Below, piece by piece: positions 1 through 64,000 of a stretch of DNA of 64,000 nt; positions within the stretch are counted from its first letter, which is position 1, and every line of letters starts with the position of its first letter. The notes under the pieces were generated by a model. It had not been told where the DNA came from, did not search any database, and saw only the letters and a program-made list of their open reading frames with translations. The position numbers and the translations under genes were made by a program. Source of the DNA: Macrostomum hystrix. Its lineage: Eukaryota > Animalia > Platyhelminthes. The DNA is taken from assembly GCA_950097015.1 (NCBI GenBank), contig CATNEN010000033.1:2666001-2730000 (forward strand). Reading direction: 5' to 3'.

Positions 1-1
1 C

Positions 2-643
2 GCTCTTTCAGAGCCATGCAAAGAAGTGAGCCAGGTGGCTCTAGAGTCTGAAGTCGAAGTGAGGACTCCTGAGTTTGTCAGTGAGGCACAGAATGCTGAT
101 ATGAAGAAAAGTAAAACTGCAGCTAGCAAAGGTGCATCTAAGCGAGTTCACCTAAGCCGCCAGATCAGTACTAAAGTCCGCAAGAATCGAGCCAAGTCGC
201 AGGATCCGAAGACCTTCAAAACTATTAATCATGGAAGACGTTCAAAGGCGCAAGCCATTTCAAGAATAGTATCATCACTAATTCATCCAAATGATCAGTC
301 AACGCTAGTGCAGGAGCAGGAACAACCGCGAACGTTTGCAGAGGGTGACGTCGTCTTGGCAAAACTAAAAAGTTTTCCTTGGTGGCCAGCACTAGTTTGC
401 CGCGAGCAAAAAAGTAACGCTTTTTCTCGCATTGCTTCCAGTGGCAATCATTTTCTGCATGTTCAGTTTTTCGAGGAACCACCTACTCGAGAGTGGATAA
501 CTTACAAAAACGTGAAACCGTTTAGTCCGACTGACGCCTCTGCTGACTGCAGTAATGATCCTGTTCTGTTGGCGGGAATGAACTCAGCACGACAAAGCCT
601 GATGTTAAGCAAAGTGAATCGACTAAATATAGCTAAGTCGTAG
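2..643 (+). CDS. PWWP-domain protein, 3' part (frame is open from the window edge, so 5'-partial)
   Basis: FAEGDVVLAKLKSFPWWPALVC...HVQFFEEPPTREWI fits the PWWP signature of the MSH6/NSD type. No stop in frame from nt 2. TAG at 641-643. Confidence 0.75.
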   Translation, partial: ALSEPCKEVSQVALESEVEVRTPEFVSEAQNADMKKSKTAASKGASKRVHLSRQISTKVRKNRAKSQDPKTFKTINHGRRSKAQAISRIVSSLIHPNDQSTLVQEQEQPRTFAEGDVVLAKLKSFPWWPALVCREQKSNAFSRIASSGNHFLHVQFFEEPPTREWITYKNVKPFSPTDASADCSNDPVLLAGMNSARQSLMLSKVNRLNIAKS

Positions 644-1485
644 TCTGTTTTTAACAATAACTCAACCTGTAGTACATTTTTTCACTTCTGGAATCGTCAA
701 AATGGTTCCTGTACTTATTTGCACAGTAAAGGGAATATTAGAAACTCCAAACTAAAGCAAGCATAATTTCACTCATGCTGTATCCATAAAATCATGCTAA
801 TCATTTAACTACCAAATTAGAAGCTCAAAATGGAGAAAAAAGTAGTGTCGTTTTTTGTCATGTGCCATTGATCGTGATTGCAATCACCAAGATACTCGTA
901 ATTTTCTATGTTCGAAAAGTTCTGTTTTTGCGAGTTTAACACATTTTTTTAAACGTCTAAACTTTTCTAGCAAAGTTGCATAAAATATTTGATATTATAC
1001 GAGCTATTAGCTAAAATCCTAAGCGCTGACTGTGTAAAGCAATAAGTCAACGTTAATGAACCTAAAATTGTCTAAGGCTTCTAAGAAAAATTCACTAGCA
1101 TTCATGAGGCTTTTCACGAAGCGATTCCAGAACCAGAATTATACAAGAAAAATAGCGTTATAACTAATGACTGTTAATAACACGATAAAGCAAGAAGATT
1201 CGATTTTATACGATTTTTAGCCACTTTTATTATTATAGTCAATCTTTCTCAAAAGTTTCTGAATATCTCTCGACTATTTCTCATCTAGGTGCTGAAAAGT
1301 TATAATTGACAAAATGGTTCTGGTTCTGGAATCGGCACCGACAGTACGAAAAGCCTACTTGACATCGTTCAAGCAATCGCTAATAATTTACTAATTTACT
1401 GCTTTCGTTCCGTTTCGTTTTTCATAATGTATCTAATGGCGTTTCGTTTCGGGCTCAAATGCTTTTCGTAATCTCGTTCACTGGT

Positions 1486-2088
1486 TCTTTAATGTTTCAT
1501 TATATTTCATCATGTATTGAGCTCTAATTTTTGCGTCATCTCAATCACAGTTCTTTAATGTTTAATTATATTTCATCATGTATTGAGCTCTAATTTTTGC
1601 GTCATCTCAATCACAGTTCTTTAATGTTTCATTATATTTCATCATGTATTGAGCTCTAATTTTTGCGTTATCTCAATCACAGTTCTTTAATGTTTAATTA
1701 TATTTCATCATGTATTGAGCTCTAATTTTTGCGTCATCTCAATCACAGTTCTTTAATGTTTCATTATATTTCATCATGTATTGAGCTCTAATTTTTGCGT
1801 TATCTCAATCACAGTTCTTTAATGTTTCATTATATTTCATCATGTATTGAGCTCTAATTTTTGCGTCATCTCAATCACAGTTCTTTAATGTTTCATTATA
1901 TTTCATCATGTATTGAGCTCTAATTTTTGCGTCATCTCAATCACAGTTCTTTAATGTTTCATTATATTTCATCATGTATTGAGCTCTAATTTTTGCGTCA
2001 TCTCAATCACAGTTCTTTAATGTTTCATTATATTTCATCATGTATTGAGCTCTAATTTTTGCGTCATCTCAATCACAGTTCTTTAATT
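1486..2088. repeat. 66-bp tandem minisatellite, ~9 copies
   Basis: Unit ttctttaatgtttcattatatttcatcatgtattgagctctaatttttgcgtcatctcaatcacag is repeated head to tail with no spacers. Confidence 0.95.
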
Positions 2089-2245
2089 TTAATATATCTT
2101 TAATCTTTAATATATCATTTCTTCGAAAGCAACAATTCTTTTGTGTTGCAAATTAATTTGAGCCTCTGTCTGAGTAACTATTTTCTACATGTTTTTTTTA
2201 TTTATTTTATTTCAAGCTTTCTAACGGCGTTAATACATGACTAAG

Positions 2246-2387
2246 TGTATTCTTGCACAGAAATGACGACTGCACAATGTGTCAAATCTGACGGCTGTGC
2301 TTTTCAATGGCGTTAAATTATGACGAAATGTATTCTTGCACAGAAATGACGACTGCACAATGTGTCAAATCTGACGGCTGTGCTTTT
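2246..2387. repeat. ~59-bp direct duplication, period 83 bp
   Basis: tgtattcttgcacagaaatgacgactgcacaatgtgtcaaatctgacggctgtgctttt occurs at 2246 and 2329. Confidence 0.85.
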
Positions 2388-2934
2388 TATAGGGGTTGAA
2401 GCCTGACAGGCCAAGTTTTGTAAATGTATGCACAGAATTATCTTTCATTCTATATAGCTTTAAATATTTTTTTCTGTGAGTTACCTCTAGAATATCATTT
2501 CGTTAAAATCCGACTGTATAGAAGGTTTTTTATTCACAAAAATTTCTTACGAATAGTCTAATTAAGTTATTAACAATGAATGGCGATGTCACGGATAAAT
2601 CATAATGAGTGCAGATATGACGTGAGAGTTGCAGCTGGAATTGGACGAAACTGATCTTTTTGACAAAATGAAAGTGCAACAGTCATTTTTGCTGTGTCAT
2701 GAGCTAATTCAAAATGAATCTCATAAGGATACACACTCGTCATTTTTTAATATTTATGTCATGTCATTTTTCGGATATTCGTCATAAACGAACCCCATAG
2801 AGTATATTTTATCAAACACGGGTGAGTCAGTCCACAGACAAATCAAATGAATAAAGGCCAGTCTGGGTATTAAGAACAAGAAATCTATTTCGGCCAAGAG
2901 AGCAGCCCACAGCCCAGACTACCGAGTGATATAC

Positions 2935-3215
2935 CTGACGCACCTGATACAACGCACTGACGCACCTGATACAACGCACTGACGCACCTGATACAACTGA
3001 TACACTTGACTCACTGACGCACCTGATACAACTGATACACTTGACTCACTGACGCACCTGATACAACGCACCTGACGCACTGACGCACCTGATACAACGC
3101 ACCTGACGCACTGACGCACCTGATACAACTTATACACCTGACGCACTGACGCGCCTGATACAACGCACCTGACGCACTAACGCACCTGATACAACGCATC
3201 TGACGCACCTGACGC
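2935..3215. repeat. Irregular tandem repeat of gacgcacctgatacaac(gca)ct-type units
   Basis: Direct reading. The repeat expands a spot that is short unique sequence in the homologous module at ~25780-25815. Confidence 0.85.
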
Positions 3216-3228
3216 AAATTGAACAATT

Positions 3229-3577
3229 ATGAACAACAAAACAACCAAAAGCGGAAATGCCAGCTTTCCGATGTTCCCTGCGTCGTTCCGGGAACACGTC
3301 TTGGCCTCCGCTGCCGCGGAGTTGGACACCGCACTACGGGCTGCGAGTGAAGCAGCGAATGCGGTGGCGGCAGCGGAGGCCTGGACGCCCGGACGGCGCG
3401 GGGCGGAACAGGCGATGGCCGCAGCTATGCGGCGGGTCAGGGCGGCCATGCTACGCACTTTATGCTACTGCATGCTATGACTTTTATTTTCATTTGAATA
3501 TTCATTAGCACATCTGATAACAGCTGAGCTAACAAACTAAATGAAACCTAAAACGCATCTTTCATCCCGCAGCCGGG
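3229..3577 (+). pseudogene. Damaged copy of the small 'AEAWTP' gene (donor-site region lost)
   Basis: FPMFPASFREHVLASAAAELDTAL...AEAWTPGRR..AMAAAMRRVRAAM aligns with 25818-26060. The upstream CCCCATAGAG module (2793) and the downstream acceptor ctttcatcccgcag|CCGGGTGTGCTATG are retained, but the second hairpin arm and GTGAGT donor are missing. Confidence 0.7.
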
Positions 3578-4029
3578 TGTGCTATGTGAAGATGTTATGC
3601 TATGCTATGCTATGTCCGACTTTCAGTCTGCTATTGATTTTTCGACTTCAGCTGCTTAAATTTCTAAATCATACGATTTCGGCTCACAGGCTTTAAAAAA
3701 TAACAAAATGTAAAAAAGAAATAAAAAATATTGTTCGTTATAGCGTTATAGTTTGCACAATACATAACTTATTATCTTGGTTATTTATTTTATCATTAGA
3801 ATAATATGAACTGACTGGCGGTTATGTGGTGAACATTGACGATGAGACTTACTACAATAGCGACGTAATCGTAATCGATCAGTCTGATATATAATTTCAA
3901 GTAAAGTTTATACAAGTTTCTCATGTAAAAAACATTAATAAAACGGATTAGTTTAAAAACTAGCAAGTTTTGCCCCCCTTCGGGGAGAACTACTGGTCAG
4001 ACAAAAAATCTTGTATACTCGCTTACGTA

Positions 4030-6777
4030 TGCGTTGACTATGTGGCATCACAATGTCATCAGCAGGTAGAGGAGATGCAGCCGATGAATTGGTTGCGTCC
4101 AGATCAACGCTACAGGCAGAGCGACGACGCTTCGTGTCGTTTTCGGCTGTTGGATGTCGTTGATGTCGACGATCAAGTGGCCGATTGTGACAGAACGTCT
4201 CGAAACATCATCTGACGTCGTCGGCGACCATCAGATTGGCCTGCTGTTTGGCCAGGCGTCCATACGCATTGACGACACAGTTGCGCGATGTGTCGTGCAG
4301 TGGCACCAGCTGGTTAAGCTTGTCGGGATGCGCGTGCACATATGCCGACAGTACATTTCGACGCCCATCGCCCATGCGATAGGGCCGATCGATGACCAAC
4401 TCGGCGCCCTGCTTGACAAGCGTGCTGAAACTTGTGGAGTCACGCTGTTTGCCACGATGCGTAGGAAACAGCAGAAATTTTTCAGGCCTGACTTGGATGC
4501 TACACTCGGCGAAGTATGGCAATAGAAAGTTGTCGATCCATTGCAGTAGACATTCGCCGACTTTACGTGGCGCAGTCCAGCTTGCACCTTTTCCACGACC
4601 GCCCTTTTTGTGTGCCACTTCGGTAGGCGGCAGGACGGTGACAATGGTGGAGGACGTTGATACATCACTATTGAGTCCAGCATCCAAATAGCAACGCCGG
4701 ATCGCGACCCAAGGACGTAGTCTATTGGCATGGACAATTGCTGCACAGAAGAATGCCAGTTCACGAGTGATCGGCATAATAAATGCATTCCATTTGGCGA
4801 CAGTGTTGGCCATTCGACGTGCACATTGCCCAATGCGACCCCAGTAGCCCTTCACGGGTAGATGAGACCACGAATGTTTGGCGACCATATCAATCAGGCA
4901 GTCTAGCCGGCCGTGAATGATGCGCCATTCGTCAGCGGTCAGGAACTTATCCGTGTAGGACAGCTGGCGTTCGTCATCGCGCAGGTGATAAATATTCTCT
5001 TGCCTCTGACGAATCAATCCAATGCAAGCCTGTACATTTTAAATGGTTATTAAAGAGAAACGCATGCAGTAGCTTCTACAATTGTTCATGATATATTAAA
5101 AAACATAGTATACAACATGCGACACAACAGTACGTACTGCTCACCATGATTGATTCGATGCGGCTAGTCAAAAGTCCAGATACTCGTACTGCAGTCTGAT
5201 GATAGAGAATACCAACTTTGCGCAGGTCAGGACAGGCAGGCAATTCTGACGCGGCCTTGACAATGTCGGCATGCACGTTGGCAAACAATTTATCTGGTGG
5301 CGAGGTCAATTGGAACGCGTTCATAACACTAGGAGCACCGAAGTCGTTGTTGGCTGCTAGAAACTTCTTCGCGCCGCTCAATATGTTATGAAGCTCGTTC
5401 ATTCGCTGTCCAACAGTCGATGGTTTCCAGATATGGCGCTTCACCATCTCGTCCAAATCGAATTGGATGCGCGCTGGATTGATGAACCACATCTCGACTG
5501 TGACATTGATTGCGTGTAGGAGACGACTAGTTGTAGCATGATAGTTCCGCTGGATTGCTTTCCTACGGCTAACATGCGATGCGTTCTCTTCTGCACAGCA
5601 ATGACCCTTGAACCAGATGTCGCCGACATTGTCTAGTTGCTTGTTCATGTGTTCAGATGCAATGTGGTAGTCTGGGCCGTCGAAAACAACAAGCCGAGAC
5701 TTCTTGTGCCTCCGTTGCAATACAAGCTCATTTTTGGCCAATCGCTTCTCGTAGTCACTAACAGAATCACCAGTATTTTCCACGTCAGATTTAGAGGTCT
5801 GAGTCTCTGCTTGTCGCTGACTGACAGGGTTCAGCAAACTGACAGCATTGGTGACTCCGATTGGAACATAGTCTGATGTATACTGGAGAATTGCTTCTGT
5901 CAGATTGACCAGATTCTGCAAGCCAGTACACATGCTATTAACGCGTGGATGCTCAGCGTTGTGGGCTTTCTGCAGAATCTCGTTTAGGCCGGCCGCATTC
6001 AGACGCAGTCCATTGATAAATTCTGTTTGACAAGACAGTTACAAATATTTGTTGATTAGTTTACTATGTGTTAATGTGTAAATAATAAATGTACAGGCAT
6101 GTGCAACAATATTTTAGACCACTTACTGATCGCTGCCACATTGTCGTTGACATTAATGAATTCCGGCATCGTACTCGTTTCGTTTTGCAGTCGCTCGATG
6201 TCGTGACTGACAATATCGGTCGTGTAAGATGATGGTCCGGACCGATCGAAACTGGCCAACACCGGTGCTACTGACAGTGAGCAATGATCTGACTGAGAAG
6301 TAGACGGTATGGCAGACAATGCGTTGTTTGTAATGCGTACAGCATTGGACTGTCCAGCAGAAGACGATCCCGCAGACGACGCACACACGACAATAGGCAG
6401 CTCAATGTTTGCACCCGTGTCAATCGAATCAGACGAAGAGTCGTCGCGCTGTCACTTGACGACAGGGTTGCATTTGCTGCCTCTGTAATTGTCGGTTTAC
6501 GCTTGCATGACCTGTCAATATGTCTACTGAGCTGCTGAACACCTTTGCCACAGTATTGACAGTAAGACAAATCTGGATTGGATCTATCCCGACGTAACCG
6601 GATGATCTTCCATACAGTCCTTGTCTTGATGTCATACGATGCCGTCATTGCGGGTCGTCGAACCTCTGGGATAGTGCTCCAATCAAAAGCCGAAACAAAG
6701 TCTGAATGATTTGTACTAAAGTGCCTTGCAACATTCGTCTTCCGAATTGAAGCTTTGCAGACTGGGCACGTATCCAT
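4030..6777 (-). pseudogene. Zinc-finger + tyrosine recombinase gene, copy 1 (3 exons: 6777-6127, 6022-5145, 5029-; disrupted)
   Basis: GT-AG introns at 6126-6023 and 5144-5030 join the ORFs. YR motifs RQRQENIYHL, HKK, GDGRR, DTSRNCVVNAY are present. Lesions relative to copy 2: 2-nt insertion at ~6445, GGA>TGA at 4208-4210, and 3' truncation at ~4030. Confidence 0.75.
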
Positions 6778-7451
6778 TTCGCTGGTTATTATTTGATTTC
6801 GCTGTTGCAAAACGCTTATAACAGAAGAAATTTTACACAGATTTGTAAGCTAGTGCGCTCGGCTTCTGACTTAAGCTTCTGTCGTGACCCGTACGACCGT
6901 TTAATCACAAACTATCATTCAAGGTTTGTCTATGGTGAAATAACATAATATCGAACTCATATTAAATTTAACGTTGCTATATTGTCTACTAATAGTAGAG
7001 TAGGTAGTTTCGAACAGAATATGAGCATAAACACGAATAATTATTTGACTTCTGATTTATGTCCACCATTTCTATCTCTATGTTTAGGAAGCATTTAAAT
7101 TAGTGTTGATTATTTTAGAGGTATTTTCGCGAAAGTACATTTTCTCCGGCGAAAGAACGAAGGTAAATTTGTTAGTCCGTCCATGCAAACTCGGTGCATT
7201 CGCGAAAGCACAATGAAATGGTTCAGGAAGGACAAAGTGATATATAATAGTATACTTTCGCAAACACGACTACATGCTCCGCAGTGCCCAAGTGCGAAAA
7301 AACATAAGCTTAGCTGTTCTAATTATAGAAATACACTACGGAGATCAAAAAAGGTCATTTGGTATATCCATCCGTATTTTCGCGAAATGACCACATGAGC
7401 TGTTCTATTTTTAGAAATACACTACGGAGAAGGTCATTCGGCTATTATACA

Positions 7452-7725
7452 GACAAATCTTAAGATATGTCCGGGCATCCACAGTTTGCCATAGAAGTAC
7501 AAATCTTAAGATATGTCCGCCCATTCATTTCAATAGAAGGACAAATCTTAAGATTTGTCCTCTATTGTTTTCATATGCTAGTACCATAGACGGTTGGGTC
7601 TGGAGTGCGGCCTTGAGTAGCGGATTTCCACTTGTACATAGGGGAATCCACAGTCTAAGCTGGGGTCCACCGGACAAATCTTCAGATAGTTGGGGTCTGC
7701 AGGACAAATCTTTGACAAATCTTCG
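7452..7725. repeat. Cluster of GGACAAATCTTAAGATTTGTCC palindromes and half-sites
   Basis: Perfect 22-bp palindrome at ~7540-7561, with variants at 7452, 7499, 7672 and 7703. Confidence 0.8.
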
Positions 7726-7954
7726 ATGCATATTTTGTTGGTATTGTATAAGTAAGTCTCACCGCCAATGTACACGACATAACTACCAGTCAGTTCATAT
7801 TATTTAAATGATAAAATAAATAACCAAGATAAGAAGTTGTGTACTATTAACGATTAAAGAAATAACAAACACAAAATTATTTTTATCTTTTATTTATATA
7901 TAATTTTAAAATGGATGACCGGGTGCAGAGCAGTGCTGGCTAATGCTCACATTG

Positions 7955-8029
7955 CCCTCAGGCCGCACGTTGGCCAGCTGAAAGCTTTCAGAAAAAAAAC
8001 TGAAATCTGGCTAACGTGCGACCTGAGGG
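7955..8029. other. Non-coding stem-loop (23-bp stem), inverted homologue at 27069-27139
   Basis: ccctcaggccgcacgttggccag ... ctggctaacgtgcgacctgaggg. Confidence 0.75.
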
Positions 8030-9034
8030 TAACGATGGCTAACGACGCTGTCTTCCACAAGAGCTTTCTTAGCTTTTTACCACTGCCACAATATGCACAG
8101 ATCTCAAGTAGTCAACAATCATAGTCGTTTTGACTTAAGAATACATATGTACTTTCGCGAAAAAAATTTGGCAGTGCGCAAATACTAAAAGATGAAATGT
8201 CTGGCTATTTCGCGAAAATACCATCTAAAAAGTATATAAGTACCATCTGAACTATATAAAAATATTAAGGTTTGGCTATAGACGAAACATTTTCGCGAAA
8301 ATTCACTTATAAAAATGTGTATGAGTCAGCAATATGAATTATATGCAGTCGTTTTTTGTGTCTATGGCCAAAAACGTCTGACTGTATTTTCGAAAGAAAA
8401 AATTTGGATACGAAGAAAAAAATCGCGAAAAAATCGAGCTGTACCAAGCAGATATGTGTATGTTAAAATACGCACGATTTTATGTACTACATACCCAGTT
8501 TGCTCGTTTTAATTGTCCATCTTGGCATATCTAGCAAGACGTAAGCGTATAATAATTTATTCGTCGTTTGTAATTTACTTTTTTAAACAAATCCGTTTTT
8601 AATAATGTTTTTTACATAAGAAACTTGTATAAGCTTAACTTTTTTATCTTGGCAGAAGCGTATAATAATTTATTAGTCGTTTTTAATTTACTTTTTTAGG
8701 TTCTCCTTCATTATTCTTATTTCATTTTCTACTGAACAAACTTGTATAAACTTAACTTGATATTATATATCAGACTGATCGATTACATTACGTCGGTCTT
8801 CTAGTAAGTCTCAACGCCAATGTACATCACATAACCACCAGTCAGTTCATAGTAACCAAGATAAGAAGTTATGTATTGTGAAAACTATAACGAACAGTAT
8901 GTTTTTTTCTTTTTTATCTTTTTATATAGTTTTTAATTCAACACCTATATATTCAACACCAGTCTGGGTAGCACTATATGTACAGTCTGCCGTTTGATGA
9001 AGAAACTCTGCGACAATTATTTACCAACATAGCA

Positions 9035-9262
9035 TTATAGTACACCCGGCTGCGTGATGAAAGATGGGTTTTAGGTTTCATTTACGAGTTTGTAGTTTGT
9101 TTGTTAGCTCAGATGTAATCAGATGTGTTAATAAATATTCAAATGAAAATAAGAATCGAAATCTGCTACTCACATAGGGTCCAATCCCGCAGCTATGCGG
9201 CGGGCCCTGGCCATGAGTAGCATGGCCGCCCTGACCCGCCGCATAGCTGCGGCCATCGCCTG
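9035..9262 (-). pseudogene. 5'-truncated copy of the small 'AEAWTP' gene (exon 1 end, intron 9173-9050, mini-exon PGVL-stop)
   Basis: The reverse complement reads QAMAAAMRRVRAAMLLMARARRIAAGLDP, then GTGAGT...cag|CCG GGT GTA CTA TAA. A 1-nt deletion precedes the donor, and the copy is cut by the mariner at 9262. Confidence 0.75.
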
Positions 9263-10372
9263 GTCCGGGTGATCGAATCCTTGACCTTATTGATACCGAT
9301 GCTCGACTGACAATCCGCGAGATCGCTGACCGGTTGGACACACCGAAGTCAACTGTCCATCTCTGCATGCAAAACATGGGTCTGGCCAAGCTGAGTGCTC
9401 GGTGGGTTCCGAGGATTCTCACCCCTGACATGAAGATGCAGCGAGAGCAGACCTGCCAAGGCAATCTGACGCTGGTTGATCAACATGGAGGATGGAGCTC
9501 TACCCGTTCTCTGGTGGTCACTGGAGACGAAACTTGGATCCCTACTTCGACCCTTCGACCAAGGAGGAGTCCAAGGTGTGGACGATGAAAGGTTCTGACC
9601 CGCCCATCAAGGCTCGACGTGAGACCCATTGCCAGAAGGTGATGCTTTTGCTCTTTTTCGACTGTCATGGGCCACTGACAATTGACTTCCTGGAGCCAAA
9701 TGCCACTGTCAATTCGGACCGCTACATTGATTTGCTGAAGAAGCTGAAGAAGGATATCTCAAACAAGCGGAGAACTCCAGTGAAGCCAATGCTCCTTCAT
9801 CATGACAATGCTCGGCCCCACACTGCACAAAAGACACTCGAAGCAATTAAAAAAATGCAATTCAACCTCCTGCCTCACCCACCGTATTCACCGGACCTGG
9901 CACCAGCTGATTTCACTATCTTCCCGAAGCTCAAGCAGCTTCTGAGGGGCAGAGTTCATGCCAACCGTGACTGCCTTGAGCAAGAAGTGCGACGGGTTCT
10001 TGTTCACGAAATGCCAAGGCAGACATATGCAGATGCCATTGACGGCATGCTTACCCGGTGGAAGAAGTGCATCCAACTGAAGGGTGACTATGTTGAGAGG
10101 GTCTCAGTTGCCACTGAGGATGACATTTGAAGCTTTTTGAAAGACAGCTGTCCTTCTGTTTCATTTTGTTCCATATGCAACCTCCATGTTCCTGATCATG
10201 TATTTAGATGCAGTACCCCACTGCAGTTAAGGAGGCATAACTTTTGAACAGTTAGTGATATTTTCAAAACTCTTTAACTGTGTCATTTGCAAATAAAGCC
10301 GCTATAAAATAAATTTGTTCCTGTTACTCTTGCTAGCTGTTAAAAAGAGTTATGTGAAAAAGTCACCCCTCG
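9262..10372 (+). mobile_element. Tc1/mariner DD34D transposon, 5'-deleted, transposase frameshifted at ~9540
   Basis: HTH (LTIREIADRLDTPKSTVH), WVPRIL, VVTGDETW, HHDNARPH and YSPDLAPADF motifs, with 34 aa between the 2nd and 3rd Asp. The right end ...AAAAAGTCACCCCTCG|TA is a mariner-type TIR with TA. No matching left TIR. Confidence 0.93.
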
Positions 10373-11094
10373 TAAAATACAGAGTTTATATAGAATGTTA
10401 TGTTTTATAGTTTACACTATTAATTTTGCTCTTGCGACTTTACAAATCAGACTGTCCCACTAATTGTAGAATATCATGATTTTTGTTCAATTAATGAAGT
10501 TCTATATACATGTATGGAGTTTAAATATATTGATGAAATTTAATAATAACCGATTGACTAGCTGCACACATCTGTATTCGCATATTAATATCTTTATTAC
10601 TGATGGATCTCATCAGTTATCTGATTATGATTAATGGTAAACGCGACAATATATTGTTCCTAAAATGTTGAAAGGGGGGGTCTGGTCCAGCCAAGCCCCA
10701 GCCAAGGCCCCAGCAAGACCAAAACGGACCTCTGTTGTACGTGTATTCTAAATCGGTGCGAGTTTTCCCCAGAGACGACGACCCTAATTGGGATAGCCTA
10801 TATAAAATGTTCTATATTTAGAAATACACTACGGAGATCAAAAAAAAGGTCATTCGGCTTTTACAGCCATAGACGTGTGCAAGAAATACACTAAGGAGAT
10901 AAAAAATGTCTTTTCAGCTACGCATGCGCCTGCTGTAAGTAGTAGCTATAGCAGTGCAGAAACTGGCTAGTCAGTGAGTTGCAGCTAGAAGAAGCTGCAA
11001 ATTTGGATTTCGGCTTTGGTTTTTGGCTTTGGATGTTTCACTTTCTTCGAACTGATCTCAACTGAAAAGCACTCTGGTACCATTCATTGACGTG

Positions 11095-12110
11095 TAACTT
11101 TCGCGAAAACATAGTTGGCGGATAGTAAAAGCGAGGGAGAGTGAAGAGAGGATCAATTCGAAGGAAGGGGAGGAAACTTTTACTTTACTTTACTTAACTT
11201 TACTGTCTTACTTTCGAGAAAACATATTTGGAGGATAGTACAGGAGGAAAGTGAAAGCGAGGGAGAGTGAAGAGAGGATCATCAGATTAAAGGAAGGGGA
11301 TCAGGAAAGCGAAGGTATAGGGTAGGAAGCTAGGACAGAGTAAAGGGAGGATATGATCGAGAGTGAGACACCACCACCTACCCAACCACCTGCACTCATC
11401 CACTAATTCATTGTACTGATCGATGTCTTACTTTCGCGAAAAAATATCTGGAGGATAGTATACAGGAGGAAAGTGAACGCGAGGGAGAGTGAAGAGAGGA
11501 TCAGGATCATCAGATCCTGAATCAGAATCCAGAATCCTGAATCCAGAATCATCAGATTAAAGGAAGGGGATCAGGAAAGCGAAGGTATAGGGGAGGAAGC
11601 TAGGACAGAGTGAAGGGAGGATATGAGAGTGAGACTGCACCACCACCTACCAAACTTATTTGTCTACAGAATGTACGACTGATTCATTGTAATTATTAAT
11701 TCATTGTACTGATCGATGTCTTACTTTCGAGAAAACATATTTGGAGGATAGTACAGGAGGAAAGTGAAAGCGAGGGAGAGTGAAGAGAGGATCATCAGAT
11801 TAAAGGAAGGGGATCAGGAAAGCGAAGGTATCCACCTGCACTCTGCATCCACCCACCCAAATTCGTACGACTGATTCATTGTGTTTATCGATTCATTGTA
11901 CTGATGTGTTACTTTCGCGAAAACATATTTGGTGGATAGTACAGGACGAAATTGATAGCGAGGGAGAGTGAAGGGAGGATCAGGGTAGATCGAAGGAAGG
12001 AAGAAAGGAAGGGGAGGAAAGCGAAGGTAGGGGAGGAAGCTAGGACAGAGTGAAGGGAGGATATGAGAGTGAGACACCATGCACCACCTACCCAACCTGC
12101 ACCTGCACTC
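11095..12110. repeat. Complex purine-rich repeat, 5 diverged units each opening with TTACTTTCG(C/A)GAAAA
   Basis: Units start near 11097, 11209, 11429, 11721 and 11909 and share ggaggatagtacaggaggaaagtgaaagcgagggagagtgaagagaggatc. Confidence 0.8.
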
Positions 12111-12120
12111 TGCATACACC

Positions 12121-12188
12121 CACCCAACACCACACACCACACCACACCACACACCACACCACACACCACACCACACCACACCACACCC
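12121..12188. repeat. (CACAC/CAC)n microsatellite
   Basis: Direct reading. Confidence 0.9.
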
Positions 12189-12359
12189 TATAGCTGCAGC
12201 ACTCCAATTATAAGAGTTTATGGACTTAGAGAATATACAATCTGTAAATTCTCGACCGTCCCAAGGCTTAAATAGTGTAGTGAGATCGGGGCGGGATAGA
12301 GCGAGCCAGTTAGTATAAGGGGAGTCCTAAAGACGAGGGAAAGCGCACCACGCATCAAC

Positions 12360-14213
12360 GTGACATTTCGCCACATTGTGCCTGAATTAGACGATGTACC
12401 AAGCCGCAACGAGCCGACGCCCTCAGAAACGAGTATGGACATTGCAGTAAAGACGCCTGAGCAGATAATCGATGAAAGGAAAAAATCTGAATCGACTGAT
12501 GCAGCTGATGCCCACTTTGACATCTCATTCCTCAGTCAGCCTCTTCAAGAAGCCAAGACGCGACTCGGGAAGCGGAAGCAAAAGCTGGCTGACAAAGAAT
12601 CAGCTGCGTCCGCCGAAGAGACGACCGTGTTAGAAGATGCGAGCTTTAAGGTCCCGAAGACCAAAAAGTTCCGAAAAAGGAGATCACCCATGAAGGGAGC
12701 TGACAAAAGCGATAAAGCCGTACAGACAGAGTTGATTCCAGTAGATGCAGCAACTAACACAGAGAACAACCTACTGATGGATACAGACTGGAAACGTTTG
12801 AAATCTCTCGAGGAAGGAGTCGCAGCGGTTCTCAGTGAAGTAAAACAACTGAAAAGTAGCTTGTCAATTGATGAGTACATTCAAAAGACTCGCAATGCGC
12901 TTCAATCCTTGACCACCGGTCTAATGCATCAGTTAGAGGCAAAAGCCAAAGAAAGTCAAACGGAACTACTGAAAGCGCTAAACATCACAAAATCCGACGT
13001 TGTGAACCATCTAAAGCAAACAAGTAGCTCAACTAAGGATGCTATCATTAGCGAAGAAAGAGCAGTGAAGGCAGAAGTAATAAAAAGCCAACAAATCAGC
13101 CACAGCCTCGAGCAGAAGGTCGGTGAACTGGTCAGTCTGCAAGCGCTGGCGTTCACTAAGACGCAGAATGAAAGAGCAGGACGGGAAACATATGCTGAGA
13201 AGGCCTCGCGCTCAGTGAACCCAACAGCATCTTCAAAAAATGTAACGATGGCAGTCAGTGCCAGTAAAAATGCAGAGAACGCATCAGGAGCTGTAGCAAG
13301 GGACTCGGAACCAGCTGAGGCAGAAAGCAACAGTTGTACCAAACAGAAAGTTAAAGAAGGCCTGAAAAAGCATGATATAGTCGTTGTCAGCTCAAAGCTA
13401 GGGAAAGCCCTTGACTATCGCAGACTCTTCCCGAATAGTACAATTCGAGTTGTCTACTACAACACTCAAGAAAGGCTCATTGAATTACTGCAAGAGCCAA
13501 ACTTCAGTGCGCAAGAATGTCTGGTAATTGACTTAAACCATGAGCCATCAATGGAGGTGGCATATAAAGCTGTCACTGCAATTGACGCTGGGCAAAGGCA
13601 ACACGGTGCGAATTGCCTGCACCTACTCATCATCCCAGACAGTTCGACACGAACAGAACAACTCTTCGAGAAAGAACTGTGTGAGTATGGTGTTAAACAT
13701 CAGCTTTTAACATTTAACTTTCATGAAATCCACTTCTACGACGGTGAACTCAACAGCAGCGGAGCGGACTTTTTGTTTGCGTTAATGTCCAAATGCATTC
13801 GAAATCTAAACCTGAAAGTACGGCCGCATCCGGCTAACACAGAGAACCAGCGCCAGCAAACAGTGCATCACCGGCATCAACACAGCCACAGAGAGTCACG
13901 AGGCGGCGGTGCAACTGGCTACAGGAACTATCGAGCGCATAGCAGCTACCCAGTTCGAGATGCCAATTACATCCGTAGCGAAATTGACCACCGCATCAGC
14001 ACCAACGGCTATTTTGACAGAAGTCGTGCTAGCCGCTATCGAATCAGCAACGAGTACGACTACAACAAAAGAGACCGCAAAAACTTTATAAGTGGCTATC
14101 GCGCCAATATCGAGCCCAGCAACTACCGCAGAAGTAGCTTTGGGTACCGCAACAGATACCAACAAGTTGGTGTCAGGCGCCTCGACGACCGCCAGTTTCG
14201 TTGCGTCGACTAG
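12360..14213 (+). CDS. LINE ORF1p: basic N-terminus, coiled coil, degenerate SGNH-esterase-like domain, R/Y/S-rich tail (first ATG 12434)
   Basis: Lies directly upstream of ORF2. IVVVSSKLGKAL and FYDGELNSSG fall where the GDS and DGxHL blocks sit in LINE ORF1 esterases. Confidence 0.75.
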   Translation: MTFRHIVPELDDVPSRNEPTPSETSMDIAVKTPEQIIDERKKSESTDAADAHFDISFLSQPLQEAKTRLGKRKQKLADKESAASAEETTVLEDASFKVPKTKKFRKRRSPMKGADKSDKAVQTELIPVDAATNTENNLLMDTDWKRLKSLEEGVAAVLSEVKQLKSSLSIDEYIQKTRNALQSLTTGLMHQLEAKAKESQTELLKALNITKSDVVNHLKQTSSSTKDAIISEERAVKAEVIKSQQISHSLEQKVGELVSLQALAFTKTQNERAGRETYAEKASRSVNPTASSKNVTMAVSASKNAENASGAVARDSEPAEAESNSCTKQKVKEGLKKHDIVVVSSKLGKALDYRRLFPNSTIRVVYYNTQERLIELLQEPNFSAQECLVIDLNHEPSMEVAYKAVTAIDAGQRQHGANCLHLLIIPDSSTRTEQLFEKELCEYGVKHQLLTFNFHEIHFYDGELNSSGADFLFALMSKCIRNLNLKVRPHPANTENQRQQTVHHRHQHSHRESRGGGATGYRNYRAHSSYPVRDANYIRSEIDHRISTNGYFDRSRASRYRISNEYDYNKRDRKNFISGYRANIEPSNYRRSSFGYRNRYQQVGVRRLDDRQFRCVD

Positions 14214-14421
14214 GACCGCCTGTCCAAGCCTGTCCGGCAACAACTTCAATCGCCGGGGGGGTGGAGGAGTCATTTAGCTGCTCAACTCGGGTCCTCTAAC
14301 TCCTTTGCCTAATAACTTTCTATTTTTGATACCGTCAATTCCCATACCGCGCAACAGGTTTTGAAGGTTTTGAACCCGTCGTGACTGACTCTAAGGACTA
14401 CTACTCCCTCTTTCTACGAGT

Positions 14422-17400
14422 ATGTTAACTTCTACGCTAAATTTTAACTCCCGAATAGTCACTGAAACACAGGGCAGCTGCGAAAAGAAGGTTACTTATA
14501 ATAAATCAGAGTTGATTATCACCAGTTGGAACATAGATGGACTGATGCTCAGTGGAGAATGCAAAATGGAATCACCATGTTTCCACGAACATATTAGGAA
14601 TAGAGACATAGTTTTCCTCTGTGAGACCCACGCCAAACAGGAGCAGCTAGACTCAAACACGCTGATAGATTTCACCTGCTTTGGAGCAGATGGAATCAAG
14701 GCAAGGGGAATCAACAAAGGTAGATTATCAAATGGCATGGTTTTCCTCGTTAAAAATAATATTGCAAAGAGAACCACATTAGTGCACAAATCTGACTTCG
14801 CTCTGGTACTAAAAATAAAGCAAAAGCAGTCTGAAGAACCCCTGTATATCTTAGGGTGCTATATCCCACCGGAAAATTCTAAATACTACAAAGAAGATAT
14901 ATGGGAGGAGATTAAATATCTCATCCAGCTCTTCTCAAGAGAGGGCTCCGTATTAACAGTAGGTGACTTCAATGCACGAACTGGCACATTACAGTCCAGC
15001 ACTAGGGATAAGTTTCCCAGACAGAATCAGGACTCTGAGAAAAACAAGCATGGATTAAGACTGATGGAAATGTGCTCCGAGACCAAGAGCACGATTCTGA
15101 ACGGAATGACTCAGGGTGACATTATGGGAAATTACACGTTTAGTAGCACACTAGGCCGAAGTACCATAGACTACGCTATTGCATCCATGGATAAAGTGGA
15201 TATTATAAAAGACTTCTTTATTCATCCTCAAAGCTTTCTGTCCAGACATTGCCCGCTAACAGTCACTCTGATTTTTCCTGATCATGTCCAACCAGAACAC
15301 GCAAACCAGGAAAAACATGAATCCTTCCCAATGCCTCCAAGATGGGACACTGAAACGCAGGGAAGTTACATTGAGGCATTGAATAACAAACAAAGCGAAG
15401 AAATAATTAGAAAGTTGCAATCTATCGACGCACACGATGGAAAATCCCTGGAAAATTTGTTCTCGAGCTTGACCAACCTGCTTAGAGACTCAGTGGCAGA
15501 AAGCTGCGCAAAGACAATCATTCCGAACAAGTTCTGGACAAATCGAGACGAGACACTAAGAAACTTGAGCAAATCATTAAAGTACGTGGCCAGGAAAAAA
15601 AGACGTAGACCAACTGACAGCGCGCTGGCATCAGAATATAATGGGCTAGCGAAAAAATACAAACAACAGCTCAAGAAACTTAAGCAGATGGACATAAATG
15701 ACTGCATTCAGAAAATGGCGGCTAACGGAACCTCAAAGGGATTCTGGTCCGGTCTTAGAAGAGCAGAAGAGTTGCTGTTCCCCAGCAGGAGACTTAACAG
15801 ATCTCAAGCCCCAATCGCTGACATCGCGGACAACCTAACCAAAGTGTTTAACGCACATCCTTCTTCGGGAACCCAGCCGCATCGCACAGATGAAGCAGTT
15901 AGTCCCGAAGATTTAATTAGCTGCGTAGATCTCGATAGAGCAGTTAAAAAGCTAAAGAGAAGAAAGGCTGCAGGAATAGATGGTATAACAAATGAGCACA
16001 TTATCTACGGACAAGAGAAGCTAAAACCCGTACTTCTGAAGCTTTTTAACGCAAGCGTAAGACTCGGCCAGACTCCTGCACAGTGGTCAAATGCCCTAAT
16101 CACACCGATTTATAAAAAGGGTTCCCGTAGTGACCCCAAAAACTACAGACCCATAAGCGTGCTGCCTGCCCTGGCTCGCCTGTTTGCCTCACTTATCTAT
16201 GAAAAGCTAGAAACTCATATTCGCACCCTCGACTTGCTTTCAGCCAGTCAAATAGGAAATAGAAAGGGCTACCGAACTTCAGACCACATTGCCACTCTCT
16301 TGACGTTGATCCACAACAAAAAGCGTCGCAAAAGGCCATTTCACTTAGTGTTCTTTGACTTAAAAAGCGCATTTGACATGGTCCACCATCCAACACTTTT
16401 CCAACGACTTAGGGAGTTAAAGGTCAGCCCAGAAATAATCGAAGCAATACAAAGCATGTACTCAGGAGCTAAATTCCAACTGAAGATCTCAGATGGCCAA
16501 GCAACTAAGGCAAGGAGCATAACAAATGGAGTAAGACAAGGCTGTCCCCTATCCCCTCTACTCTTCTCACTCTATATAGATCCTTTGAGCACATTGCTAA
16601 GGGATTCATTTCGCAGCGACACCTTCATTAAAGATGAACAAATCAACAACTTGCTATACTGCGATGATTTAGTGATCTTTGGAGAGAATCCTCGAGAGTT
16701 GCAGAAGGGCCTCGATAAAGTGTCAGAATTTTGTCAGAGCCACAAGCTAGAAATCAATATGCAAAAAACTAAGGTTATTAGCTGTTGCCCTGACCCATCA
16801 AAGACGGCTAACAAACTATTTCTGCAGGGACAACTGTTAGATAGCGTCAAAGAATGGAAATATCTTGGCTTTCACATCAATGCTAAAGGAACCGTGGATT
16901 CCCATGCCACAGAGATTAACAAAAAATGTGGATATCCTATTCTTCTCTTAAGGAAATTAGCCAGCCATGGGGCGGTCAGATACAATCAGCTCATGCTGTA
17001 CTGCACAGCAATGATAGAAAGCATAGCTCTGTACGCCTCTGAGGCCTGGGGGGCTTTTGTCTCGTGGAACCTGGGTCCTTGGGACCGCTGTCTTTTTGAA
17101 AGAGTAAACATCAGGTGCTGTAAAGCCATACTACAAGTCAGCCAAAATACGGATGGCAACGGGGCCCGCTCGGAGTTAGGCAGATTGCCTTTATTATACA
17201 ACATCCAGAAAAGAAGCATTTCGTACTGGGCCTCCATAACAAGCCGGCCGGACTCCATAATTTCCAAGTTATTGGCGGACCAAACATACAGTGATGTTGG
17301 AATCAAAGCAAAGACCAACAATGAGGTTATGCTGAACTGCAGAGGCATTAGTCCTGCAAAAGCAATTGGAAACCACAGGAAAAATTTCGTTTCTCAGTTC

Positions 17401-17856
17401 GATACCCATTGGAGACAAAGGACACAGAACTCAAGCAAGCTAAGTCACTTCTATTACTCCTTCAAGCAATATTATTCAGCCGAAAAATATTTACAACAAA
17501 TATACAACCCGGAGTGGAGACGTACCATAGCCTCGTTTAGACTAGGAAACCATAAGCTAGCTTGCGAAACATTGCGAACTGCGAGACCGAAAATTCCGTA
17601 TGCAAATAGATTATGTAGTAAGTGCAAAACAGAAGTTGAAAACGAGGTCCACTTCCTTTTTAAGTGCACTTGGAATAAGTATAGCGCAGTACGTTCGAAA
17701 TTTGAGACGGAAGTTTCTGGGAAAACCCCCAATTTCATATCCTTAACAGCAGAAGAAAAATCTAACTACATAATGGCTCAAGACGATAGGGAAACCGCTG
17801 AAGCTTTAGCAAAATACATCATAGAAATATCTAAAATAAGGGAACAGCTGCCCTGA
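14422..17856 (+). CDS. LINE ORF2p: apurinic endonuclease + reverse transcriptase + C-terminal CCHC
   Basis: SWNIDGL, LCETH, GDFNART, IDYAI (APE); NYRPIS, FFDLKSAFDMV, GVRQGCPLSPLLF, YCDD, YLG (RT); CSKC-x8-H-x4-C. Confidence 0.97.
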   Translation: MLTSTLNFNSRIVTETQGSCEKKVTYNKSELIITSWNIDGLMLSGECKMESPCFHEHIRNRDIVFLCETHAKQEQLDSNTLIDFTCFGADGIKARGINKGRLSNGMVFLVKNNIAKRTTLVHKSDFALVLKIKQKQSEEPLYILGCYIPPENSKYYKEDIWEEIKYLIQLFSREGSVLTVGDFNARTGTLQSSTRDKFPRQNQDSEKNKHGLRLMEMCSETKSTILNGMTQGDIMGNYTFSSTLGRSTIDYAIASMDKVDIIKDFFIHPQSFLSRHCPLTVTLIFPDHVQPEHANQEKHESFPMPPRWDTETQGSYIEALNNKQSEEIIRKLQSIDAHDGKSLENLFSSLTNLLRDSVAESCAKTIIPNKFWTNRDETLRNLSKSLKYVARKKRRRPTDSALASEYNGLAKKYKQQLKKLKQMDINDCIQKMAANGTSKGFWSGLRRAEELLFPSRRLNRSQAPIADIADNLTKVFNAHPSSGTQPHRTDEAVSPEDLISCVDLDRAVKKLKRRKAAGIDGITNEHIIYGQEKLKPVLLKLFNASVRLGQTPAQWSNALITPIYKKGSRSDPKNYRPISVLPALARLFASLIYEKLETHIRTLDLLSASQIGNRKGYRTSDHIATLLTLIHNKKRRKRPFHLVFFDLKSAFDMVHHPTLFQRLRELKVSPEIIEAIQSMYSGAKFQLKISDGQATKARSITNGVRQGCPLSPLLFSLYIDPLSTLLRDSFRSDTFIKDEQINNLLYCDDLVIFGENPRELQKGLDKVSEFCQSHKLEINMQKTKVISCCPDPSKTANKLFLQGQLLDSVKEWKYLGFHINAKGTVDSHATEINKKCGYPILLLRKLASHGAVRYNQLMLYCTAMIESIALYASEAWGAFVSWNLGPWDRCLFERVNIRCCKAILQVSQNTDGNGARSELGRLPLLYNIQKRSISYWASITSRPDSIISKLLADQTYSDVGIKAKTNNEVMLNCRGISPAKAIGNHRKNFVSQFDTHWRQRTQNSSKLSHFYYSFKQYYSAEKYLQQIYNPEWRRTIASFRLGNHKLACETLRTARPKIPYANRLCSKCKTEVENEVHFLFKCTWNKYSAVRSKFETEVSGKTPNFISLTAEEKSNYIMAQDDRETAEALAKYIIEISKIREQLP

Positions 17857-18596
17857 GACTACGAGATTTTACTAGCATTCAACAATAGATATTTCATAAT
17901 TTGTTTTATCCCTGGCGTCCCTTGTGTTTTTACTGCTCTTATTTTTAATACCTTTGCTTTCCCTTCCCAGCTCGATATTTGATTCCTACTTAACTTCGCT
18001 TTTTATGTTGCTTTTCGTTGTTCATTTAAATGTGTTGTTAAAAAATATATATATAAAAAAATCAGCACCCATAGATGGCGTGCGCGTTTTTAATAATAAT
18101 AATAATAATAATAATATACCTGCCTGTATATCATTTACCAGCCACCAGCCACACAAACTAAAAGCTCTGGGGACGGTCGAAAATTTTATCACTGACATGA
18201 TAAAATTCTCTAAGTCCGTAAACTCTAGTTTATACGTATAGACCGAGTGGGCAAGCAGCATCGGCTGCCTGAATCACATATCCGTACATATATGTGATGG
18301 ATGTCGATTCGAAAACTGACTTGGCTGTGAATAGACTCAAATGCTGGTATTTTAGCGAAAAGTGTATTTATTCTCGCAAAAATACTGATATTTTCGCATA
18401 ACAAAGGTACGGGCAGTATTTTTGCAAAACATTCCTGAAGTACTCTCTATATTCGCTGAATAAATCTTATCATTCTGTTAGAAAGAAATTTGAAAAAGAG
18501 ATCAATATTTCACCATTTTCAGACAAAAATCATGAAAACTTCAACATGCGAAAGAAAATCAATATAAATAGCCAGATAACACACTATTTGATAGTT

Positions 18597-18680
18597 AGTG
18601 ATCTGGCGTGCAGGTCTAAGGCATTTCGCTCTAGTACCAGTGACTCGGGTTCGAATCCCGGTCAGCCTTACGCTTTTTTT
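18597..18680 (+). ncRNA. tRNA-like Pol III cassette (A box, B box, T7 terminator); not a canonical tRNA
   Basis: TGGCGTGCAGGTCTAAGGC (A-box-like), GGTTCGAATCCC (B box in a T-arm stem), then TTTTTTT. The anticodon arm does not pair. An inverted homologue lies at 35658-35741. Confidence 0.55.
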
Positions 18681-19150
18681 GTTATTAAAAAAACAGCTAA
18701 CATTTTACTAGAAATGAAAATAAATTTTTACTAGGAATCAGTTTTTTTTATATTGGAATCCACACTTTTTGTGTGGATCCCCATTATTATTAATGTTGAC
18801 TTACTACTGCAATATTACTTATAGTAGTGCCGATTGCACCTGAAGTAGTAAAGTATACTGCGAAAGTAATTGAATTAACATGGCTAGTCTATATACTTGT
18901 AATGGTTTTTTTCGCGAAATAGCCATAGAAATTTTATCTATTAGTATTTGCGAATTGGGGATTGCAATACACACGTGTGAATTTTCGCGAAAAAAAGTTT
19001 TGTCTGTAGTCAAACCTAGAACTACAGTTGAGTACAGTCGCAAAAGTGAGCTATGTAAGACTGAGCGCGCTTAACATCTACTTTGTGACCGACTGACTGA
19101 CCGACCGAGTAATTACGAGTTAATTCCTACGCCTCGACTTGAATTTTGAA

Positions 19151-21839
19151 ATGTCAGCATTTCGTGGCCGTGGAAAGAAGGCTCGTGTGGATGCCAGCAT
19201 TGCTACACCGGATGCTAATGGTCTACGCCAGACTATGATCGTGGACTACTTTAGATCTCAGCAGTCAACCGATCGTCCTACTGGCGCAGCATCTAGACCG
19301 AGTGTGCAAGCATCATCGGCATCATTTACAGCAATGGCAGGAACGGCTGGTCGGGCATCGGCTGCCTTTACTGTTCCCCGCCTTGCAGTAATACAGCAGC
19401 AACAGCAGCAGCAGCAGCAGTCGAAACAGCAGCAGCAGCAGCAGCAGCCGAAGCAGACTGTCCCATCGAGTGCAATTCGGAAGCGTCGATATGCCCGATC
19501 GACTCTACGCAAGCGGACGCGTACAGTTGTCGATTTGGATGCTTCGTCTAGCAATTCATCGTCGTCTGATGCTGAAGACACTGGCGTTGGATCTCTAGTA
19601 GCCATGCGACAGCCTCTGGTTATTGCTGCCCAACCAATTTGTGGCGCCGGCGACCATGCTGATCGCATAGAGTCCACGCCTAAAGTGCTATCATCTGAAG
19701 ATGAATCAGCGGACGACTTGCTAGCAGACGACGTACAGCTGGAGATTATGGACGAGTTCATCAGCAATACAGACAATGTAGAGTCAAATACTGCCCCCGT
19801 TTTGACGGCCTCTAATAGTTCAGCCTCATCATCGCAGCTAGTCGATGATAGGTACAAAACAGAGGTGGCAGAATTATTGCGCGCAAATGGCGAGTCGACT
19901 ATTCCTAAAACTAGTGCCGCACTTGGTGCCTGTCCGACTTCGCCAGATTATGCGCCTCGCTCTACACCGGCAATGTCTGTCATCGAGAATGGGACAACAT
20001 CCGATGCTGATGAACCAGTTCGCGCTGTATTCTCTCCAGTGTATGTCGACGCTTCTCAACCAACAGCGCAACAGTCGGGACGACTGCAGCAATCGCAGCA
20101 GCAGCAGCAGCAGCAGCAGCATCAACGGCGAGAGCAACAACCACAGCAACAGCCGCAGCAGCAGCAGTGGCGGCAGCAGCTGCGGCAGCAGATACAAGGG
20201 CGTGAACGGCAGCAGCAGCAAGACGATGGCGTGGCATTTGCTCCGATAGCCGATGAATATGCGTTGTGTCGTTCGACATCACCACTTCTACGGCTATGTC
20301 CTCGAGCTCCAATTACCGACTACGCCTCTTTAACAGCAGAGGGCAGGTCGGTTCTCTCGACTAGAAGGACGTTCCATCTTATCGAGATTGCATTCATCTC
20401 GAGCGATGTGGAAAAATTCAAGTCGTTTCTAGAAATTGAATTGAGAGCTCCATGTGCACAGTTTGCCATCGGCGCAACATCATGTATTCAGGTTGACATG
20501 CTGACCAGCGAAGAAATCCGAGCGCGTCGTCAGCAGAAATACAACATGTCAATCCGTGAATGTTTAGGAGCTCCGAATCATCCCAATGGTTTGCTGATGT
20601 TCCTGAACCTGCGCCAACCAGAAGATGGTTACACTGTTTACTGCGGACTGTTTGACCTCTTGATGGAATCTGCGGAAGCTTCGGCCTACCTGCATCCTAC
20701 AATGTGTAGAATGACAGTGTCTGGTGTACGCAGTGCGTCAAGTGCAATTAAGCTAGCTACCAGTATGGACGAGGATCCCGTTCTATACCGCGTTTCTATT
20801 CAAGAGTGCAGCTTGCTGGCCAAGGCCTTTTGCTGGGTTGCTGCTCATGAGGCGTCGAAAACTGAGCCTTCGCTAAATAGAGGCTTCATGTTTGAACACT
20901 TTCGCGTCCGACAAGAGCTCGGTGATTACTTTAAGGTGACCCAGATGAAACGCGTAATAGCAACAGAGGTGCTAGCTGGTTGCCAAAACTGTCGCCCTAC
21001 TGCCGATGCCGCCGCCGCTGCTGATGGTGCTGCAACAGCCGACTACTTGAGGACGACCAGGCCTATTGAGCTGGAGGTATGCAAAATATTATAAGCCATA
21101 AGATTACTTAGCACACTTATAAGTATTGATCATTGAATTTTTGCTGTTCCTTTGAATCAAAAAATTATTAACTCAATCGACAATTAATTAATTATATGCA
21201 AAACTACCTACCATCCAACAGGTCCCTGCTGCTGCTGATGCTGTCCAATTTCCTGATGCCGCCGTCGCTCATGTTCCCCGGTTGATCGCCGCCACTAACG
21301 TGTGCCCAACAGTAAAGGCTGTGTGCAGAGCGTTACAATCGCCAACTGGTGTCGTCTATCTATACGGCCCGTCTGGCGTTGGGAAGACACACTCTGTGCA
21401 AAGCCATCTCGGTTCTACGAAGGTGCTGACTGTCCAGGTGCAGAAGCGGTCTAACACGTTTCTGTTTGACAAGCTCTGCGAGGATATACACACTGCCATG
21501 TTTATTGACGAGCTACGCCCGAATCTGTTTGATGACTCATCTGAAGTCATGTGCACACTACTTCGATTGATCAATGGAGACACTTTTGAAGTCAATGCCA
21601 AATACAAGGCTATTCGACACGTCTCTTGGCTCGATCGACTATTAGTGCTTGCTGGGCATGCTCCGGTCAGTGCGTATTCGGAGGACTTTCAGCGCCGATT
21701 AGAACCGACACCTGATGGGCACAAGCGTCCGGTAGTTGCCATCTTCGTTGGTCATTCTCTCAAGCCCGACTACCAATGCGATGGACAATGCCACCCAATA
21801 CGCAATGTGTTTGGCGATCACCCGGACCGGCGAGTATGA
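19151..21839 (+). CDS. 2-exon SF3 helicase/replication-initiator-like protein (~847 aa; exons 19151-21076, 21222-21839) with N-terminal PIP box
   Basis: Phase-0 intron GAG|GTATGC ... ccaacag|GTC joins the two ORFs in frame. Walker A GPSGVGKT, Walker B MFIDE, B' EVNAKYK, motif C position LVLAGH. QTMIVDYF PIP box. AATAAA at 22013. Confidence 0.75.
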
Positions 21840-22244
21840 GCGACAAGCAGGTGCTGCTAGCAGGTTTTTTTTTACACCAAACTGCCTGCATGCTGCTATT
21901 TTATCGACTATATTTTTACTCGGTCATTTAGTCAGTCAGTCTTTCAGCTGTTTTTTTATATTTTTTACTGTTTCATACTGTTTTTGTATGCAATTTTATA
22001 ATTAGTCATACAAATAAAATCAATTTATATGCTCAGTTTTGAGCTTTTATTGTTGTGAAGTAGGTAATTGCTACTTCTGTTGCAAAAAAATCATATTTCT
22101 TATTACTATATATAGTATTACGCATTCAAACGAAGGTATATGCAAAGTGTCAAAGTATTAATTAATAAAATTCATTTATAGGTGTTATCGCGAAAATAAA
22201 ATAACGACTTTTATCCGAAAGTAAATAGCGGTATTTTTGCAAAA

Positions 22245-22695
22245 GTTCTTAAAGTAGTGTGAATGGCTACATATTATGGTATTTTCGCGAAAATACTGCT
22301 ATGCTATTAAACAAAGGTAGTTGGCGGTATTTTTGCAAAAGTTATTAAAGTAGTGTGCATGGCTACATATTATGGTATTTTCGCGAAAATACTGCTATCC
22401 TATTAAACGCAGGTAGTAAAGGTAGTTTGCGGTATTTTTGCAAAAGTTATTAAAGTAGTGTGCATGGCTACATCTTAAGGTATTTTCGCGAAAATACTGC
22501 TATGCTATTAAACAAAGGTAGTTGGCGGTATTTTTGCAAAATTTATTAAAGTAGTGTGCATGGCTACATATTATGGTATTTTCGCGAAAATACTGCTATG
22601 CTATTAAACAAAGGTAGTTGGCGGTATTTTTGCAAAAGTTATTAAAGTAGGTTATATGCGTGGCTATATGTTAAGGTATTTTCGCGAAAATACAT
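22245..22695. repeat. 96-105-bp tandem array, each unit with the perfect 18-bp palindrome GTATTTTCGCGAAAATAC
   Basis: Five palindromes at ~22279, 22375, 22480, 22576 and 22676. Each unit also carries TTTTGCAAAA. Confidence 0.92.
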
Positions 22696-23182
22696 GCATA
22701 TTAATAGACTAAGTATCTTGTACATTTTTAACCATAGACACATTTAGTATTTCTGCAAATTGCCAAGAGTCATGAGTGCATTTTTTTCGCGAAAAGACTA
22801 TATACTATCTATATATTGTATTGAATACCTGTGAATGAAAAATAATGACAGTTTTTTTTTGCAAAAATACTAACGATACGATGATGAACATATTTTTGCG
22901 AAAGAACATTTTCTTAAACAAATACAAACTGCTGTATTTATGCGAAATTGCTTTGAGTATTAAAATAATATGAAAGTTTACAAACAAAAAAAATACAAAC
23001 AATAATGCTTACGTTTGTGCTTATGATTGTTGGTGATGGTATTTTCACGAAAAGATTAGTGTATTTTCAATGACTAACAAAACAACACCAATATGTATAT
23101 CAAATCGTTATGATAATCAGAGGCTTTATTTATAAAATAACTGTAATGAATCATAGTTTCTGCATTATTTTATAATATAATT

Positions 23183-24001
23183 TCAAACGTATGCCTCCGC
23201 CTCTTCAGCTGCGGCATACAATAGGCAGTCGTCAGCTGGGTCAAATAAACAGCTACTGGCTGCCATCGCTGCCGCTGATGCTGACGCCTCCGCCTCTTCA
23301 GCTGCGGCATACAAAAGCTCGTCATCAGCTGGGTCAAACAAGCAGTTACTGGCTGCCATCGCTGCCGCTGCTGCTGACGCCTCTGCCTCTTCAGCTGCGG
23401 CATACAATAGGCAGTCGTCAGCTGGGTCAAATAAACAGCTACTGGCTGCCATCGCTGCCGCTGCTGCTGACACCTCCGCCTCTTCAGCTGCGGCATACAA
23501 AAGCTCGTCATCAGCTGGGTCAAACAAGCAGTTACTGGCTGCCATCGCTGCCGCTGCTGCTGACGCCTCTGCCTCTTCAGCTGCGGCATACAATAGGCAG
23601 TCGTCAGCTGGGTCAAATAAACAGCTACTGGCTGCCATCGCTGCCGCTGCTGCTGACGCCTCCGCCTCTTCAGCTGCGGCATACAAAAGCTCGTCGTCAG
23701 CTGACTCTAAGCAATTGGCTGCCATCGCCGCTTCGACATCTTCAGCTGCGGCATACAAAAGCTCGTCGTCAGCTGAGTCTAAGCAATTGGCTGCCATCGC
23801 CGCTTCGACCTCTTCAGCTACGGCGTATAACAAATGGTCGTCTGCCAGGCCGAATACAAAACTGTATGTTGAATTGTATGTTTCATCATACCCGTAGTCA
23901 TCATAGCCTGGCTCTTCATTCAGCTCAACGTCATCGTCGTGACAGTTGGATTTTTCCGCATCGTTTAGAGTTGGCCCTGATGATGATGTTGATGTAGGCA
24001 T
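23183..24001 (-). CDS. 272-aa acidic repeat protein, 8 x ADD(E/C/H)LLYAAAEE motif
   Basis: ATG-initiated ORF. Repeat units are 72 and 93 bp (multiples of 3). Minus-strand AATAAA at ~23125. Confidence 0.6.
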   Translation of the reverse strand: MPTSTSSSGPTLNDAEKSNCHDDDVELNEEPGYDDYGYDETYNSTYSFVFGLADDHLLYAVAEEVEAAMAANCLDSADDELLYAAAEDVEAAMAANCLESADDELLYAAAEEAEASAAAAAMAASSCLFDPADDCLLYAAAEEAEASAAAAAMAASNCLFDPADDELLYAAAEEAEVSAAAAAMAASSCLFDPADDCLLYAAAEEAEASAAAAAMAASNCLFDPADDELLYAAAEEAEASASAAAMAASSCLFDPADDCLLYAAAEEAEAYV

Positions 24002-24236
24002 GGCGAGACAATGGGGGCAGTATTTAAAATGTTGAACTTGTTTTATTTACTTCATTAATTGTCCAAAGTTTCAACTGCATTGATTACATATTCCCAATCA
24101 CATAAGATTATCAGCAAGCTTGTTACCATAGACTAGCAATAGGGTTTTTAGTTGGTTACTTTACTAAGGTAAGTGGCGTAACTTATTTACACATTTTAGA
24201 TTCTTAATTATTGTTTCAAATAAAAAAAACTACAAC

Positions 24237-24692
24237 ATGTCATCCCTGGGTGGGCGGCACAATGGCGGAGATCGAGATCGAGATATCGACAGAGAGGATC
24301 ACAACTCTGGCAACGACAAACCGATCTCGTGCCCTACCGTCAGTAGCAGCACAGATGTCGTGATTGGCACTGAGCGACGTCGACGAAGGCACAGCTCGGA
24401 TAGTAGTTCAGACTCGGATTTTGCTATTCTGCCTTCACGTCAACGTGTTCAGTACGTATTGCATCGTCCAGGTGTCGTGCGAATTTACAATCAGAGATTT
24501 TCTATTGTGAACGCCAATCCGACACGTGATTTAGCCGGCCAATTGCAACTGCCGCAGCATGCGCAAGTGACCGATATACAGTCACCAATTGTAAGCAGTA
24601 GCAGCAGCATCAACAATGGCGGCACTGGCACTGAAAGAGAGCGCGGTGATGCCAATCGTGCTGCAAATAACCCAGATTTGAATGACATGTAG
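24237..24692 (+). CDS. 151-aa hypothetical protein (element-borne, duplicated in inverted orientation at 36857-37306)
   Basis: ATG ORF. The second copy is near identical, with in-frame indels and one nonsense change. Confidence 0.5.
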   Translation: MSSLGGRHNGGDRDRDIDREDHNSGNDKPISCPTVSSSTDVVIGTERRRRRHSSDSSSDSDFAILPSRQRVQYVLHRPGVVRIYNQRFSIVNANPTRDLAGQLQLPQHAQVTDIQSPIVSSSSSINNGGTGTERERGDANRAANNPDLNDM

Positions 24693-25205
24693 CAATTGTT
24701 TTGTTAAGCACTGTTTCCATTGCTTATAATGAAATTAATTAACTGATTAATATAATTAGAAGTTTCATGTATTTGATTCATACGTCAGAGTATTTAAAGT
24801 CGACAGTTCATGATACCTGCAAATGTTTTAAACTAGTTTTACATACACTAGCTCTCGTTCACCTTCACGTGGTATATTCAAAGCATAAGAGTTTGCCGTC
24901 ACTATTGACAATATATTGTCGCGTTTACCATTAATCATAATCAGACGACTGATGAGATCAGTCAGTAATAAAATATTAATACGCGAACACAGATGTGTGC
25001 AGGTAGTCAATCGGTTATTATTAATACGGTTTTTATTAAATTTCACCAATACATATAGAGTATAAATATATATAGAATTTCATTGGTTGAACAAATAATC
25101 GTGCTGTTCTACAATTAGTCTGATTTGCAAAGTCGCGAGAGCAAAAATAAACGTGTAAACTATAATACATAAAATTCTGCATATAAATTCTGTATTTTAC
25201 AGCAT

Positions 25206-25586
25206 TCATTGTTCGATGTACCAGTAGCGAACTCCATGTATGGTGAGCTGGAGTTCAGCTTGGGCTTCCTCTAAAAGCTCTAGCACTTCGATGATGTCTT
25301 GTGCTTCATACTCTCTTATACCAGTCACGAACAAGACAGCCTTATAGTCTTCTGCTGACCGGTGCTGTTGCAGCCATTGTTGAGTGCGCCGGAATAATAA
25401 ACATAGCTCATTAGCGTTGCACTCTGCATTTGGAACACCGCGTTGCAAACTAGGTAGCTGCTCGAAGCACCCTCGATGCGCTATGAACCGGCCAATGCAA
25501 TCTATGCGACAGCTGAGAAAGAGTTGAAATATGTGCGGGTGAAGATACATTTGCACTAACTGCATCTGATGGGCAATGAAGGACAT
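25206..25586 (-). CDS. 126-aa helical hypothetical protein, paralogue of 30274-30693
   Basis: Gap-free protein-level similarity to 30274-30693 (C.I.C...F...RG..EQL..LQR..P.AE.N ... L.LLE....ELQ...HG..YW). Confidence 0.7.
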   Translation of the reverse strand: MSFIAHQMQLVQMYLHPHIFQLFLSCRIDCIGRFIAHRGCFEQLPSLQRGVPNAECNANELCLLFRRTQQWLQQHRSAEDYKAVLFVTGIREYEAQDIIEVLELLEEAQAELQLTIHGVRYWYIEQ

Positions 25587-25817
25587 GTTCAGTCAGTTAG
25601 TAAATCAAGTAAAGCAAAAAATAGTTTTGTAAAAAAAATTCTAAACTTTAATCAAAGCCCCCATAGAGTATATTTTATCGAACACAGGTGAGTCAGTCCA
25701 CAGACAAATCAAATGAATACAGGCCAGTCTGGGTATTAAGAACTAGAAATCTTTCTCGGCCAAGAAATCAGCCCACAACCAAAATTCACAGCAAGCAGTA
25801 AAGCAGTCAGCCCTCCG

Positions 25818-26186
25818 ATGTCAACTTTCCCAGTCTTCCCGGCGCCGTTCCGGCAACATATACTGGCTTCCGCCGCCGCCACACTCCAAACTGCGCTGGT
25901 CGAGGCGATGGAGGCGGCCGTCGAGGTGGCGGCGGCGGAGGCTTGGACGCCGGAACGGCGCCGGGCGGATGCCGAGATGGCTGCCGCTATGCGGCGGGTC
26001 CGGGCGGCCATGGTCCGCATGGCCCGGGCCCGCCGCATAGCGGCAGGCCTCGATCCTTATGTGAGTAGTAGATTTCGATTCCTTTCATTTGAATATTTAT
26101 GAACACATCTGCATGGTAACATCTGAGCTAACAAACTAAATGAAACCTAAAAACCATCTTTCATCCCACAGCCGGGTGTCCTATGA
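25818..26186 (+). CDS. Small spliced Ala-rich 'AEAWTP' protein, 85 aa (exon 1 25818-26060, intron 26061-26171, exon 2 PGVL-stop)
   Basis: TAT|GTGAGT donor and ctttcatcccacag|CCG GGT GTC CTA TGA acceptor. The PGVL mini-exon is conserved in all three copies. Confidence 0.65.
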
Positions 26187-27243
26187 TGGACACAGACCGA
26201 GGACCAGAGGACAGTCCAAGAAGTCCAAGGATTGACTGATATGAACCGTAACCGTATGATATGATGATATCATAGTCGTGCATGTGACTGATATGAACCG
26301 CGATATAAACAAAACATTTACAGATTGACTTGTTAAAACTGTTCTGTCATTTTATATCTATCTATATAAAATTTGTGCGACAATTGACAATATCATTATT
26401 GACAATATCATTGACAATAACAATAATAAACAATATATAATACCTGAGGTCATATCAATCTTAGCTTGGATTTCGTTTATTATATGAAATTGTAGGCGTG
26501 CAATAATATAAATATTATCGTGCATTATACAGCCATATAATTAAGTTAGATAAGTTTGAGAAAATAAAGTACAAACGACGAATAAATTATTATACACTTT
26601 CGTATCGCTAGACATAAGATATTCCAAGATGCACTATTAAAACGTGCAGACTATAGGTATGTAGTGCATTAAATTCTGCGTATTTTACCAAAGACATATC
26701 TGCTTGGTACAGCTCGATTTTTTCGCGATTTTTTTTCTTCGTATCCACATTTTTTCCTTCTAAAATACAGTCAGACGTTTTTGGCCATAGACAAAAAAAC
26801 GGCTGCATATAATTCATATTGTATGCAGTATTTTTGCAAAAGTTCTTTAAGTAGCGTGGCTATATCTATGGTATATTCGCGAATATAGCCAGACATTTCA
26901 TCTATAATTAGTGTTTGCGCACTGCCAACTTTTTTTTCGCGAAAGTACATACGTATTCTTAAGTCAAAACGACTATGATCGTTGACTACTTGAGATCTGT
27001 GCATATTGTGCCAGTGGTAAAAAGGTAAGAAGGCTCTTGTGGAAGACAGTATCGTTAGCCATCGTTACCATCAGGCCGTACGTTAGCCAGATTTCAGTTT
27101 TTTTCTGAAAGCTTTCATCTGGCTAACGTACGGCCCGATGATAATGTGAGCATTAGCCAGCCCTGCTCTGCACCCGGACATCCCCGTGTTTCAAAATATA
27201 AATACACAGGACTGCTATGGTATTGTAGTGTATAGTGATTCGG

Positions 27244-27387
27244 TGTGACGGTTCAGTGGTTCACATACTGCGACATGTCACATACTGGTTGAACAGTATA
27301 ATGTATTTTCGCGTCCTTCAACGGAAGCTGCTAAGATATCTGCTGGCTATGTGACATGTCGCAGTATGTGAACCACGAACCGTCACA
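27244..27387. other. 40/41-bp near-perfect inverted repeat with 63-nt loop
   Basis: tgtgacggttcagtggttcacatactgcgacatgtcacata vs tatgtgacatgtcgcagtatgtgaaccacgaaccgtcaca (one bulged base). Confidence 0.85.
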
Positions 27388-27926
27388 TTGCTCTGCACCT
27401 GGTCACCCGTTTTAAAATATAAATAAATAATAAACAAAAATAATTTAGTGTTTGTAATTTGTTTAATTGTTAATAGTACACAACTTCTTATCTTGTTTAT
27501 TCTATCATTAAAATAATATGAACTGAACTGACTGGCGGTTATGCGGTTTACATTGGCGTTGAGACTTATTACAAGACCGACGTAATCGTAATCGATCAGT
27601 CTGAGATATTATGTTTGTATTTATATTGCGCAAAACCTGAGAATAATGAAGTAGACTTAAAACTAAAATTGATGTAAAAAAGAATAGACAGTAGTGGAAT
27701 CAAATCGCTTAGAATCAAATCGCGTAAAAGTATATATTTTTTAGTTTATTATTATATCAACGTATATTAAATCAATCGATTAAATCAAGTTCAGTCTGAA
27801 TTTATTTACAAGTGAGTCGATTATTCAGTTAGCCAGCCAGCCAGTCAGTCAGCCAGCCAATCAGCCAGTAGACAGACAAAGCAGCCCAATCTGAGTTGCA
27901 CGCAGAGCCAATTGAATTGAATGAAA

Positions 27927-29483
27927 TCAATTGCCGCACAGACATTGTCGCGTCTTGATCAATCGGCCGTGTCTTGACACTGTCGTAGTCAATATCTTGT
28001 GTGTGCATATACAATACGAGCGTCTAGATGCATGCAAAGCATCAGTCGCAGGTATAGTCGATTGCGATGACTGCACATCACTTATTGACATTGCGACATC
28101 GTCGTCAAGGTCGGCGGTCAGAACCAATTCTGCTGCGGCATCGGCATCTCCTTGCGGCACTGTCACATCAGATAGCTGTTCATCAGAATCGTTGTTGACA
28201 TCAGCCATGATGATCTCCATTGCGACATCAAACATGTCATCGATGTGACTTGCTTCGGAATGGGCAGCGAAGTCCGATCCAGCAGCAGCAGCAGCAACAC
28301 AATCCGTATTGGTAGACAGAAATTGCATAGCGGCAGGTTGCATCAAGTCGAGCAGAATCTGCGCCATTTCAATGTCATCACCGTGACCGGATGATGTACC
28401 AATACACACTGACTGCGTGCTGACATTGGCTTCGATTGAAACATCGGTCACACCGTTTTGTGCACTGACACCAACTGTCGCTGTTGTTACTCTTGGCGCA
28501 CAGACAGGAATAAAAACAGGTAGCGGCACCGGAACGAAATACGGCACCTCGACAGTTGGAATCGGCAACATAGGCATCGCTGGTGATCCGATTGGCTCAA
28601 TTTGCAACATTGGCATTGATGGCGATGGTACTGGCGAGTGATCCGATTGGATTGTTTCTGCTGCTGCTTCAATCGCATTGTGATTAAGCGGAGTAGATGT
28701 ACAAATTGGATGCCGTACTGATCCAATTGACACGCTGTCCGCTTGGCTCACATGTTCAGCAGGCTCGTCAGTACTTGTTGCATAGATGATGCCTGATTCA
28801 GCTGCGCTATCTTCTATGATGATCGTTTCTGCTGGCTGCTCTGCTGCTGACTGCTCTGCTGATGGCTGCTCTGCTGCTGGCTGCTCTGCTGCTGGCTGCT
28901 CTGCTACTGGCTGCTCTGCTGATGGCTGCTCTGCTGCTGGCTGCTCTGCTGCTGGCTGCTCTGCTACTGGCTGCTCTGCTACTGGCTGCTCTGCTGCTGG
29001 CTGCTCTGCTGCTGGCAGTCGACGGGCAATGTAGCGCTCGTGCATATAGTCGACAATCTCGCCGACCACAGCTGGTAGTGGATCCAGTTGTTCAAGCTGG
29101 ACCACTTCGCCCATTGCCGCTGCTCCCGCCACTGCCACTGGCTGAGCTGGTTGGCCACCGACGCGACGCTGCGGATTCCGCTTACATCTATATAGATGAT
29201 GCAACATGTTGGACGTTATTTTGTTGCAATGCGAACACGCTAGCACACGTCCACCGGCAGCGACATCCACACCAGCCCGCTGTAGTTGCAGCATCTTCCA
29301 GACGGCACTTCCACGCTCCTTAACCGACGCGAATAGCGATGGCCTTTGACCAACAGGTAGGACTGTCCAGTCAAATTCGGCATGGACAGCTTTATGCGCC
29401 TCTATAAAATGTCTTCGCATCATATTGGCGCGGATTTGCTGGCCGCAGAAATGGCAGAAGCGGAGTCCGTTGTTGTCTTCCAT
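27927..29483 (-). CDS. 518-aa protein: N-terminal double zinc finger, PAAEQ pentapeptide repeats, acidic C-terminal half
   Basis: CHFC..NMMRRHF..H..FDW..LP..RP..VWK..CSHC..HLYRCKRNP aligns with exon 1 of the YR gene. 15-bp in-frame repeats at ~28830-29015. Confidence 0.75.
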   Translation of the reverse strand: MEDNNGLRFCHFCGQQIRANMMRRHFIEAHKAVHAEFDWTVLPVGQRPSLFASVKERGSAVWKMLQLQRAGVDVAAGGRVLACSHCNKITSNMLHHLYRCKRNPQRRVGGQPAQPVAVAGAAAMGEVVQLEQLDPLPAVVGEIVDYMHERYIARRLPAAEQPAAEQPVAEQPVAEQPAAEQPAAEQPSAEQPVAEQPAAEQPAAEQPSAEQSAAEQPAETIIIEDSAAESGIIYATSTDEPAEHVSQADSVSIGSVRHPICTSTPLNHNAIEAAAETIQSDHSPVPSPSMPMLQIEPIGSPAMPMLPIPTVEVPYFVPVPLPVFIPVCAPRVTTATVGVSAQNGVTDVSIEANVSTQSVCIGTSSGHGDDIEMAQILLDLMQPAAMQFLSTNTDCVAAAAAGSDFAAHSEASHIDDMFDVAMEIIMADVNNDSDEQLSDVTVPQGDADAAAELVLTADLDDDVAMSISDVQSSQSTIPATDALHASRRSYCICTHKILTTTVSRHGRLIKTRQCLCGN

Positions 29484-29669
29484 TGCAGCTTAAATATAGT
29501 CGTTCGCTGGCTAGCCTGCTGAATAATCGACAGAGTGGTCGTTGTGGCTGAATTTTAATTATCGATTTGCGTGCGCGCGCGCATATATTTACCTAGCACT
29601 GCTCATATCCTGTACAGAGCAGCAGTCAGACACATAGACATAGACAGACATCGTCAACTATTTCCATAT

Positions 29670-29975
29670 ATAGTATTTTCGCGAAAATACTGATATGCTC
29701 TATAAACAAAGGTAAGGGCAGTATTTTTGCAAAAGTTCTTAAAGTAGTATGCATGATTACATCTTTGGTAATTTCGCGAAAATACTGCTATGCTATTAAA
29801 CAAAGGTAGTTGGCGGTATTTTTGCAAAAGTTCTTAAAGTAGTGTGCATGATTACATCTTTGGTATTTTCGCGAAAAGACTGCTATGCTATTAAACAAAG
29901 GTAGTTGGCGGTATTTTTGCGAAAATTCTTAATGTAGTGTGCATGGCTACATCTTATGGTATTATCGCGAATGCA
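29670..29975. repeat. ~95-bp TTTTCGCGAAAA palindrome array, 4 units
   Basis: Same unit as 22245-22695. Confidence 0.9.
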
Positions 29976-30273
29976 GATACGCGGCGGTTGAAGACAATAA
30001 GAAGACAATATTTTTGCGAAAGTACTTTAAGTATTCATGATGACTATATCTAATGGTAATCAATAACCAAATATGACTTGACTTCATTATATTTTATTAT
30101 TATTCATGCCGCGAATACAACTTGCAACAGGTTCACTCATGTATTTTTGCTTGAGCGAATTAATTGGGTTAAATAAATAGCTGGCATTAATTAAACGGCG
30201 AACAGGAAACTACAATTAGCTGTATTAAGTCTACCTAAAACTAGTGCTGCTACTGCTGCTGCTGCTGCTGCTG

Positions 30274-30693
30274 TTACTGCTCAATTCGATATCGGCGGCT
30301 CCGGAGCAACTCTCGCAGTCTAGCCCTTTGCTGTACGCCGCGCCAGTAGTCCAGGCCGTGTAGAATGTGCTGCAGCTCCAAACATGTGTCCTCCAGCAGG
30401 CCTAGCAGCTCGGCCAAGTCGAAGGCCTCGTTCTCTGTTAGGCAGGTCACCTCCAGGATGGTCTCGTAGCCCGCAGCTGTCTTGTGTTGTAGCAGCCAGT
30501 CCAGGAGGCTCTTCATCAGGGTGTGCAGCTGGGTGACGTTCAGCTCAGCAGTCGGGCAGTGGCGCTGCAGGCAGGTTAGCTGCTCCAATCGTCCTCGGTA
30601 AGTCAGGAACGGGGCCAGACAGGCGATGTCGCATCTGGCCAGGAGTGCCACGGTGGCCGGCGAGCCGAACAGCGCCACAGGATGCGCATTCAT
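30274..30693 (-). CDS. 139-aa helical hypothetical protein, paralogue of 25206-25586
   Basis: See paralogue. GC-rich coding-like composition stands out against AT-rich flanks. Confidence 0.7.
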   Translation of the reverse strand: MNAHPVALFGSPATVALLARCDIACLAPFLTYRGRLEQLTCLQRHCPTAELNVTQLHTLMKSLLDWLLQHKTAAGYETILEVTCLTENEAFDLAELLGLLEDTCLELQHILHGLDYWRGVQQRARLRELLRSRRYRIEQ

Positions 30694-31020
30694 CGTGAGT
30701 TCTACACAACCAACAATGTCGTGAGTGCAACAGCAGCGCGTCTAACACTAGCAGAAGTAGAATTAGAATAGGAAGCAGAGTTCTAAATGGAAAGTAAATA
30801 CAGTATTTTCGCGAAGGTAAGGGCAGTATTTTTGCAAAAGTAGCGTGACTACATCTTATGGTATTTTCGCAAATGCAGATACGTATTCTCAGACAAAGTG
30901 ACTTTTTACCATAGACAAATTTAGTGTATTTCTGTAAATTGCCAAAACTCACGAATGAGTTTTTTCGCGAAAAGACAATATGTACTATATTGAATACTTG
31001 TAAATGAAAAATAGTGTCTG

Positions 31021-31625
31021 TTTTTGCGAAAATACTGCTATGCTATTAAACACAGGTAGTTGGTGGTATTTTTGCAAAAGTTATTGAAGTAGTGTGCATG
31101 GCTACATATTATGGTATTTTCGCGAAAATACTGCTATGCTATTAAACAAAGGTAGTTGGCGGTATTTTTGCAAAAGTTATTAAAGTAGTGTGCATGGCTA
31201 CATCTTAAGGTATTTTCGCGAAAATACTGCTATGCTATTAAACAAAGGTAGTTGGCGGTATTTTTGCAAAAGTTATTAAAGTAGGTTATATGCGTGGCTA
31301 TATCTTAAGGTATTTTCGCGAAAATACTGCTATGCTATTAAACACAGGTAGTTGGCGGTATTTTTGCAAAAGTTATTAAAGTAGGTAGTTTGCGTGGCTA
31401 CATCTTATGGTATTTTCGCGAAAATACTGTTATGCTATTAAACACAGGTAGTTGGCGGTATTTTTGCAAAAGTTATTAATTAAGTAGGTTATATGCGTGG
31501 CTATATCTTAAGGTATTTTCGCGAAAATACTGCTATGCTATTAAACAAAGGTAGTTGGCGGTATTTTTGCAAAAGTTCTTAAAGTAGTGTGCATGGCTAC
31601 ATATTATGGTATTTTCGCGAATGTA
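31021..31625. repeat. 96-103-bp TTTTCGCGAAAA palindrome array, 6 full units
   Basis: Palindromes at 31114, 31210, 31310, 31410, 31513 and 31609. Confidence 0.92.
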
Positions 31626-32017
31626 GATACGTATTCTCAGACAAAGTGACTTGTACTTTTTTACCATCGACAAATTTAGTATATTTCTCTGCTAATTGTC
31701 AATAATCACGAATGATTTTTTCGTGTATCTTCGGCTTTTAAGAAAACGAGAATAGTTTAATCTCAGTTTAATCAGATGATAATCAAATGATTTCATTTGT
31801 CAATTTATTTAATTACTAACGAAATAATCACAGTGTTGACAATCATTAGCATCTTAACAATATATAAGAGAGCAACAAACAGAACATATGAGATTCTCGG
31901 TTGTAAAGGGACGGGTATTAGTGGGGGTATCACAATTGACACAATTGATAATAGTTTGGCAAATCAGACAATCAGCACATATTAAGTCAGGTGACACGAC
32001 TGGGACAATATGAGCAT

Positions 32018-35000
32018 TCAGATGTCCAGTCTAGTTCTCGAACTGATCAGGCGCCCAGATCGCGTCCTGTATTCCGTTCGACGAACCATGAGTAGCTCAG
32101 AATCCGAGCTGGTCTCATTGTCATTGCTGACGTGCTGTTGTTCACCATCATCACCTTCTTCGTCGATATCGTCGTGAACGTTGCCTTGTCCAGCCGATGC
32201 TCCAAACATCGGCGGTTGACTAAGACTGCGTCGTCTAGACGATGTAGACGATATAGGCGATGGTGTTGCTGAATCGATGGCCGGCTTTGTCGACTCTGTG
32301 TTGTCCGTTGTTGAACATCTAGGACTAACCGTAGCGGGTCGCATTGTCGACATTCGAGGTCGCTTCTTGTCAGTGGCCTTGCAAATGGACGACCGTCGAG
32401 TGCGTCGCTTGCGTGTGCGTTGACTATGTGGCATCACAATGTCATCAGCAGGTAGAGGAGATGCAGCCGATGAATTGGTTGCGTCCAGATCAACGCTACA
32501 GGCGGCAGAGCGACGACGATTCGTGTCGTTTTCGGCTGTTGGATGTCGTTGATGTCGACGATCAAGTGGCCGATTGTGACAGAATGTCTCGAAGCATCCT
32601 CTGACGTCGTCGGCGACCATCAGATTGGCCTGCTGTTTGGCCAGGCGTCCATACGCATTCACGACACAGTTGCGCGATGTGTCGTACAGAGGCACCAGCT
32701 GGTCTAGCTTGTCGGGATGCGCGTGCACATAGGCCGACAGTACATTTCGACGACCATCGCCCATGCGATAGGGCCGATCGATGACCAACTCGGCGCCCTG
32801 CTTGACAAGCGTGCTGAAACTTGTCGAGTCACGCTGCTTGCCACGATGCGTAGGAAACAGCAGACATTTGCCTGGCCTGACATGGATGTTGCACTCGGCG
32901 AAGTATGGCAATAGAAAGTTGTCTATCCATTGCAGTAGACATTCGCCGACTTTGCGTGGCGCAGTCCAGCTTGCACCTTTACCACGACCGCCCTTTTTGT
33001 GTGCCACTTCGGTAGGCGGCAGGACTGTGACAATGGTGGAGGACGTTGATACGCCGCTATTGAGTGCAGCATCCAAATAGCAACGCCGGATCGCGACCCA
33101 AGGACGTAGTCGATTGGCATGGACAATTGCTGCACAGAAGAAGGCCAGTTCACGCGTGATCGGCATAATAAATGTATTCCATTTGCCGACGACGTTGGCC
33201 ATTCGACGTGCACATTGTCCAATGCGACCCCAGTAGCCCTTCACGGGTAGATGAGACCACTGATGTTTGGCGACCATATCAATCAGGCAGTCTAGCCGGT
33301 TGTGAATGATGCGCCATTCGTCAGCGGTCAGGAACTTATCCGTGTAGGACAGCTGGCGTTCGTCATCGCGCAGGTGATAAATATTCTCTTGCCGCTGACG
33401 AATCAATCCAATGCAAGCCTGTACATGTTAAAGGGTTATGAAAGAGAAAGTACATACAGTAGCTTCTACAATTGTTCGTGATATATCAACTAACATAGTA
33501 TACAATATGCGACACAACAACACTGCTCACCATGATTGATTCGATGCGGCTAGTCAACAGACCAGATACTGCAGTCTGATGATAGAGAATACCATCTTGC
33601 GCGGGTCAGGACAGGCAGGCAATTCTGACGCGGCCTTGACAATGTCGGCATGCACGTTGGCAAACAATCCATCTGGTGGCGAGGTCAATTGGAACGCGTT
33701 CATAACACTAGGAGCACCGAAGTCGTTGTTGGCTGCTAGAAACTTCTTCGCACCGCTCAATATGTTATGAAGCTCGTTCATTCGCTGTCCAACAGTCGAT
33801 GGTTTCCAGACATGGCGCTTCACCATCTCGTCCAAATCGAATTGGATGCGCGCTGGATTGATGAACCACATCTCGACTGTGACATTGATTGCGTGTAGGA
33901 GACGACTAGTTGTAGCATGATAGTTCCGCTGGATTGCTTTCCTACGGCTAACATGCGATGCGTTCTCTTCTACACAGCAATGACCCTTGAACCAGATGTC
34001 GCCGACATTGTCTAGTTGCTTGTACATGTGTTCAGATGCAACGTGGTAGTCTGGGCCGTCGAAAACAACAAGCCGAGACTTCTTGTGCCTCCGTTGCAAT
34101 ACAAGCTCCTCTTCACTGACAGAATCATCAGTATTTTCCACGTCAGATTTAGAGGTCTGAGTCTCTGCTTGTCGCTGACTGACAGCATTGGTGACTCCGA
34201 CCGGAACATAGTCTGACGTATACTGGAGAATTGCTTCTGTCAGATTGACCAGATTCTGCAAGCTAGTACACACGCGCGGATGCTCAGCGTTGTGGGCTTT
34301 CTGCAGAATCTCGTTGAGGCCGGCCGCATTCAGACGCAGTCCATTGATAAACTCTGTTTGACAGGAAAGTTATAAATATTTGTTGATTATTTTTTTGTCT
34401 TTGTGTAAATTTAAAAATGTAAAGGCATGTACAACAATATTTTAGACCACTTACTGATCGCTGCCACATTGTCGTTGGCATTATCGAATTCTGGCATCGT
34501 ACTCGTTTCGTTTTGCAGTCGCTCGATGTCGTGACTGACAATATCGGCCGTGTAAGATGGTCCGGCACGATCGAAACTAGCCAACACCGGTGCTACTAAA
34601 GTAGACGGTGTGACAGACGATGCACTGTTGATAATGCGTACAGCATTGGACTGTCCAGCAGAAGACGATCCCGCAGAAGACGCTAACACGACAATAGGCG
34701 GCTCAATGTTTGCACCCGCGTCTATCGAATCAGACGAAGAGTCGTCGCTGTCACTTGACGAACGGGTTGCATTTGCTGCCTCTGTAATTGCCGGTTTACG
34801 CTTGCATGTCCTGGCAATGTGTTTACTGAGATGCTGAACACCTTTGCCACAGTATTGACAATAAGACAAAGATGCATCGGATCCATCCCGACGTAACCGG
34901 ATGATCTTCAATACGGTCTTTGCCTTGACGTCATACGATGCAGTCGCTGCGGGTCGTTGAACCTCCGGGATCGTGCTCCAATCGAAAGCCGAGACGAAGT

Positions 35001-35076
35001 CTGAATGATTTGTAAGAAAGTGCCTTACAACATTCGTCTTCCAAAATGAAGCTTTGCAGACTGGGCACGTATCCAT
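32018..35076 (-). CDS. Zinc-finger + tyrosine recombinase gene, copy 2 (exons 35076-34455, 34353-33531, 33418-32018; ~948 aa if one 1-nt deletion at ~33595 is corrected)
   Basis: GT-AG introns of 101 and 112 nt are conserved with copy 1. Domain order: zinc fingers, core-binding-like WKPSTVGQRMNEL, catalytic R..HK..R..Y. The C-terminus is complete, with a minus-strand AATAAA at ~31805. Confidence 0.75.
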
Positions 35077-35657
35077 TTCGCTGGTTACTATTTAATTTAG
35101 CTGTTCCAAAGTGCTTATGACAGAAGAACGTTTACACAGATTTGTAAGCGAGCGCGCTCGGCTTCTGACTCAAGCTGCTATCGTGACCCGTACGACAGTT
35201 TAATCACATAAACTATCATTCAAGGTTGGTCTATGGCGAAAAACCATAATATTGAACTCATAATAAATTTAACGTTGCTATATTGTCTACTCATAGTAGA
35301 GTAGTTAGTTTCGAACAGCATATTAACATAAACACTAATAATTAATTGATTTCTGAATGTCTATCTATATGTTGAAAGGGCACTTAAATTATTGTTGATT
35401 ATTCCAGAGGTATTTTTGCGAAAGTACATATATATTCTCAAACAAAGGTTAATGCAGTCTTTTTGTGAAAATACTTTTGTGTTAATATGATTACTCTATC
35501 TAGTGGTATTTTCGCGAAAAGACACTAGTGTCCCATATAAAAGTAAAGGCATTATCAAAAGAAGGTAAATGCCGTAAACGTTAATAATAATGGGGGTTCA
35601 CAAAAAGTAGTTTGGTAGTAATTAGTAGTAAATTATTAGCAGATTTTTTTTAATTGA

Positions 35658-35741
35658 GAAAAATGCGTAGTGCCGACTGGGATTCGAACCCGAGCCACTG
35701 CTACTAAAAAGGAATGCTTTAGACCTGCATGCCAGATCACT
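35658..35741 (-). ncRNA. tRNA-like Pol III cassette, inverted copy of 18597-18680
   Basis: The rc reads AGTGATCTGGCATGCAGGTCTAAAGC...GGGTTCGAATCCCAGTCGGCACTACGCATTTTTC. Flanks are homologous to ~18450-18800. Confidence 0.55.
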
Positions 35742-36309
35742 TGCAATTGAAATGTGTGTTATCTGGTTATTTATATTGATTTTCTTTCGGATGTGGGATT
35801 TTTAATGATTTTTGTCTGCAAATAGTGGAATCTTGATCACGTTTTCAATATTTTCTAACAGAACAATAAGATTAATTGAGAGAATATATATAGTACTGCT
35901 GATTATTACTATTATTGTTAGTATTTTCGCGAAATACGGATACGTATTCAAACGAAGGTAGAACAGTATTTTTGCAAAAGCACTTTAAGTACTTTAGTTA
36001 CATAGATGATGTTTTCGCAAAATGCTTTAAGTGAAGTAGCAATGTTAATACAGGGCTATGTATTTTCGCGAAAGTACGTTTTCGCCTTATACCTTTGCGA
36101 AAGAACGAAGGTAATAAGTTAGTCCGTCCATGCAAACTCGGTGCATTCGCGAAAGCACAATGAAATGAAATGAAAGCACTAGTGATATATATTAGTACTT
36201 TCGCAAACACGACTATATGCTCCGCAGTGCCCGATTGCAAAAAGACAAGCTTAGCTGTTCTAATTATAGAAATACACTAGGGAGATCAAAAAAAAGGTCA
36301 TTCGGTCCA

Positions 36310-36470
36310 CTTAACTGATTATATTGTCCGCCCATTGATTTCTATATAAGTGATAATATTGTCTGTCCACGTACTGATAATATTGTCCGCCTACTGATAA
36401 TATTGTCCTCTTACTGATAATATTGTCCGCTTACTGATAATATTGTCCGCTTACTGATAATATTGTCCCA
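36310..36470. repeat. ~20-bp tandem repeat ctgataatattgtcc(gctta)
   Basis: About 8 units. Occupies the position held by the GGACAAATCTTAAGATTTGTCC cluster in the 7.4-7.6 kb copy. Confidence 0.85.
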
Positions 36471-36856
36471 TGTAGTTAATATGCTAGTGCCATAGACGGC
36501 TGGGTCTGGAGTGTGGCCTTGAGTAGCGGATTTCAGATTTTCGGCACTTGTACATAGGGGAATCCAAGTCTAAGCTGGGGTCCACCGGACAAAATAATCA
36601 GTTTGTTGGGGTCCGCAGGACATTATTATCAATGCAAATTTTGTCAATAGTGACGGGAAACTGTATTATGCTAAGAATATACCACGTAGGTAGCAGCAGC
36701 TAGACTATGTAAAAGTAGTTTAAAACATTTTGCAGGCATCATGAACTGTCGACTTTGAATACTCAGATTTGTTAATCAAATACCAACTTTTAATTATTTT
36801 AATCAGTTAATTAATTTCATTATAACTAATGGCAACAGTGCTTAACAAAAGAATTG

Positions 36857-37306
36857 CTAGATGTCATTCAAATCTGGGTTATTTGCAGCACGATTGGCAT
36901 TGCCGCGCTCTCTTTCAGTGCCAGTGCCGCCATTGTTGCTGCTGCTGCTACTGCTTACAATTGGTGACTGTATATCGGTCACTTGCGCATGCTGCGGCAG
37001 TTACAATTGGCCGGCTAAATCACGTGTCGGATTGGCGTTCACAATAGAAAATCTCTGATTGTAAATTCGCACGACACCTGGACGATGCAATACGTACTGA
37101 ACACGTTGACGTGAAGGCAGAATAGCAAAATCGGAGTCTGAACTACTATCCGAGCTGTGCCTTCGTCGACGTCGCTCAGTGCCTATCGCGACATCCGTGC
37201 TGCTACTGACGGTAGGGCACGAGATGGGTTTGTCATTGCCAGAGTTGTGATCCTCTCTGTCGATATCTCGATCTCCGCCATTGTGCCGCCCACCCAGGGA
37301 TGACAT
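36857..37306 (-). pseudogene. Copy of the 24237-24692 ORF with premature stop (CAA>TAA at 37001-37003)
   Basis: Near-identical reverse complement of 24237-24692 with homologous flanks. Confidence 0.75.
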
Positions 37307-37623
37307 GTCGTCGTTTTTTATTTGAAACAATAATTTATCAGCTAAAATGTGTAAATAAGTTACGCAACTTAACTGAGTAAAGTAAATAACTAAAAAACCC
37401 GATTGCTAGTCTATGGTAACCAGCTTGCTGATAATCTTATGTTGTTAAGAATAAGCATTCTTGTTTGTATTTTTTTGTTTGCAAACGTTCAATATATTTT
37501 TTTATTCGTTTTAGAACACGTTTTTTCGCAAAAATATTTTCGTCATCGTATCGTTAGTATTTTGGCAAAAACTGCCATTATTTTTCATTCATAATAGTAT
37601 TCAATATAGTACACAGTATATAG

Positions 37624-38058
37624 CAGGGGTAGGCAAACTTATTTGCTGGCGGGCCAAAGAGAGAATCTAAAAGACGACAGCGGGCCGCATTGACTGTATA
37701 AATATGAGATAGGGGAGAGATGAGACACGGGAGAGATAAGACACGGGAGAGATGAGACACGGGAGAGATGGGACACAGGAGAGATTAGACACGGGAGAGA
37801 TAAGACACGGGAGAGATGAGACACGGGAGCGATGAGAAACGGGAGAGATACGACACGAGAGCGATGAGACACAGGAGAGATTAGACACGGGAGAGATTAG
37901 ACTCGGGAGAGATGAGACACGAGAGCGATGAGACACTGGAGAGATTAGACACGAGAGCGATGAAACAGGACACTGTAGATGTCAGAAGGGGCAACGGGCC
38001 GGATTTGGGAGCTTCGAGGGCCGCATCTGGCCCGCGGGCCGGTGTTTGCCGACCCCTG
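37624..38058. mobile_element. Non-autonomous hAT (Charlie-like) MITE with internal GAGACACGGGAGAGAT repeats
   Basis: 15-bp TIRs CAGGGGTAGGCAAAC / GTTTGCCGACCCCTG. Degenerate 8-bp flanks gtatatag / atgtacag (5/8 match). Confidence 0.85.
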
Positions 38059-38165
38059 ATGTACAGTAACAGTGTCAGAATTAGGCTTCAGAAAGCTAAA
38101 ATTTGACCTTAGCGAATTTACAATTGTTCTAAGGGATTCTGTGCTATCCAAATAGAACCGCAGAA

Positions 38166-38640
38166 AAGGGTATCGTAGCTGAATATCTGAATTAAAGGGT
38201 ATCGCAGCTGAACATCTGAATTAGAGGGTATCGCAGCTGAATATCTGAATTAGAGGGTATCGTAGCTGAACATCTGAATTAGAGGGTATCGCAGCTGAAT
38301 ATCTGAATTAGAGGGTATCGCAGCTGAATATCTGAATTAGAGGGTATCGCAGCTGAATATCTGAATTAGAGGGTATCGCAGCTGAATATCTGAATTAGAG
38401 GGTATCGCAGCTGAAAATCTGAATTAGAGGGTATCGCAGCTGAAAATCTGAACATCTGAATTAGAGGGTATCGCAGCTGAACATCTGAATTAGAGGGTAT
38501 CGCAGCTGAATATCTGAATTAGAGGGTATCGCAGCTGAAAATCTGAACATCTTAATTAGAGGGTATCGCAGCTGAATATCTGAATTAGAGGGTATCGCAG
38601 CTGAAAATCTGAACATCTTAATTAGAGGGTATCGCAGCAG
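38166..38640. repeat. 29-bp tandem minisatellite agagggtatcgcagctgaatatctgaatt
   Basis: Direct reading. Confidence 0.95.
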
Positions 38641-38738
38641 AATATCTCAAGTCTCTAACTACACATATTTGTCAGTCTCGGCAGCATGTGGTAAATTCAA
38701 AACGAGGTAGAATAAGCTTGATTTGCCTAAAAAACTAG

Positions 38739-39972
38739 TTGTTCTGGCCACCCACCCACCCCGGTGCAGTGATGCCCGAGTTGGCCAGCCAGCCGGAGCC
38801 GCTGACGTACGTCAGAGCGAATTCCACAGTTCTTCTGGGCTGCACAGTGCGCGGCAGCACCTCGGCTCTCCAGTGCGGCTACAGGCGCCGCTCTGCCGAT
38901 AAGATCCTATTTGTGCCCAACAATAGCGTTATCGGGCCCGGCGTGCGTTGCCTTAGCAACGGTATCGAAGTCCAGACTCAACTAGTGGAATCGGCATCGG
39001 ATTTGGCTGAGTATCAGTTCTTCTGCAAGGCTGTTACCAATAGCAAATTTGCTCTGATTGGTTCGCCATTTCAAGTGAAGATTATCGGTGGGTTCGTAAT
39101 AATTCGAAAAAATTCGAAATTCGAAATTCGAAAAAATTCTTACTCGTATTCTTACTGATCTTATTCTTACTGTATTTTCAAGTAGTCTTTATGCTGTACA
39201 TTAAAAGCTGCAATTTACTGTAACGCTGGTTAGTGACAGTGGACTGTAATGCTGGGTTGTGACAGTGGACTGTAATGCTGGTTAGTGACAGTGGACTGTA
39301 ACGCTGGTTAGTGACAGTGGACTGTAATGCTGGTTAGTGACAGTGGACTGTAATGCTGGTTAGTGACAGTGGACTGTAATGCTGGGTTGTGACAGTGGAC
39401 TGTAATGCTGGTTAGTGACAGTGGACTGTAATGCTGGTTAGTGACAGTGGACTGTAATGCTGGTTAGTGACAGTGGACTGTAATGCTGGTTAGTGACAGT
39501 GGACTGTAATGCTGGTTAGTGACAGTGGACTGTAATGCTGGGTTGTGACAGTGGACTGTAATGCTGGTTAGTGACAGTGGACTGTAATGCTGGTTAGTGA
39601 CAGTGGACTGTAATGCTGGTTAGTGACAGTGGACTGTAATGCTGGGTAGAGACAGTGGACTGTAACGCTGGTTAGTGACAGTGGACTGTAATGCTGGTTA
39701 GTGACAGTGGACTGTAATGCTGGTTAGTGACAGTGGACTGTAATGTTTGGTTGTGACAGTGCATTGCAATAACATTTTGTTTTGCTTTAAAATCTAACCA
39801 TTTCCTTACTCGGAAAATTCAGAAATCCAGCCATTCAGTGACGCTGGGCCTACGCGCCAGCAGAAGGAATGCCTGAAGGGCAACAAAGTTCAAATTGAAT
39901 GCCGGCCGCCGCATTCCGTGCCACCGGCCGATGTCACCTTTACGGTGAATGGTGCGCCATTGACGCCGCTGG
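38739..39972 (+). CDS. Two internal exons (~38739-39087 and 39823-39972) of an Ig-superfamily cell-surface protein (CDON/BOC/Ihog- or contactin-like)
   Basis: Exon A has VLLGCTV...YQFFCKA (Ig B and F strand cysteines) and ends ATC G|GT. Exon B (phase 1, 150 nt) reads EIQPF...VQIECRPPHSVPPADVTFTVNG. The start of exon A is uncertain. Confidence 0.7.
39222..39758. repeat. 26-bp intronic tandem minisatellite gctggttagtgacagtggactgtaat
   Basis: Direct reading. Confidence 0.95.
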
Positions 39973-40169
39973 GTGAGTTTAACTTTGTCTGGCTATTTTG
40001 GGATTTTTATGCATTCCCTACTCTCCATTCCCTCCTTGAACTACACCCGTATTTCCACAGTATCTGACTTCATATCCTTCTCCCAATCGGGCCTTGTTGA
40101 TTCTCTCAGCAATATTTTCCCTGCCATGTGTATCTTCACTGCAATCAATTCCTATCCACCCTCTACCCT

Positions 40170-40655
40170 TCCTATCTCCCCTCTCCTCTTTCTATCTCTC
40201 CTATATTCTTCCTTCTATCCTTCCTCTATTCTTTCTTCTATCCTTCCTCTACTCTTCCTGCTATCCTTCCTCAACTCTTCCTTCTATCATTCCTCTACTC
40301 TTCCTTCTATCCTTCCTCTACTCTTCCTTCTATCCTTCCTCTACTCTTCCTTCTATCCTTCCTCTACTCTTCCTTCTATCCTTCCTCTACCCTTCCTTTA
40401 TCCTTCCTTTATCCTCTACCCTTCCTTTATCCTCTACCCTTCCTTTATCCTCTAGCCTTCTTTTGTCCTCTACCCTTCCTTTATCCTCTAGCCTTCTTTT
40501 ATCCTCTACCCTTCCTTTATCCTCTACCCTTCCTTTATCCTCTAGCCTTCTTTTATCCTCTAGCCTTCCTTTATCCTCTAGCCTTCTTTTATCCTCTAGC
40601 CTTCCTTTATCCTCTACCCTTCCTTTATCCTCTACTCTTCTTTTATCCTCTAGCC
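40170..40655. repeat. Pyrimidine-rich 18-23-bp tandem repeats
   Basis: ctcttccttctatccttcctcta and ccttcctttatcctcta(c/g) units. Confidence 0.9.
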
Positions 40656-40659
40656 TTCC

Positions 40660-41100
40660 TTATAGTCTTTTCACGAAAAAAATACATTCATGACTCTTGG
40701 CAATTTGCAGAAATACTAAATGTGTCTATGGTAAAAAAATGTACAAGACACTTCGTCTAAGAATACGCATGCAATTTCGCGAAAATACCATAAGATGTGG
40801 CCACGTTACTTCAAGAACTTTTGCAAAAATACTGCCCTTTCCTTCGTTTAAGTACATATCAGTATTTTCGCGAAAATACTGTATTTACTTTAGATTTAGA
40901 AGTCGTTATATTTTTTTGCGAAAATACCTTCATGAATATTTTTCATCAATACTTTGACACTCTGCATATACATCGCTACTGTCTATTCTTATTACATCAC
41001 TTTTAGTTTTAAGTCCACTTCATTATTCTCAGGTTTTGCGCAATATATATACAATAAAATATGCATCGGATAATTTGTCCTGCAGACCCCAACAGTCGGA
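40660..41100 (-). mobile_element. Dispersed fragment of the element's non-coding modules (palindrome-array flank plus adjacent modules)
   Basis: 40660-40890 is the rc of ~22680-22800 and the array unit. 40980-41050 is the rc of 27620-27695. 41060-41100 is the rc of ~7690-7735. Confidence 0.7.
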
Positions 41101-42438
41101 AGATTTTGTTGGCTGATCTTAAACGATTTTGAATTTGAATTCGCAGGCCTGATATTTGCTACGTGGCATGATATAATTAAAAAGAATAGAATAGTTTACA
41201 ATTCAGTTGACTTGATAGGAAAACATGCTTGCTTCCTTCCAAAAGAAGCTTCGTGAGGAAGCGACCGTTCGTGTTAAACAATGAGTATATGCATAGCTAT
41301 TTATAATAATAGTAATAAAATTCGACATGTAAAACTAAGCTTGAATGCTATCTATGCAATTCTGAGAAAGGTTTCATAATGTCTATTTATATGCTTCTAA
41401 TTTGCCTAATTAGCATAATTAGCAATACTAGAATTACTTGCCTAATTCTTAGTGAAATATTCCTAAGTGCGAAATGACAAAATATTTTCACAAAGTTTCA
41501 TGAATTTTTAACTCACGGTAGCTCGAACGACTGCAGCCACGAAAGCAGACTTTAAGTTTGCTTGAATGTTACGAAACTCAGCCGTTGTTATTACCCCCCG
41601 CGCTAGACCTGTCTTTCTTTTTCTTGAACTCTGTGCCACAGACTATAACTTCTCTGCCCCCCTGGAGAGCTAGAAAGCCGTCAAACCTACGCATTTAACA
41701 TTTGTCTATGGCGTCAATTAAGAAAAACAGAATGGGCTTGTCTGCTAAGAAAGTCGATGGCTAAAAGTACAAGAATTTGTTTACGAAAACTTGATTGAAC
41801 CTCAATATTCTTATTCAACTCATTTTTATGTTTGCCTGCTGTATCAAAGTTTGCGTGCCGTAAACTAAACAAAATGATTTAGTTTAGTTCAACCTTAAGT
41901 GCAATTTGCTTACAAAACATCATAGTTCGCTATTTATCTACAAGCTGCCTTTCAAAAAAATGCCGCAAAGGTGCTATGCGCAACTTTTAACTTCCAGTCC
42001 ATCAGCATGATGGATGAACCAGACTTCCAGTCCCTCCAACTCAGTGAATTACAACTACAAGCCGCACTTGAGCATTTAATTTTGATCATTTTTAACCATT
42101 TTGAATTTATTTTGCCATCAGAATTTGTACACATTCCGTCATAACAAGAGACATAACACACTTGTGCACTCAAACGCCAAGCATGACCCACATGCGCTAT
42201 TTACGAGTAGCGAGCGTCAGAACGTTTAGTGTACAAATGTAGCCATTATCAATATTGATCTCTCAGCCGACAACTTGCAGCCGTGCTGCGCATTAGCACA
42301 TCAGATAGTGGGACTGCTGCTGCTGCTGCTGTTGATGATGATGATAATGATGATGATGCTGCTGTACTGCTGCCACATCTAACAACGCCAAACTACTAAA
42401 TCGGGCAACTTTTGTGCACCTCCTGTCAATCGGCCATG

Positions 42439-43311
42439 TCACAGCTGGGTGGTGGTGTACACTGGATTGACCAGCACAGACGCCGTCTCATTGTCGCTTC
42501 GGTTAGCCATCAGATTCGGAATTGGCTGGTTCGGATTGGCCTTCAGATTCAAACGAAGCTTTGATTTGGCTCTTAAATTCGGATTCGGATTCGGATTCGG
42601 ATTCGGATAGAAAACTAGTCGCACAATTTGAGACGATTCGTTCTCAATGCAACAATTTCGCATATCGCATTTGCCGACTGTAGACGGAAAATTGATTGTT
42701 GGCTGAATCGAACCAGCGACCGCAGTCATCAGAGGCAGCTGGACGGCAAGTCGGTGGTGCAGTCGAAGGCTGACAAGCCGCAGGCGACAAGCCACAGCCT
42801 GGGCGGCCAGGAGGAGGCCCAGTGAGGAGGCCAGCATTAGGGGCGTGCCCAGCAGCCAGTCCAGGTTGGCCCGGGCATCCAGCTGTCCGAGGTCATCAAG
42901 TCGCGGCTCTCTGGCGCGCACCATGCCATAGGCCAGCCCGCCAATCAGGCTGGCAGCAGCCAGGATCAGCAGGCAACGACGTAGACGGACCCAGTCGGTC
43001 AGGCTGGGCTGCAGTTTGCAGGCGAGGCTCAGGCGTTGGCGCTGAAGCTCGTCGGCGCATCCCGGGGCCGCCTCTAGGCGAGCCAGTCGGCGCAGTCGTT
43101 CGGAGCAATGAGCCAGCGATGGCGGCCGTGGACTTCGATTCCGCGCTGTCAATACAGTGGACGGCATCGGCCACGTCAGCCAGTGTGGCCGCATCGCAGC
43201 TCCGAGCAGAAGTCCTGGCTTTGTTTCTGTAGCCTTATCTTTCCTGTGTGTGCATCGGTAAGCATAATTTATCGCGTCTGTTAGTCGACCCTTGCGGCTG
43301 AGTCGACCCAA
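42439..43311 (-). CDS. Possible exon of a membrane protein with two hydrophobic segments
   Basis: GC-rich open frame with LLILAAASLIGGLAYGMV and WLLGTPLMLASSLGLLLAAQAV. No family recognised and boundaries uncertain. Confidence 0.35.
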   Translation of the reverse strand: MGRLSRKGRLTDAINYAYRCTHRKDKATETKPGLLLGAAMRPHWLTWPMPSTVLTARNRSPRPPSLAHCSERLRRLARLEAAPGCADELQRQRLSLACKLQPSLTDWVRLRRCLLILAAASLIGGLAYGMVRAREPRLDDLGQLDARANLDWLLGTPLMLASSLGLLLAAQAVACRLRLVSLRLHHRLAVQLPLMTAVAGSIQPTINFPSTVGKCDMRNCCIENESSQIVRLVFYPNPNPNPNPNLRAKSKLRLNLKANPNQPIPNLMANRSDNETASVLVNPVYTTTQL

Positions 43312-43414
43312 TCAGCTGCTGCTTGTGGGGAATCCGCATGCCAATTAGAATATTAAATATGCAACCGGAGAACAGGCCTTGTACTGCGCCGCTTCAATTG
43401 AAACAGGGCCGAGA

Positions 43415-46400
43415 CAGGATGAGAGAATGAAAGAATGAAAAAGTTAGAGGGTGAGAGAGGATGAGAGAGGATGAGAGAGGATGAGAGAAGCTGAGTGAAG
43501 ATGAGAGGATGAGAGATGAGAGATGATGAGAGAGGATGAGAGAGGATGAGAGGATGAAAGGGGATGAGAGGATGAGAGAGGATGAGTGAAGATGAGAGAG
43601 GATGAGAGGATGAAAGAGGATGAGAGGATGAGAGAGGATGAGAGGATTAGAGGATGAGAGAGGACGAGTGAAGATGAGAGGATGAGAGATGAGAGATGAT
43701 GAGAGAGGATGAGAGGATGAAAGGGGATGAGAGGATGAGAGAGGATGAGTGAAAATGAGAGAGGATGAGAGGATGAAAGAGGATGAGAGGATGAGAGAGG
43801 ATGAGAGGATGAAAGAGGATGAGAGGATGAGAGAGGATGAGTGAAGATGAGAGAGGATGAGAGATGAGAGATGACGAGAGAGGATGAGAGAGGATAGAGA
43901 GGATGAGAGGATGAAAGAGGATGAGAGGATGAGAGAGGATGAGAGAATGAGAGAGGATGAGAGGATGAGAGAGGATGAGAGAGGATGAGAGAGGAAGAGA
44001 GGATGAGAGAGGATGAGAGAGGATGAGAGAGGATGAGAGGATGAGAGAGGATCAGAGGATGAGAGGATGAGAGAGGATGAGAGGATGAGAGAGGATGAGA
44101 GAGGATGAGAGAATAAGAGAGGATGAGAGGATGGGAGAGGATGAGAGGATGAGAGAGGATGAGAGAGGATGAGAGAATAAGAGAGGATGAGAGGATGAGA
44201 GGATGAGAGAGGATGAGAGAGGATGAGAGAATAAGAGAGGATGAGAGGATGAGAGGATGAGAGAGGATGAGAGAGGATGAGAGAGGATGAGAGAGGATGA
44301 GAGGATGAGAGAGGATGAGAGAGGATGATGAGAGAATAAGAGAGGATGAGAGAGGATGAGAGAGGATGAGAGAGGATGAGAGAGGATGAGAGGATGAAAG
44401 AGGATGAGAGGATGAGAGAGGATGAGTGAAGATGAGAGAGGATGAGAGATGAGAGATGACGAGAGAGGATGAGAGAGGATGAGAGAGGATGAGAGGATGA
44501 AAGAGGATGAGAGGATGAGAGAGGATGAGAGAGGATGAGAGAGGATGAGAGGATGAGAGAGGATGAGAGGATGAAAGAGGATGAGAGGATGAGAGAGGAT
44601 GAGTGAAGATGAGAGAGGATGAGAGATGAGAGATGACGAGAGAGGATGAGAGAGGATGAGAGGATGAAAGAGGATGAGAGGATGAGAGAGGATGAGAGAG
44701 GATGAGAGAGGATGAGAGAGGATGAGAGAGGATGAGAGGATGAGAGAGGATGAGAGAGGATGAGAGAGGAAGAGAGGATGAGAGAGGTTGAGAGAGGATG
44801 AGAGAGGATGAGAGGATGAGAGAGGATGAGAGGATGAGAGAGGAAGAGAGGATGAGAGAGGATGAGAGAGGATGAGAGAGGATGAGAGGATGAGAGAGGA
44901 TGAGAGGATGAGAGGATGAGAGAGGATGAGAGGATGAGAGAGGATGAGAGAGGATGAGAGAATAAGAGAGGATGAGAGGATGGGAGAGGATGAGAGGATG
45001 AGAGAGGATGAGAGAGGATGAGAGAATAAGAGAGGATGAGAGGATGAGAGGATGAGAGAGGATGAGAGAGGATGAGAGAATAAGAGAGGATGAGAGGATG
45101 AGAGGATGAGAGAGGATGAGAGAGGATGAGAGAGGATGAGAGAGGATGAGAGGATGAGAGAGGATGAGAGAGGATGAGAGAATAAGAGAGGATGAGAGAG
45201 GATGAGAGAGGATGAGAGAGGATGAGAGAGGATGAGAGGATGAAAGAGGATGAGAGGATGAGAGAGGATGAGTGAAGATGAGAGAGGATGAGAGATGAGA
45301 GATGACGAGAGAGGATGAGAGAGGATGAGAGAGGATGAGAGGATGAAAGAGGATGAGAGGATGAGAGAGGATGAGAGGATGAAAGAGGATGAGAGGATGA
45401 GAGAGGATGAGTGAAGATGAGAGAGGATGAGAGATGAGAGATGACGAGAGAGGATGAGAGAGGATGAGAGGATGAAAGAGGATGAGAGGATGAGAGAGGA
45501 TGAGAGAGGATGAGAGGATGAGAGAGGATGAGAGAGGATGAGAGAGGATGAGAGGATGAGAGAGGATGAGAGAGGATGAGAGAGGAAGAGAGGATGAGAG
45601 AGGTTGAGAGAGGATGAGAGAGGATAAGAGGATGAGAGAGGATGAGAGGATGAGAGAGGAAGAGAGGATGAGAGAGGATGAGAGAGGATGAGAGAGGATG
45701 AGAGGATGAGAGAGGATGAGAGGATGAGAGGATGAGAGAGGATGAGAGGATGAGAGAGGATGAGAGAGGATGAGAGAATAAGAGAGGATGAGAGGATGGG
45801 AGAGGATGAGAGGATGAGAGAGGATGAGAGAGGATGAGAGAATAAGAGAGGATGAGAGGATGAGAGGATGAGAGAGGATGAGAGAGGATGAGAGAATAAG
45901 AGAGGATGAGAGGATGAGAGGATGAGAGAGGATGAGAGAGGATGAGAGAGGATGAGAGAGGATGAGAGGATGAGAGAGGATGAGAGAGGATGAGAGGATG
46001 AGAGAATGAGAGAGGATCAGGGAGGATCAGAGACAATGCGCGGCTGGCTGACAGTTCGCCGCATGCAGCGGCCAGTGTGTCGAGAGTCAGCAGCGCCCCT
46101 CCCCCTGATGGCACGGAGAAGCAGCTGGGCGCAGAGGGTCTACAATGGTGTTGAAGGCATTGAAATCGTGAAAGGCATAGTGCTAGAAAGTTGACAAGTT
46201 TAGCTACTACGAGCTATTTCATATCATCTCGCATATTCGTAGAAGCAGGATTTAGCGATCGCGTATGAGCAAGGGAGCGCTGAGCAATTCAGTTTCGAGT
46301 TTGTGGCCTGCAAAGTGTAAATTTTTCATCGCCGTATCTCCCAGCTGCGCACAATGTGCCGTCTCCCAGTCTCGGACCAGATCCAATCTATAAGAATGTT

Positions 46401-47560
46401 CTCTGGACAGAGGCTTGTGACGCACTCAGCCCTTCCTGGCATCCGATATCGGTCTACACCCCCCTACGCGGCTCAGTTCGGAATTGCAATTTGCAATTTC
46501 TTAGTTAAAGCCCCCCAAGAGTCCGCCAGCCTCATTTGCACATGGCCCGCCAGCCTCCTAAACTCCTTCGTTTAAAAAAGACAAGGCCCAGCAAAACAAT
46601 TTGAAAGAGGATGAGAGGATGAGAGAGGATGAGAGGATTAGAGGATGAGAGAGGACGAGTGAAGATGAGAGGATGAGAGATGAGAGATGATGAGAGAGGA
46701 TGAGAGGATGAAAGGGGATGAGAGGATGAGAGAGGATGAGTGAAAATGAGAGAGGATGAGAGGATGAAAGAGGATGAGAGGATGAGAGAGGATGAGAGGA
46801 TGAAAGAGGATGAGAGGATGAAAGAGGATGAGAGGATGAGAGAGGATGAGTGAAGATAAGAGAGGATGAGAGATGAGAGATGACGAGAGAGGATGAGAGA
46901 GGATGAGAGGATGAAAGAGGATGAGAGGATGAGAGAGGATGAGAGGATGAGAGAGGATGAGAGAGGATGAGAGAGGTTGAGAGGATGAGAGAGGATGAGA
47001 GAGGATGAGAGAGGATGAGAGGATGAGAGAGGATGAGAGGATGAGAGAGGATGAGAGAGGATGAGTGAATAAGAGAGGATGAGAGAGGATGAGAGAGGAT
47101 GAGAGGATGAGAGAGGATGAGAGAGGATGAGAGAATAAGAGAGGATGAGAGAATAAGAGAGGATGAGAGGATGAGAGGATGAGAGAGGATGAGAGAGGAT
47201 GAGAGAATAAGAGAGGATGAGAGGAGGAGAGGATGAGAGAGGATGAGAGAGGATGAGAGGATGAGAGGATGAGAGAGGATGAGAGAGGATGAGAGAGGAT
47301 GAGAGAGGATGAGAGAATATCAGAGGATGAGAGGATGAGAGGATGAGAGAGGATGAGAGAGGATGAGAGAGGATGAGAGGATGAGAGGATGAGAGAGGAT
47401 GAGAGAGGATGAGAGAGAATGAGAGAATAAGAGAGGATGAGAGGATGAGAGGATGAGAGAGGATGAGAGAGGATGAGAGAGGATGAGAGAGGATGAGAGA
47501 GGATGAGAGGATGAGAGAGGATGAGAGAGGATGAGAGAATGAGAGAGGATCAGAGAGGAT
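43415..47560. repeat. GAGAGGAT(GA) 7/10-mer satellite in two blocks (43415-46020, 46605-47560)
   Basis: Direct reading. Recurring variant motifs indicate a higher-order period of roughly 0.8 kb. Confidence 0.95.
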
Positions 47561-48135
47561 CAGAGACAATGCGCGGCTGCCTGACAGTTCGCCGCATGCA
47601 GCGGCCAGTGTGTCGAGAGTCAGCAGCGCCTCTGACCCTGATGGCACGGAGAAGCAGCTGGGCGCAGAGGGTCTACAATGGTGTTGAAGGCATTGAAATC
47701 GTGAAAGGCATAGTGCTAGAAAGTTGACAAGTTTAGCTACTACGAGCTATTTCATATCATCTCGCATATTCGTAGAAGCAGGATTTAGCGATCGCGTATG
47801 AGCAAGGGAGCGCTGAGCAATTCAGTTTCGAGTTTGTGGCCTGCAAAGTGTAAATTTTTCATCGCCGTATCTCCCAGCTGCGCACAATGTGCCGTCTCCC
47901 AGTCTCGGACCAGATCCAATCTATAAGAATGTTCTCTGGACAGAGGCTTGTGACGCACTCAGCCCTTCCTGGCATCCGATATCGGTCTACACCCCCCTAC
48001 ACGGCTCAGTTCGGAATCGCAATTTGCAATTTCTTAGTTAAAGCCCCCCAAGAGTCCGCCAGCCTCATTTGCACATGGCCCGCCAGCCTCCTAAACTCCT
48101 TCGTTTAAAAAAGACAAGGCCCAGCAAAACAATTT
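46020..48135. repeat. ~580-bp direct duplication (46020-46604 and ~47553-48135)
   Basis: Near-identical unique sequence, from gacaatgcgcggctg to aaagacaaggcccagcaaaacaatttg, appears twice and is separated by satellite. Confidence 0.92.
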
Positions 48136-48969
48136 GCATCAGGCTACGGACGTTTCCCCTGGAGGCCTCGGTCATTGTCCGAAATGAGATTCAGATAGGG
48201 ATGCGATTCCCAAGACCATCGGTTAGTCTCCGAAGTCTCCCAGTTTTGAAAATTAGTTTCATTTTTCTACTGTTTAATTGTGTCCGAAAGTTACAATTTA
48301 ATACAATATACCAGTAAGCTACTTTAAGTAAAGCAAGCAGCAAACTCGTAAATGAAAAATGCACTTCTTGCACGATTCGCAATTTCACTGTCTTTCATAT
48401 TGCTGACTCAATTACTGCACTGCTCGTGAATGCCCGATATGTATAGAAAAATTCGCAAAAATAGCTAAAAGATTGCTGAGTAAGTAGTGTTTTGAGTCTA
48501 CCTTGATTCTTTGTATTAAATAATTCATTTAAAAAGAGTGCAGATTTAAAACAAAACGGGAAATTTCTTTAATAAAGTTCCCATTAAGATCACAGGAGCA
48601 ACAAGCAATGGGTGAAACTCGAAAAAGCACAGCAAGAAGACAGGGGAGCCTAATGGCTAGGCGTGCGCAGACTAAATTGAGCTAATCAGTCAGCGAAAGC
48701 CCTGCTCAGGATAGGGGAAAATGAAGAAGACCCGCTCAGCCCCGCCATCCTCACCCCAGCTGATTCCAGCATGCGCTCCGCCTTCGCCTTGTGTCATCAG
48801 CGCTGACTCCTCGAGCTCTCTCAGCTGCGTGGAGTTTTGCATCCGCCTGGCCCGCATCTTGCCCCTGCATAGCGCGAGACTCCGATTTCCACCCATGCCA
48901 ATAGCCTACTTCTGCCCTGTCGCATGCCCGACGCCAAGTTTACTCTTCCGAGACCGTATGAAGACTGTG

Positions 48970-49425
48970 GAATAGGGTTCGGAGGCTGTAGAGAGGGTTC
49001 GGAGGCTGTAGAGAGGGTTCCGAGGCTGTAGAGAGGGTTCGGAGGCTGTAGAGAGGGTTCGGAGGCTGTAGAGAGGGTTCCGAGGCTGTAGAGAGGGTTC
49101 GGAGGCTGTAGAGAGGGTTCCGAGGCTGTAGAGAGGGTTCGGAGGCTGTAGAGAGGGTTCGGAGGCTGTAGAGAGGGTTCCGAGGCTGTAGAGAGGGTTC
49201 GGAGGCTGTAGAGAGGGTTCGGAGGCTGTAGAGAGGGTTCGGAGGCTGTAGAGAGGGTTCGGAGGCTGTAGAGAGGGTTAGAAGGCTGTAGAGAGGGTTA
49301 GAAGGCTGTAGAGAGGGTTCCGAGGCTGTAGAGAGGGTTCGGAGGCTGTAGAGAGGGTTCGGAGGCTGTAGAGAGGGTTCCGAGGCTGTAGAGAGGGTTC
49401 GGAGGCTGTAGAGAGGGTTCGGAGG
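48970..49425. repeat. 20-bp tandem minisatellite gagagggttcggaggctgta
   Basis: Direct reading. Confidence 0.95.
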
Positions 49426-50029
49426 CGGCAGCAAGGCTGGCAGGTTGCAGAAAAGCAATTGTCAGGAGTGTGAAGCAGATCCCACTCCTCCAGATCTCAG
49501 GTTTAGTCCCGAAGCAGACAATGGTAGGGAAAAAGCTCAGTAAGGGTTTTGGGGGAGGGGCGCCGGAGACAATGGCTGCCGAAGCGACTGTCAGAAAAAG
49601 CTGTCGGAAGGAAGTTTTACCTGGCCAACAAGCCAGCGTTTTGAATTTGCGAGGTTAAAGTGAAAAGAGAAGCTTTGAGTTGATTTCCAAACTGGTCAGA
49701 CACCGTCAAAGGAATCAGGGAAGCCTTGATCCCTTTCTTGCTACCTCAGGGATTTTGTTAGGTTTATCTAGCTTTTAACCACTGGAGTGCCTGTTGAAAC
49801 AAAAAACATTAGCTACTTTTTTATTTGCTTCACTGGAGATTTGAGTAAATGTAGCAAACTCGATAGCCATCGGTTTCAAAGGTTTTAACCTCGACTTGGG
49901 TTCTAAGATGATACCAAATAACATTCAAATCCCACATCCCAAATAGAACATCTCAAATCCCACATCCCAGATATAACATCTCAAATACCAGATCAGCTCC
50001 TCCACCGCCAATCCGCCCCTCTACTGCTA

Positions 50030-51327
50030 TTCCGCTTCTCTCCCGCTATTCCGCCCCCCTATCGCTAATCCACCCCTCTGCCGCTATTCCGCCCCGTCTA
50101 CTGCCAACCCACCCCTCTGCCGCTATTCCGCCCTGTCTACCACCAATCCACCCCTCTGCCGCTATTCCGCCCCGTCTACTGCCAATCCACCCCTCTGCCG
50201 CTATTCCGCCCCGTCTACTGCCAACCCACCCCTCTGCCGCTATTCCGCCCCGTCTACTGCCAACCCACCCCTCTGCCGCTATTCCGCCCTGTCTACCACC
50301 AATCCACCCCTCTGCCGCTATTCCGCCCCGTCTACTGCCAACCCACCCCTCTGCCGCTATTCCGCCCCGTCTACTGCCAACCCACCCCTCTGCCGCTATT
50401 CCGCCCCGTCTACTGCCAATCCACCCCTCTGCCGCTATTCCGCCCCGTCTACTGCCAACCCACCCCTCTGCCGCTATTCCGCCCCGTCTACTGCCAACCC
50501 ACCCCTCTGCCGCTATTCCGCCCTGTCTACCACCAATCCACCCCTCTGCCGCTATTCCGCCCCGTCTACTGCCAATCCACCCCTCTGCCGTTATTCCGCC
50601 CCGTCTACTGCCAACCCACCCCTCTGCCGCTATTCCGCCCTGTCTACCACCAATCCACCCCTCTGCCGCTATTCCGCCCCGTCTACTGCCAACCCACCCC
50701 TCTGCCGCTATTCCGCCCCGTCTACTGCCAACCCACCCCTCTGCCGCTATTCCGCCCCGTCTACTGCCAACCCACCCCTCTGCCGCTATTCCGCCCCGTC
50801 TACTGCCAATCCACCCCTCTGCCGCTATTCCGCCCCGTCTACTGCCAACCCACCCCTCTGCCGCTATTCCGCCCTGTCTACCACCAATCCACCCCTCTGC
50901 CGCTATTCCGCCCTGTCTACCACCAATCCACCCCTCTGCCGCTATTCCGCCCCGTCTACTGCCAATCCACCCCTCTGCCGCTATTCCGCCCCGTCTACTG
51001 CCAACCCACCCCTCTGCCGCTATTCCGCCCTGTCTACCACCAATCCACCCCTCTGCCGCTATTCCGCCCTGTCTACCACCAATCCACCCCTCTGCCGCTA
51101 TTCCGCCCCGTCTACTGCCAACCCACCCCTCTGCCGCTATTCCGCCCCGTCTACTGCCAACCCACCCCTCTGCCGCTATTCCACCCAGTCTACCACCAAT
51201 CCACCCCTCTGCCGCTATTCCGCCCCGTCTACCGCCAATCCACCCCTCTGCCGCTATTCCACCCTGTCTACCGCCAATCCACCCCTCTGCCGCTATTCCG
51301 CCCTGTCTACCGCCAATCCACCCCTCC
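50030..51327. repeat. 39-bp tandem minisatellite ccgctattccgccccgtctactgccaacccacccctctg
   Basis: Direct reading. Confidence 0.95.
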
Positions 51328-52510
51328 ATTGCTCTCCCATGAGGCGCCAGTGACTTTTGTGATCAGGAAAAGCATCCCTAAAAAAGCTGGGTACCTAATT
51401 TTTACCCGGGTGTCTGAATAATCAAATATGCTTTTTTAACAATTTAAATGGAATTTTTTGCCAGCTAGAAGCATGGAAATGACAGAACACTAAACCTGGG
51501 ATTAAAAAAGAAATCAGTAAAAACTTAGCTAACTGTCAGAATCAGAAAACATTATGAGAAGCAGGTGGCAGTCACAATCCGCTAGCTAATTTCGTCATGT
51601 TTTCGCATCAGCGACTTTGCCGCGCGTGCTACGTGGATTTCAGTCTGCATGACATCAGTGCTAAATATAAGTCGGCGTGCTCTGCGTTTTATTTATCTCA
51701 GTTGAGCACACTTGCATCGGGTGTGGGCGTGCCCCCTCAATGCCCCCTCAAGACTTGCTCAATGCTACCGAGCAGCCCCACTCAGGGACTCATTACCCAC
51801 CTGCTGCATGCGTAGGCGGTTCATAAGTCAGCCTGAGGCTGTGAGCTGATGGCGGGGGTTGTGGCTGCACCGAGCACTGAGACCAACACGCTACCACAGG
51901 TGTTTATGAGCTCAGCTTAAGCGCCTGGTGCTAAGATAAGGCTAACCCCCCTCTCCTAAGGCTGACTGAATGACTGACTAACCGAATGCTGCTGCTTCCA
52001 CTTGGTTGGCTGAGAGCACTGCTTTGATTGTGTGTGTGTGTGTGTAGGCTGGTAGGACGGCGAGATAAGACCAGGCAAATACGCAGAACAAAATTCGAAA
52101 ATTTGCCTAAGCGATTCTTAGCCAAGGAGTTTCGGTTCGACTTATCAGCCAGCCAGCTCATAAAGAAGTAGAAAAAGAAGCTGACAGAATCCAACCATCG
52201 TTTCGTGACAACCGGGCGGCCTAATCCTGAGCAGCCCTTCTCAACCAGGCCAACTGGCGCAGCTCAGCTTTCCATTCTCTCACTCTCTTCTCCAATCGCC
52301 TCCGTTTGCTCCCGTTGAATCCCGGGCAAATTTTTTTTGTTCAGACCTCCCTGGATTCTGAGCAGCTGATATTCCCGAGAAAAAGCCGCCTACTCACCTG
52401 GCGCCTCACCTGCTAGCAGCTTCTCGGTATGCGGTGAGTCGGTGCGGCAAATACCAACTGGAGAACAACCTCCCTCATTGAATCTGTAAAGAAGAAGCGC
52501 CGGCTTTTCT

Positions 52511-54994
52511 ATGCAAACAATTCTTCCTCCGCCGCCGCTGCCGCTGCTGCTGCTGCTGCTGCTGCTGCCACTAGCAGCTGGCGGCTGTCCCTGGAGCATC
52601 TGTCACGATGTGGCAGTGCACAATGTGGTCAGGCCGGCTGCCTCTGACGACGATGGCATTGGCTACCGACTGCTCAGCACTCAGAAGTGCAAGCCCAGCA
52701 ACAACTTCCCAGAGCGCTGCCACATACACGAGATTGCTCACCGGCCTGACCGGGTGCTCAACTTCACAATGCGACAGGCGCAGCTCACAACTGTGCCACT
52801 GGCCGGCTTCTGCCTGTTCACGCGGCTGACCGGACTCGATCTGGCCGAGAACCTCATCGCCGAGTTCGCGTATCCGGCCGGCCAGCTTGCCAGCCAGCCC
52901 GATTGTCTGTCCCGCCTGCGCTGGCTTAGCCTGAGAGACAACCGCCTGCGCTCCGTCGACATCTCCCAGTTCCTGCGCCTGGCGACCATTGAACAGCTGG
53001 ACCTGTCTGACAACCGCCAGCTGGAGGCTCTGTACCTCAGCCAGGCTCCACCGACGGCAGGCGAGCCCGTTTCGCTGAAGACCATCGTAGCCAGCCGCTG
53101 CGGCATCAAGCAGGTGGATATCTCGCTGGTCCGGCTGCCGAGTCTGCAGGACATCGACCTGAGCTACAACCAAGTGTCGCGCGTCACCAACCGACTGAGC
53201 TGGGCCTGGACTCCGACCGGCGTTGCAAAGATCGCCGCTGAGCGAAACGCCAGGCGAGCTCGGGACCCGAACTATTATGCCCGCCTGTCAGTGCAGCTTG
53301 TACAGAACCAGATCGGACCGGAGGCCTTCGCAGACAGCCGCACCCTCTGGGGCCTCCCCGTGCCAAGCCTGAGCTCGGACTCCTCCCACTCCGCCGATGC
53401 GGTGGTGAACGCACTCAAATTGTACCGCGACGCCTTCCAGTCCTTCCTGTACATCGACAACACCGATTCGACCATCAACTGCGACTGCCGCCTTCTGCCA
53501 GCCTGGGCCTTCCTTCGCCGAGTCCACCGCGATCCAGACGAATTCTCGCGACGCAACGCCCTGTCGCTGGCCTACTGGCTCCGGCTGCGCTGCGAGCCGG
53601 CCAGTCTATCTGAGGCCGACGTCGGCTTCTTCAGCAGGCGCAACATCACCAGCCTGGAGGACACTGACCTAACATGCAGGCACAAGGACGACTGTCCGAC
53701 TGGCTGCACCTGCGTGGAGCGCGTCATGCCGTCGGAGATGACGCTGGACTGTCGCGGAGCGGGCCTGTCAGCTCTGCCGCACCGCTTGCCCTCCAGCGTC
53801 CATCCGGTACGCTACAACCTGCTGCTGGCCGACAACCGCATCAGCAGCCTCGGCCCAGCGCCGCCGGCCAATGCCAGCCTGGTGCAGCGGATTGACCTCA
53901 GCCGAAATCGCATCTCGTCTGCCACCAATTTCGCGCCGCTGTCCGCGTTCTCTGGCCTGCACTGGCTGAACCTGAGCGGCAACCCGCTGCTCAGCCTGCC
54001 CCCCAGCCTGCTCAGTCTGGCCGGCACTGGCCTGACCGCACCGCCTCGTATCGACCTCGGCTCGCCATTCATCATCCACTGCGACTGCGCGCAACTCGAG
54101 CTGGACGCCTGGGAGAATTTGCGGCGCCTCCTAGGCGACGGCGCGCGCAATCTGCGCTGTTTCGGCGTCCATGGCGAGCCGGAGTCGCGGTCCGAGTTTC
54201 GTAGCCGACAATGCGTTCAGCGGCCCAACGCCACCACCTCTGTGGTGGTCAGGGAGCAGCAGATCGTGGACCAGTCAGTGGTGCTCTGGGCTGGCGTTGG
54301 TTCAATCACTCTATTCCTGCTGGCACTGGTGGCCTCAGTGTTCGCTGTGCTGCGCTACAGACGGAGCCAGACGCGACGGGACAAAGCGCAAACTGCCATG
54401 CGGCAGCCGCCGAACTTCCAGCCGGCAATGCCGTCATCAGCAATGCAGCAGTCGATGCAGCCGCAGCCGGGAAGTCTGCCACCACCGCTGGTCGGCATTG
54501 GTTGTGTGTCGCCAGACTATCTGCCGTTGGGCTGCTCGCCCTACGACACGATGTCGCAGATGCCCCGCTACGCTGGGGCTCCCACCGCGTCCTCAGCATT
54601 CGTTCTGCTTCGTGGCGGCGCCTGCGTCAGCTCCGGTGCCGGGCTCGGAGTAAACAGTGGAAGCGCAGATTTCCGGGGCCTCGGACGCCATTATCGTCCT
54701 CAACGGCCGGACAGTGAAAACGACAGCGACGACTTCAGCAGCAGCGAAGAAGACGCTATTAACGGATGCGCCAACGGCTTCGGAGCCTCTGGCAGTGGCG
54801 GCAGTGTGCCTCGCTGCTTCTCGAGGCATCGAGACTCCTGGCACGGTCGGGGGGTCGGAGGGCCCTGTCGGGATGTACGGCAGAGTGCGCGGCTTCTTCC
54901 GCCCCCTCTGCCGCCACGGACGCAGCCGTTGCATCTTGGCGGCCTGTTGTACGGTGCATCGCCGGGCACCGTTGCCCTGGCAACCGACGTTTAA
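52511..54994 (+). CDS. Intronless LRR type-I transmembrane receptor with a Toll-type multi-cysteine-cluster ectodomain and no TIR domain (827 aa)
   Basis: Signal peptide; LxxLDLxxN repeats; LRRCT (INCDC..C); LRRNT (CPTGCTC..LDC); more LRRs; second LRRCT (IHCDC); TM VVLWAGVGSITLFLLALVASVFAVL; low-complexity tail. Confidence 0.88.
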   Translation: MQTILPPPPLPLLLLLLLLPLAAGGCPWSICHDVAVHNVVRPAASDDDGIGYRLLSTQKCKPSNNFPERCHIHEIAHRPDRVLNFTMRQAQLTTVPLAGFCLFTRLTGLDLAENLIAEFAYPAGQLASQPDCLSRLRWLSLRDNRLRSVDISQFLRLATIEQLDLSDNRQLEALYLSQAPPTAGEPVSLKTIVASRCGIKQVDISLVRLPSLQDIDLSYNQVSRVTNRLSWAWTPTGVAKIAAERNARRARDPNYYARLSVQLVQNQIGPEAFADSRTLWGLPVPSLSSDSSHSADAVVNALKLYRDAFQSFLYIDNTDSTINCDCRLLPAWAFLRRVHRDPDEFSRRNALSLAYWLRLRCEPASLSEADVGFFSRRNITSLEDTDLTCRHKDDCPTGCTCVERVMPSEMTLDCRGAGLSALPHRLPSSVHPVRYNLLLADNRISSLGPAPPANASLVQRIDLSRNRISSATNFAPLSAFSGLHWLNLSGNPLLSLPPSLLSLAGTGLTAPPRIDLGSPFIIHCDCAQLELDAWENLRRLLGDGARNLRCFGVHGEPESRSEFRSRQCVQRPNATTSVVVREQQIVDQSVVLWAGVGSITLFLLALVASVFAVLRYRRSQTRRDKAQTAMRQPPNFQPAMPSSAMQQSMQPQPGSLPPPLVGIGCVSPDYLPLGCSPYDTMSQMPRYAGAPTASSAFVLLRGGACVSSGAGLGVNSGSADFRGLGRHYRPQRPDSENDSDDFSSSEEDAINGCANGFGASGSGGSVPRCFSRHRDSWHGRGVGGPCRDVRQSARLLPPPLPPRTQPLHLGGLLYGASPGTVALATDV

Positions 54995-55400
54995 CACCAT
55001 CCCGCACTGTTCAATGCAGCTTTGGTGTCACATCGCAGCTCTGCCTTAAGTAGTTTCACTTTTGATTTACTTAACTTTTCGGGGTTTCGGAAAGTTGTGT
55101 CAAGCAGTTTCTTAGACTCTACAGGCCATATTTTGTTGTTTCAATCGTCCCAAAATACCATGTTAGTCCCGCAAACGCATTAGCAGCGGCAGCATTTCTC
55201 TTCGAGTTGTTTTGACTGTCTCCCAGAGTGATGAACCCAACTCCCTACTAGTTCTGCCATTTCCGGAGGTCGAAATTTCATAGTGAAAATACAATAGCTG
55301 GTGCACTCACTTTATTGCGCATTACTCAGTGCGTCACTTTGTTTTTGTTGTCAGTGAAGCCTTGTTCTTGAAGTTGAATTTTCCCAACAGTGTGTCGCAG

Positions 55401-55640
55401 GGAGCTCGCAGCCCAGTGGTTAGAGCTTCGGACTTTTAACCGAGAGGTCGAGAGTTCGAATCCCACCTAGGGGAAAATTGTAGCCCTAAGTAAGACCCTA
55501 ATTCCCAAGTGCTTCAGCTCACTTAGCTGTAAAATGGGGTACCCGCATCAGCTGGGGTGGACTGCCTCCTCCAGTCCACGGACAGAACCACGGAAAAATG
55601 AAGTGGACACGTGTACACAGTTTGGCCTGAGCAAATTCAT
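55401..55640 (+). mobile_element. tRNA-Lys(TTT)-derived SINE with CORE-like central domain
   Basis: GCCCAGTGGTTAGAGC (A box), GACTTTTAA loop, GTTCGAATCCC (B box). Then tgtagccctaagtaagaccctaa...gcttcag...ctgtaaaatgggg, which resembles the MIR/CORE domain. The 3' end is approximate. Confidence 0.7.
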
Positions 55641-56376
55641 ATAATATTAAGAGAGCTAACAAAGTTTGGTGAGCAGTGAATCCAACTCGTGCCGATCACC
55701 CCCAGCTAGCTCCCTGTTCTTCCCTGCTCGAATCCTTCAAATCCTCGCTGCCCGGCTTTGGCAACCCAAGCAGCCTCTGAAACCTGAGCCTAGAGCTACC
55801 AGATGTGCAGCTTGAGAACTGTCTGAGCCAGCTCTGTAGCTGCTGTCTCGTCTATCTTCTTGTTCAGATTTTTCCCTACGCCTCAGTTTGGCAGTGGGCG
55901 CAAAACTTGCGTGACTAAACGATTGCTCGATTGAGCAAAGACTGAAAAAGAAGAGAGTTTGGAGGCTTGAAGGGAGTTAGACGGAGGCTGCTCGCTTGAA
56001 AGTGTTACATCTGCACGGATACGATCAGCGAGATTAACTGCAATTTAGCCGAGCATTTGTACCGAAAATCGTTAGCATCTAACGTCTAATTTCTGTTCAT
56101 TATTCACGATTAGTTTTAATGTCCGCGTTCCTTATCCGGCACATTTTAATTGAATTAATTCACGATTAACACCCTACTTATAGTAGAAATGATAGTTTGC
56201 CGTAGCATTTTTATATTCGAGTAATATAAGAATACTTGCGAATTCTAATTTACAAGTTACTGGCACCAATAAAAATGATCAGTTAAATAATTATTCGTCT
56301 TTGATTGAAAAAAATTGTTTCAATAAAGGTTGCTAATTGTAAAAACAGTTTTCCTCCGCTTAGCCAGTAAGCCATA

Positions 56377-57385
56377 CAGACTGACCCACCTGTTAGACCG
56401 ACTAAAAAACGGTTAGACAGACTGACCCACCTGTTAGACAGACTAAAAAACCTGTTAGACAGACTGACCCACCTGTTAGACAGACTAAAAAACCTGTTAG
56501 ACAGACTGATCCACCTGTTAAACAGACTAAAAAACCTGTTAGACAGACTGAACCACCTGTTAGACAGACTAAAAAACCTGTTAGACAGACTGATCCACCT
56601 GTTAAACAGACTAAAAAACCTGTTAGACAGACTGACCCACCTGTTAGACAGACTAAAAAACCTGTTAGACAGACTGATCCACCTGTTAAACAGACTAAAA
56701 AACCTGTTAGACAGACTGAACCACCTGTTAGACAGACTAAAAACCTGTTAGACAGACTGATCCACCTGTTAAACAGACTAAAAAACCTGTTAGACAGACT
56801 GACCCACCTGTTAGACAGACTAAAAACCTGTTAGACAGACTGACCCACTTGTTAGACAGACTGACCCACTTGTTAGACAGACTGAAACACCTGTTAGACT
56901 GGCCCACCTGTTAGACTGGCCCACCTGTTAAACTGACTAAAAAACCTGTTAGACAGACTGATCCACCTGTTAAACAGACTAAAAAACCTGTTAGACAGAC
57001 TGATCCACCTGTTAAACAGACTAAAAAACCTGTTAGACAGACTGAACCACCTGTTAGACAGACTAAAAAACCTGTTAGACAGACTGACCCACCTGTTAGA
57101 CAGACTAAAAACCTGTTAGACAGACTGACCCACTTGTTAGACAGACTGACCCACTTGTTAGACAGACTGAAACACCTGTTAGACTGGCCCACCTGTTAGA
57201 CTGGCCCACCTGTTAGACAGACTAAAAAACCTGTTAGACAGACTGACCCACCTGTTAGACAGACTAAAAACCTGTTAGACAGACTGACCCACTTGTTAGA
57301 CAGACTGACCCACTTGTTAGACAGACTGAAACACCTGTTAGACTGGCCCACCTGTTAGACTGGCCCACCTGTTAGACAGACTGGC
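56377..57385. repeat. Minisatellite of alternating ~17-21-bp units sharing the core CTGTTAGACAGAC
   Basis: Direct reading. Confidence 0.93.
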
Positions 57386-57437
57386 AAATCAGAAAGCTAG
57401 CTCAGAAAGACAACACTCTATTGCTCAATTCTTGTCT

Positions 57438-59930
57438 CTAAGGCATTAGAGCGACTTGTCTAAAACTGATCGAGCATCGACAGAGCGGGCAGTTGTCCAG
57501 CAGCTGTGAGCAGTTTGAGCAGGCAAACATGTGGCCGCAGGGCACGAGCACCACCGAGATTGGCTGGTCGGCGCACAGGCTACAAGTCTGCTCCTGTTGC
57601 AGAGTCTGCAACCGGCTTGAAAGTGCTGCGAGTGTCTGAATGAAAATCAGCAAAAATAACATTATTGCCTTCGTTTAATTCGAATCTTGCTACTAACAGT
57701 AGAACTAACGCATGTTTAATTTAGTCACCTCAGTAGCGTCAGCTGTTTCAGTAAGAAAAGTCGCAGTTTTGGACGCCAACCGCAGCAGCTGGAACTGTCT
57801 GCGACGCGCCAAATCATGCACCTCCCTGGCTGTGCGGCCTACATCGAACGCGAACTCACGGATGGCTGCGTTTGAAGTGCCGAAAATTAGCGACACAGAG
57901 TTAATTATAGAATTAATTATAGAATTAATTACAGAAAAAAAGAACATTTTTAAATCTCTCATTCGTGCCAGCACATTTATTTCACTCACCCCATCCGCCC
58001 ATAACTCACCCTATCAGCCTCTCACCCACCCCATCAGCCTCTCACCCACCCCATACGCCTCCCGCCCACCATATGCGCCTCTCACAAACCCCATCCGCCT
58101 CTCAACCTCCCCATCCGCCTCTCACCCACCCCATACGCCTCCCGCCCACCATATGCGCCTCTCACAAACCCCCCATCCGCCTCTCACCCTCCCCATCCGC
58201 CTCTCACCCACCCCATATTTTCTGCTGCTCACCACAGTCGTCCTCGCTTGCGGTGCCTTTAATCAGTGCCGCCAGCGCAGCCGTGGGTTTGACGTGCCGC
58301 TGTCTATGGCTCGGCAGCTCGCGGGCAAGCAGCTCAGAGCGCACAGTGTCGCACCTGAAGAAGCTGTGCATCTCAGTGACGCATCTGTAGAGCCCCTCGG
58401 CTGCTTTGCCGCTGACCAGGCGAAATCCAAACTCTCGCTGGCAGCCGCCTTGGTTGCTTAGCAACAGGTGAACAAGGCGACCGCTTCTCGTCACCTTTTC
58501 GACCCGTGGGAATGCGTACCTGATTGGATATCAGACAGACGGCTAGAAGCAATACAACGGATCACCGATATAAGTTCGCAAATTTAGCTTTGATTTTCGG
58601 AATCCAGCCTACCTCTGAAGGACGTCGCGAGACTCCGTGCAGATGAGCACGGCGGCTGAGTTAACGCCGATTTGAAATTTGCGACGCTGGCAGTCTTTCG
58701 CGGCATAGAAATGGCAGCCATAGTCTGGACGCTGAGACAATGCCTTCAGGGTTGTTGCCAGCGACGCCTCCTGCCCGGCGCGCCTCTGAGCCTCTAGCAG
58801 GAACAGCTGCCTGCGCATCAGAGACCGGCTTGGATGTAACGACCCTTAGGGGTCACTGACGTCCATAATGGAGTCTGAGGGGACAATCACCTTCCATTAT
58901 GAGTCTGAGGGGACACTGACCTCCCATAATGAGTCTGAGGGGGTACTGACCTCCCATAATGAGTCTGAGGGGGTACTGACCTCCCATAATGAGTCTGAGG
59001 GGGTACTGACCTCCCATAATGAGTCTGAGGGGGTACTGACCTCCCATAATGAGTCTGAGGGGGTACTGACCTCCCATAATGAGTCTGAGGGGACGCTGAC
59101 CTCCCATAATGAGTATGAGGGGACACTGACCTCCCATAATGAGTCTGAGGGGACGCTGACCTCCCATAATGAGTCTGAGGGGATACTAACCTCCCATAAT
59201 GAGTCTGAGGGGCACTGGTTGACCTTCCACAAACAGTCGGGACGGACACAGACCCCCACATTCAATTCCGAAAACCAGCTGTCTATGGTCAAAATCGCCT
59301 CACCGAGTCTCCTCCTCCACCAGGATGTGCGGCTCGGCGAAGAATCGAACAGCCAGACGCAGGCGGCAGCGACTTCGTCTGGGCAGCTGCTTGACGAGCG
59401 GATTTCGACTGTTGACCCAGAGCTCCTCGCCCTGACTGCCCGAGTGAGTCAAGCCGAAGTAGTTAGCCTCGTCCAAGACGCCCAGGCTGCGGCACAGCTA
59501 GAATTAAATATACAAAAGAGTCTTAGAATTTCTGCAGCCTACTGACTATCATGAGGTATTTCAAGGCTTTTTCGAATCTAAGTGTTTTTTAAAGCCTGCT
59601 TGTTTGCATCACAAATCTTGTATGGAGAGTTTCAGGGACCACTCCAGACTCCAGAGAGACAAAATAGTTGTGTTGCACAATTAAAGTTATAATTATGTCG
59701 GCTTCTTTCTTTAGAAAACTTTGGAAAGAATTTAGCTTTGGAAAAAATTAGCAAAATAAAAATCCAAGACAAGACGACTGAAAATGATTCTGAAAATGAC
59801 GACTCACCAATTTAATGCAGTCATTGCCAGTAGCTCGGGCAGGAAGTGTCAATAATTTAATCTTCCCATCTGGTAGAGTCACTTCGTAGATATTGTCCTG
59901 ACTGATTCGATTGCTCCTGCGAAACAGCAT
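57438..59930 (-). CDS. MYLIP: MYLIP/IDOL-like FERM-RING E3 ubiquitin ligase, 6 exons (59930-59808, 59497-59304, 58810-58613, 58519-58233, 57865-57729, 57635-57438)
   Basis: All five introns are GT-AG with consistent phase. Motifs VTLPDG..ATGNDC, YFGL..GEELWVNSRN, RFFAEPHIL, DYG, LYRCVTEMHSFFRCDTV, FAFDVGRTAREVHDLARR and the C-terminal C3HC4 RING are recognisable MYLIP/Dnr1 features. Confidence 0.9.
57985..58215. repeat. C-rich intronic tandem repeat (ccgcctctcacccacccccat-type)
   Basis: Direct reading; lies inside a MYLIP intron. Confidence 0.85.
58862..59225. repeat. 30-bp intronic tandem minisatellite atgagtctgagggggtactgacctcccata
   Basis: Direct reading; lies inside a MYLIP intron. Confidence 0.95.
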
Positions 59931-60464
59931 TGCTTGATCTGATGACGGGCTGTGAACTGTCCCTGACTGCTGGCCTTTGCTTTCAGTTCAGGAATTATAT
60001 TTCAACAGGCATCGGTCAGCGGAATTCCAGTCGCTACTGAGAAGATATTCGAAGCGGGGTTCGAACTCAGCTTCCCCAACCCTCCTCGCACATGCCTCGG
60101 CCGCATGGCGCAGCTATCCGATTTTTCATCGCGCCCTTCGTCATAGTGGAGGTTGAGGTGGGGTGGGTTAGGGGTTCCCCTCTCTTCAAGGTCGCACGTG
60201 CACACGCTGCGTGTACGTGAACAATAGATAAGAGCCAGTGTCGCGAGGGAACTCTTTCGGTTCTAAATTTAGCCACAAAGGGCATTAGCGCGTGGCGAAG
60301 GCGCAAACTGAATCGCTTTCATTAATCGAGCTAGTCGCCAAGATATCGGCGATTGTTTATGCTATTTGCAGGTATTTTATTTTTGATTCACAGTGCGCAT
60401 TTTAGAAACCAAACCAAAAGTATGTTATACTTATCTAGCTGTCTGTCAACTGACATATCTAACA

Positions 60465-61835
60465 GTTAGGCATCCTGTCTTACAGGCATGTTTAACAGGT
60501 AGGCATCCTGTCTAACAGCGTGTCTAAAAGATAGGCATCCTGTCTAAGAGGTATGTCTAACAGGTAGGCATCCTGTCTTACAGGCATGTCTAACAGGTAG
60601 GCATCCTGTCTTACAGGCATGTCTAACAGGTAGGCATCCTGTCTTACAGGCATGTCTAACAGGTAGGCATCCTGTCTTACAGGCATGTTTAACAGATAGG
60701 CATCCTGTCTAACAGCGTGTCTAACAGATAGGCATCCTGTCTAACAGCGTGTCTAACAGATAGGCATCCTGTCTAACAGCGTGTCTAACAGATAGGCATC
60801 CTGTCTAACAGCGTGTTTAACAGATAGGCATCCTGTCAAACAGCGTGTCTAACAGATAGGCATCCTGTCTAACAGCGTGTCTAACAGATAGGCATCCTGT
60901 CTAACAGCGTGTCTAACAGATAGGCATCCTGTCTAACAGCGTGTCTAACAGATAGGCATCCTGTCTAACAGCGTGTCTAACAGATAGGCATCCTGTCTAA
61001 CAGCGTGTCTAACAGATAGGCATCCTGTCTAACACCGTGTCTAACAGATAGGCATCCTGTCTAACAGCGTGTCTAACAGATAGGCATCCTGTCTAACACC
61101 GTGTCTAACAGATAGGCATCCTGTCAAACAGCGTGTCTAACAGATAGGCATCCTGTCTAACAGCGTGTCTAACAGATAGGCATCCTGTCTAACAGCGTGT
61201 CTAACAGATAGGCATCCTGTCTAACAGCGTGTCTAACAGATAGGCATCCTGTCTAACAGCGTGTTTAACAGATAGGCATCCTGTCAAACAGCGTGTCTAA
61301 CAGATAGGCATCCTGTCTAACAGCGTGTCTAACAGATAGGCATCCTGTCTAACACCGTGTCTAACAGATAGGCATCCTGTCTAACAGCGTGTCTAACAGA
61401 TAGGCATCCTGTCTAACAGCGTGTCTAACAGATAGGCATCCTGTCTAACAGCGTGTCTAACAGATAGGCATCCTGTCAAACAGCGTGTCTAACAGATAGG
61501 CATCCTGTCTAACAGCGTGTCTAACAGATAGGCATCCTGTCTAACAGCGTGTCTAACAGATAGGCATCCTGTCTAACAGCGTGTCTAACAGATAGGCATC
61601 CTGTCTAACAGCGTGTCTAACAGATAGGCATCCTGTCTAACAAGCGTGTCTAACAGATAGGCATCCTGTCTAACAAGCGTGTCTAACAGGTAGGCATCCT
61701 GTCTAAGAGGCATGTCTAACATGAGGTGGGAATACTGTCTAACAAGCGTGTCTAACAGATAGGCATCCTGTCTAAGAGATAGGCATCCTGTCTAACAGGT
61801 AGGCATCCTGTCTAACAAGCGTGTCTAACAGGTAG
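60465..61835. repeat. 32-bp tandem minisatellite ctaacagataggcatcctgtctaacagcgtgt
   Basis: Direct reading. The core is the reverse complement of the 56.4-57.4 kb core. Confidence 0.95.
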
Positions 61836-62256
61836 GCAATGCAGCTTAGGCTAATGTTATAAGGCCGAACAGCCTAAACAGACTTGGAAAACCTAAGTGT
61901 TTATAACAATATGTTTCGAATATTGCGACAGTTTTTTACGAGTCATGAATTCGACCGGCTAAACATTTCTATTTTAAACTTACATTTGCTTCATAGAAAC
62001 GGAGATGTCAAGGCTATGATCAGAGATGAGCATGCAAAAAAATATTTTTGGCTGGGTACATCTTTATGGCGTCAGCATCAGAAGACAGGAAAGACAATGC
62101 TGGACAGTACTCGCTCGTAAAGAACAGTTAAAGCAGATAGAAACACATGTAGAATTGTGGCAAAAGCTGGGCTTAAGGCTATTGTAAATTTCATAGGTAA
62201 AACTCTAAGCATCTGTTGTGTAATTGCAAAATCTCGGGCCGGTATAGTTTGAGCTG

Positions 62257-62400
62257 TCAGGCTAGGATCTGCAGCAATAACCAGCCTAGGCTGTAAGCTG
62301 ATAGTAGGGCCAGTACTAACACGCCTCCGTTAGCTGATGAAAATTTCATTGATATCCAGTAGATTGAGCGCCATGCTAGTACTGACCATTGGGACATATG

Positions 62401-62437
<37 letters not shown>

Positions 62438-62568
62438 AGACGGAGCCTCAGTCGCCATGCCAGTTTAGATAGCGCAAATGCTGCAATCATTGACCAGCAG
62501 ACCAATTGATACAGCCAGCAATACTGACCTGGGTTGGCCTGTGATGGGACAGTTTGAGAACATCTCAT
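62257..62568 (-). CDS. Possible exon of a multi-pass membrane protein with a polyQ tract
   Basis: Hydrophobic stretches flank a (CAG)n run. No family recognised. Confidence 0.3.
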
Positions 62569-62809
62569 TAACTGATTTGCTAATCAAATTTATGCCTTGT
62601 TAGCTCAGCACTACTTACTACTTTCAGCATCATTTCTGATGATCTGTTTTCTGTTCGAATAATTTTCTGCGGTTAGTTTTCCTTGGCTGTGATATCGGGT
62701 CTTCTCCGAAAAACTGAGGGAGTCGGATGAATGACAGAGATAGGAGATAGGAGACACGGTAGTGAGGGAGAGAGGCCTCCAAAAAGACAAAGAGAAGGGA
62801 AACGAGAGG

Positions 62810-63602
62810 TAGATGAGAGAGGGAGAGAGTAGATGAGAGAGGGAGAGAGTAGATGAGAGAGGGAGAGAGTAGATGAGAGAGGGAGAGTGTAGATGAGAGA
62901 GGGAGAGAGTAGATGAGAGAGGGAGAGTGTAGATTAGAGAGGGAGAGTGTAGATGAGAGAGGGAGAGTGTAGATGAGAGAGGGAGAGTGTAGATGAGAGA
63001 GGGAGAGTGTAGATTAGAGAGGGAGAGTGTAGATGAGAGAGGGAGAGTGTAGATGAGAGAGGGAGAGTGTAGATGAGAGAGGGAGAGAGTAGATGAGAGA
63101 GGGAGAGAGTAGATGAGAGAGGGAGAGAGTAGATGAGAGAGGGAGAGAGTAGATGAGAGAGGGAGAGAGTAGATGAGAGAGGGAGAGTGTAGATGAGAGA
63201 GGGAGAGTGTAGATGAGAGAGGGAGAGAGTAGATGAGAGAGGGAGAGAGTAGATGAGAGAGGGAGAGAGTAGATGAGAGAGGGAGAGAGTAGATGAGAGA
63301 GGGAGATGGTAGATGAAAGAGGGAGAGAGTAGATTAGAGAGGGAGACAGTAGATTAGAGAGGGAGAGAGTAGATTAGAGAGGGAGAGAGTAGATGAGAGA
63401 GGGAGATGGTAGATGAAAGAGGGAGAGAGTAGATTAGAGAGGGAGACAGTAGATTAGAGAGGGAGAGAGTAGATTAGAGAGGGAGAGAGTAGATGAAAGA
63501 GGGAGAGAGTAGATTAGAGAGGGAGAGAGTAGATGAAAGAGGGAGAGAGTAGATTAGAGAGGGAGAGTGTAGATGAGAGAGGGAGAGAGTAGATTAGAGA
63601 GG
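62810..63602. repeat. 20-bp purine-rich minisatellite agatgagagagggagagagt
   Basis: Direct reading. Confidence 0.95.
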
Positions 63603-64000
63603 GAAAGAGGCAGATAGGAAGCGGTGGCAAGTGCTAGAGGGACAATACATGAGGACATCGAAGACATGGACAAGATCCACGACATTAAAATGTTTTGTCT
63701 AACTCAAGACAGTTATAAGTCCATAAGTCCATATGTCGCAGGCAAGTTCACACAAAGCCGTACACATTGTATTTCTACAGCGAACAGGCAGGCAAACAAA
63801 AATCAATAGACTCTAAAGCCACAATTTCTTAAGATTTTCAGGGACTCCTGCGACTGAACAGTTATTTACCATTGCCGTCTTCATTTGCGCCACACACTCT
63901 TGACTGAGTGGCGAATGCTGAAAATCCGTACGTTAGAGGATGGGAAAACATTAGCGTTGGCCTTTCTGGACACAAACTCTGCGAACCTAGCATTGCTACT

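What the first reader, a model, noticed from the sequence alone, without database searches (positions are those of the whole stretch)
19151..21839. Spliced SF3 helicase with a textbook PIP box and an unrecognised central domain
SEEN: a 145-nt phase-0 intron fuses the 19139 and 21282 ORFs into ~847 aa. The N-terminus has a basic NLS-like stretch and QTMIVDYF (Q-x-x-I-x-x-Y-F). A polyQ/acidic linker and a ~230-aa globular region follow, then a compact P-loop domain (GPSGVGKT, MFIDE, VNAKYK) with motif C reading LAGH instead of the usual TSN/TTN. KNOWN: this motif layout is typical of the small SF3 helicases of CRESS, parvo, papilloma and polyoma initiators, and PIP boxes bind PCNA. INFERENCE: a T-antigen/E1/Rep-like initiator that recruits the host clamp. 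The central domain may be an origin-binding or degenerate HUH fold that recognises the nearby palindromes.
Basis: partly seen in the sequence, partly recalled or inferred. Interest (0 to 1): 0.8.

Follow-up and report, generated by a model that had tools for sequence, protein, structure and literature searches.

The report
Rep-derived helicase gene in a host genome
This is an intact two-exon gene in an animal (flatworm-like) genome whose protein looks like a long-resident, nuclease-dead descendant of a small DNA virus or plasmid replication protein; it is not an active viral initiator, and its PCNA-binding motif is unproven.

Summary
ORFs 19151-21076 and 21222-21839 are joined by the only frame-keeping GT..AG pair, a 145-nt intron of 27% GC. 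Together they encode 642+205 = 847 codons, and every quoted motif is present.

Relatives carry the sequence on both sides of the junction in one ORF, so the splice model is supported.

The P-loop domain folds confidently. Its best structural matches are papillomavirus E1, Vientovirus Rep and AAV Rep68/40, which are SF3 helicases. No Pfam family reaches its cutoff, and the motif C Asn is missing (LAGH).

The family is tiny: 16 hits among 1.84 billion representatives. Two are from Macrostomum lignano, a few are intron-bearing environmental contigs, and the distant tier holds small Rep-like proteins.

Profile comparison links part of the central domain to the N-terminal domain and linker of those Rep-like proteins (score 44 against at most 19 in shuffles). 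The positions opposite their His-x-His and Tyr-x-x-Lys are not conserved.

The neighbours are host genes and transposons. The "nearby palindromes" belong to a repeat found in at least nine places between 7 and 41 kb.

The PIP-like motif arises in 2.6% of shuffles and was not seen in the M. lignano locus.

Verdict: an endogenous, Rep-derived SF3-like gene family. It is a new variant of a known kind, of moderate interest.

The parts
19151..21839 (+). Whole coding region of the gene (two exons, one intron, stop included); 847 codons
19151..21076 (+). Exon 1 coding part, 642 codons
21077..21221 (+). Intron: 145 nt, GT..AG, phase 0, 27% GC, stops in all three frames
   Evidence: Relatives are continuous across the junction
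21222..21839 (+). Exon 2: 205 codons plus stop; holds the SF3-like P-loop domain
19229..19252 (+). PIP-like motif QTMIVDYF, residues 27-34, in a low-complexity N-terminus
   Evidence: Appears in 2.6% of shuffles; not seen in L001
19163..19522 (+). Two basic NLS-like stretches (19163-19186, 19478-19522) flanking the first polyQ run (19394-19447)
20096..20119 (+). Second polyQ run, near the end of the ~360-residue low-complexity N-terminal region (Q 16%, S 12%, A 11%)
   Evidence: No sequence conservation with the M. lignano N-terminal ORF
20234..21076 (+). Central region, 281 residues. No family or structure match by sequence; the AF2 model failed
20555..20953 (+). Part of the central region homologous to the N-terminal domain and linker of the Rep-like proteins P0012 and P0015
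   Evidence: hhalign gave score 44.3 and E 1.1e-5 against the P0012/P0015 profile, and E 6e-5 over 116 columns against P0015 alone. 150 column shuffles averaged 12.5 with a maximum of 19.4
20591..20614 (+). Stretch LLMFLNLR, aligned opposite the His-x-His stretch of P0015; neither His is kept
   Evidence: moderate alignment confidence
20753..20776 (+). Stretch LATSMDED, aligned opposite the Tyr-x-x-Lys stretch of P0012 and P0015; Tyr is replaced by Leu and Lys by Ser
   Evidence: high alignment confidence
20981..20992 (+). C-x2-C, first half of a four-Cys pattern that the intron splits
   Evidence: Present in all 5 family members that extend this far upstream
21303..21326 (+). C-x6-C on the helix just before the first strand of the P-loop domain
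   Evidence: Present in 8 of the 9 members that cover it
21366..21389 (+). Walker A, GPSGVGKT
21498..21512 (+). Walker B, MFIDE
21591..21608 (+). VNAKYK in a predicted beta-hairpin. Lys127 is invariant in 7 close kin and aligns with Lys in the Rep-like proteins
21648..21659 (+). LAGH at the motif C position; the Rep-like proteins have Ser/Thr-Asn/Glu here
21687..21701 (+). FQRRL; Arg159 is invariant and is a candidate arginine finger
21753..21791 (+). C-terminal His...Cys-x3-Cys; H178, C186 and C190 are invariant in 7 close kin
19087..19112 (.). Left arm of a 26-nt inverted repeat (85% complementary) that brackets the gene; unexplained
21916..21941 (.). Right arm of the same inverted repeat
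18910..18992 (.). Two copies of the palindrome TTTCGCGAAA, 168 and 241 nt upstream of the ATG. They belong to a dispersed repeat and are not specific to this gene
22228..22693 (.). 96-bp tandem array carrying the same palindrome, downstream of the gene

Best explanation
The locus is an intact two-exon gene of a eukaryotic, probably flatworm-like, genome. It belongs to a very small and so far undescribed gene family.

I read the protein as a long-endogenised descendant of a Rep-type replication protein, that is, an HUH-type nuclease domain followed by an SF3 helicase. It has four parts:
- a non-conserved, low-complexity N-terminal extension of about 360 residues, with basic stretches, polyQ runs and a PIP-like motif;
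- a central domain whose C-terminal half is homologous to the nuclease-like domain and linker of small Rep-like proteins, but without their His-x-His and Tyr-x-x-Lys residues;
- a four-Cys pattern;
- a compact SF3-type P-loop domain.

The P-loop domain keeps Walker A, Walker B, the hairpin Lys and a candidate Arg finger. It lacks the motif C Asn, and it ends in a conserved His/Cys/Cys motif.

Inferred mechanism: the protein can no longer nick DNA. It most likely still binds ATP, assembles into a ring and grips or moves along DNA as a host protein. The changed motif C suggests that ATP turnover is altered. Coupling to PCNA through the N-terminal motif is possible but unproven.

Shown: gene structure, fold class, family size, homology outside the P-loop, and host context. 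Inferred: the direction of descent (virus or plasmid to host), oligomerisation, DNA translocation, zinc binding and PCNA binding.
For: - Gene structure.
- One-ORF continuity across the junction in relatives: P0001/L001 and P0006 (E 2e-11).
- Host context: LINE, mariner, PWWP, midasin fragment and LRR genes.
- Family size: 16 hits at E<=1e-3 among 1.84e9 representatives. Two are from Macrostomum lignano. The distant tier has P0012, P0013 and P0015 with N-terminal Rep-like domains.
- P0013 matches solved Rep structures: 7lar at E 1e-7 and the nuclease domains 6h8o and 2hwt at E 3e-3.
- P0014 reaches the PF00910 cutoff (21.8 bits against 21.5).
- The AF2 model of exon 2 has pLDDT 79.7, with a core above 90 and no helical lid.
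- Foldseek PDB ranks 1-13 shown are all E1, Vientovirus Rep or AAV Rep. The first other AAA+ protein is at rank 19. The BFVD top 50 are Rep, NS1 or SF3 proteins.
- hhalign of the central domain against the Rep-like N-terminal parts: score 44.3 against shuffles of 12.5 +/- 1.9 (maximum 19.4). It still holds without the window sequence (E 3e-5).
- Relatives carry introns of their own, which fits long residence in eukaryote genomes.
- Invariant residues in 7 close kin: K127, A144, R159, H178, C186, C190.
Against: - No Pfam or NCBIfam family reaches its cutoff for either exon.
- A sequence profile against PDB ranks midasin and Rix7 (classical AAA) above Rep.
- Foldseek separates SF3 from other AAA+ proteins by only about tenfold in E-value, with TM-scores of 0.4-0.5.
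- The nuclease nature of the N-terminal domains of P0012 and P0015 rests on motif order and one weak Pfam hit (Replitron_HUH, E 0.06). A profile of the two found no solved nuclease. Their link to the confirmed Rep P0013 is a non-significant 10-column match.
- The AF2 model of the central domain failed (pLDDT 38), so its fold is unknown.
- There are no expression data.
- The organism of the window is unidentified.
Confidence: 0.6

Rival explanations
1. The gene is the replication initiator (T-antigen, E1 or Rep-like) of an integrated or episomal virus-like element. It recruits the host clamp through a PIP box and recognises the nearby palindromes as an origin.
For: - SF3-like fold.
- A canonical PIP pattern in the N-terminus.
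- Palindromes on both sides of the gene.
- A 26-nt inverted repeat brackets the gene.
Against: - No capsid gene or other viral gene lies nearby. The neighbours are host genes and transposons.
- The palindrome is part of a ~96-bp repeat found 31 times between 7 and 41 kb.
- The positions opposite the nuclease-type residues are replaced.
- The gene has an intron, and its relatives have introns of their own.
- The PIP-like motif and the inverted repeat are both absent from the M. lignano locus.
Confidence: 0.07
2. A lineage-specific cellular AAA+ ATPase with no viral or plasmid ancestry. Its likeness to SF3 helicases reflects only the shared P-loop core.
For: - The top Pfam hits are generic (AAA_16, AAA_22).
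- The PDB sequence profile favours midasin, Rix7 and Clp.
- An ordinary AAA protein (P0011) is among the HMM hits.
Against: - The best structural matches are SF3 helicases in both libraries.
- The model has no lid domain.
- Homology to the Rep-like proteins extends outside the ATPase domain and in the same order.
- The hairpin Lys and the post-motif-C Arg align with the Rep-like proteins.
Confidence: 0.15
3. The gene is the cargo or transposase-like protein of a mobile element bounded by the 26-nt inverted repeats at 19087-19112 and 21916-21941.
For: - The inverted repeat brackets the gene closely. Its inner 10 nt are exact and occur nowhere else in the window.
- The region is rich in transposons.
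Against: - The window holds only one copy of the gene.
- I saw no target-site duplication by eye.
- The arms are partly tetranucleotide repeats.
- L001 has no matching repeat.
- The known paralogues are 44-52% identical, unlike a young repeat family.
- The nuclease-type residues are missing.
Confidence: 0.08
4. A decaying endogenous viral fragment whose long ORF is kept open by chance and by CAG repeats, with no function.
For: - The N-terminal third is low-complexity and not conserved.
- The M. lignano copy in L001 needs one frame change to be read through.
- Motif C is altered.
Against: - 847 codons are open across a clean intron.
- Functional-type residues are invariant in 7 kin that are only 27-52% identical.
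- The AF2 fold is confident.
Confidence: 0.1

Closest known systems
Rep proteins of CRESS-DNA viruses and related small replicons (HUH nuclease plus SF3 helicase), e.g. the solved Rep helicases 7lar and 9pqj
   Same: - The domain order is the same: nuclease-like domain, linker, SF3-type P-loop.
- It shares the SF3 fold.
- Walker A, Walker B, the hairpin Lys and the Arg after motif C align with the Rep-like hits.
- Homology extends into the pre-helicase region.
   Different: - It sits in a host genome and has an intron.
- At 847 aa it is about twice the size, with a 360-residue low-complexity N-terminal extension.
- The positions opposite His-x-His and Tyr-x-x-Lys are replaced.
- The motif C Asn is absent.
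- It has additional Cys/His motifs.
- It does not reach any Pfam Rep or helicase cutoff.
Parvovirus NS1-like sequences endogenised in flatworm genomes (Francois et al. 2016, PMC5013282)
   Same: Both are SF3-helicase-bearing, virus-related sequences resident in platyhelminth genomes.
   Different: The published sequences were found by clear similarity to NS1 (>=30% identity in the NS1 domain, mostly in cestodes and trematodes). This protein gives no Parvo_NS1 hit at E<=1, and its nearest sequence relatives are not named parvovirus proteins.
Papillomavirus E1, polyomavirus large T antigen and AAV Rep68/40 helicase domains
   Same: E1 and AAV Rep are the best solved-structure matches, at E 2e-6 to 1e-5. 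My own recollection, offered as a lead and not tested, is that large T antigen has a zinc-binding module before its helicase domain. The four-Cys pattern here occupies the same place.
   Different: TM-scores are only 0.4-0.5 and identity is 11-17%. PPV_E1_C gave no Pfam hit for this protein. No origin-binding domain was recognised.
PIP-box proteins that bind PCNA
   Same: The motif matches Q-x-x-[ILM]-x-x-[FY]-[FY]. It lies in a disordered, basic N-terminus.
   Different: It occurs in only one sequence. The pattern arises in 2.6% of shuffles, and it was not found upstream in the M. lignano locus. Binding was not tested.

Membership tests
SF3 helicase superfamily | Walker A and Walker B motifs | tested here: met
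   GPSGVGKT and MFIDE align with the P-loop and the acidic motif of all relatives
SF3 helicase superfamily | Beta-hairpin (B') with a conserved Lys between Walker B and motif C | tested here: met
   AF2 predicts strands 121-124 and 132-135. K127 is invariant in 7 kin and aligns with Lys in the Rep-like hits
SF3 helicase superfamily | Motif C ending in Asn (sensor 1) | tested here: not met
   The window has LAGH where the Rep-like hits have Ser/Thr followed by Asn/Glu. Only P0004 among the close kin keeps an Asn
SF3 helicase superfamily | Fold closest to solved SF3 helicases, with no C-terminal AAA lid | tested here: met
   Foldseek PDB top ranks are E1, Vientovirus Rep and AAV Rep, with other AAA+ proteins from rank 19. 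The BFVD top 50 are Rep, NS1 or SF3 proteins. The model has no helical lid. The margin over other AAA+ proteins is only about tenfold
SF3 helicase superfamily | Curated profile match (PF00910, PF01057, PF00519, PF19263) | tested here: not met
   PF00910 scored 17.1 bits against a cutoff of 21.5, and DUF5906 scored 14.6 against 27.6. Parvo_NS1 and PPV_E1_C were not reported at E<=1
HUH (Rep-class) endonuclease | His-hydrophobic-His metal-binding motif | tested here: not met
   hhalign places G-L-L of the window opposite H-L-H of P0015, with moderate confidence
HUH (Rep-class) endonuclease | Catalytic Tyr in a Y-x-x-K motif | tested here: not met
   Leu and Ser stand opposite the Tyr and Lys of P0012 and P0015, in the high-confidence part of the alignment
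HUH (Rep-class) endonuclease | HUH nuclease fold | tested here: inconclusive
   The AF2 model of the central domain had pLDDT 38, so no fold search was run. No PDB or Pfam hit by sequence
HUH (Rep-class) endonuclease | Detectable homology to Rep nuclease domains | tested here: inconclusive
   Homology to the N-terminal domains of P0012 and P0015 is significant. That those domains are HUH nucleases rests on motif order and one weak Replitron_HUH hit (E 0.06). PDB gave no support
PIP-box PCNA-interacting proteins | Q-x-x-[ILM]-x-x-[FY]-[FY] in an accessible region | tested here: met
   QTMIVDYF at residues 27-34, in low-complexity sequence. Appears in 2.6% of shuffles
PIP-box PCNA-interacting proteins | Motif conserved in relatives | tested here: not met
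   Not found in L001 5000-10800 on the + strand. The N-terminal regions share no similarity
PIP-box PCNA-interacting proteins | Binding to PCNA | not testable with these tools
Classical AAA+ ATPases | Alpha-helical lid after the P-loop core, and a PF00004 match | tested here: not met
   The model has no lid. PF00004 scored 15.2 bits against a cutoff of 21.2, over the P-loop only

The most novel reading that the evidence does not exclude
A replication protein of a small DNA virus or plasmid was captured by a flatworm lineage and stripped of its nicking activity. It was then fitted with a host-type N-terminal tail carrying a working PIP box. It now acts as a PCNA-tethered ring ATPase at host replication or repair forks, which would be a co-opted viral helicase in the core DNA metabolism of an animal.
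Probability: 0.1. Interest if true: 0.75.

Novelty: new variant of a known kind. Interest (0 to 1): 0.5.

Why it matters
Endogenous Rep and NS1 sequences are common, but most are recognisable fragments. This one is a complete, intron-bearing gene family so divergent that no curated profile detects it. It keeps the motor residues, has lost the nuclease-type residues, and has gained Cys/His motifs. If it is expressed and under selection, it would be a clear case of a host keeping only the helicase half of a viral initiator. It would also explain a set of otherwise unexplained hypothetical proteins in Macrostomum, a regeneration model. It further shows that linking sequence profiles with fold comparison can recover such genes.

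Tried and rejected
**Searches that found nothing useful**
- Pfam, PHROGs and NCBIfam scans of both exons gave nothing above cutoff.
- PDB sequence searches with single sequences were not significant.
- The PDB family-profile search was dominated by generic P-loop matches.
- Word searches with the central domain found no relative, either as a region of exon 1 or as a query on its own.
- Two metagenome scans found nothing, and one alignment was too loose to use.

**Attempts to name the organism**
- Exact look-ups of two window ORFs failed.
- There is no nucleotide similarity to the M. lignano locus.

**Central-domain structure**
- The AF2 model failed (pLDDT 38), so I ran no fold search on it.

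**Ideas rejected**
- I considered that the TTTCGCGAAA arrays were homologous regions of a large integrated DNA virus. I rejected this because the flanking genes are ordinary host genes and transposons.
- The bracketing inverted repeat forms no hairpin of its own. It has no counterpart in L001.
- Replitron membership of the relatives rests on one weak hit and was not pursued. The literature describes Replitrons in plants, algae and protists.

- Fetching the contigs of P0012, P0013 and P0015, and scanning viral contigs. I could not tell whether they are viruses of animals.

I resent the job without those rows. The same two pieces remained in my local hhalign scripts.
- I left them as written.
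This report is the same with that field added.
Full report
**Observation**

The + strand holds ORF 19139-21094, whose first ATG is at 19151, and ORF 21282-21839. The sequence reads GAG|GTATGC at 21077 and CAACAG|GTC at 21221. A script that listed every GT..AG pair able to carry the first frame into the open part of the second found only this one. The 145-nt stretch has 27% GC against 52% in both exons, and stops in all three frames. No search or fold used the joined protein.

**Is it one gene?**

The only close hit of a word search with exon 2 was P0001, a 252-aa hypothetical protein of Macrostomum lignano (45% identity, E 5e-34). In its locus L001, the stretch matching the end of exon 1 and the stretch matching exon 2 lie in one ORF. 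P0006, from an environmental contig, aligns with the last ~110 residues of exon 1 (E 2e-11). It then runs on in the same ORF into the P-loop. A four-Cys pattern also spans the junction. The C-x2-C half lies in exon 1 and the C-x6-C half in exon 2. C-x2-C is present in all 5 family members that reach that far upstream, and C-x6-C in 8 of the 9 that cover it. So relatives support the splice model. Transcript evidence is lacking.

**Context**

The window is a eukaryotic genome region. It contains:
- a LINE with endonuclease and reverse transcriptase (14422-17856);
- a mariner-type DDE ORF;
- a PWWP gene fragment;
- a midasin lid fragment;
- an LRR gene;
- a 4-kb purine-rich satellite.

Nothing near the gene looks like a capsid gene or any other viral gene. 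The palindrome TTTCGCGAAA occurs 31 times where 0.06 are expected. It sits in ~96-bp arrays in at least nine places between 7 and 41 kb. The palindromes next to the gene are therefore not specific to it.

**The P-loop domain**

Pfam gives only sub-threshold generic hits: AAA_16, AAA_22, and RNA_helicase PF00910 at 17.1 bits against a cutoff of 21.5. Parvo_NS1 and PPV_E1_C do not appear at E<=1.

A profile of exon 2 plus P0001 was scored against 1.84 billion representatives and found only 16 proteins at E<=1e-3. They fall into four groups:
- Two M. lignano proteins, P0001 and P0002.
- Short environmental fragments (P0003-P0010).
- One ordinary AAA protein (P0011).
- A distant tier, P0012-P0016, at E 8e-5 to 5e-4.

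In the distant tier, P0013 matches solved Rep structures: helicase 7lar at E 1e-7 and nuclease domains 6h8o and 2hwt at E 3e-3. P0014 reaches the PF00910 cutoff, and P0015 weakly hits DUF5906 and PPV_E1_C.

AF2 with the 16-sequence alignment gave pLDDT 79.7 with a core above 90. The model has a beta-hairpin between Walker B and motif C, and no helical lid. Foldseek against PDB ranks papillomavirus E1, Vientovirus Rep and AAV2 Rep68/40 first, at E 2e-6 to 1e-5 and TM 0.4-0.5. HslU and RuvB follow from rank 19 at 2-3e-5. The top 50 in BFVD are all Rep, NS1 or SF3 proteins.

Against this, a sequence profile against PDB ranks midasin and Rix7 above Rep, and the structural margin is modest. I conclude that the fold and layout are SF3-type. 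Formal membership fails on two counts: no curated profile is reached, and motif C reads LAGH where the Rep-like proteins have Ser/Thr followed by Asn/Glu. K127, A144, R159, H178, C186 and C190 are invariant in seven kin that are 27-52% identical.

**The central domain**

By sequence it matches no family, no solved structure and no database protein. AF2 failed (pLDDT 38), so I ran no fold search.

I built a local profile from the window slice, the N-terminal part of P0006, the N-terminal part of P0001, and single-frame ORF pieces of L001 and L003. I compared it with the N-terminal parts of P0012 and P0015. Results:
- Score 44.3, E 1.1e-5.
- 150 column shuffles gave 12.5 +/- 1.9, with a maximum of 19.4. 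The reversed control gave 12.4.
- Without the window sequence, E was 3e-5.
- Against P0015 alone, 116 columns aligned at E 6e-5.

The matched part is nt 20555-20953. In that alignment the window has G-L-L opposite the H-L-H of P0015. It has Leu and Ser opposite the Tyr and Lys of the Y-x-x-K stretch.

That these N-terminal domains are HUH nucleases is my reading of their motif order, plus one weak Replitron_HUH hit (E 0.06). PDB gave no support. The link to the confirmed Rep P0013 is a non-significant 10-column match at the same motif.

**The N-terminus**

About 360 residues are low-complexity (Q 16%, S 12%, A 11%). They share no similarity with the equally low-complexity upstream ORF of L001. 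QTMIVDYF fits the PIP consensus. However, such a match arises in 2.6% of shuffles and was not found upstream in L001. PCNA binding is possible but untested.

**Age and status**

Relatives carry introns of their own. In L004 a GTGAGT donor follows Walker B directly, the stretch after it is AT-rich, and the coding sequence resumes in another frame. P0007 and P0010 end at the same point. L001 has a putative intron inside the central domain.

The M. lignano copy in L001 also needs one frame change to be read through: one frameshift, with no in-frame stop noticed. I do not list its place. It may be an assembly error or real decay.

The two M. lignano proteins are only 44-52% identical to the window's, so these are old paralogues or distant orthologues and not a young repeat family.

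Parvovirus NS1-like sequences in flatworm genomes have been described (PMC5013282). Those were found by plain similarity to NS1, which this protein lacks.

**Unexplained**

A 26-nt inverted repeat, 85% complementary and with its inner 10 nt exact, brackets the gene at 19087-19112 and 21916-21941. It forms no hairpin of its own. It is partly tetranucleotide repeat. It has no counterpart in L001.

**Verdict**

This is a real, intact, spliced host gene. It belongs to a tiny, unannotated family best explained as a long-endogenised Rep descendant that keeps an SF3-type motor and has lost its nuclease-type residues. The reading as a viral initiator acting on nearby palindromes is not supported, and the PIP box is unproven.

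- I could not tell whether they are viruses of animals.
Those two pieces stayed in my local scripts.

Noticed in passing
window 7125-40875 (arrays near 7.1-8.3, 11.1-11.9, 18.9, 22.2-22.8, 26.9, 29.7-29.9, 31.0-31.5, 35.5-36.1 and 40.8 kb): A ~96-bp repeat carrying the palindrome TTTCGCGAAA occurs 31 times where 0.06 are expected, mostly in tandem arrays between ORFs. It could be a satellite, a MITE-like family or a shared regulatory module.
   Followed up: partly
window 19087-19112 and 21916-21941: A 26-nt inverted repeat brackets the finding's gene closely. Its inner 10 nt are exact and unique in the window. It remains unexplained.
   Followed up: partly
window 32018-33406 (-): A 462-aa ORF with no Pfam hit. 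By eye its middle part resembles a tyrosine recombinase of a Crypton- or DIRS-type element. Not tested.
   Followed up: no
window 27927-29483 (-) and 34411-35076 (-): Two ORFs share an N-terminal zinc-finger-like module followed by 'FDW...QRP'. They look like paralogues, perhaps parts of one repeated element.
   Followed up: no
window 23193-23824: A 93/186-bp tandem repeat is open in several frames on both strands. One frame encodes an Ala/Glu/Asp-rich repeat protein.
   Followed up: no
window 43446-47566: A 4-kb purine-rich 10-bp satellite (unit AGAGGATGAG) explains the GC skew near 1 and the long ORFs without Pfam hits on the - strand.
   Followed up: yes
window 12360-17856 (+): An apparently intact non-LTR retrotransposon lies just upstream of the gene. 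It has a 617-aa ORF with no Pfam hit, followed by a 1144-aa endonuclease/reverse-transcriptase ORF.
   Followed up: partly
window 9492-10130 (+): A mariner/Tc1-type DDE transposase fragment.
   Followed up: no
L001 11201-11922: The M. lignano locus has a small element with 48-nt perfect terminal inverted repeats around an HTH-like ORF, just downstream of the P0001 gene.
   Followed up: no
P0002 (UniRef A0A1I8FT91): This M. lignano gene model fuses the family's P-loop domain to a 7-TM receptor-like tail. It is probably a chimeric prediction.
   Followed up: no

What the first reader, a model, noticed from the sequence alone, without database searches (positions are those of the whole stretch)
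32018..35076. Three-exon double-zinc-finger tyrosine recombinase with a non-canonical catalytic set, present twice
SEEN: six ORFs in the track collapse into two copies of one gene once two conserved GT-AG introns (101-115 nt) are removed (...AAI|KFINGL... and ...ESIM|ACIGLIRQR...). Domain order is two Zn fingers, a linker, a core-binding-like helix (WKPSTVGQRMNEL) and a catalytic domain. The catalytic positions are R (RQRQENIYHL), K (HKK), R (GDGRR in place of HxxR), T in place of His/Trp (DTS) and Y (NAY). I counted about 13 aa differences over the 269 shared exon-3 residues. Copy 2 has one 1-nt frameshift; copy 1 has three lesions. KNOWN: YRs use R-K-H-R-H/W-Y, and the two His positions tolerate substitution. 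INFERENCE: this is a recently functional, eukaryote-adapted integrase. The single indel in copy 2 could be an assembly error, or be bypassed by the in-frame ATG|GTATTC donor at ~33593.
Basis: partly seen in the sequence, partly recalled or inferred. Interest (0 to 1): 0.8.

Follow-up and report, generated by a model that had tools for sequence, protein, structure and literature searches.

The report
Zinc-finger tyrosine recombinase transposon copies
Two decayed copies of a very rare animal-type mobile element whose single three-exon gene joins two zinc fingers to a very divergent tyrosine recombinase that lacks both active-site histidines, so it is probably an unclassified branch of the Crypton-like DNA transposons.

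Summary
The sequence facts hold. A minus-strand gene of three exons (35076..32018) recurs at 4019..7738 at 90.6% identity. Both GT-AG introns are conserved. Copy 2 has one 1-nt deletion and copy 1 has three lesions. All three exon products are collinear with a 1084-aa Macrostomum lignano protein, which supports the gene model.

No family library, PDB sequence search or word search recognises the protein. A full HMMER scan of 1.84 billion representatives found only four relatives.

Tyrosine-recombinase (YR) ancestry is nevertheless supported at remote-homology level:
- Profile-profile alignment to 83 YRs is collinear over both domains (score 36, P about 3e-4, above all 260 shuffles).
- About 20 of the top 32 Foldseek PDB hits are XerD, XerH, Cre, integrase, topoisomerase IB or protelomerase, although none is significant.
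- The family-invariant R103, K141, R223/R224 and Y256 fall at or next to R-I, Lys-beta, R-II and the nucleophile.

The histidine positions hold G/D and T.

dN/dS of 0.23 in the catalytic exon and 7 of 9 in-frame coding indels point to recent function. Flanking arrays of a GGACA-core motif may be binding sites.

My best reading is a new lineage of Crypton-like YR-only transposon. It is moderately interesting. Activity and termini are untested.

The parts
32018..35076 (-). Copy 2 coding region: three exons and two introns, a 948-codon model broken by one 1-nt deletion
   Evidence: Collinear with P0009.
34455..35076 (-). Copy 2 exon 1. It encodes a C2H2 finger (C4-H25, 35002-35067), a second CxxC...H...C finger (C73-C91, 34804-34860) and an acidic/Ser-rich linker.
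   Evidence: Both fingers are conserved in P0009 residues 114-192. Pfam gives only weak zf hits.
34354..34454 (-). Intron 1, 101 nt, GTAAGT..CAG, phase 1. Copy 1 equivalent is 6023-6126 (104 nt).
   Evidence: 17.8% divergence between the copies, against 2.8-8.8% in the exons.
33531..34353 (-). Copy 2 exon 2: linker plus a core-binding-like domain, including WKPSTVGQRMNEL at 33770-33808
   Evidence: In hhalign this region aligns to XerD residues 8-100.
33594..33596 (-). Site of the 1-nt deletion in copy 2 relative to copy 1. The shifted frame stops at 33556-33554. The correct frame continues GILYHQTAVSGLLTSRIESIM.
33419..33530 (-). Intron 2, 112 nt, GTGAGC..CAG, phase 0. Copy 1 equivalent is 5030-5144 (115 nt).
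   Evidence: The M. lignano models P0001 and P0009 differ by 10 aa exactly at this junction.
32609..33334 (-). Catalytic domain (exon-3 residues 29-270). R103 is 33112-33110. K141 is 32998-32996. G220 and D221 are 32761-32756. R223 and R224 are 32752-32747. T247 is 32680-32678. Y256 is 32653-32651.
   Evidence: Codons verified. Conservation. Alignment to XerD R148, K172, R247, H270, Y279.
32021..32608 (-). Low-complexity Ser/Arg/Thr/Asp-rich C-terminal tail with a basic cluster, RTRKRRTRR (32393-32419), that looks like a nuclear localisation signal. Absent from copy 1 below 4019.
   Evidence: The NLS reading is inference.
32003..32011 (-). A single ATATTGTCC motif 7 nt after the stop codon, inverted relative to the upstream array. 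Candidate 3' subterminal binding site.
   Evidence: 8 matches in the window against 0.4 expected; 6 are in the upstream array and 1 is here.
36313..36470 (-). Seven tandem 20-bp units, GGACAATATTATCAGTA(AGC), about 1.25 kb upstream of the ATG of copy 2
   Evidence: 9 matches against 0.13 expected
36587..36644 (-). Two further motif copies in the opposite orientation, and the 5' limit of homology between the copies (about 36644 in copy 2, about 7738 in copy 1)
35430..36059 (.). About 630 bp present only in copy 2: an unrelated repeat with a B-box-like GGTTCGAATCC, also found at 18439-18710. It is a secondary insertion and not part of the element.
   Evidence: ARAGORN calls no tRNA.
4019..7738 (-). 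Copy 1. Exon 1 is 6127-6777, with a 2-nt insertion at 6448-6449. Exon 2 is 5145-6022 and is intact. Exon 3 is 4019-5029, with TGA at 4208-4210 and truncation at 4019.
7451..7723 (-). Copy 1 upstream arrays: three near-palindromes, GGACA(A/T)ATCTTAAGATTTGTCC, at 7451-7560, plus three AAGATTTGTC(C/A) units at 7672-7723. They share the GGACA/TGTCC core with copy 2 but have different flanking bases.
   Evidence: 9 matches against 1.4 expected

Best explanation
These are two defective copies of a DNA transposon that carries one gene, a tyrosine recombinase (YR), and no reverse transcriptase. Operationally that makes it Crypton-like. The host is an unsampled, TE-rich eukaryote, probably an invertebrate.

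The protein has these parts, from N to C terminus:
- two zinc fingers;
- an acidic linker;
- a core-binding-type helical domain;
- a YR catalytic domain;
- a basic, NLS-like tail.

The catalytic domain keeps the four residues that matter most for YR chemistry: R-I (R103), Lys-beta (K141), R-II (R223 or R224) and the tyrosine nucleophile (Y256). The two histidine positions are replaced by G/D and by Thr.

Inferred mechanism:
1. The protein enters the nucleus.
2. It binds the GGACA-core repeats that lie in inverted orientation at the two ends of the element. The zinc fingers and the core-binding domain would make these contacts.
3. It cuts and rejoins DNA through a 3'-phosphotyrosyl intermediate. 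The element would be excised as a circle and reinserted elsewhere.

Shown here: the gene structure, the copies and their lesions, selection on the coding sequence, family conservation, and remote homology to YRs. Inferred: catalysis, binding to the repeats, and the mode of transposition.
For: **Gene model and copies.**

**Independent insertions.** The flanks differ immediately outside about 36644/7738 and 4019. No other collinear homology exists at the 28.4-kb offset. This argues for separate insertions, not a segmental duplication.

**Selection.** Exon 3 has dN/dS 0.23 (p = 4e-6). Exons differ by 2.8-8.8%, against 11.7-17.8% for the introns and the upstream region. Seven of nine coding indels are in frame.

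**Relatives.** P0009 (M. lignano, 1084 aa) matches exon 1 (5e-24), exon 2 (7e-29) and exon 3 (2e-77) in order. M. lignano has at least seven UniRef entries in two clusters. Six of them are at 90% identity or more to one another, which fits a multi-copy element.

**YR homology.**
- hhalign of the family against 83 YRs scores 34.5 (P 2e-4). The maximum of 160 shuffles is 30.6.
- The two-domain alignment scores 36.2 over 281 columns and covers XerD 8-293. One hundred block shuffles give 17.1 +/- 3.2, maximum 29.0.
- R103 aligns with R148, R223 with R247, T247 with H270 and Y256 with Y279. K141 lies 3 residues from K172, in the predicted beta-hairpin loop.
- These residues are invariant in every family member that covers them.
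- About 20 of the top 32 Foldseek PDB hits are XerD, XerH, Cre/Tre, integrase, TopIB or TelA. Integrases, TopIB and VLF-1 are among the top BFVD hits.

**Tolerance of the substitutions.** In Cre only Tyr and Lys are strictly required. The His-II and His/Trp-III positions tolerate many substitutions, and H289G stays moderately active (PMC2943603).

**Motif arrays.**
Against: - No curated profile or PDB sequence search detects a YR domain in any family member.
- hhalign probability is only 41-46%. It falls to score 19.8 (P 0.08) against a thin 4-sequence YR profile, and to 19.2 against a pre-built HMM of the same 83 sequences.
- The AF2 model is mediocre (pLDDT 59.8, pTM 0.57). Foldseek E-values are 0.3 or worse and TM-scores about 0.2.
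- If R224 rather than R223 is R-II, an Asp sits at the His-II position, and that substitution inactivates Cre.
- Only two copies are visible, both broken. The 3' terminus, any target-site repeats and mobility itself are not established.
- The last three motifs are covered by only three lineages.
Confidence: 0.7

Rival explanations
1. It is a host gene family derived from a recombinase, that is, a domesticated or exapted zinc-finger DNA-binding protein. Two local pseudogene paralogues are visible here. It is not a mobile element.
For: Only two copies are seen here and the termini are undefined. UniRef annotates the M. lignano relatives as ordinary proteins. Purifying selection fits a host gene as well as it fits a transposase. 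Crypton recombinases have been domesticated repeatedly (PMC3212892).
Against: - Both copies are broken and lie among LINE, mariner and satellite DNA.
- Homology stops abruptly at different flanks.
- About 1.5 kb of non-coding upstream sequence with copy-specific repeat arrays travels with the gene.
- Near-identical multiple copies exist in M. lignano.
- Known domesticated Crypton derivatives have lost the catalytic residues, whereas here R, K, R and Y are invariant.
Confidence: 0.15
2. It is not a tyrosine recombinase at all. On this view it is an unrelated zinc-finger protein whose helix-rich C-terminal domain resembles the YR motifs by chance.
For: There are no significant hits in Pfam, NCBIfam, PHROGs, PDB sequences or Foldseek. 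The hhalign probability is below 50% and depends on the depth of the profile. Both histidines and the Glu after R-I are missing.
Against: - The real alignment beats all 260 shuffles, with z of about 4.5-9.
- It is collinear over both domains.
- Three different profile set-ups give the same register.
- The aligned catalytic columns are the family-invariant ones.
- Foldseek's best-ranked hits in two libraries are dominated by the YR/TopIB superfamily.
- T247 to Y256 is 9 residues, as H270 to Y279 is in XerD (invariant columns). R-II to T247 is 23-24 residues, against 23 in XerD.
Confidence: 0.1
3. It is the integrase of an endogenous large DNA virus or of a giant cargo-carrying element, and the 28 kb between the two direct copies is its cargo.
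For: The two copies are direct repeats 28.4 kb apart. VLF-1 and giant-virus proteins appear among the weak BFVD hits.
Against: - The intervening DNA holds a LINE, a mariner remnant, satellites and ORFs with no viral or family hits.
- No relative exists in IMG/VR.
- The copies differ by about 9% and carry different end motifs, so they are not the two ends of one recent element.
Confidence: 0.03

Closest known systems
[quoted passage not shown]
   Same: A single recombinase gene and no reverse transcriptase. A eukaryotic host. Spliceosomal introns. No long terminal repeats. Multi-copy. The proposed circle-excision and reinsertion mechanism applies equally.
   Different: - No detectable similarity to DUF3504, which animal Cryptons match at E of 8e-12 or better (Pfam scans).
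- No GCR1_C domain.
- N-terminal double zinc finger and a long C-terminal tail, whereas animal Cryptons have no extra domains.
- The His of the R-H-R-Y tetrad is absent.
- Arrays of GGACA-core repeats flank the gene, whereas animal Cryptons show no terminal repeats.
Bacterial and phage tyrosine recombinases (XerC/XerD, XerH, Cre, lambda Int)
   Same: The best profile-profile and fold matches. The core-binding plus catalytic two-domain order. R-I, Lys-beta, R-II and Tyr in register. The spacing from His-III to Tyr is identical (9 residues). There is a large hydrophobic residue two positions before the His-III position (Y245, or L in a relative), as described for most YRs.
   Different: 12-17% identity only. 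About 70-80 extra residues between the domains. His-II is replaced by G/S/M/T (or by D in the alternative register). His/Trp-III is replaced by Thr. The Glu three residues after R-I is replaced by an invariant Pro-Trp. The protein also has zinc fingers, introns and an NLS-like tail.
Macrostomum lignano 'C2H2-type domain-containing protein' A0A1I8G604 (P0009) and its fragments annotated 'Ras-GEF domain-containing'
   Same: The same family and architecture: both fingers, the core-binding-like domain, and the NR(V/L)xPW, EVxHK, DGRR and YDTS...Y motifs. 34-44% identity across all three exons, in the same order.
   Different: A different species and subfamily. P0009 has a longer linker. It is not annotated as a recombinase or a transposon. 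Its genomic context could not be retrieved.
Type IB topoisomerases and protelomerases (vaccinia/variola TopIB, TelA)
   Same: A shared fold and the same R-K-R-Y chemistry. They have no equivalent of His-II. Vaccinia H265 tolerates Asn or Gln. They appear among the top fold hits.
   Different: No TopIB-specific N-terminal domain. The multi-copy transposon-like context and the zinc fingers argue for a recombinase and against a relaxing enzyme.

Membership tests
Tyrosine recombinase superfamily | Significant match to a curated YR profile (Pfam Phage_integrase and related models) or to a YR sequence in the PDB | tested here: not met
   No YR hit at E up to 10 for window exons, P0009, L001 or L002. 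Nothing in NCBIfam or PHROGs. Nothing in PDB phmmer or profile hmmsearch.
Tyrosine recombinase superfamily | Profile-profile homology, collinear over the core-binding and catalytic domains | tested here: met
   hhalign scores 34.5 and 36.2, P 2-3e-4, over 281 columns against XerD 8-293, above all 260 shuffles. Probability is only 41-46%, and the match is weak with a 4-sequence profile.
Tyrosine recombinase superfamily | Catalytic-domain fold superposes on solved YRs | tested here: inconclusive
   AF2 with an 8-row alignment gave pLDDT 59.8 and pTM 0.57. The best Foldseek hit is the XerD C-terminal domain at E 0.3, with TM about 0.23. About 20 of the top 32 PDB hits belong to the YR/TopIB superfamily, but none is significant.
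Tyrosine recombinase superfamily | Arg-I, Arg-II and the Tyr nucleophile are conserved and in register | tested here: met
   R103, R223 and Y256 align with XerD R148, R247 and Y279. They are invariant in all family members that cover them.
Tyrosine recombinase superfamily | Lys-beta on the beta2-beta3 hairpin | tested here: inconclusive
   K141 is the only invariant Lys. It lies in the loop between predicted strands 128-133 and 149-154. hhalign places it 3 residues from XerD K172.
Tyrosine recombinase superfamily | His-II (HxxR) and His/Trp-III | tested here: not met
   G220 (or D221) and T247 occupy these positions. Relatives have S/M/T and T. About 87% and more than 90% of YRs have His at these two positions.
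Tyrosine recombinase superfamily | Forms a covalent 3'-phosphotyrosyl DNA intermediate and recombines specific sites | not testable with these tools
   Needs biochemistry.
Crypton (YR-only DNA transposon) | The element encodes a YR and has no reverse transcriptase or RNase H | tested here: met
   The only long ORFs inside 32000-36644 are the three exons. The LINE at 14422-17856 is a separate element.
Crypton (YR-only DNA transposon) | Dispersed copies with common ends and different flanks | tested here: inconclusive
   The two copies share a 5' limit (36644 and 7738) and have different flanks. Copy 1 is 3'-truncated, so the 3' end and any short terminal direct repeats cannot be defined.
Crypton (YR-only DNA transposon) | The YR groups with CryptonA/I (similarity to DUF3504) or CryptonF (GCR1_C domain) | tested here: not met
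   No DUF3504 or GCR1_C hit at E up to 10. Animal Cryptons match DUF3504 at E of 8e-12 or better. No Crypton sequences were on hand for a direct comparison or a tree.
DIRS/Ngaro/VIPER YR retrotransposons | The YR is linked to RT/RNase H within one element | tested here: not met
   No RT lies within or next to either copy.
Domesticated Crypton-derived genes (DUF3504: KCTD1, ZMYM2-4, QRICH1) | The catalytic tetrad is lost; conserved host genes | tested here: not met
   R, K, R and Y are retained and invariant. Both local copies are pseudogenes among TEs. No DUF3504 hit.

The most novel reading that the evidence does not exclude
This may be a superfamily-level new lineage of eukaryotic tyrosine-recombinase transposons. 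It would have its own architecture (double zinc finger, then core-binding domain, then catalytic domain), a histidine-free active site (R-K-x-R-T-Y) and its own arrays of GGACA-core end sites that co-vary with the zinc-finger exon. As far as 1.84 billion proteins show, it is confined to Macrostomum-like meiofauna and a few environmental eukaryotes. It may still be active in M. lignano.
Probability: 0.4. Interest if true: 0.65.

Novelty: new variant of a known kind. Interest (0 to 1): 0.55.

Why it matters
Eukaryotic elements that carry only a tyrosine recombinase are rare and poorly understood. No eukaryotic Crypton has been reconstituted biochemically, to my knowledge; I did not check this. 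This family adds several things:
- a very divergent branch that standard annotation misses entirely; its M. lignano members are labelled 'Ras-GEF' or 'C2H2-type domain-containing';
- a natural test of how far the tyrosine-recombinase active site can drift, with both histidines gone, while staying under purifying selection;
- candidate recombinase-binding repeats, which would make the transposition mechanism directly testable in a laboratory flatworm.

A compact recombinase native to eukaryotes, with its own nuclear targeting and its own sites, could also interest tool developers. None of this overturns current views, so it is a solid but moderate novelty.

Tried and rejected
**Searches that returned nothing relevant**
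- Pfam, NCBIfam and PHROGs scans of each exon product and of relatives gave only sub-threshold zinc-finger noise.
- phmmer and profile hmmsearch against PDB sequences gave nothing relevant.
- The word-index protein search with exon 3 found nothing. The same search with the family profile found only P0004 and P0005.
- Two metagenome scans and one IMG/VR scan found no further loci.
- Alignments A3 were too divergent to build search patterns.
- Exact look-ups of P0001 and P0009 found no genomic context for M. lignano.

**Structure and profile attempts**
- Single-sequence AF2 was useless (pLDDT 36).
- hhalign against a pre-built HMM of the YR set and against a 4-sequence YR profile gave weak scores, although one search gave the same register.

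**Host identification**
- The LINE ORF2 has best hits of only 28% identity, from unnamed environmental contigs, so the host stays unknown.
- It is not human: there are no human-like features, and the nearest relatives of the gene are flatworm and environmental sequences.
- tRNA and Rfam scans of the window were empty.

**Readings rejected**
- A segmental duplication: the flanks are not collinear.
- Bypass of the frameshift by the ATG|GTATTC donor: it would remove a conserved segment.

**Step deliberately left out**
All searches were made exon by exon, by reference. In the alignments the exon products were kept as separate rows.
Full report
**1. What is in the sequence**

On the minus strand, three ORFs (34411-35076, 33554-34273, 32018-33406) join into one gene. 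Two introns with canonical ends are removed:
- intron 1: 34454..34354, 101 nt, GTAAGT...CAG;
- intron 2: 33530..33419, 112 nt, GTGAGC...CAG.

A second copy lies 28.4 kb away, at 4019-7140, at 90.6% identity. Homology resumes further upstream as far as about 7738 in copy 1 and about 36644 in copy 2. The introns of copy 1 are 104 and 115 nt and use the same splice sites.

Copy 2 carries a single 1-nt deletion at 33594-33596. This shifts the end of exon 2 into a stop at 33556-33554. In the correct frame the sequence continues GILYHQTAVSGLLTSRIESIM up to the donor.

Copy 1 has three lesions:
- a 2-nt insertion in exon 1 (6448-6449);
- TGA in place of GGA at 4210-4208;
- loss of everything 3' of 4019.

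The window is clearly eukaryotic and rich in TEs. It holds a LINE with EEP and RT domains, a mariner remnant and many minisatellites. I do not take it for human.

**2. Is the gene model real, and was it recently functional?**

All three exon products match one independently annotated protein, in order. That protein is Macrostomum lignano A0A1I8G604 (P0009, 1084 aa):
- exon 1 matches residues 114-249 (E 5e-24);
- exon 2 matches 481-640 (7e-29);
- exon 3 matches 673-950 (2e-77, 44% identity).

The segment that spans intron 2 (RIESIM|ACIGLIRQRQENIYHL) aligns without a break to RIDAVY-AQLGRVSRQQDNRYHL in P0001. P0009 and P0001 differ by 10 residues exactly at this point, which suggests an intron at the same place in the flatworm.

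Between the two window copies:
- exons differ by 2.8-8.8%, against 11.7-17.8% for the introns and the upstream region;
- dN/dS is 0.23 in the catalytic part of exon 3 (Fisher p = 4e-6), 0.57 in exon 2 and 0.68 in exon 1;
- seven of the nine coding indels are multiples of three (binomial p about 0.008, my arithmetic).

The copies therefore diverged while the reading frame was under selection, and decayed only recently.

The in-frame ATG|GTATTC donor near 33592 is real. Using it would remove 21 residues that are conserved with M. lignano. I read the frameshift as a genuine lesion or a base-calling error, not a bypass.

**3. What the protein is**

*Sequence searches.* Standard methods do not recognise it.
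- Pfam, NCBIfam and PHROGs gave no hit beyond zinc-finger noise.
- PDB sequences gave nothing relevant.
- The word-index search gave nothing.
- A full HMMER scan of 1.84 billion cluster representatives with the 280-residue catalytic part returned four proteins. Two are M. lignano clusters, one is a Logan contig (SRR31628394) and one is a contig from a brackish microbial-mat co-assembly (JGI 3300040801; PMC8605020).
- A profile search added one more Logan fragment. Further scans added nothing.

The family is thus extremely rare in public data.

*Conserved motifs.* Alignment of these members shows a small set of invariant motifs:
- xR(L/V)xPW;
- EVx(H/Q/W)K;
- (D/S)xRR;
- (Y/L)(D/G)TS followed nine residues later by Y.

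*Test 1 for tyrosine-recombinase ancestry: profile-profile alignment.* I built a YR profile from XerC, XerD, FimB, FimE, lambda Int, Cre and 77 IMG/VR integrases.
- hhalign of the family against it scored 34.5 (P 2e-4, probability 46%). This exceeded 80 column shuffles (13.1 +/- 2.4, maximum 24.4) and 80 block shuffles (18.0 +/- 3.7, maximum 30.6).
- I also used a two-domain alignment anchored on the natural protein P0009, with the window exons kept as separate rows and never joined. It scored 36.2 over 281 columns and covered XerD 8-293 collinearly. One hundred block shuffles gave 17.1 +/- 3.2, maximum 29.0.
- The register is the same in every set-up, including the weak 4-sequence comparison. 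R103 aligns with XerD R148, R223 with R247, T247 with H270 and Y256 with Y279.
- The only invariant lysine, K141, lies three residues from K172, in the loop between two predicted strands.
- The FLTADEW segment aligns with the 'LSEAQV' start of the catalytic domain. WKPSTVGQR aligns with the 'YKATSSARL' helix of the XerD N-terminal domain.

*Test 2: structure.*
- AF2 with the 8-row family alignment gave a mediocre model (pLDDT 59.8, pTM 0.57). The single-sequence model failed.
- Foldseek found nothing significant. Its best PDB hit is the XerD catalytic domain (E 0.3).
- About 20 of the top 32 PDB hits are XerD, XerH, Cre/Tre, a staphylococcal integrase, poxvirus or other topoisomerase IB, or the protelomerase TelA.
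- Integrases, topoisomerase IB and VLF-1 also rank high in the viral library.

Taken together I put about 0.9 on this being a YR-fold domain. No single test is decisive, and the profile result is sensitive to profile depth.

**4. The active site**

The true R-I is R103 in NRLRPW.

The register of the RR pair is ambiguous.
- hhalign places R223 on R-II and G220 on the first His position. Relatives have S, M or T there.
- If R224 is R-II, the first His position holds D221.

This matters because in Cre every substitution of H289 except D, E, K, R and W keeps activity, and Gly is moderately active (PMC2943603).

Other points from that paper:
- Only the Tyr and the Lys are strictly required. The His/Trp-III position tolerates several residues.
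- A large hydrophobic side chain two residues before that position usually buttresses the tyrosine helix. Here that residue is Y245, or L in the microbial-mat relative.
- Vaccinia TopIB tolerates Asn or Gln at the equivalent His.

The set R103-K141-(G220)-R223-T247-Y256 is therefore unusual but plausibly active. Its invariance across lineages that are only 22-43% identical argues that it is used. Activity itself is inference.

**5. Element structure**

The two copies share about 1.5 kb of non-coding upstream sequence. In copy 2 this is interrupted by an unrelated insertion of about 630 bp (35430-36059). That insertion carries a B-box-like GGTTCGAATCC and is also present at 18439-18710. Beyond about 36644 and 7738 the flanks are different repeats. 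No other homology is collinear at the 28.4-kb offset. This favours two separate insertions over a segmental duplication.

The upstream region holds arrays of short repeats with a GGACA/TGTCC core.
- Copy 2 has seven tandem 20-bp units, GGACAATATTATCAGTA (36313-36470), and two inverted units at 36587-36634 (9 matches against 0.13 expected).
- Copy 1 has three near-palindromes, GGACA(A/T)ATCTTAAGATTTGTCC (7451-7560), and three more half-units at 7672-7723 (9 matches against 1.4 expected).
- The 9-mer ATATTGTCC occurs eight times in 64 kb. Six are in the copy-2 array. One lies 7 nt after the stop codon of copy 2, inverted relative to the array.

Inverted protein-binding half-sites at the two ends are what a YR-mobilised element should retain. 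The palindromes of copy 1 resemble YR core sites, which are inverted arms around a short spacer (described in PMC3212892).

The flanking bases of the motif differ between the copies. The zinc-finger exon is also the most divergent one (33 of 205 residues). This hints at co-variation between the protein and its sites. It rests on one pair of copies and stays a hypothesis.

The exact 3' terminus lies somewhere between 32003 and the satellite that begins near 31726. Any terminal direct repeats cannot be defined, because copy 1 is truncated.

**6. Comparison with known systems**

Operationally this is a Crypton-type element: a YR and no reverse transcriptase. It fails the tests that tie elements to the described Crypton groups:
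- no DUF3504 similarity, which animal Cryptons show at E of 8e-12 or better;
- no GCR1_C domain;
- extra N- and C-terminal regions, whereas animal Cryptons have none;
- flanking repeats, whereas animal Cryptons show none.

It is not a DIRS/Ngaro-type retroelement, because no RT is present. It does not look like a domesticated DUF3504 gene either: the catalytic residues are kept and the copies are decayed.

I could not place it on a tree with Crypton sequences, because none were available through the tools. A literature search found no description of such a family, in flatworms or elsewhere.

**7. Verdict**

The gene is real and was recently under selection. It is very probably a tyrosine recombinase with a histidine-free active site, carried by a rare Crypton-like transposon lineage. 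Catalysis, site binding, termini and mobility remain to be shown.

That step, and HHpred on it, remain for someone else to run.

Noticed in passing
window 12360-17856 (+): An apparently intact non-LTR retrotransposon. ORF1 has 617 aa and no family hit. ORF2 has 1144 aa with endonuclease and RT domains. Its closest relatives in 5.8 billion proteins are only about 28% identical and come from unnamed environmental contigs, so the host genome is poorly represented in public data.
   Followed up: partly
window 35430-36059 and 18439-18710: A repeat of about 270-630 bp with a B-box-like GGTTCGAATCC, possibly a tRNA-derived SINE. It is inserted into the upstream region of copy 2 and present in inverted orientation at 18.4 kb. 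ARAGORN calls no tRNA.
   Followed up: partly
window 22123-22789, 29665-29971, 30958-31726: The same 96-105-bp satellite occurs at three places. One block ends about 300 bp beyond the stop codon of copy 2. Whether it belongs to the element is unknown.
   Followed up: no
window 43380-48140: An extremely strand-biased purine-rich block (GC skew up to 0.99) with 8-10-bp periodicity. It gives spurious ORFs of up to 906 aa and contains a 1.6-kb tandem duplication (45009-46603 against 46602-48136, 92%).
   Followed up: no
window 1352-2237, 23101-23803, 39087-39900, 48874-49556, 49937-51400, 56377-57343, 58777-59256, 60555-61782, 62669-63700: Nine separate minisatellite arrays with periods of 66, 93, 26, 20, 39, 21, 30, 32 and 20 bp. 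That is an unusually dense collection for 64 kb.
   Followed up: no
window 52511-54994 (+): An 827-aa uninterrupted ORF with leucine-rich repeats, in a block of about 60% GC. It is the only ORF I scanned that looks like an ordinary host gene.
   Followed up: partly
window 9492-10130 (+): A remnant of a mariner/Tc1-type DDE transposase (Transposase_1, DDE_3).
   Followed up: partly
window 24089-24914 and 36638-37453: An inverted repeat pair of about 820 bp at 91-97% identity. One arm begins right at the 5' limit of copy 2, so copy 2 may have inserted into, or next to, another repeat family.
   Followed up: no
L002 1196-1291 (Logan SRR31628394): A family member from another organism has a putative intron of about 95 nt (GTATTA...AAACAG) inside the catalytic domain. 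The window gene has no intron at that position, so intron positions differ within the family.
   Followed up: partly
L001 1150-1400 (JGI 3300040801, brackish microbial-mat co-assembly): The microbial-mat family member has a frame break between its core-binding-like and catalytic parts, and lacks about 25 residues that the others have there. It is likely a decayed copy too.
   Followed up: partly
UniRef entries of Macrostomum lignano (P0001, P0002, P0006-P0010): Fragments of this recombinase family are annotated 'Ras-GEF domain-containing protein'. That looks like an annotation artefact, because no such domain was found in the sequences scanned.
   Followed up: partly
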